A stretch of 20,735 nucleotides of DNA, taken from the NCBI GenBank assembly GCA_963775685.1, contig CAVZJV010000013.1, positions 1-20,735 of the forward strand. The letters are read 5' to 3'. Below are positions 1 through 20,735 of this stretch, piece by piece; the stretch's first letter is position 1, and each line of letters begins with the position of its first letter. This DNA comes from Candidatus Bathyarchaeota archaeon (GTDB lineage Archaea; Thermoproteota; Bathyarchaeia; Bathyarchaeales; Bathycorpusculaceae). The position numbers and the translations under genes are program-made. The notes beneath the pieces were generated by a model that did not search any database, was not told where the DNA came from, and was given only the letters and a program-made list of their open reading frames with translations.

Positions 1-21
1 TTCTAGTATTACGGTGTTTTT

Positions 22-891
22 CTGCCAATATCTAGGAGAGAGTTTATTAAAATTGGCGCTGCAGCAGCAATTGGGGCTGGAGTCGCAAGTGCAATCGAAA
101 TTCCAATTCTGGAAAATGCAATAAATAATGATGACTCCAAAATTAAGCAGCTGCAAAGCCAGATTACTCAGAGTCAAGGCTTCCTGGCTCTAAATCCTTC
201 CGAACAAGTGACAGTTGAAGCTTTGTCTGAAGCCATTATTCCCTCTGATAGCACGGGTCCAGGTGCAAAAGAAGCCGGAGTCATCTACTTCATTGACCGC
301 ATGTTAGCAGGGAATTTTGGTAAGGGCGGTAATATGTTTTTACAAGGACCCTTTGTTACCCCTCAGTCTGGGTCAGTTACAGTTATGGGCGCAAATTATC
401 CCAATCAAACAAAGACTGCCATTACATATTCGGGCGGCACAATAACACCGGATCTACAAGCTGGAACAGCTTATCAGTATGCTTTTAATCCAAGAGAGTT
501 CTGGCGACGCGGACTAGTCGCCCTTGAAGACTACTGTACTGCGGCAAAAGGCGGAAAGTTCGAAACTCTGGATTCTGCCACGCAAACAACGGTGCTTCAA
601 GAAATGTATGACAACAGCGCTGACAACACTCCGTTGCAAACTGCTTTTCAAGGTCCAAACGCAGCAGAATTCTTCAACGAAATCTACGACATGGTTATCG
701 CAGGTTTCTGGGTAGATCCAATTTATGGCGGAAACCAAGGTATGGTGGGTTGGGAACTGATAGCTTTTAATGCCAATTATTGGGGGGACGACATAGGCTT
801 GGGCGCAATGAAGTTGATGGTTGCAAGTACACCTACACGGGTGCCTCCAAAGAGTCTTGGTCAACTTACAAAAGAAGGAGGAGGAGAATAA
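22..891 (+). CDS. Gluconate 2-dehydrogenase subunit 3 family protein (small subunit of a GMC dehydrogenase) with Tat signal peptide
   Basis: Family-type motifs IIPSDSTGPGAKEAGVIYFIDRML and GFWVDPIYGGNQGMVGW. The frame is open upstream of the tracked GTG (208) back to TAG at 4-6 and encodes SRREFIK (31-51) plus a hydrophobic stretch GAAAAIGAGVASA. Start placed at CTG 22, which follows GGTG at 13-16. Confidence 0.85.
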   Translation: MPISRREFIKIGAAAAIGAGVASAIEIPILENAINNDDSKIKQLQSQITQSQGFLALNPSEQVTVEALSEAIIPSDSTGPGAKEAGVIYFIDRMLAGNFGKGGNMFLQGPFVTPQSGSVTVMGANYPNQTKTAITYSGGTITPDLQAGTAYQYAFNPREFWRRGLVALEDYCTAAKGGKFETLDSATQTTVLQEMYDNSADNTPLQTAFQGPNAAEFFNEIYDMVIAGFWVDPIYGGNQGMVGWELIAFNANYWGDDIGLGAMKLMVASTPTRVPPKSLGQLTKEGGGE

Positions 892-2718
892 ATGTCAAGT
901 CCAATTTACCATCCCCAAACCGATGTGGTAGTCTGCGGATTAGGCCACACTGGAGGTCCGATAGCTGCAGAACTAACCGCGGCCGGGTACAACGTTGTGG
1001 GAATAGAGAAGGGTCCATTCTGGGACTATAGAACTGACTGGCGGCAAGACCAAAAAGACGACGAATGGGCAATTACCGTGGAGAGAAAGTTTGATCACCC
1101 ACTCTACATCTCCACTTTCACTCTACGCAACAATATAAACCAATTCGCTTTGCCTATAAGACGATACACAAAACAAAGGCAATACCACGCGTTAGGTCAT
1201 GGAGTGGGTGGTGCTGGAACTCACTATGCTGGTGCCTTAGGAAGGTATTCCCCTTGGTCTTACTCGCCAGTAACCATGACCAAGGCAAAGTATGGCGACG
1301 CAGGATACAATACAATATTAAGCAACGTAAAAGGTGGCACGCCTGACATTGAAGATTGGCCAGTTACCTACGAAGAAATGGTGCCCTACTATGATGCTTG
1401 GGAAAAAGCCCTTGGCGTATCAGGAAACATGCAGACAGGTCAAGACCCTTTCATACCTAACGCAAGATTCCCAATGCCCCCTCATCCAACCACGCCACAT
1501 GCTACTATTTACAAAAATGCTGTCGAAAGCTTAGGATACACACCATTTAATTCAGTAAGCGGTTTAATAAGCGGTGGATACGTCAACCAGTATGGTATTG
1601 GTCGGAACGCCTGTGTTTACTGTGGTTGGTGCGGTGGTCGTTGCAACTACCCATGCGAAGTAGGTGCCAAAAGTAGTTCTCACGTGACTACTGTTCCAGC
1701 GGCTATGGCAACAGGCAAGTTTGACATGCGCCTTGATTCCTATATATTCCGCATAGATACCGATAGCACGGGAAAAGCAACTGGTGTAAGATACTACGAT
1801 GCTATGGGCAACGTACATACCCAGCCAGCCAAGGTGGTTTTCAACGGTATTTGGGGCTTCAACATTATACGACTAATGCGTTTATCAGGAATTGGCACTC
1901 CATATAACCCTGTAACTCACACGGGCTCGTTGGGAAGAGGATTAGCAAATGGCTACACTCCCTCAACTTCGAGTGCAAGCATAGAGCTAAACGTAGGTGC
2001 CAATGCATACGTCAGCGGAAACGCGTCAGGCGGCGGATACAGCATAATGGACTTAAACGAAGTTAACCCAGCATTTAGCCACGCAGATGACTTAACTTTT
2101 ATGGGCGGAGTTAATTTGGGATTTGGAAACTACATAGGAGGTGGGCCATCCACATTCTCGGCTCATTTGCCTGGTAGAACCAGCTTTGGAAGTACATGGA
2201 AAGCAGGTCTGAAAGACGAAAAAATACCCTCAAAAATCAGAGCAACACTTTCAGGAACTGGACCAAATTTACCACTTCTTGAAAACTACGTTGATTTAGA
2301 CCCGCATTACACAGATATCTATGGGGACCCAGGTGCCAGAGTTACCTTAGACTGGGATGCCAACACTTACCGCGTCTCAAACTACCTAGTAAACAAGACA
2401 ACTCTTATCACTGACATTCTTAAAAAGATGGGCGACCCATCAACCCTCAAGGTAAACCCCGTTGATGAACTTTCGCAACATGTGGATTGGTGGGGGCATC
2501 ATCAACGTGGAGGAGCAAGAACAGGAACAAACCCAGCAACATCGGTTTTTAACAAATGGATGCAATGCTGGACGAGTGAAAACTTGTTTGCTGCAAGCGA
2601 AATCTGCGATACCTTCGGAGATAACTTGACTGCGGGGACTCATGTTGCTGGAGCCATGGCTTATCTAGCGGCTGACGGCATAAAGAAGTACCTGCAAAAT
2701 CCAGGCCCACTGGTGTAG
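892..2718 (+). CDS. GMC oxidoreductase, gluconate 2-dehydrogenase flavoprotein (alpha)-like subunit with Fe-S Cys cluster
   Basis: N-terminal dinucleotide-binding VVVCGLGHTGG...VVGIEKG. GVGGAGTHY is the flavin attachment loop with His. Also DWPVTYEEMVPYYD, CVYCGWCGGRCNYPC, YVDLDPHYTDIYGDP and C-terminal HHQRGGARTG. Strong SD (GGAGGAGGAG) and abuts the small-subunit stop. Confidence 0.9.
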   Translation: MSSPIYHPQTDVVVCGLGHTGGPIAAELTAAGYNVVGIEKGPFWDYRTDWRQDQKDDEWAITVERKFDHPLYISTFTLRNNINQFALPIRRYTKQRQYHALGHGVGGAGTHYAGALGRYSPWSYSPVTMTKAKYGDAGYNTILSNVKGGTPDIEDWPVTYEEMVPYYDAWEKALGVSGNMQTGQDPFIPNARFPMPPHPTTPHATIYKNAVESLGYTPFNSVSGLISGGYVNQYGIGRNACVYCGWCGGRCNYPCEVGAKSSSHVTTVPAAMATGKFDMRLDSYIFRIDTDSTGKATGVRYYDAMGNVHTQPAKVVFNGIWGFNIIRLMRLSGIGTPYNPVTHTGSLGRGLANGYTPSTSSASIELNVGANAYVSGNASGGGYSIMDLNEVNPAFSHADDLTFMGGVNLGFGNYIGGGPSTFSAHLPGRTSFGSTWKAGLKDEKIPSKIRATLSGTGPNLPLLENYVDLDPHYTDIYGDPGARVTLDWDANTYRVSNYLVNKTTLITDILKKMGDPSTLKVNPVDELSQHVDWWGHHQRGGARTGTNPATSVFNKWMQCWTSENLFAASEICDTFGDNLTAGTHVAGAMAYLAADGIKKYLQNPGPLV

Positions 2719-2753
2719 TCAAGTTCAAAAACTCCTTATCTTTCTTTGTATGT

Positions 2754-3326
2754 GTGTTAAGCATGAGTAATAGAAATCAAGGCTTCTTAGACCACCTTAG
2801 CAGTGTCATAACGATTATTCCGCAAAAATATGTTGATGCATTACTGGTTCTTCACAGTAAGCTTGACGACAAAGAAACCAAGTGGGTTGTAAGCGGCGAC
2901 TTGGCAGAGTGCCTAAGACTGGTTAAAGTTGACCCTGACTGCATAGAAATTGTCACGTCCCAGAGGGGGGCAGAGCAAATCTTTGAAGCTGTACAAGAAT
3001 TTGTACTTCAGAAAATCAGTATCCAAACACGGCGGCTTCCAAGAGACGCTGTAGTTGGAGAAGAAAAGTTACCCGTTTACGCCAGAAGCCACTATTTTGA
3101 ATTCAAAATAAAGGATGTAACTGTTAAAGTTCAAGGTGACTTACAATTCAAAGTTGGCGAATGGGATTGGGGTGAGGTTTTTGATTTTGACCCCGAATAC
3201 GTTTATGTCGCTGGAAAAAAAACCGCTGTGACTCCGTTTCCCATTCAATATGAACTCTACCAAATGTTAGGTTGGGCGGACAGGGCAGAAAAAATAGCGG
3301 CAATCCTTAAGCCTTGCGTAAAATAG
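2754..3326 (+). CDS. Hypothetical protein, probable nucleotidyltransferase-fold with degenerate motif
   Basis: 190-aa ORF. WVVSGDLAECLRLVKVDPDCIEIVT resembles the W-x-x-x-G-S...P-x-D-I-D-I pattern of minimal nucleotidyltransferases. The start may be the ATG at 2763. Confidence 0.55.
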   Translation: MLSMSNRNQGFLDHLSSVITIIPQKYVDALLVLHSKLDDKETKWVVSGDLAECLRLVKVDPDCIEIVTSQRGAEQIFEAVQEFVLQKISIQTRRLPRDAVVGEEKLPVYARSHYFEFKIKDVTVKVQGDLQFKVGEWDWGEVFDFDPEYVYVAGKKTAVTPFPIQYELYQMLGWADRAEKIAAILKPCVK

Positions 3327-4229
3327 TTAGATGAAAAAGATTTTGTCCAAAATTAACCCTAACAGCAATAATGCAAGATATGGCATTGAAGCTATGAATG
3401 CTTTGAACCCGCTGGTTTCTGAGGCTGAAAATAGTAAGCCGCGGTTTTGGAAAAGAAATCCACCTCCAACCGTGACTGCAAATCCCAAGTAAACTGCGCC
3501 TGTTAACCCGAGCAGCGGAAATAGAAACGAGAATGCAACTGTTAAGGCATTTAAAACAAAAACGACGATTGCAGCTCTGCTTATTCCAACTTTAACTGGC
3601 AGCATAGGAATTCCTGCTGATTTGTATTCTTTCATTTTTTTAATCGCTAAACCCCAAAGATGCCCAGGGGTCCAAAGAAAATCCAGCGCTCCAATTATTA
3701 ACACCGTTAAACTCAGCGTGCCAGCGGCTGCTGCCCAACCTGCAAACCCCGCGAAACAGCCTGCAAAACCACCGATCACCACGTTCCATGGGCTTTTGCG
3801 TTTGAGCCAAACAGTGTAGACAGGCAAGTAAAAGACAAGTCCTAACGCGAGCATTACAAAAGTTAAGAGGTTAAAGAAGACGTAAGAGACTGCAAAGCTA
3901 ACTGCGATTAAGGCTGTTCCAAAGGTTAGGGCTTTGGTTGTTGTAATATACCCTGCAGGGATTGCTCTTTTTGATGTGCGTGTCATTATTTTGTCTACGT
4001 CATGGTCGTAGACGCTGTTTAGGACGCCGCAGCCGCCTGCTGCCAAGTAACCTACTATGGCGAAAACTGTAAGGTTTAACCAGTTAACGGTTGGATACGC
4101 AGCTAGCAGAAAGCATGTTACTCCAACAAGCAAGTTTAAGAGAGTTACCTTGGGCTTTGTTAACTCAAGGTATTTGGCTATTTTTTGTTTCATGAGTTTA
4201 ATAGTTCCTCTATTGAGGGTTAAATTCAC
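3327..4229 (-). CDS. ctaB: Protoheme IX farnesyltransferase (heme O synthase)
   Basis: Motifs LTKP, LNSVYDHDVDKIMTRTSKRAIPAG, YTVWLKRKSPWNVVIGG and WTPGHLWGLA...EYKSAGIPMLP, with multiple TM helices. Alternative start is the ATG at 4193. Confidence 0.95.
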   Translation of the reverse strand: MNLTLNRGTIKLMKQKIAKYLELTKPKVTLLNLLVGVTCFLLAAYPTVNWLNLTVFAIVGYLAAGGCGVLNSVYDHDVDKIMTRTSKRAIPAGYITTTKALTFGTALIAVSFAVSYVFFNLLTFVMLALGLVFYLPVYTVWLKRKSPWNVVIGGFAGCFAGFAGWAAAAGTLSLTVLIIGALDFLWTPGHLWGLAIKKMKEYKSAGIPMLPVKVGISRAAIVVFVLNALTVAFSFLFPLLGLTGAVYLGFAVTVGGGFLFQNRGLLFSASETSGFKAFIASMPYLALLLLGLILDKIFFI

Positions 4230-4747
4230 ATTCCAGTTCCGTTGCCTGAAACAGTTTTGATGATGACTGAGCCGTACATTCCGGCTTCAGCGTTTCCTGG
4301 AATTGGGCAAGTGTAGAAGAATGCCGAGCCTGCGCGGTTTGGTGTGAAAATTACTGTTCCTTGTTGACCCGGTTGAAGGGGATTTGTAGTTGAGCCGATT
4401 TCAGCGTTAAATAGTGTTGTTGCACCTGTTCGAGGGGCGGTGGTTATGGCGAAAGCGTGCGGAATCTTGCCGGCGTTAACGACCGTTATATTCACAACAT
4501 CGGAGGTTTTGAATCTAATTGTGGGGCCAGGCGAAGATAGTGTATCTGGCGTGTAACCAAAGCCGTATTTGCCTTCTGATATTTCGCCCTCGTATAGCAA
4601 AATGTTCACTGTCGGGGTCTTGCCTGAAACATCTGGACTTACCGTTAACGGCGGCTGCATGTTGAAGACAAACATTGACATCGCTGCAAAGTACAAAACT
4701 GCTGCAAGAACAACGACTGCGACAAGTGATAGGGTTGATTTACTCGT
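4226..4747 (-). CDS. Membrane-anchored cupredoxin (sulfocyanin/rusticyanin-like), second copy, with His-to-Asn change in the Cu site
   Basis: PGPTIRFKTSDVVNITVVNAGKIPHAF and YTCPIPGNAEAGMYG. The frame extends 17 codons upstream of the tracked TTG (4696) through SKSTLSLVAVVVLAAVL to ACG at 4747. Confidence 0.8.
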   Translation of the reverse strand, partial: TSKSTLSLVAVVVLAAVLYFAAMSMFVFNMQPPLTVSPDVSGKTPTVNILLYEGEISEGKYGFGYTPDTLSSPGPTIRFKTSDVVNITVVNAGKIPHAFAITTAPRTGATTLFNAEIGSTTNPLQPGQQGTVIFTPNRAGSAFFYTCPIPGNAEAGMYGSVIIKTVSGNGTGM

Positions 4748-4752
4748 TGGTG

Positions 4753-5022
4753 TTACATCCCCATTGCAATGGTCATGGCTGAGGAAACTCCGAGAAAAAC
4801 TACGCCTACAATGGCGGCTAAAGGTAAACTGGCAAGTCGGATTCCTTCGTAACGTAGGTGCTGATAGTAGAGAGCTATGGCTATGGCTTTAGCAGAGGCG
4901 ACCAAACTTATCACTAGCACAATCAAAGCTGCTGTTCCAGGCAAAGACCGAATCACAACTTCCATGACGGTTGCTATTACAAGTCCCAGCCAGATTCCAA
5001 CATACATTTTTATTCCAGGCAT
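4753..5022 (-). CDS. coxD: Cytochrome c oxidase subunit IV (prokaryotic CtaF/COX4_pro type)
   Basis: 89 aa, three hydrophobic segments, motifs YVGIWLGLVIATVMEV and KAIAIALYYQHLRYE. Lies directly after subunit III. Confidence 0.85.
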   Translation of the reverse strand: MPGIKMYVGIWLGLVIATVMEVVIRSLPGTAALIVLVISLVASAKAIAIALYYQHLRYEGIRLASLPLAAIVGVVFLGVSSAMTIAMGM

Positions 5023-5032
5023 ATTTTTTCAC

Positions 5033-5806
5033 CTAAATTAGATAGAAGAGCGGAAAGAGAAGCATCCAAACTATGTCCACAAAGTGCCAGTACAAGCCGA
5101 TGTTCTCGACGGCAACATGCTTTGTGCTGGTGAAATCTCCTCTAGAGGTTCTAAACATAAGATACCCCACCGCCACTAAACCCACCGCAACGTGCATGCC
5201 GTGAAGCCCAGTTAACACATAGTAACTTGAAGCTGGCAAACCGCTGTTTATTGTGAAGCCGTTGCGGATAAGCTCGGGCCATTCAAACCCAAATTTAATA
5301 ACTAAAAAAGTAACTCCCAATGCGAATGTTCCAATTAAACCAATTTTTAATCCCTTTAAGTTTCCAGACTTAACAAAATAGAGCGCCAAAACGATTGCTA
5401 AGCTGCTGGTGAGTAGGGTAATGGTGTTGCTCATTCCCAGGAGCACGTTGTGGGTTTGCGTGGCAACTGGCCATGAACTGCTGTTTACGCGGACATATAC
5501 GTAAGCAACGATTAGGGAGCCGAAAATAAGGATTTCAGATGTAAGAAAAACCCATAGTCCAAGTTTTTCTTTACTGACTGATTCAAGCGGAAACTTTTCT
5601 TCCTCGGACTCTTTACCTTCAACGAACTTTTCTTCAGCTCCATCTTTGAAAAGTTTATACAACCCCGCGACAACGATAACTAATCCTGCCACGAAAAGGG
5701 GAATAAAGATTGCAAGCCCAAGCAGCATTAAAGCAACGCCTGCTGCAATTATTATCGGAGTATAGGTTGGTGGGGTTTCTTCGGATTGTTTTTCTTGGTC
5801 GGTCAT
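5033..5806 (-). CDS. coxC: Heme-copper oxidase subunit III
   Basis: LGLWVFLTSEILIFGSL, NTITLLTSS, YYVLTGLHGMHVAVG and LYWHFVDIVW. ATGA overlap with the coxA stop at 5803-5806. Confidence 0.95.
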   Translation of the reverse strand: MTDQEKQSEETPPTYTPIIIAAGVALMLLGLAIFIPLFVAGLVIVVAGLYKLFKDGAEEKFVEGKESEEEKFPLESVSKEKLGLWVFLTSEILIFGSLIVAYVYVRVNSSSWPVATQTHNVLLGMSNTITLLTSSLAIVLALYFVKSGNLKGLKIGLIGTFALGVTFLVIKFGFEWPELIRNGFTINSGLPASSYYVLTGLHGMHVAVGLVAVGYLMFRTSRGDFTSTKHVAVENIGLYWHFVDIVWMLLFPLFYLI

Positions 5807-7419
5807 GATGCCTGCTCCTTTTCGGTTGACTTTGATGTTTCATTTTTGTCCAATGTTTCATTAGCTATGTTTTCTTTTTTTGTGGATTTTGCTGGTTTGG
5901 CAGTGGCTTCTTGTGCGTTGTAGTTTTGTGTCCATTCCATCTCAGTGGATTCCCAGGGATTGGGACCTGAGGGCTCATTTTTTCTGTAGCTAATAATGAG
6001 GTTAAGGATAGTGAGTAGAATGGCTGGTCCAAACACGAAGGCGCCGATTGTTGCATCCAAATTCAAAGATGCCCACCCAGAAACTACTGAGTATGTGGAT
6101 ATTCGTCTGGGCATATCTAAAAGCAAGAAGTATGGCAGGTACAGGATGTTGAATCCGATAAATGAGATGGCGCAGGTTATTTTGCCGAAGGTTTCGTTGT
6201 ATTTGCGTTTAGTTATTTTTGGCCACCAGTAGTAGAGGCCTGCTATGAGTCCAAAGAGTGTGGTTCCCGCCATGACGTAGTGGAAGTGACCTACCACCCA
6301 ATAGGTGCCTCGGAAAGCAAAGTCCAAAACTGGAAACGCCTGCAAAACCCCTGTGACACCGCCTAAAGTGACGGTGAACATTGCGGCTAAACAAAACAGC
6401 ATGGGCGTTGTTAGTTTTATGCGGCCTTTGTAGAGTGTTAACACTAACCCTATGACTAACCCTTCAAACGGTATGGAAATGGCCATGGTGGTTATCGAGA
6501 ATGTTTGGAGTATGTCATAGTTTACGCCTGTGGTGAACATGTGGTGCATCCAAACGCCCACGCTAAGAAAAGTCACCGCGGCAAACTCTATTATGAAAAT
6601 TTTTCTTGCAAAGAGCTGTTTTTTAGCAAAAGTCATGAAAACCTCTGCAATTATGCCTATTGCAGGAAACACTACGATGTAGACTTCGGGGTGCCCAAAA
6701 AACCAGAAAAGCTCATCCCACAATATGCTGCCGCCAGCCGTGGAGCTAAAGAAGACGGTTCCGAGAATTCTATCTGATGTTAGAAGGGTAACTCCTGCCG
6801 CTAATGGGGGAAAAGCGAAGAGCGCCAGAGCCATAGTGAACAGAACTGACCAGGTGAAGATGGGTAGTCGGGTCCATGTTACGCCTTTGGCTCGTTTTAA
6901 TACAATAGTTGTGATAAAGTTGATTGAAGCCATAGTAATGGAGATGGCTAAGAATGCTAGTCCCAAAATAGCAAGTGTTGCTCCCACTTGAGGAGTGAAC
7001 TCTATTGTGTTTAAGGGCGCATAGAGCGTCCAGCCTGTGTTAGCAGTCCCTCCAGGCATAAAGACCGAGCTGACCAATATGATTCCACTGAAAAGATACA
7101 TCCAGTAGCTTGTAGCATTTAGGCGTGGAAACGCCAAGTCCTTTGCGCCTATCTGAAGCGGCACAATATAGTTTGCTATTCCAATACCCAAAGCTGAAAG
7201 AACCCAGAGAATCATTAAGAGCCCATGGAGTGTGACGACTTGGTCGTAGATGAAGGGTTCAAGAAACGTTTCGTTTGGGGTGGCAAGCTGCGTTCTTACA
7301 AGTTCACCTAGTGAACCCGCCACAATAAGGAAAAAAACCGACGTTACAATGTAGAGTATGCCTATTCTTTTGTGGTTGGTTATTGTTAGCCATTCTTTTA
7401 GGGAGAATCCACTATACAA
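5803..7419 (-). CDS. coxA: Heme-copper oxygen reductase subunit I, A1-type
   Basis: All six His ligands are present (TLHG, GHPEVY, WMHH, GHFH). Also NHKRIG, GAKDLAFPRLN, GWTLYAPL and MPRR. Confidence 0.97.
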   Translation of the reverse strand: MYSGFSLKEWLTITNHKRIGILYIVTSVFFLIVAGSLGELVRTQLATPNETFLEPFIYDQVVTLHGLLMILWVLSALGIGIANYIVPLQIGAKDLAFPRLNATSYWMYLFSGIILVSSVFMPGGTANTGWTLYAPLNTIEFTPQVGATLAILGLAFLAISITMASINFITTIVLKRAKGVTWTRLPIFTWSVLFTMALALFAFPPLAAGVTLLTSDRILGTVFFSSTAGGSILWDELFWFFGHPEVYIVVFPAIGIIAEVFMTFAKKQLFARKIFIIEFAAVTFLSVGVWMHHMFTTGVNYDILQTFSITTMAISIPFEGLVIGLVLTLYKGRIKLTTPMLFCLAAMFTVTLGGVTGVLQAFPVLDFAFRGTYWVVGHFHYVMAGTTLFGLIAGLYYWWPKITKRKYNETFGKITCAISFIGFNILYLPYFLLLDMPRRISTYSVVSGWASLNLDATIGAFVFGPAILLTILNLIISYRKNEPSGPNPWESTEMEWTQNYNAQEATAKPAKSTKKENIANETLDKNETSKSTEKEQAS

Positions 7420-7423
7420 TTTT

Positions 7424-8092
7424 TTAGCCTCCTGAGGTTGGGTTTTGAACTGTCTGGTTGTTTAGCCATTGGTTAAAAACGGTTGGATCCATAACTGTAA
7501 GAGTCGCAGTCATGTACGTATGTCCGATGCCACAGAGTTCATAACAGCGTATGGTGTAATTGAGCTGGCTGTTTCCGTTCAAGAGTGGGGTAGTTATTCC
7601 CATAATATTATATCTGCCTGGTATGGCATCAACTTTTTCCCTGAAATCCATAAGCCCAAAATTATGCATCACATCGTCGCTTGTGACGTTAAAAATAATG
7701 CTTTTGCCTGAGGGAACATAACATTCTGCTACGGAGTAAGCTCCGGTAGGGTATGAGAAATTGAAATACCATTGTTTTGCCACGACGTCTATAACTAAGC
7801 TTTGAGAAACCGGTGGAGGAAATCGCTCATTAGGTGTTAGCCTGTAAGATGCTATAGTTAACCCTGATAAGATAATGATGGAGATTGCTGCGAAAACAAC
7901 GGCTTCTCGGGCTCTTGTTTTTGAGACGCCAAATTGGGTAATAAATTTAGGCTGCCCTTTTTTCTCGCGGTATTTTATGGCAAAATAGACCATTGTACCC
8001 AAAACTACGGCGACCGCCACTACCGCTATATATGCAGCTAAATTGAACAGATTATTCCAATCTGCCGTGGAAGGAGGCATAGGCTGTGGCAT
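7424..8092 (-). CDS. coxB: Cytochrome c oxidase subunit II with CuA site
   Basis: Two TM helices, QWYFNFSYP, SDDVMHNF and a complete CuA motif CYELCGIGHTYM. No C-terminal CxxCH cytochrome c domain. Confidence 0.95.
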   Translation of the reverse strand: MPQPMPPSTADWNNLFNLAAYIAVVAVAVVLGTMVYFAIKYREKKGQPKFITQFGVSKTRAREAVVFAAISIIILSGLTIASYRLTPNERFPPPVSQSLVIDVVAKQWYFNFSYPTGAYSVAECYVPSGKSIIFNVTSDDVMHNFGLMDFREKVDAIPGRYNIMGITTPLLNGNSQLNYTIRCYELCGIGHTYMTATLTVMDPTVFNQWLNNQTVQNPTSGG

Positions 8093-8221
8093 GACGTCAT
8101 CCTGCTTTTTTTATTTAATGAAACAAAAGAAAAGGGGATTTTAAAAAATTAGAGGCTTATGTTCTGTGTGTCATCATTGGGTTTGTTCGAGGTAACTGTT
8201 TGTGTTGGTTTCGTGTGTTGC

Positions 8222-8695
8222 TTATGTCGTTATATTAACGGTGCCCCACATTCCAAGGGCAACGTGACCTGGCACGGGACAAATGTAGTAGAAGGTTCCA
8301 GCTTGATTTGGCGTAAACGTTATCGATCCAGATGCTCCTGGTGCTAAATAGGTTGTTGAGGCAATTTTGGCGCCAAAGAGTACTTGTGAACCAGTTGCTT
8401 TTTCGCTGGTTATTTCCCATGCATGAGGCATTGTTCCTGAGTTTGTTAGAGTTATTTTGTATGCTTGGCCAACCTTAAGATCTAAAGTTGGTCCAGGTGA
8501 GGCTATGTTGCTTGAGCTGGTTCCGAAACCGTATGTTGCGCTGTTGACTTCTCCCGCGTATAGTGTTAGTTGTGTAGCGTTGGATGGAGCTGATGGATTC
8601 ATCATTAATGCAACAACAACTCCAACTACAACGATTATTATCACTATAATGACTATCCCTACGTACAATCCTGTTCTGCTTTTACCTTTTGACAT
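8222..8695 (-). CDS. Membrane-anchored type-1 blue copper protein (sulfocyanin/rusticyanin-like cupredoxin)
   Basis: N-terminal TM anchor, PGPTLDL, NSGTMPHAW and YICPVPGHVALGMWG give the intact His/Cys/His/Met ligand set. First gene of the oxidase cluster. Confidence 0.9.
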   Translation of the reverse strand: MSKGKSRTGLYVGIVIIVIIIVVVGVVVALMMNPSAPSNATQLTLYAGEVNSATYGFGTSSSNIASPGPTLDLKVGQAYKITLTNSGTMPHAWEITSEKATGSQVLFGAKIASTTYLAPGASGSITFTPNQAGTFYYICPVPGHVALGMWGTVNITT

Positions 8696-8851
8696 TTATT
8701 TTCGCCTTAAAAAACCGTTATTTTATACTTTTAAGACTAGGAGAAGTTTCGTTTAAACGTTTGTGTCCTTAAGCGTACAACCACAAACAAGGTTGGTTGA
8801 TTTTGCAACAAAAATTTAAAAGAAAGTTAGGCTAAATTACTATTAGGTGTT
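8696..8851. promoter_or_regulatory. Divergent promoter region of the oxidase operon and the DUF420 gene
   Basis: AT-rich gap between divergent genes with TATA-like TTTAAA at 8752-8757 and 8815-8820, and palindrome CGTTTAAACG at 8750-8759. Confidence 0.5.
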
Positions 8852-9322
8852 TTGTTGTTTTCTGATTTTCTAATGCGACTGATTGCATTGCATGCTGGCA
8901 CTCCGGTAGAGCTCTCCCAGGCAACCTTAACGTTGATGTTTGTTGTTTTAGGTATTCTTTCGATGGGAATGGGTTTTGGCTTCTTGGTCAAAAGCAAAGA
9001 GAGCCTTTTGCAGCACCGATGGAGTATGACAGTGGCTATTGTTTTGGCGCTTTTAGCAATCTTTTTTGTTATGGTGCCTTCATTCATCAGATTTTACATA
9101 GACCCCGACGTAGAGTTCTTTTCAACGCTTTCCGCAATGACAATTGTTCACGGAGTCATCGGTATACCCGCAATCGTGATGGGTGTAATTTATGCGTTCG
9201 GCGATTTGCCCCAGAGAATTAAGCAGTGGATGCGTTGGGCAGCCGTAATTTGGGCAGCTAGTCTTGTATTGGGGGCTCTCTTGTTTTTAGAAATGTTGGG
9301 TTTGCTGTCTATGTCTATGTGA
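8852..9322 (+). CDS. DUF420 (CtaM/YozB-like) membrane protein, putative oxidase assembly factor
   Basis: Four TM segments, HRWSM and IVHGVIG His pattern typical of DUF420, adjacent to the cox operon. Start uncertain (8852 or ATG 8873). Confidence 0.65.
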   Translation: MLFSDFLMRLIALHAGTPVELSQATLTLMFVVLGILSMGMGFGFLVKSKESLLQHRWSMTVAIVLALLAIFFVMVPSFIRFYIDPDVEFFSTLSAMTIVHGVIGIPAIVMGVIYAFGDLPQRIKQWMRWAAVIWAASLVLGALLFLEMLGLLSMSM

Positions 9323-9337
9323 CAGCACTTACTTTTT

Positions 9338-10894
9338 CTATTGTTTGTGGAACTTGGGTATCTCCTTTGAAATCAATAATTCATCTATCCGCAACATCAT
9401 TGTTGAAACCTCATATGCTCGCCTGATAGCTGAACGCTTAACCCTGAACGGTTCTCGGCAAGGCAATTCCAAACAACCCTTCTCACCAACCCCAAAATTG
9501 TGAAAACTGTCAGCATGATGTCCCCTTAATTCAATAATAATGTCTGTAGGGTTTAACCCGTAGTTCTCAGCGAGGCATCTTGGAACATCCATAAGAGCCG
9601 AACCATAGGCTTCAATTGCTATTTGTTCTCGGCAAGCGAATTCTTTGCTGTAACTTTTCAGTACCTCAGTAATGTGGGTTTCTGCTGCTCCCCCTGCAGG
9701 TATGACCTTGTCATCTCGGCTCATCAGGTCTAAAACATTCATGCTGTTTTTGATTGTGGTCTCCAGCTCATCGATGGCTTGTTCGGTGCTTCCTCTAAGC
9801 ATGAAGGTTGCCCCTTTGCACCCCTCTATTGTGACCATTTTTTCAAGCTCTACACTGCTGGAAGAGAGATTTTCTGCCAAGCCGATGTCTTCCTCTGTCA
9901 GATCGCTCAAGTTTCCCACAATTTTGGCCCCAGTCGCCCTCGAAACCGCAAAAGTATCCTTCTTATCAACATTTTCCAGAGCGAAAATACCTAAAGAAAA
10001 CAATTTCTCTTTTTGAAAATCATCCAAAGGCTGTTCACAAAGTAGCACATTGACCTTTTGCTGAACCAACATCTCTACGGGTTGAGTTTTTAGCCTGTAT
10101 TCAGTTTCTTTGAATTCACGTATTTGCTGAGGCGTTTTAATATTTAAATGAATGTGTTCTGATCCTTGCCCTAGCATTTTGATTTCTAAACGATTTATTC
10201 CCAACTTACCGCTTGTGATTGCTACTCGCAAGTTTCTGATTTTATTTGGCATATTCGGATGGGCTTTCTCTTTCTTTATTACCACTCCTTTGATTAGACT
10301 TGAATCTTGAAGATTACCGCCCTTTTTCTTAAGAAACCTGATGGTTTCCCTTTCAAACCTCCCCTCAGAAATCGAGGAAGAATATGCTAGTCTAATCATA
10401 GATCGAACTTGCAGCGTAAGAAGGTTTCTTTTACAGTCAACTATATCCAGAATGTCGGTGCTTTGAAGTCTAGCGGTTGCTTGTCCTTCGAGGATTTCCA
10501 GCGCCTTTTCCGTTGCGAGGTGATAACCGTGGATGATGGTGTTAGCGTGAATCCCCATTGTTAATAGTTCGTCTGCCTTCTTCAGAAGTGCCGACAAAAA
10601 AATCACAAACCCAGTTACCCCATCGCCCGCTTCCTCCCGTTGCAGTTTCGCCGCTTCGGAGATAATAGTGACAGGCGGATACTGAATTGCCAACTCCTCC
10701 AAAATAGTGATTGCCTCCTTGGTCACTTTAACGACTTGTTCGGGTCCACGGTTATATGTCACCAGCTTGTATGCTCCCTTGGGACCTAGTGTACTTCGAA
10801 CTTTGTCAGCGGCGAATATGGCTATGCGCAAGTTTTCCCGCCAAACATCTTTGCCGGTTATGCGCTTGATTTTTTTAGAAATTATTTTTTCCAT
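9338..10894 (-). CDS. Divergent group II chaperonin (thermosome-like) subunit
   Basis: STLGPKG, EEAGDGVT, GIHANTIIHGY, SSLIKGVVIKKEKAHPNMP, RATGAKIV, LRGST, LAENYGL and EPFRVK...LRIDE. Start moved to ATG 10894 (MEKIISKK) because the first 34 tracked codons show no chaperonin similarity. Confidence 0.9.
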   Translation of the reverse strand: MEKIISKKIKRITGKDVWRENLRIAIFAADKVRSTLGPKGAYKLVTYNRGPEQVVKVTKEAITILEELAIQYPPVTIISEAAKLQREEAGDGVTGFVIFLSALLKKADELLTMGIHANTIIHGYHLATEKALEILEGQATARLQSTDILDIVDCKRNLLTLQVRSMIRLAYSSSISEGRFERETIRFLKKKGGNLQDSSLIKGVVIKKEKAHPNMPNKIRNLRVAITSGKLGINRLEIKMLGQGSEHIHLNIKTPQQIREFKETEYRLKTQPVEMLVQQKVNVLLCEQPLDDFQKEKLFSLGIFALENVDKKDTFAVSRATGAKIVGNLSDLTEEDIGLAENLSSSSVELEKMVTIEGCKGATFMLRGSTEQAIDELETTIKNSMNVLDLMSRDDKVIPAGGAAETHITEVLKSYSKEFACREQIAIEAYGSALMDVPRCLAENYGLNPTDIIIELRGHHADSFHNFGVGEKGCLELPCREPFRVKRSAIRRAYEVSTMMLRIDELLISKEIPKFHKQ

Positions 10895-11119
10895 AATTAT
10901 CAATCTTAACTTTGTTGGAACGCACGTAGGTACACGAGCCTGCGCATACTTGCTTACTTCTTTGATGCACTTAAGATTAAGTGACTGTAATAACACTCCT
11001 ACAAGATATGCTGTGATCCCTTGGAAATTAGCTTTTTTCCTCTTGAATTCTTATGGGTGCATAGGTTTCAGCAAGCTTTACATTGTGGGCTATTCTTAAT
11101 TTAGGTAAGGTGAAACCGA

Positions 11120-11347
11120 ATGGTAGTTCCTTTCTATATGCTGCTTAGAACTAGAGTTGGGCAATCTAAAAATGTTGTTCATGCAACTCTCAAGATTGAA
11201 GGCGTAAAAGTATCCCATTCCGTCATGGGCAATTATGACGTTATACTCTATGGCGAAGGAAAAGACATCGAAGACGTACGACGCATTCGCGACGCTGTAT
11301 TTGAAATTGATGGTATAACTATATCGGAAACTGTAGTTCACGCTTGA
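11120..11347 (+). CDS. Stand-alone Lrp/AsnC ligand-binding (RAM) domain protein
   Basis: 75 aa, pattern IEGVKVSHSVMGNYDVIL...IDGITISET, no HTH. SD AGGTGA at 11108-11113. Confidence 0.85.
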   Translation: MVVPFYMLLRTRVGQSKNVVHATLKIEGVKVSHSVMGNYDVILYGEGKDIEDVRRIRDAVFEIDGITISETVVHA

Positions 11348-11508
11348 TTTTTTTATCCAATTTTTTTCAGATCATAAACTATCTATTTTAACATAACCTT
11401 TAAAAGCTGATTATAAAGGGTAAAAATTGGTAATCGTAATCTCTCCAGGAAATTTCGTTTAAAACTAATATTCGCATCTAACTTAATTTATGCACGGGGA
11501 TTATTGAG

Positions 11509-12186
11509 TTGAAGAGCTTCAAGGGGGTCTTAGTAATTGGAGAAAGAAGTATTTTTGGTGAATTATCCCAGATTATCTCCATTGCTGCCCAGGTCAACCT
11601 CATTTTGAAAGCCATGTTCAAGAACTGCTGTAACAGTCAAGCGTTAACAGAGAACATGCATGCCGTCCGAGCTCTCGAGAGGAAGTCGGATGAAATCGCT
11701 TTCAGACTCAACGAGGATATTACGTCTGGAGCAATCAGCCCCAACCTAATCGACGACCTCATCGAAAGTGCCCACTTAGCTGATAACATAGTGGATCTTA
11801 TCTTTTATTTGAGCCGAGAGCTCAGCCGTATGGCTAAAGTTAACATAACAGATCCCTCGGCGGCACAACAGGAGGTTGAGTGGGCTGAAATTTACTTACA
11901 AATGCTTGCCCTCGTTGACCAATCACTTCCCAAACTGCAATCAATGCTATCCAATAGCAACGTTCCAAATATTATACAGTTACGCAAAGAAATCGAAGCC
12001 ATAGAAGAACGAGGCGACGATGTCAAGGATGCCGGGTTCGATAAACTCTACTCAATGGCTTCTGGAATGCATTTTCTCCATTTTTACCATTACAGTGAAA
12101 TGCTGCATAAATCCGATGATATCTTAGACACTTGCGAAGATTTCTCTGATATAATCGTGTCGATAGTCACATCTATTCTCAAGTGA
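11509..12186 (+). CDS. DUF47 / PhoU-like phosphate transport regulator
   Basis: Repeated LERKSDEI and IEERGDDV motifs, DDILDTCED. Overlaps (GTGA) the downstream PiT gene. Confidence 0.85.
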   Translation: MKSFKGVLVIGERSIFGELSQIISIAAQVNLILKAMFKNCCNSQALTENMHAVRALERKSDEIAFRLNEDITSGAISPNLIDDLIESAHLADNIVDLIFYLSRELSRMAKVNITDPSAAQQEVEWAEIYLQMLALVDQSLPKLQSMLSNSNVPNIIQLRKEIEAIEERGDDVKDAGFDKLYSMASGMHFLHFYHYSEMLHKSDDILDTCEDFSDIIVSIVTSILK

Positions 12187-13101
12187 GTCTAAATATGATG
12201 TTGTTGTCTGTTGCTCTTCTAATTTTGGTGTTTGTAGCGGTAATGTTGGTAGCAGGCAACAACTTGTCAGCTTGTGTGGGTCCTTCCATAGGCTCAAGAA
12301 TAGTTACAAAACGCTTCGGCGTACTTGTGGGTGCAACAGGCTTTTCTGTTGGATTGCTGGCTCAAGGTTCAGCTATGTTGCAGTCGGTTGGTACCTTACT
12401 TCCATATGCTTCGCCTGAGTTAAGGGCGGAAGCTTTGCTGGTGGCAATTACAGTCTTTGTTATTGCCTACAGGATTCGGGTACCCATGTCGCTGAACATG
12501 TCGCTGGTGGGACTTCTTGCAAGCTTGTCAATTGCTGGGAATTCCCGCTCGACTGGTTTGTTTGTAGTTGAAGTGGTTTTAACCTGGATTGCTGTTCCGC
12601 TAATAGCGCTTGCTGTAGCATTTTTTCTTATTCGCTTCTAATAGGGAGTGGCCAACAAACTTTTGGCATCGCCTTCAAACTTACAAGATTCTGATTGTAG
12701 TAACCTCATTCACAACAGCCTATGTAACCGGAGCCAACACACTGGGAATGATAGTTGCAACAGAAGGATTTGATTTAGCATCAGTTTTAGTCGCCATAGC
12801 TGCAATTTTCGTCGGATCTTTTTTCCTCAGCGAAGGCGCCATAAGAAGAGTTTCAGAAGAATTCTTTCTGATGCGTTATGCAAATGCGACTGTGACACTA
12901 ATAACTTCAACAATTCTAGTGGAAGCAGCCACAATTTTCAACATTCCCCTATCCATAACCCAAACAACTTCAATAGGCGTCCTCGGAGCAGGGTTATCTT
13001 ACCGAACACGATTTGTTTCAGCAAAACCGTTCTTAAAAATTGTAGCCGGCTGGGTAATTGCTCCCTTGTTGAGTTTTGCCATCGGTTTACTTATCGGTTA
13101 A
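12183..13101 (+). pseudogene. Inorganic phosphate transporter (PiT family), split by one frameshift near 12619-12640
   Basis: The first half has AGNNLSACVGPSIGS and VPMSL. The second frame is open from 12619 with TGANTLG, IPLSITQT and IVAGWVIAP. The two tracked ORFs join into one protein of about 305 aa. Could be a sequencing indel. Confidence 0.8.
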
Positions 13102-13238
13102 TCGTCGAGTGTTTCGCTCATGGGTTTGCCGCAGCACCAAGGTGCCTTCTCCACATTACGTTTGGTATCGCCTGTGCAGGACACTTCAAATTCGTTTCTC
13201 GTTTTGCGACCGCATACAGTACACTCAAACAATGGCAA
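13098..13238 (-). CDS. 46-aa desulforedoxin-like Cys4 metal-binding protein (not in ORF track)
   Basis: Manual translation from TTG 13238: MPLFECTVCGRKTRNEFEVSCTGDTKRNVEKAPWCCGKPMSETLDD*. Has CxxCG...CCGKPM, GAGG SD at 13246-13249 and a TTTATAAA box near 13270-13277. Confidence 0.8.
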   Translation of the reverse strand: MPLFECTVCGRKTRNEFEVSCTGDTKRNVEKAPWCCGKPMSETLDD

Positions 13239-13646
13239 TACAAAGCCTCAACTCGTGTAACTGAAAGGTTTTATAAAAAATTTCTGCTTATGATAAGAGG
13301 ATTGTTTCTTCTTGTGAATTCGCAGAATTGTTCTCAATTAATAATATAGAATATTTTTCTTACAGACATATTGTCGCTTGGCCTTGGATTCTTTAGAGGT
13401 ATAGTCATCGGGTTCATATTCTCATAAATCCATTCTCAATTGGTTAAACCTTGGAGAACAAAAGGTTATTAGAAGTGCACTAGCGTCAAGAGAAAATTGG
13501 GTTTAAAGGGAACGAAAGAGTAACTTTGATGGGAATCTTCACTCGTTTCATATTTTCAGCACTTTATCAGGTATTTAAAAATGAAATAGATTTCTAATGA
13601 CTTTTCTTCAGACAAAAATTCGTGCCATTTCTCTGAAAATTTGCAA

Positions 13647-14611
13647 ATGGGCTTTAGAATCTAAAGCGGTTTGATTTCAAACTTGTTAGGCGCCGGGTTC
13701 CTTTTTTTCGGGCACAAGCTAACTTACAATTGTAATCTACGCTGTAAGATGTGTCCCTTCTGGAAAAGAAACAATCCAGACTTGAGTTTAGCGCAGGAGA
13801 AAGCGATTCTAAAGCAGATTTATAATTCGGGAGCATGCAGAGTCGCTTTTAAAGGCTGAATACCACTGCTTAGGAATGATTTAGTATCGATTCTTGATTT
13901 TTCCCGGTCCTTGCCTTTGCACACAAGCCTCATAACTAATGGTACCTTGCTTGAATCCCAAATAGGTGAGATAGCTCCCTACATTAACGGGGTTGTCTAT
14001 GTTTCATTGGATGGTTTGGAGAAAACTCACGATACCATCAGAGGAGTCAGTGGAAGTTTTAGAAAGTCCGTAAGAGGCATAAGTGCGGCGAGGAAGAAAT
14101 TTCCCCTAACCATTAACACTACTATCATGGCTGAGAACACAGATGAGATCGAGAGCAATAGTAAAGTTAGTCCAAGAGTTGGGCACAAAAATATCCGTAG
14201 CTGTAGCTCACGAATGATACAATGCAAACGTATCTTCACCTGCCGATGACAAAATACCGAAAATAGCAAATAGACTAATGGAAATGAAGCGGGAAGGCTA
14301 CCATATCTTCAATTCTATGGGATACTTCAAAGGCATTGGCTAAAGAGAAAAAGTGGCAATGCAAACCCTGGACAATGATAAACTTAGATCCTCAAGGAAG
14401 CGTAGTTTTGCCCTGCTATGTCCACAGCGACTACGCAAGCATCGTCTCTATTTTAAATGGTGACCTTAAGAGGCGGCTATATCTAATTTTGACTGGAAAA
14501 AAATAGAAAACTGCCAAAAATGCAGCCTACATTGTTACGTGGGGCCTTCTTTGGTGCTTTCAAAAGATTATTAGTGCGTATATGTATTGGGCATTTCGAG
14601 TTAATGTTTAA
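13647..14611 (+). pseudogene. Radical SAM/SPASM protein pseudogene (resembles PTO1314 family)
   Basis: GHKLTYNCNLRCKMCPFW (CxxxCxxC), LITNGTLL, VSLDG..HDTIRG, CKPW.MINLDPQGSVVLPCY and CQKCSLHCY are spread over several frames. In-frame stops at 13662, 13857 and 14215, with frameshifts near 14157 and 14330 and further lesions downstream. Confidence 0.88.
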
Positions 14612-14805
14612 ATTAAGTGGATAAGGCTTAATCATTAGAAGTTATTGTCTGACTTTTAGATATTTTGTGGATCGAGAAGTGATTTTTATGGTTTATTTGA
14701 ATAGAAAATACGGTAGCTATGAGTGCGGACAGGGTCGTGGTAAGGGTTTAAACGTTGATCAGTCGAATTAGGCAAAGGAATAGAAGTGATGTTGTCGAAT
14801 TGATC

Positions 14806-15003
14806 TCAAAGAGGAAGGTATTTCCAGAGTTTGACGCTTGGTAGTCCAGGTTGCCAATGCCAAGTCCTGAGATCACCTAAAAAAAATAATAAGTTTAGCG
14901 ATGCAACAATTGACCAAGAAGTAACAAATACCATCAGGCTTGCCAAAAAAACCGATTTGCCAAGTTATCGCCATAACGGCAGTAAATCAAGTGAAAAAGC
15001 CAT
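14806..15003 (-). pseudogene. Possible small membrane protein gene with one internal stop
   Basis: MAFSLDLLPLWR*LGKSVFLASLMVFVTSWSIVASLNLLFFLGDLRTWHWQPGLPSVKLWKYLPL*. TAA at 14965-14967, GTGA just upstream of the ATG. An intact 42-aa version could start at ATG 14934. Confidence 0.35.
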
Positions 15004-15064
15004 AGTCACTACGTTTTTATTTGTTGAACCCCATAAAATTTGCTGAGAGTTTGAGAAAGGAGAG

Positions 15065-15136
15065 AAAGGTTAACTTAAACGCGAGCGAATTCAGGAAGAG
15101 AGAGGGAACACTTCGCCTGCATTTAAGCTAACCTTT
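15065..15136. repeat. Imperfect 25-bp inverted repeat / long hairpin
   Basis: AAAGGTTAACTTAAACGCGAGCGAA (15065-15089) pairs with TTCGCCTGCATTTAAGCTAACCTTT (15112-15136), 21 of 25 Watson-Crick, with a 22-nt purine-rich loop. Confidence 0.85.
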
Positions 15137-15469
15137 TCTGTATTATATACTGAGAGTCTTTGAACCATAAATAATGATGTGATTGTGCCTACACAGCAAC
15201 AAGTTAGATTTGATGGTGCCAAATTGGTTAGTTTTTTGGATTTACGCGGGGGCAGGTCTTGTGGAGTGCAAAATTGTGTCTTGGTCGTATTTTTCCTGAT
15301 TACTGACTTGCTTTTCCATAACCTTTCCGTTACCAGAAAAACCTTTTCCTGAAATAAGAAGGTCTAAAAAACGATAAAAAACTATAAAATAATCTTGAAT
15401 TATTTATCCAATACCTCACAACCTCATCGATGCTGCATTTAACCGGATTTAGTTATCTTTGTGAAGGTG

Positions 15470-15488
15470 GAAAAGAAATGTTTATATC
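15470..15488 (+). promoter_or_regulatory. Putative rRNA promoter (BRE + TATA)
   Basis: Purine-rich GAAAAGAAA followed by TTTATAT (15481-15487), about 25-30 nt before the structured leader begins. Confidence 0.6.
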
Positions 15489-15667
15489 AGTTGACTAGGC
15501 TTCTGTTAGAATTCAGCTATAATTGCTAACCCCGCAATTTTCACATGGCGGCGGCTCAACCCCTACCGAAACGGCGATTACGCCTTGCAGGAATGACGGA
15601 GTTGGCCTCCAGTTGTGGGGACAAAAATAGGAAATGTAGACCTGACTAATTGCTCAGTTAGGTCTGA

Positions 15668-15734
15668 ATTGGGCTTTGACGTATAATTTGTGGAGAATGT
15701 TTCTCCCTCCAAATCCAGTTAGGCACAAAAATGC
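15668..15734 (+). other. 5' arm of 16S pre-rRNA processing stem with bulge-helix-bulge
   Basis: 15668-15682 is the exact reverse complement of 17369-17383. CTCC 15707-15710 forms the 4-bp helix and AAA 15711-15713 the bulge. Confidence 0.9.
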
Positions 15735-15804
15735 GAAAAGTGCAGAACGTACCACACAAAAAACATGATAGTAAGAATCCGCAGAAATCAAAACGGAGTG
15801 CATA

Positions 15805-17300
<1,496 letters not shown>

Positions 17301-17309
17301 AAGTAAAAA

Positions 17310-17383
17310 GCATGTATGTGCTTAATTGGAGGAGCAAGGAGAATACATTAGAGCAGGCCACAAAGGTCACGTCAAAGCCCAAT
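17310..17383 (+). other. 3' arm of 16S pre-rRNA processing stem with bulge-helix-bulge
   Basis: TGTGCTTAATTGGA 17317-17330 pairs with 15714-15727 (two G-U). GGAG 17331-17334 is the helix and CAA 17335-17337 the bulge. GGAGAA 17338-17343 pairs with 15701-15706. Confidence 0.9.
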
Positions 17384-17387
17384 AACA

Positions 17388-17446
17388 TTAGCAATATAGC
17401 TCCGAACCATCGGGTTGCTAACAACATCTTTTCTCTTTTTATTCTT
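17388..17446 (+). terminator. Putative terminator of the 16S transcript
   Basis: TTAGCAA...TTGCTAA stem (17388-17421) followed by the pyrimidine tract TCTTTTCTCTTTTTATTCTT. Confidence 0.55.
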
Positions 17447-18299
17447 AAGAGATTCGTTGTTCAATTGAAGGCGAATTAAGACCTTTTTTAGCTTCCTATA
17501 TGTTTTTGATTATTTTCCTTGAAGAGACAAGCGAATTAGCACTATTCCAGTTTCGATTGGAGCCCAATATCCTCAGGATTACCCTGATTTGATATTTAGC
17601 AACAATTAAGATAAAATGTTGCATATTTCGGTATTTTTTAATTGCTTAGCTTTTTTGGGACCGCGAATTACGAAGAAGCTCGGATTAGTAAAATGAAATT
17701 TTTTGTGCGTTGCTTTCTCGTTGTCTATTCTAAAAAAAGCAATAGAATCTGCGATATGCCATTTTTAGAGAATGACTTAAAACCGATTGTCTTTAAGAAT
17801 CGAATTAAACTAGGAAACTTAACAGAGTGCCCCCAAATTCTTGACACCATTTTTTAATAAGGGGTTAAGGCTTAATGAGGGGGCAACTTTTTTACATTCC
17901 AAGAAATAATACCGTGGGGGTCAGAAAAGATGATTAACCCTGCGAGTTCAGAAAAATCCTCCAATCGCAGGAATCGTGCGATTTAATCACATTATCATAT
18001 AGTTCTAGCAATGGTTTAGCGATATTATCTTCGTTTTGGTTGGTAAACTTCTGATAGTGAGGATCTGAAAAAGGTCGTCAACATTTGATGGATAATAGTT
18101 AGTTTTCCAAATTACATTTAATTAATTTAGTTTCTGCTTCTTGTTGTGTCAAATAATAGTTTACTGTATACCATGAATCCTATTGGGTAGCTGTTTTTCT
18201 TTATGCACTGGGTTAGACCTTTTTGGGAAATCCCTTATGTGTTAGGGTTAAGTTTTATTTGGTTCGCCTTCGCAGTTCTTAATTAATAGGCGCGGTTAT

Positions 18300-18761
18300 T
18301 TGATGGTTAAGGTTTTTGTTTTTTACGATTCTAAATACGACAACACGAAGCTTTGTGGGGAGAAGGTTGCGGAGGGTTTGCGTGTTGGAGGTGCGGAGGT
18401 TGATTTGGGCTACGTTAAAGAAGTCAGCCCAGAGCATGCCTTGGATTACGATTCGATCGTTTTAGGTGCACCAAACCACATGGGTCGACCCAGCCAAACC
18501 ATGAAGAAATTTGTGAATCGCCTCTCAGAGCTTGGGTTAAAGGGCAAAAAAGTCGCAGTTTTCGGAACTTACTCGGGGAAAGTGAGGTCGCGTGACAGGG
18601 CGGTTAGGAAGTTGGAGGGGCTGGTGCTGGAGAAATTGCCCAACTTGACTCTGGTTTCGTCCTCACTGTCGGTTAGGGTGAAAGGGGTGTCGGGTCCCGT
18701 AGTGGAAGGGGAGCTGCCTCGATGCGTGGATTTTGGCAAAACCCTCCTTGCCCAGTTGTAA
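18300..18761 (+). CDS. Flavodoxin-domain protein
   Basis: VFVFYDSKYDNTK, YDSIVLGAPNHMG, LKGKKVAVFGTY and CVDFGK. Followed by a T-tract. Confidence 0.88.
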   Translation: MMVKVFVFYDSKYDNTKLCGEKVAEGLRVGGAEVDLGYVKEVSPEHALDYDSIVLGAPNHMGRPSQTMKKFVNRLSELGLKGKKVAVFGTYSGKVRSRDRAVRKLEGLVLEKLPNLTLVSSSLSVRVKGVSGPVVEGELPRCVDFGKTLLAQL

Positions 18762-18790
18762 TTTTTTTTTGCTTTTCTTGGTTGTTTAGT

Positions 18791-20245
18791 TTAATCTATC
18801 AATGTTTTGACAGTTATTTTTTCCTTCTTTTGTTGAGGTTTTCGGTTAATTTGGAGAACGGAGGGTATTATGGCTAAGGCGTTGATGATGCCTAATACGA
18901 AGTATGTGTTTTTTAGGCTGTTGAAGAAAACGGCTATGTCTGTTGTGGATACGGATGCGGGGTTTAGGGCGGAAATCGCTTCGGTTATTATGGTGTATGG
19001 TGCAGTCAGGGACATGACGACTATTGCTAAGTTGAGGCTTACAGTTAATCCAATGTTCAAAAACAAGCTAACTAAAGCTGAGCCTATTCCTCGTCTTTGC
19101 ATGGGAAGTGAACCCATAACACTCCTCAAGTTTGGTGCCAAGAAAAACCCGGTGCCCAACCCTAAAAGAACCAAATATGCACTCAAGATCGCATACGGGG
19201 TGGTTGTGGTGACAGTGGAAAAGAGAAACAACCCTGCAGAGCCCAAAGCTAGGCCCAAGATGGTGAATCGAACATACCCAAACTTATCTGACAACCTGCC
19301 GCTTAGTGGACCCACAGCTAAAAAGGCAACCTCAAAGGGCAAAATCCGCAGTCCCGCTTGCAGAGGGGATTGGCCAAGGACAAGTTGAAATTGCAAACTC
19401 AGTAGAAGTAGAAAAGCAGCCCACGCAATAACGTTCAATAGGACAGCTACAACACCTCCTGTCACAGCTCGAATCCTAAACATTGTCAAATCCAAGAGCG
19501 GATAGCTTATTCTTCTTTGCCAGATTACAAACAGCACAAGAAAAATCGCTGAAACAGGCAACAAAGTGTAAACCACGTTTAATGAGCTAAGCCCATATGC
19601 ACTAAAGGTTAAGCTAAGCATGAAGCTTAGCATGAAAACGCTAAATAATGCAAAGCCAATCCAGTCAATTCTGCGGTCCTTGTCCAAATACGCAACCTCC
19701 AGCAACCTTTTTCTTGCCCAATACGTGCCAAAAATTCCCACTGGTATGTTTATGTAGAATAGTGCTCGCCAATCAAAAAAGGATAAGATTAAGCCGCTTA
19801 ACGTTAAACCTAAGAGTGCTCCAGCTCGAAAAGATATTTGGTTTATGCCCACAAAAAGCCCTAGCTCTTCTTTTGGTGAAGCATCTGTGACTATGGCTAT
19901 GCTGTTAGCAAAAACCAAAGATGCACCGAAGCCCTGAACAGCTCTAAAGAGGATGACTTCGGTTGGGTTCATGCCTAAGCTGGTTAATGCTGACCCGATG
20001 GTGAATATTGCAAAACCATAGGAGTAGATGCGTATTCTCCCGAATATGTCAGATAGTCTTCCGATTAGCAGCAACATCAGGGTATTTGTTAGGACGTAGG
20101 ATTGGGTTATCCAGATTGCCTGTTCTGGGTCAGCATGCAATTGCTTTGCAACCTGAGGCAAGCCTACGATGACGATTCTGGAATCTAAGCCTACCATGAA
20201 AATGCCTAAAATGGTGACAGTTAAAGCAACCCACTTGTATTCCAC
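18791..20245 (-). CDS. MFS transporter, DHA2 (EmrB/QacA-like, 14-TMS)
   Basis: LDSRIVIVGLP, motif A GRLSDIFGRIR, FRAVQGFG, WRALFYINIPVG, PLLDLTMF and GRLSDKFG. Confidence 0.93.
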   Translation of the reverse strand: MEYKWVALTVTILGIFMVGLDSRIVIVGLPQVAKQLHADPEQAIWITQSYVLTNTLMLLLIGRLSDIFGRIRIYSYGFAIFTIGSALTSLGMNPTEVILFRAVQGFGASLVFANSIAIVTDASPKEELGLFVGINQISFRAGALLGLTLSGLILSFFDWRALFYINIPVGIFGTYWARKRLLEVAYLDKDRRIDWIGFALFSVFMLSFMLSLTFSAYGLSSLNVVYTLLPVSAIFLVLFVIWQRRISYPLLDLTMFRIRAVTGGVVAVLLNVIAWAAFLLLLSLQFQLVLGQSPLQAGLRILPFEVAFLAVGPLSGRLSDKFGYVRFTILGLALGSAGLFLFSTVTTTTPYAILSAYLVLLGLGTGFFLAPNLRSVMGSLPMQRRGIGSALVSLFLNIGLTVSLNLAIVVMSLTAPYTIITEAISALNPASVSTTDIAVFFNSLKNTYFVLGIINALAIIPSVLQINRKPQQKKEKITVKTLID

Positions 20246-20489
20246 ACAAAAACCTCAAAAAAATAAAGAACAGCGGTCCCTTTAGAAATATTAATTTGCC
20301 AGGTAATTAACTCTTTCATTGAGTTTTTTTTTAAAAAAAAAGTCAAAGGTTCTTTTAATCCATGTTTTATCCTTACTGAATTTTTTGAAATTGCAGGTGC
20401 AAAAATCAGAGAAAACGCCGCTTAAACGTTTTTGAGGTTGCTAAAAGAGCAAGGCACTCAGATGTTGTCGTTGAATGAGGAGTAAACGT

Positions 20490-20543
20490 TGGTCATTGCT
20501 CGGGTTCATCAAAATGCGCCTTCAGCAGCCCCGTCATCACTTC
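20490..20543 (-). ncRNA. Candidate C/D box sRNA
   Basis: Minus strand reads GTGATGA (C, 20540-20534), CTGA (D', 20525-20522), TTGATGA (C', 20512-20506) and ATGA (D-like, 20496-20493). Box order is correct but the guides are only 8-9 nt. Confidence 0.45.
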
Positions 20544-20735
20544 CTTAGAAGTCGAATGTCTCCGAGTATGTTTTGTCCTTTATGCCCTTTTGGAATATTG
20601 GTGGTAAGACAAAAGGAAGGCTTTAGACAAGAGCACAAAACAGTTTGACTACTGCTTGTGGCGGCTGCGCAATAAGCTTGCAACCCATAGCCAGTGCCAC
20701 CAAAATAAACATAAATCAAGAAAATTTTTCCGTCC
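20537..20735 (-). CDS. Possible 3' end of an unknown gene running in from the window edge
   Basis: The frame is open from the right edge (DGKIFLIYVYFGG...) to TGA 20537-20539. No recognisable motif. Confidence 0.25.
   Translation of the reverse strand, partial: DGKIFLIYVYFGGTGYGLQAYCAAATSSSQTVLCSCLKPSFCLTTNIPKGHKGQNILGDIRLLRK

Follow-up and report, generated by a model that had tools for sequence, protein, structure and literature searches.

Cytochromes are the usual link between extracytoplasmic dehydrogenases of the FAD-glucose/gluconate kind and the enzymes that reduce oxygen. In the SoxM-type supercomplex of Sulfolobales and in the proposed copper-based chain of ammonia-oxidising archaea, a blue copper protein takes the place of cytochrome c and is reduced by a Rieske-cytochrome b complex. 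In the methylamine dehydrogenase-amicyanin and rusticyanin chains, electrons from an extracytoplasmic dehydrogenase enter a blue copper protein without passing the quinone pool and go on to an aa3-type oxidase, though still by way of c-type cytochromes. The Bathyarchaeia are mostly an oxygen-shunning group. According to the accessible portions of the reports, aerobic members have nevertheless been published as 'Houtuousia' (Hou et al. 2023, PMC10321748) and 'Ca. Paludivitaceae' (2024, PMC11619403), assigned to Houtuarculales / GTDB 40CM-2-53-6, and the (micro)aerobic respiration that the initial annotation had put forward as possibly new for the class is thus already in print.

The window analysed here is a 20,735-nucleotide contig of a Candidatus Bathyarchaeota archaeon (CAVZJV010000013.1). 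It carries a removable respiratory block of about 10.9 kb (11 kb in round figures, positions 14-10894). All genes named in the initial annotation were recovered in place, but the block extends further than was proposed, reaching 10894 and including a thermosome paralog. The features are as follows.

14..891, forward: Tat-signal small subunit of the Gluconate_2-dh3 family (Pfam PF13618, E 1e-27, on 208-891)
892..2718, forward: GMC-family FAD catalytic subunit, GMCL (Pfam GMC_oxred_N E 1e-6; GMC_oxred_C E 3e-4, below cut-off)
2754..3326, forward: cytoplasmic protein with a TM1012-like nucleotidyltransferase fold, encoded third in the dehydrogenase operon (profile against PDB 2EWR/2FCL, E 2e-20)
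3327..4229, reverse: CtaB, heme O synthase (NCBIfam TIGR01473, 251.6 bits against a cut-off of 210.3; Pfam UbiA)
4226..4747, reverse: cupredoxin 1 with N-terminal membrane anchor (Pfam cupredoxin families, on 4226-4696; comparison with relatives)
4753..5022, reverse: CoxD, subunit IV (Pfam COX4_pro E 5e-10)
5033..5806, reverse: CoxC, subunit III (Pfam COX3 E 3.5e-27)
5803..7419, reverse: CoxA, A-family haem-copper oxidase subunit I (Pfam COX1 E 1.6e-130; NCBIfam CtaD_CoxA E 1.7e-166, below cut-off)
7424..8092, reverse: CoxB, subunit II (Pfam COX2; NCBIfam CoxB E 6e-41)
8222..8695, reverse: cupredoxin 2 with N-terminal membrane anchor (Pfam Copper-bind E 2.6e-10; alignment)
8852..9322, forward: DUF420-like four-helix membrane protein (Pfam DUF420 E 3e-4, below cut-off)
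9338..10894, reverse: block-specific thermosome (group II chaperonin) paralog (Pfam Cpn60_TCP1 E 8e-104)
10903..18769, no strand: flank in common with the block-less allele on contig C14, with PhoU_div, PHO4, 16S, and flavodoxin (blastn of the window against the bin; junction alignment)
15805..17300, forward: archaeal 16S rRNA gene (Rfam RF01959, 1476.5 bits)

Judged from the encoded proteins, the first two genes specify the two subunits of an extracytoplasmic flavoprotein dehydrogenase, which is of the FAD-glucose/gluconate kind and has no cytochrome c subunit. The small subunit is single-copy in the bin and has a twin-arginine motif (SRREFIKIG, read from the sequence at 31-57). Its start is most likely the GTG at 14-16, which the comparison with the related loci L008 and L009 favours; CTG at 22 was rejected as a start. 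The window is one nucleotide shorter than both relatives in the T-run at 17-21, and the frame therefore breaks 8 nt after the GTG. GMCL has no signal peptide of its own. The FAD motif (VVVCGLGHTGG) and a cysteine cluster, CVYCGWCGGRCNYPC (C241/C244/C247/C251/C255), were read from its sequence, and C241, C247, C251, and C255 are invariant across 34 sequences. The best solved relative is the alpha subunit of Burkholderia cepacia FAD-dependent glucose dehydrogenase (FAD-GDH; 6A2U/8HDD, E 3e-9, cysteine region aligned). The Fe-S cluster of the earlier description as an FAD/Fe-S subunit is suggested by the alignment of the cysteine motif with the 3Fe-4S region of that enzyme. The nucleotidyltransferase-fold protein (AF2 pLDDT 89) resembles TM1012 (Foldseek TMt 0.84), then ANT(2'')-Ia and LnuA, and its gene lies beside GMCL in 23 out of 23 loci holding GMCL.

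A cytochrome c subunit encoded just upstream of position 1, a possibility raised in the initial annotation, has no counterpart in relatives: no cytochrome-like gene precedes the small subunit in the 13 relatives inspected, where ATP synthase genes are found, with TatA/TatC-like ORFs in three relatives (L057, L022, and L025). A six-frame scan of the window detected three CxxCH motifs, none of them in a real gene; they fall in stop-to-stop frames 16, 58, and 69 amino acids long. The description 'cytochrome-c-free' thus holds for the module in the window but not for the bin as a whole, as the 2.47-Mb contig C14 carries c-type cytochromes, with two cbb3 oxidase loci that include tri-haem CcoO/P fusions and CcmF-like genes.

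The remaining genes, as read from their predicted products, encode an A-family haem-copper oxidase that is complete and has CuA as its entry site, a heme O synthase, and two anchored type-1 copper proteins. CoxA has the GHPEVY motif, and the position of the K-channel lysine reads IPFEGLV (alignment to 6KOC), a motif that is clade-wide. The CuA site of CoxB is intact (CYELCGIGHTYM, with HNFG upstream, both read from the sequence), and cupredoxin 2 has a full His/Cys/His/Met ligand set (HAWE...CPVPGHVALGM). A CtaA homolog was not found, and the same search gave no match in a Sulfolobus control either. The DUF420-like gene is divergent from the cox operon; its product has two invariant histidines (H55 and H100, from the alignment), and paralogs adjoin both cbb3 loci. 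The thermosome paralog probably starts at the ATG at 10892-10894. It shares just 31-33% identity with the three thermosomes of C14, and its orthologs, which 30 of the genus's 120 genomes encode, track the block.

On C14, both flanks are joined directly and the block is missing (blastn; junction alignment). Positions 10903-13290 and 14895-18769 match C14 at 96.8% and 94.9% identity, respectively (blastn, window against bin), while 13291-14894 has no counterpart there (blastn and junction alignment). The window is a strain-variant contig that was co-binned, and C14 is the block-less allele of a close strain. Because of this, and because C14 has the cbb3 loci, inferences from the bin as a whole are unsafe.

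The survey covered 120 genomes of the genus, the relatives being recorded as soil and bog MAGs. CoxA was detected in 33 genomes and GMCL in 30; 27 have both, 6 CoxA only, 3 GMCL only, and 84 neither. When this bin is left out, GMCL and CoxA are on one contig and at most 7 kb apart in 23 of the 26 genomes that have both, and 23 of the 34 loci of the oxidase clade have GMCL no more than 10 kb from CoxA. This bears out the association of GMC and cox genes that the initial annotation expected in relatives (27 of 33 CoxA genomes, mostly within 7 kb). The surveyed genomes are kin, and co-occurrence may stem from a handful of events of inheritance or deletion and not from coupled function.

All 33 CoxA-bearing genomes have the GMC pair, cytochrome b (the Rieske-cytochrome b-cupredoxin operon), or both. 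Cytochrome b is found in 13 of them, including all six without GMCL, but is absent from 17 of the 18 other genomes with the window's GMCL type (75-89% identity, the window's subclade). In three of the six GMCL-less genomes, the operon consists of a gene combining Cyt-b5, Tat, and Rieske parts, then cytochrome b, then an anchored cupredoxin. Genes of the UbiE and UbiA types adjoin the Rieske-cytochrome b-cupredoxin operon, as does a polyprenyl synthase gene in L113. According to the accessible part of a published analysis, no known quinone synthesis pathway was found in Bathy-6 genomes, although Bathy-6 may not include this genus.

These comparative data support, without proving, the path that on balance we favour and that the initial annotation had proposed, from dehydrogenase to cupredoxin to CuA to O2. 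The catalytic GMC subunit would be exported piggy-back on the Tat small subunit, and the dehydrogenase would oxidise a sugar, a polyol, or a sugar acid outside the membrane. Electrons may then pass from its putative Fe-S cluster directly to an anchored cupredoxin, which would reduce CuA, and the oxidase would reduce O2 and build a proton gradient. In the window's subclade, the dehydrogenase would replace the Rieske-cytochrome b-cupredoxin complex of sister genomes, so the chain would need neither quinol oxidation nor a c-type cytochrome. The presence of one or the other input in every CoxA genome and the retention of cupredoxin with GMC after cox loss speak for the path; the sugar or sugar-acid substrate and the direct transfer are conjectural. 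Among the papers listed in a literature search, none gave a precedent for a cupredoxin as acceptor of an enzyme of this dehydrogenase family, and no RNA run was listed as containing the stretch. CdhC, the acetyl-CoA synthase of the Wood-Ljungdahl pathway, is O2-sensitive. It is encoded in 105 of the 120 genomes, including nearly all block carriers, and the role of the chain would therefore be microaerobic energy gain, O2 scavenging, or both.

GMC and cox could instead be mere neighbours in one deletable block, with GMC electrons going elsewhere and the oxidase and cupredoxins fed by another extracytoplasmic dehydrogenase or by an unrecognised quinol oxidoreductase. We consider this rather unlikely. 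Carriers of the window's GMC type yielded no such donor: besides the lack of cytochrome b in 17 of 18, bd oxidase (detected in 5-6 of the 120 genomes) is absent from these carriers at the family cut-off, and cytochrome c is mostly missing (PF13442 absent in 28 of the 33 CoxA carriers of the genus, PF00034 in all five close carriers). That all six GMC-less CoxA carriers have the Rieske-cytochrome b-cupredoxin operon also argues against separate functions, as does the cupredoxin that stays intact beside the GMC operon in two cox-less variants, G406 and G458, the latter retaining a 58-aa ctaB remnant. G406 itself cuts both ways, since CoxA, FixO, and bd oxidase were not found in this 95% complete genome, so that the dehydrogenase may donate to a different acceptor. 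GMCL and the Rieske-cytochrome b route are found together in seven genomes and hence are not strict alternatives; 11 of the 34 oxidase-clade loci have no GMC within 10 kb (3 of these 11 are too short to tell); and many membrane-associated PQQ-domain proteins are described in the accessible part of a paper on Bathy-6. All of these would suit unconnected neighbours.

Whatever the block does in relatives, it could be a non-working, decaying remnant in this strain, which we regard as quite unlikely. Both cupredoxin genes of the initial annotation are present, but cupredoxin 1 has ACG at 4745-4747 where relatives have an ATG start, and its C-terminal copper-ligand histidine is replaced by asparagine (AAC; CPIPGN); a motif scan recovered 19 other cupredoxin-1 (HAF-type) copies, every one with histidine there. 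These are substitutions, not homopolymer indels. Decay would also fit the frame break in the small subunit, PHO4, which is split in the window and intact on C14, the heavily broken block copies in relatives (G439, G466, and G479), and the sister strain without the block. Against it, CoxA, CoxB, CoxC, CoxD, CtaB, GMCL, cupredoxin 2, and the thermosome paralog are all conserved and of full length, and the frame break, 8 nt past the start in a T-run among the contig's opening 24 nt, is in a typical place for a consensus error. The changes in cupredoxin 1, the small subunit, and PHO4 reflect either a poor consensus or a block decaying in this strain.

The 16S gene begins 6.5 kb from position 9322 and is 99.87% identical to the C14 copy. 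With the 16S genes of four named Ca. Bathyarchaeota MAGs it shares 97-99% identity, in agreement with the classification first suggested for it; in these independent assemblies, 16S sits 4-17 kb from the same cox cluster on contigs of 0.36, 0.37, 1.19, and 1.08 Mb, so the linkage claimed in the initial annotation is upheld and the window contig is not chimeric. That assembly or binning joined the two artificially is hardly credible: the window stands by itself as a short contig, 6.3 kb of C14 recur in it at 95-97% identity, and some related loci are titled bacterial or Nanoarchaeia in their records (L010, L015, L027, and L068), but besides the four long-contig linkages, the Ths-PhoU-PHO4 order beside the block recurs in L005 and L008, and to the left of the block, relatives have precisely the genes that border the empty site of C14 on that side.

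The window's lineage belongs to another order than the published aerobic Bathyarchaeia, retains CdhC, and has a distinct oxidase clade. As described in the accessible portions of PMC10321748 and PMC11619403, Houtuousia and Ca. Paludivitaceae are likewise soil or peat Bathyarchaeia with aa3-type coxABCD, read as facultative or microaerobic, but they lack the Wood-Ljungdahl pathway; these portions do not mention GMC or gluconate and do not describe the block. GMCL is absent in two '40CM' genomes, and the CoxA sequences of the '40CM' records L065-L069 make up a clade of their own, which falls together with Nitrososphaerales. Family f33, rich in oxidases (41 of 74), is kin only at the level of class.

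The dehydrogenase itself is organised like the bacterial membrane-bound FAD-dependent glucose/gluconate/fructose/sorbitol dehydrogenases (e.g. B. cepacia FAD-GDH), with the Tat Gluconate_2-dh3 small subunit first and a signal-less GMC subunit second. Overall similarity is low, as the E value of 3e-9 indicates, and the small subunit, at about 290 amino acids, differs from the bacterial kind. The aligned cysteine motif has five cysteines (CxxCxxCxxxCxxxC), against four in GDH, and the position of the multihaem cytochrome c third subunit is occupied by the TM1012-like nucleotidyltransferase gene. As in the SoxM and ammonia-oxidiser chains, an anchored blue copper protein would feed CuA of an archaeal A-type oxidase, and records of CoxA relatives at 47-54% identity bear Nitrososphaerales or Thaumarchaeota as titles; unlike those chains, the window's subclade lacks Rieske-cytochrome b, which sister genomes of the same genus encode in such an operon. 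The proposed path follows the same logic as the methylamine dehydrogenase-amicyanin and rusticyanin chains of bacteria, with a dehydrogenase of a different family.

With Pfam and NCBIfam profiles we recovered all of the genes named in the initial annotation. The dehydrogenase operon is on the plus strand, the oxidase and cupredoxin genes are on the minus strand, and a thermosome paralog lies beyond them:

14-891, plus strand: Gluconate_2-dh3 small subunit with a Tat signal
892-2718, plus strand: 608-aa GMC flavoprotein (GMCL)
2754-3326, plus strand: 190-aa TM1012-like protein
minus strand: cupredoxin 2, coxB, coxA, coxC, coxD, cupredoxin 1 and ctaB
9338-10894: thermosome paralog

The small subunit (PF13618) directly precedes the catalytic subunit and carries the twin-arginine (Tat) motif SRREFIKIG, which does not vary among the 11 orthologs aligned. 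The GMC flavoprotein has no signal peptide, but has an N-terminal FAD motif and a cysteine cluster (CVYCGWCGGRCNYPC). It matches GMC_oxred_N at 28.9 bits (cut-off 23), with GMC_oxred_C slightly under its cut-off. Among solved structures its sequence comes closest to the Burkholderia cepacia FAD-glucose dehydrogenase alpha subunit (E 3e-9). The Cys cluster aligns to the Cys-rich stretch of that subunit (6A2U_B), and four of the cluster's five cysteines are invariant in 34 homologs. In bacterial enzymes of the FAD-GDH type a 3Fe-4S cluster is bound at this position, and the small subunit is a Tat 'hitch-hiker'. The window's protein is a GMC catalytic subunit with a FAD fold and a Cys cluster, the latter putatively of the 3Fe-4S type. 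The window's dehydrogenase includes no multihaem cytochrome c subunit, and the concern that one might lie just upstream is not borne out, as none occurs beside the operon in 13 relatives. The three CxxCH motifs found by six-frame translation of the window are all in short off-frame stretches and none is in a real gene; PF00034 is matched in none of five close carriers. A profile search (E 2e-20) assigns the 190-aa protein to the putative nucleotidyltransferases of the TM1012 family, and its AF2 model (pLDDT 89) aligns to TM1012 in Foldseek (TMt 0.84). The next Foldseek matches, ANT(2'')-Ia and LnuA, are small-molecule adenylyltransferases and represent the nearest characterised folds.

In related loci the site holds either of two GMCL types, which share 75-89% and about 49-63% identity with that of the window; the contrast is seen between L004, L011, L014, L019 and L029 (about 50-60%) and L001-L009 (about 77-89%). 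Their distribution does not strictly follow the CoxA (oxidase subunit I) subclades, for example in L019, and this suggests that the module has been replaced at this site. GMCL was detected in none of three Nitrososphaerales and two '40CM' genomes, and in none of 251 sampled genomes of the class of genome G486. Protein-database matches at 50-60% identity bear Thaumarchaeota or Nitrososphaerales names, at odds with this genome search, and their source labels may be loose.

The oxidase is of the A type. CoxA matches Pfam COX1 (E 1.6e-130) and contains GHPEVY within FFGHPEVYIVVF; the helix-VI motif GHPEV marks the A1 haem-copper oxygen reductases. CoxB has the full CuA motif (H...CxExCxxxHxxM), and subunits II, III and IV are matched by COX2, COX3 and COX4_pro. 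The canonical K-channel lysine is absent: at window positions 6470-6500 CoxA reads IPFEGLV, against IPTGVKIF in Bacillus subtilis QoxB (6KOC alignment), with an acidic residue conserved two positions earlier (IPFE or IPFD). This pattern was found in every one of the 23 rows in the window's clade and in 21 of 26 Nitrososphaerales-type, three of three Halobacteria and one of two Acidilobaceae (Aeropyrum) rows, the remaining archaeal rows not being caught by the search pattern. The replacement is therefore characteristic of the wider clade and does not mark this particular gene as defective. CtaB is present. CtaA (PF02628) has no match in the bin, and the same profile is silent in the control, Sulfolobus acidocaldarius. 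A DUF420-like gene, with a weak Pfam match below the cut-off, is divergent from the cox operon; we considered its product as a compact haem A synthase and rejected the idea, as its profile matched no CtaA among solved structures.

Cupredoxin 2 retains the full type-1 ligand set (His, Cys, His and Met). In cupredoxin 1 the second, C-terminal His ligand is replaced by Asn (AAC, within 4292-4310), leaving the type-1 set incomplete, while this His is kept in all 19 other copies caught by a motif scan. The gene also begins with ACG in place of ATG (4745-4747). Both changes are substitutions relative to all relatives and may reflect real decay or consensus error. Two further irregularities concern this copy. 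The small subunit starts with GTG in L008 and L009, whereas the T-run that follows lacks 1 nt in the window, inside the contig's first 24 nt. PHO4 occupies two separate frames (12183-13101) but is a single 306-aa ORF on C14, the largest contig of the bin. These, too, may be decay or consensus error. A search of sequencing runs listed no RNA run containing the stretch; its single DNA entry had a word share of 0.06.

The 20,735-nt window makes up the whole of contig C13, one of 14 in a 3.06-Mb bin (completeness 96.9%, contamination 2.4%), and its GC content varies from 37 to 58%, with the maximum over the rRNA gene. C14 (2.47 Mb) has its own PhoU_div-PHO4-16S-flavodoxin stretch: positions 2428025-2434294 match window 10903-13290 (96.8% identity) and 14895-18769 (94.9%), and the 16S genes of the two contigs share 99.87% identity. 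Window 13291-14894, a 1.6-kb segment with a radical-SAM fragment (13911-14249), is missing from C14. To the left of the shared stretch C14 carries the following genes, which are also found beyond the small subunit in block-carrying relatives:

A-type ATP synthase operon
USP gene
proteolipid gene
103-aa gene
452-aa gene

The left-flank homology to L005, L002 and L064 reaches C14:2428030-31 and the right-flank homology to the window begins at C14:2428025. The alignments thus define C14 as a clean empty site and the block as window 1 to ~10902.

Features of an integrative mobile element (integrase or recombinase, tRNA target, terminal repeats) were not recognised: the window contains no tRNA, and none of the 20 ORFs scanned matches an integrase family. 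The sole repeat is the 6-bp TCTTAA, present at both block ends and in single copy at the empty site, a pattern that fits microhomology deletion as well as target duplication. A 5' thermosome remnant on C14, which would prove deletion, was dropped as a candidate; the aligned homology begins 9 bp upstream of the real ATG. Contigs C7 and C10 are collinear with parts of C14 (79-99.5% identity) and C2 with C6 (90-93%), indicating that the bin mixes at least two close strains. Given the collinearity of C13 with C14, these other variant contigs and the single 16S match in each of four relatives assembled on long contigs, C13 is very probably an allele from a co-binned close strain.

This changes how the other redox genes of the bin are read. 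C14 carries two paralogous cbb3 loci:

L081, C14:2262001-2281000: cbb3 locus
L082, C14:1456001-1474000: cbb3 locus

Each encodes a CcmF/NrfE-like protein (640-650 aa), a DUF420-like protein, CcoN, FixO fused to two Cytochrome_CBB3 domains and a FixP_N-like protein. The FixO fusions have three CxxCH motifs each, and one copy is frameshifted. Across the bin CxxCH occurs in 21 of 4,226 crude ORFs, and the two fusions are the only cytochromes detected by Pfam. Cytochrome b (PF00033, PF13631) has no match in the bin, the Rieske proteins are two small soluble-type proteins (one with an internal stop), and a NuoD homolog is present. We had taken the organism to possess cbb3 oxidases and cytochrome c, and revised this with the recognition of C13 as an allelic variant of C14: since C14 is the block-less allele, the cbb3, Rieske and NuoD content describes the sister strain.

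The proposed link between the module and a Bathyarchaeia-like 16S gene holds at the level of class. The genomes behind L008 and L005 have 16S genes that match the window's at 99% identity, and for the genomes behind L007 and L018 the figure is 97%. In all four the gene shares a contig with the cox cluster, 4-17 kb away, on contigs of 0.36, 0.37, 1.19 and 1.08 Mb in records titled Ca. Bathyarchaeota. A chimeric contig, raised as an alternative source of the linkage, is contradicted by its recurrence on contigs of this length. Rfam shows only SSU in the window, and flavodoxin and MFS transporter genes come after the 16S gene (15805-20735); with no 23S following, the rRNA genes appear to be unlinked. 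The bin is placed in a genus represented by 120 genomes, and the class was sampled with 401; connecting this genus to GTDB UBA233 (Bathy-6) would be speculative. A quick maximum-likelihood CoxA tree (66 rows, with 15 broken or short loci excluded) puts 23 rows in the window's clade (SH-aLRT 100). The '40CM' Bathyarchaeia rows (L065-L069) fall outside it, with Nitrososphaerales (SH-aLRT 96), and deeper archaeal branching receives no resolution. Archaeal block or CoxA sequences also occur in records titled Nanoarchaeia, Limnocylindrales, Sulfotelmatobacter and Dormiibacterota (L010, L015, L027 and L068), contigs that are probably mis-binned or mislabelled.

Among the 80 loci listed, 34 form the close CoxA clade (57-87% identity). 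GMCL lies within 10 kb of CoxA in 23 of these, and three of the other 11 loci are too short to judge. A CoxA-like gene is found in 52 of the 401 genomes sampled across the class, including 8 of the 39 genomes sampled from the window's genus and 41 of 74 genomes of a family related to it only as 'same class'. As the genomes of the genus are kin, the counts below are descriptive only.

Marker genes across the 120 genomes of the genus
CoxA: 33/120
GMCL: 30/120
CoxA and GMCL: 27/120
CoxA only: 6/120
GMCL only: 3/120
Neither CoxA nor GMCL: 84/120
Cytochrome b: 19/120 (13 among the 33 CoxA carriers)
FixO (cbb3 marker): 16/120 (4 CoxA carriers)
PF13442 cytochrome c domain: 17/120 (5 CoxA carriers)
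bd oxidase: 5-6/120
CdhC: 105/120
Block's thermosome paralog: 30/120

The expected co-occurrence of the GMC and cox genes is seen on the same contig, less than 7 kb apart, in 23 of the 26 genomes that have both besides this bin. An A-type and/or cbb3 haem-copper oxidase is present in at least 45 of the 120 species-level genomes, and nearly all block carriers have CdhC. This bin is one of the four genomes with both CoxA and FixO, and its two markers are on allelic contigs. The thermosome paralog shares only 31-33% identity with the bin's other three thermosome genes and tracks the block even where cox is missing (24 of 27 genomes with CoxA and GMCL, and all three with GMCL only). Two genomes illustrate such variants. 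In G406 the order is thermosome paralog, DUF420, cupredoxin 2, TM1012-like nucleotidyltransferase, GMCL, small subunit and TatA; the genes for cox, cupredoxin 1 and ctaB are cleanly absent. In G458 the small subunit, GMCL, the nucleotidyltransferase and a cupredoxin are followed by a 58-aa ctaB remnant, which shows that cox was deleted, and then by the thermosome paralog.

CoxA carriers that lack the dehydrogenase have another candidate input. We identified in three of them (G387, G419 and G474) an operon encoding a protein with a cytochrome b5 domain, a Tat signal and a Rieske domain, a cytochrome b of 503-510 aa and an anchored cupredoxin:

L113:5481-9395, Rieske-cytochrome b-cupredoxin operon
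L112:5896-9030, Rieske-cytochrome b-cupredoxin operon
L111:4892-8801, Rieske-cytochrome b-cupredoxin operon

The cytochrome b5-like domain of the Rieske protein is N-terminal, ahead of the Tat signal. A UbiE-type methyltransferase and a UbiA-type prenyltransferase are encoded beside the operon, as is a polyprenyl synthase in L113. The distribution of the block is complementary to that of this operon. Cytochrome b is found in all six CoxA carriers without GMCL, no CoxA carrier lacks both, and 17 of the 18 other genomes with the window's GMC type have no cytochrome b.

The cytochrome-c-free chain of the initial annotation is supported in its gene content, motifs, conserved adjacency and complementary distribution, while the electron path itself is an interpretation. 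In the proposed scheme, the flavoprotein would be co-exported with the small subunit via Tat, a sugar-type substrate would be oxidised outside the membrane, and electrons would pass from the Fe-S cluster to a cupredoxin, CuA and O2, with proton pumping. The strongest argument for this chain is exclusion: no quinol:cupredoxin or cytochrome route was found in carriers of the window's GMC type, and CoxA carriers without GMC always have such a route. Against it, no oxidase was found in G406, which has GMC and a cupredoxin; seven genomes combine the two inputs (GMCL and cytochrome b); and the genomes of the genus are not independent. It is possible, though rather doubtful when taken as a whole, that the block encodes a minimal aerobic chain without quinone or any cytochrome c or b outside the oxidase (exported flavo-iron-sulfur dehydrogenase, blue copper protein and proton-pumping A-type oxidase), that a dedicated chaperonin paralog travels with this chain on the ~11-kb block, and that co-occurring strains acquire, lose and reshape the block module by module, which would make Wood-Ljungdahl-bearing Bathyarchaeia facultative microaerobes.

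Aerobic potential in Bathyarchaeia is not new. The soil Houtuousia (Houtuarculales, GTDB 40CM-2-53-6) are described, in the available text, as exclusively encoding cytochrome c oxidases and as having neither the Wood-Ljungdahl pathway nor PFOR (Hou et al. 2023, PMC10321748). Similarly, the peat 'Ca. Paludivitaceae' have coxABCD and no cdhABCE according to the accessible part of PMC11619403, which mentions neither 'GMC' nor 'gluconate'. In the excerpts of these two papers, the aerobic exceptions are thus lineages without the Wood-Ljungdahl pathway. The part of PMC11697101 available to us reports for Bathy-6 (GTDB UBA233) neither known quinone synthesis nor terminal electron-transfer machinery; GTDB names were confirmed from the available portion of PMC9534799. 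Full-text literature searches listed no paper that links this dehydrogenase family to cupredoxins or describes the block, although supplementary tables may include the genes. Within these searches, four aspects appear to be new: a Wood-Ljungdahl-retaining lineage in another order, a distinct oxidase clade, a cytochrome-free dehydrogenase-cupredoxin input module, and the strain-level presence or absence and modular remodelling of the block. The block is present or absent between strains with 99.87% identical 16S genes, so the trait is invisible to amplicon surveys.

In this genus the A-type oxidase is accompanied by either of two interchangeable input modules for electrons. If the path from dehydrogenase to cupredoxin to oxidase is real, it would be among the shortest aerobic chains known and would tie extracellular sugar or polyol oxidation directly to O2 at soil oxic-anoxic interfaces. 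The SoxM- and AOA-type copper chains need a Rieske-cytochrome b to reduce the copper protein, whereas the window encodes none. In bacterial operons of this dehydrogenase family the third gene encodes a cytochrome c subunit, whereas here a TM1012-like protein is conserved in that place. Should the path operate as proposed, enzymologists would gain a naturally cytochrome-free representative of the FAD-GDH family, which is used in biosensors.
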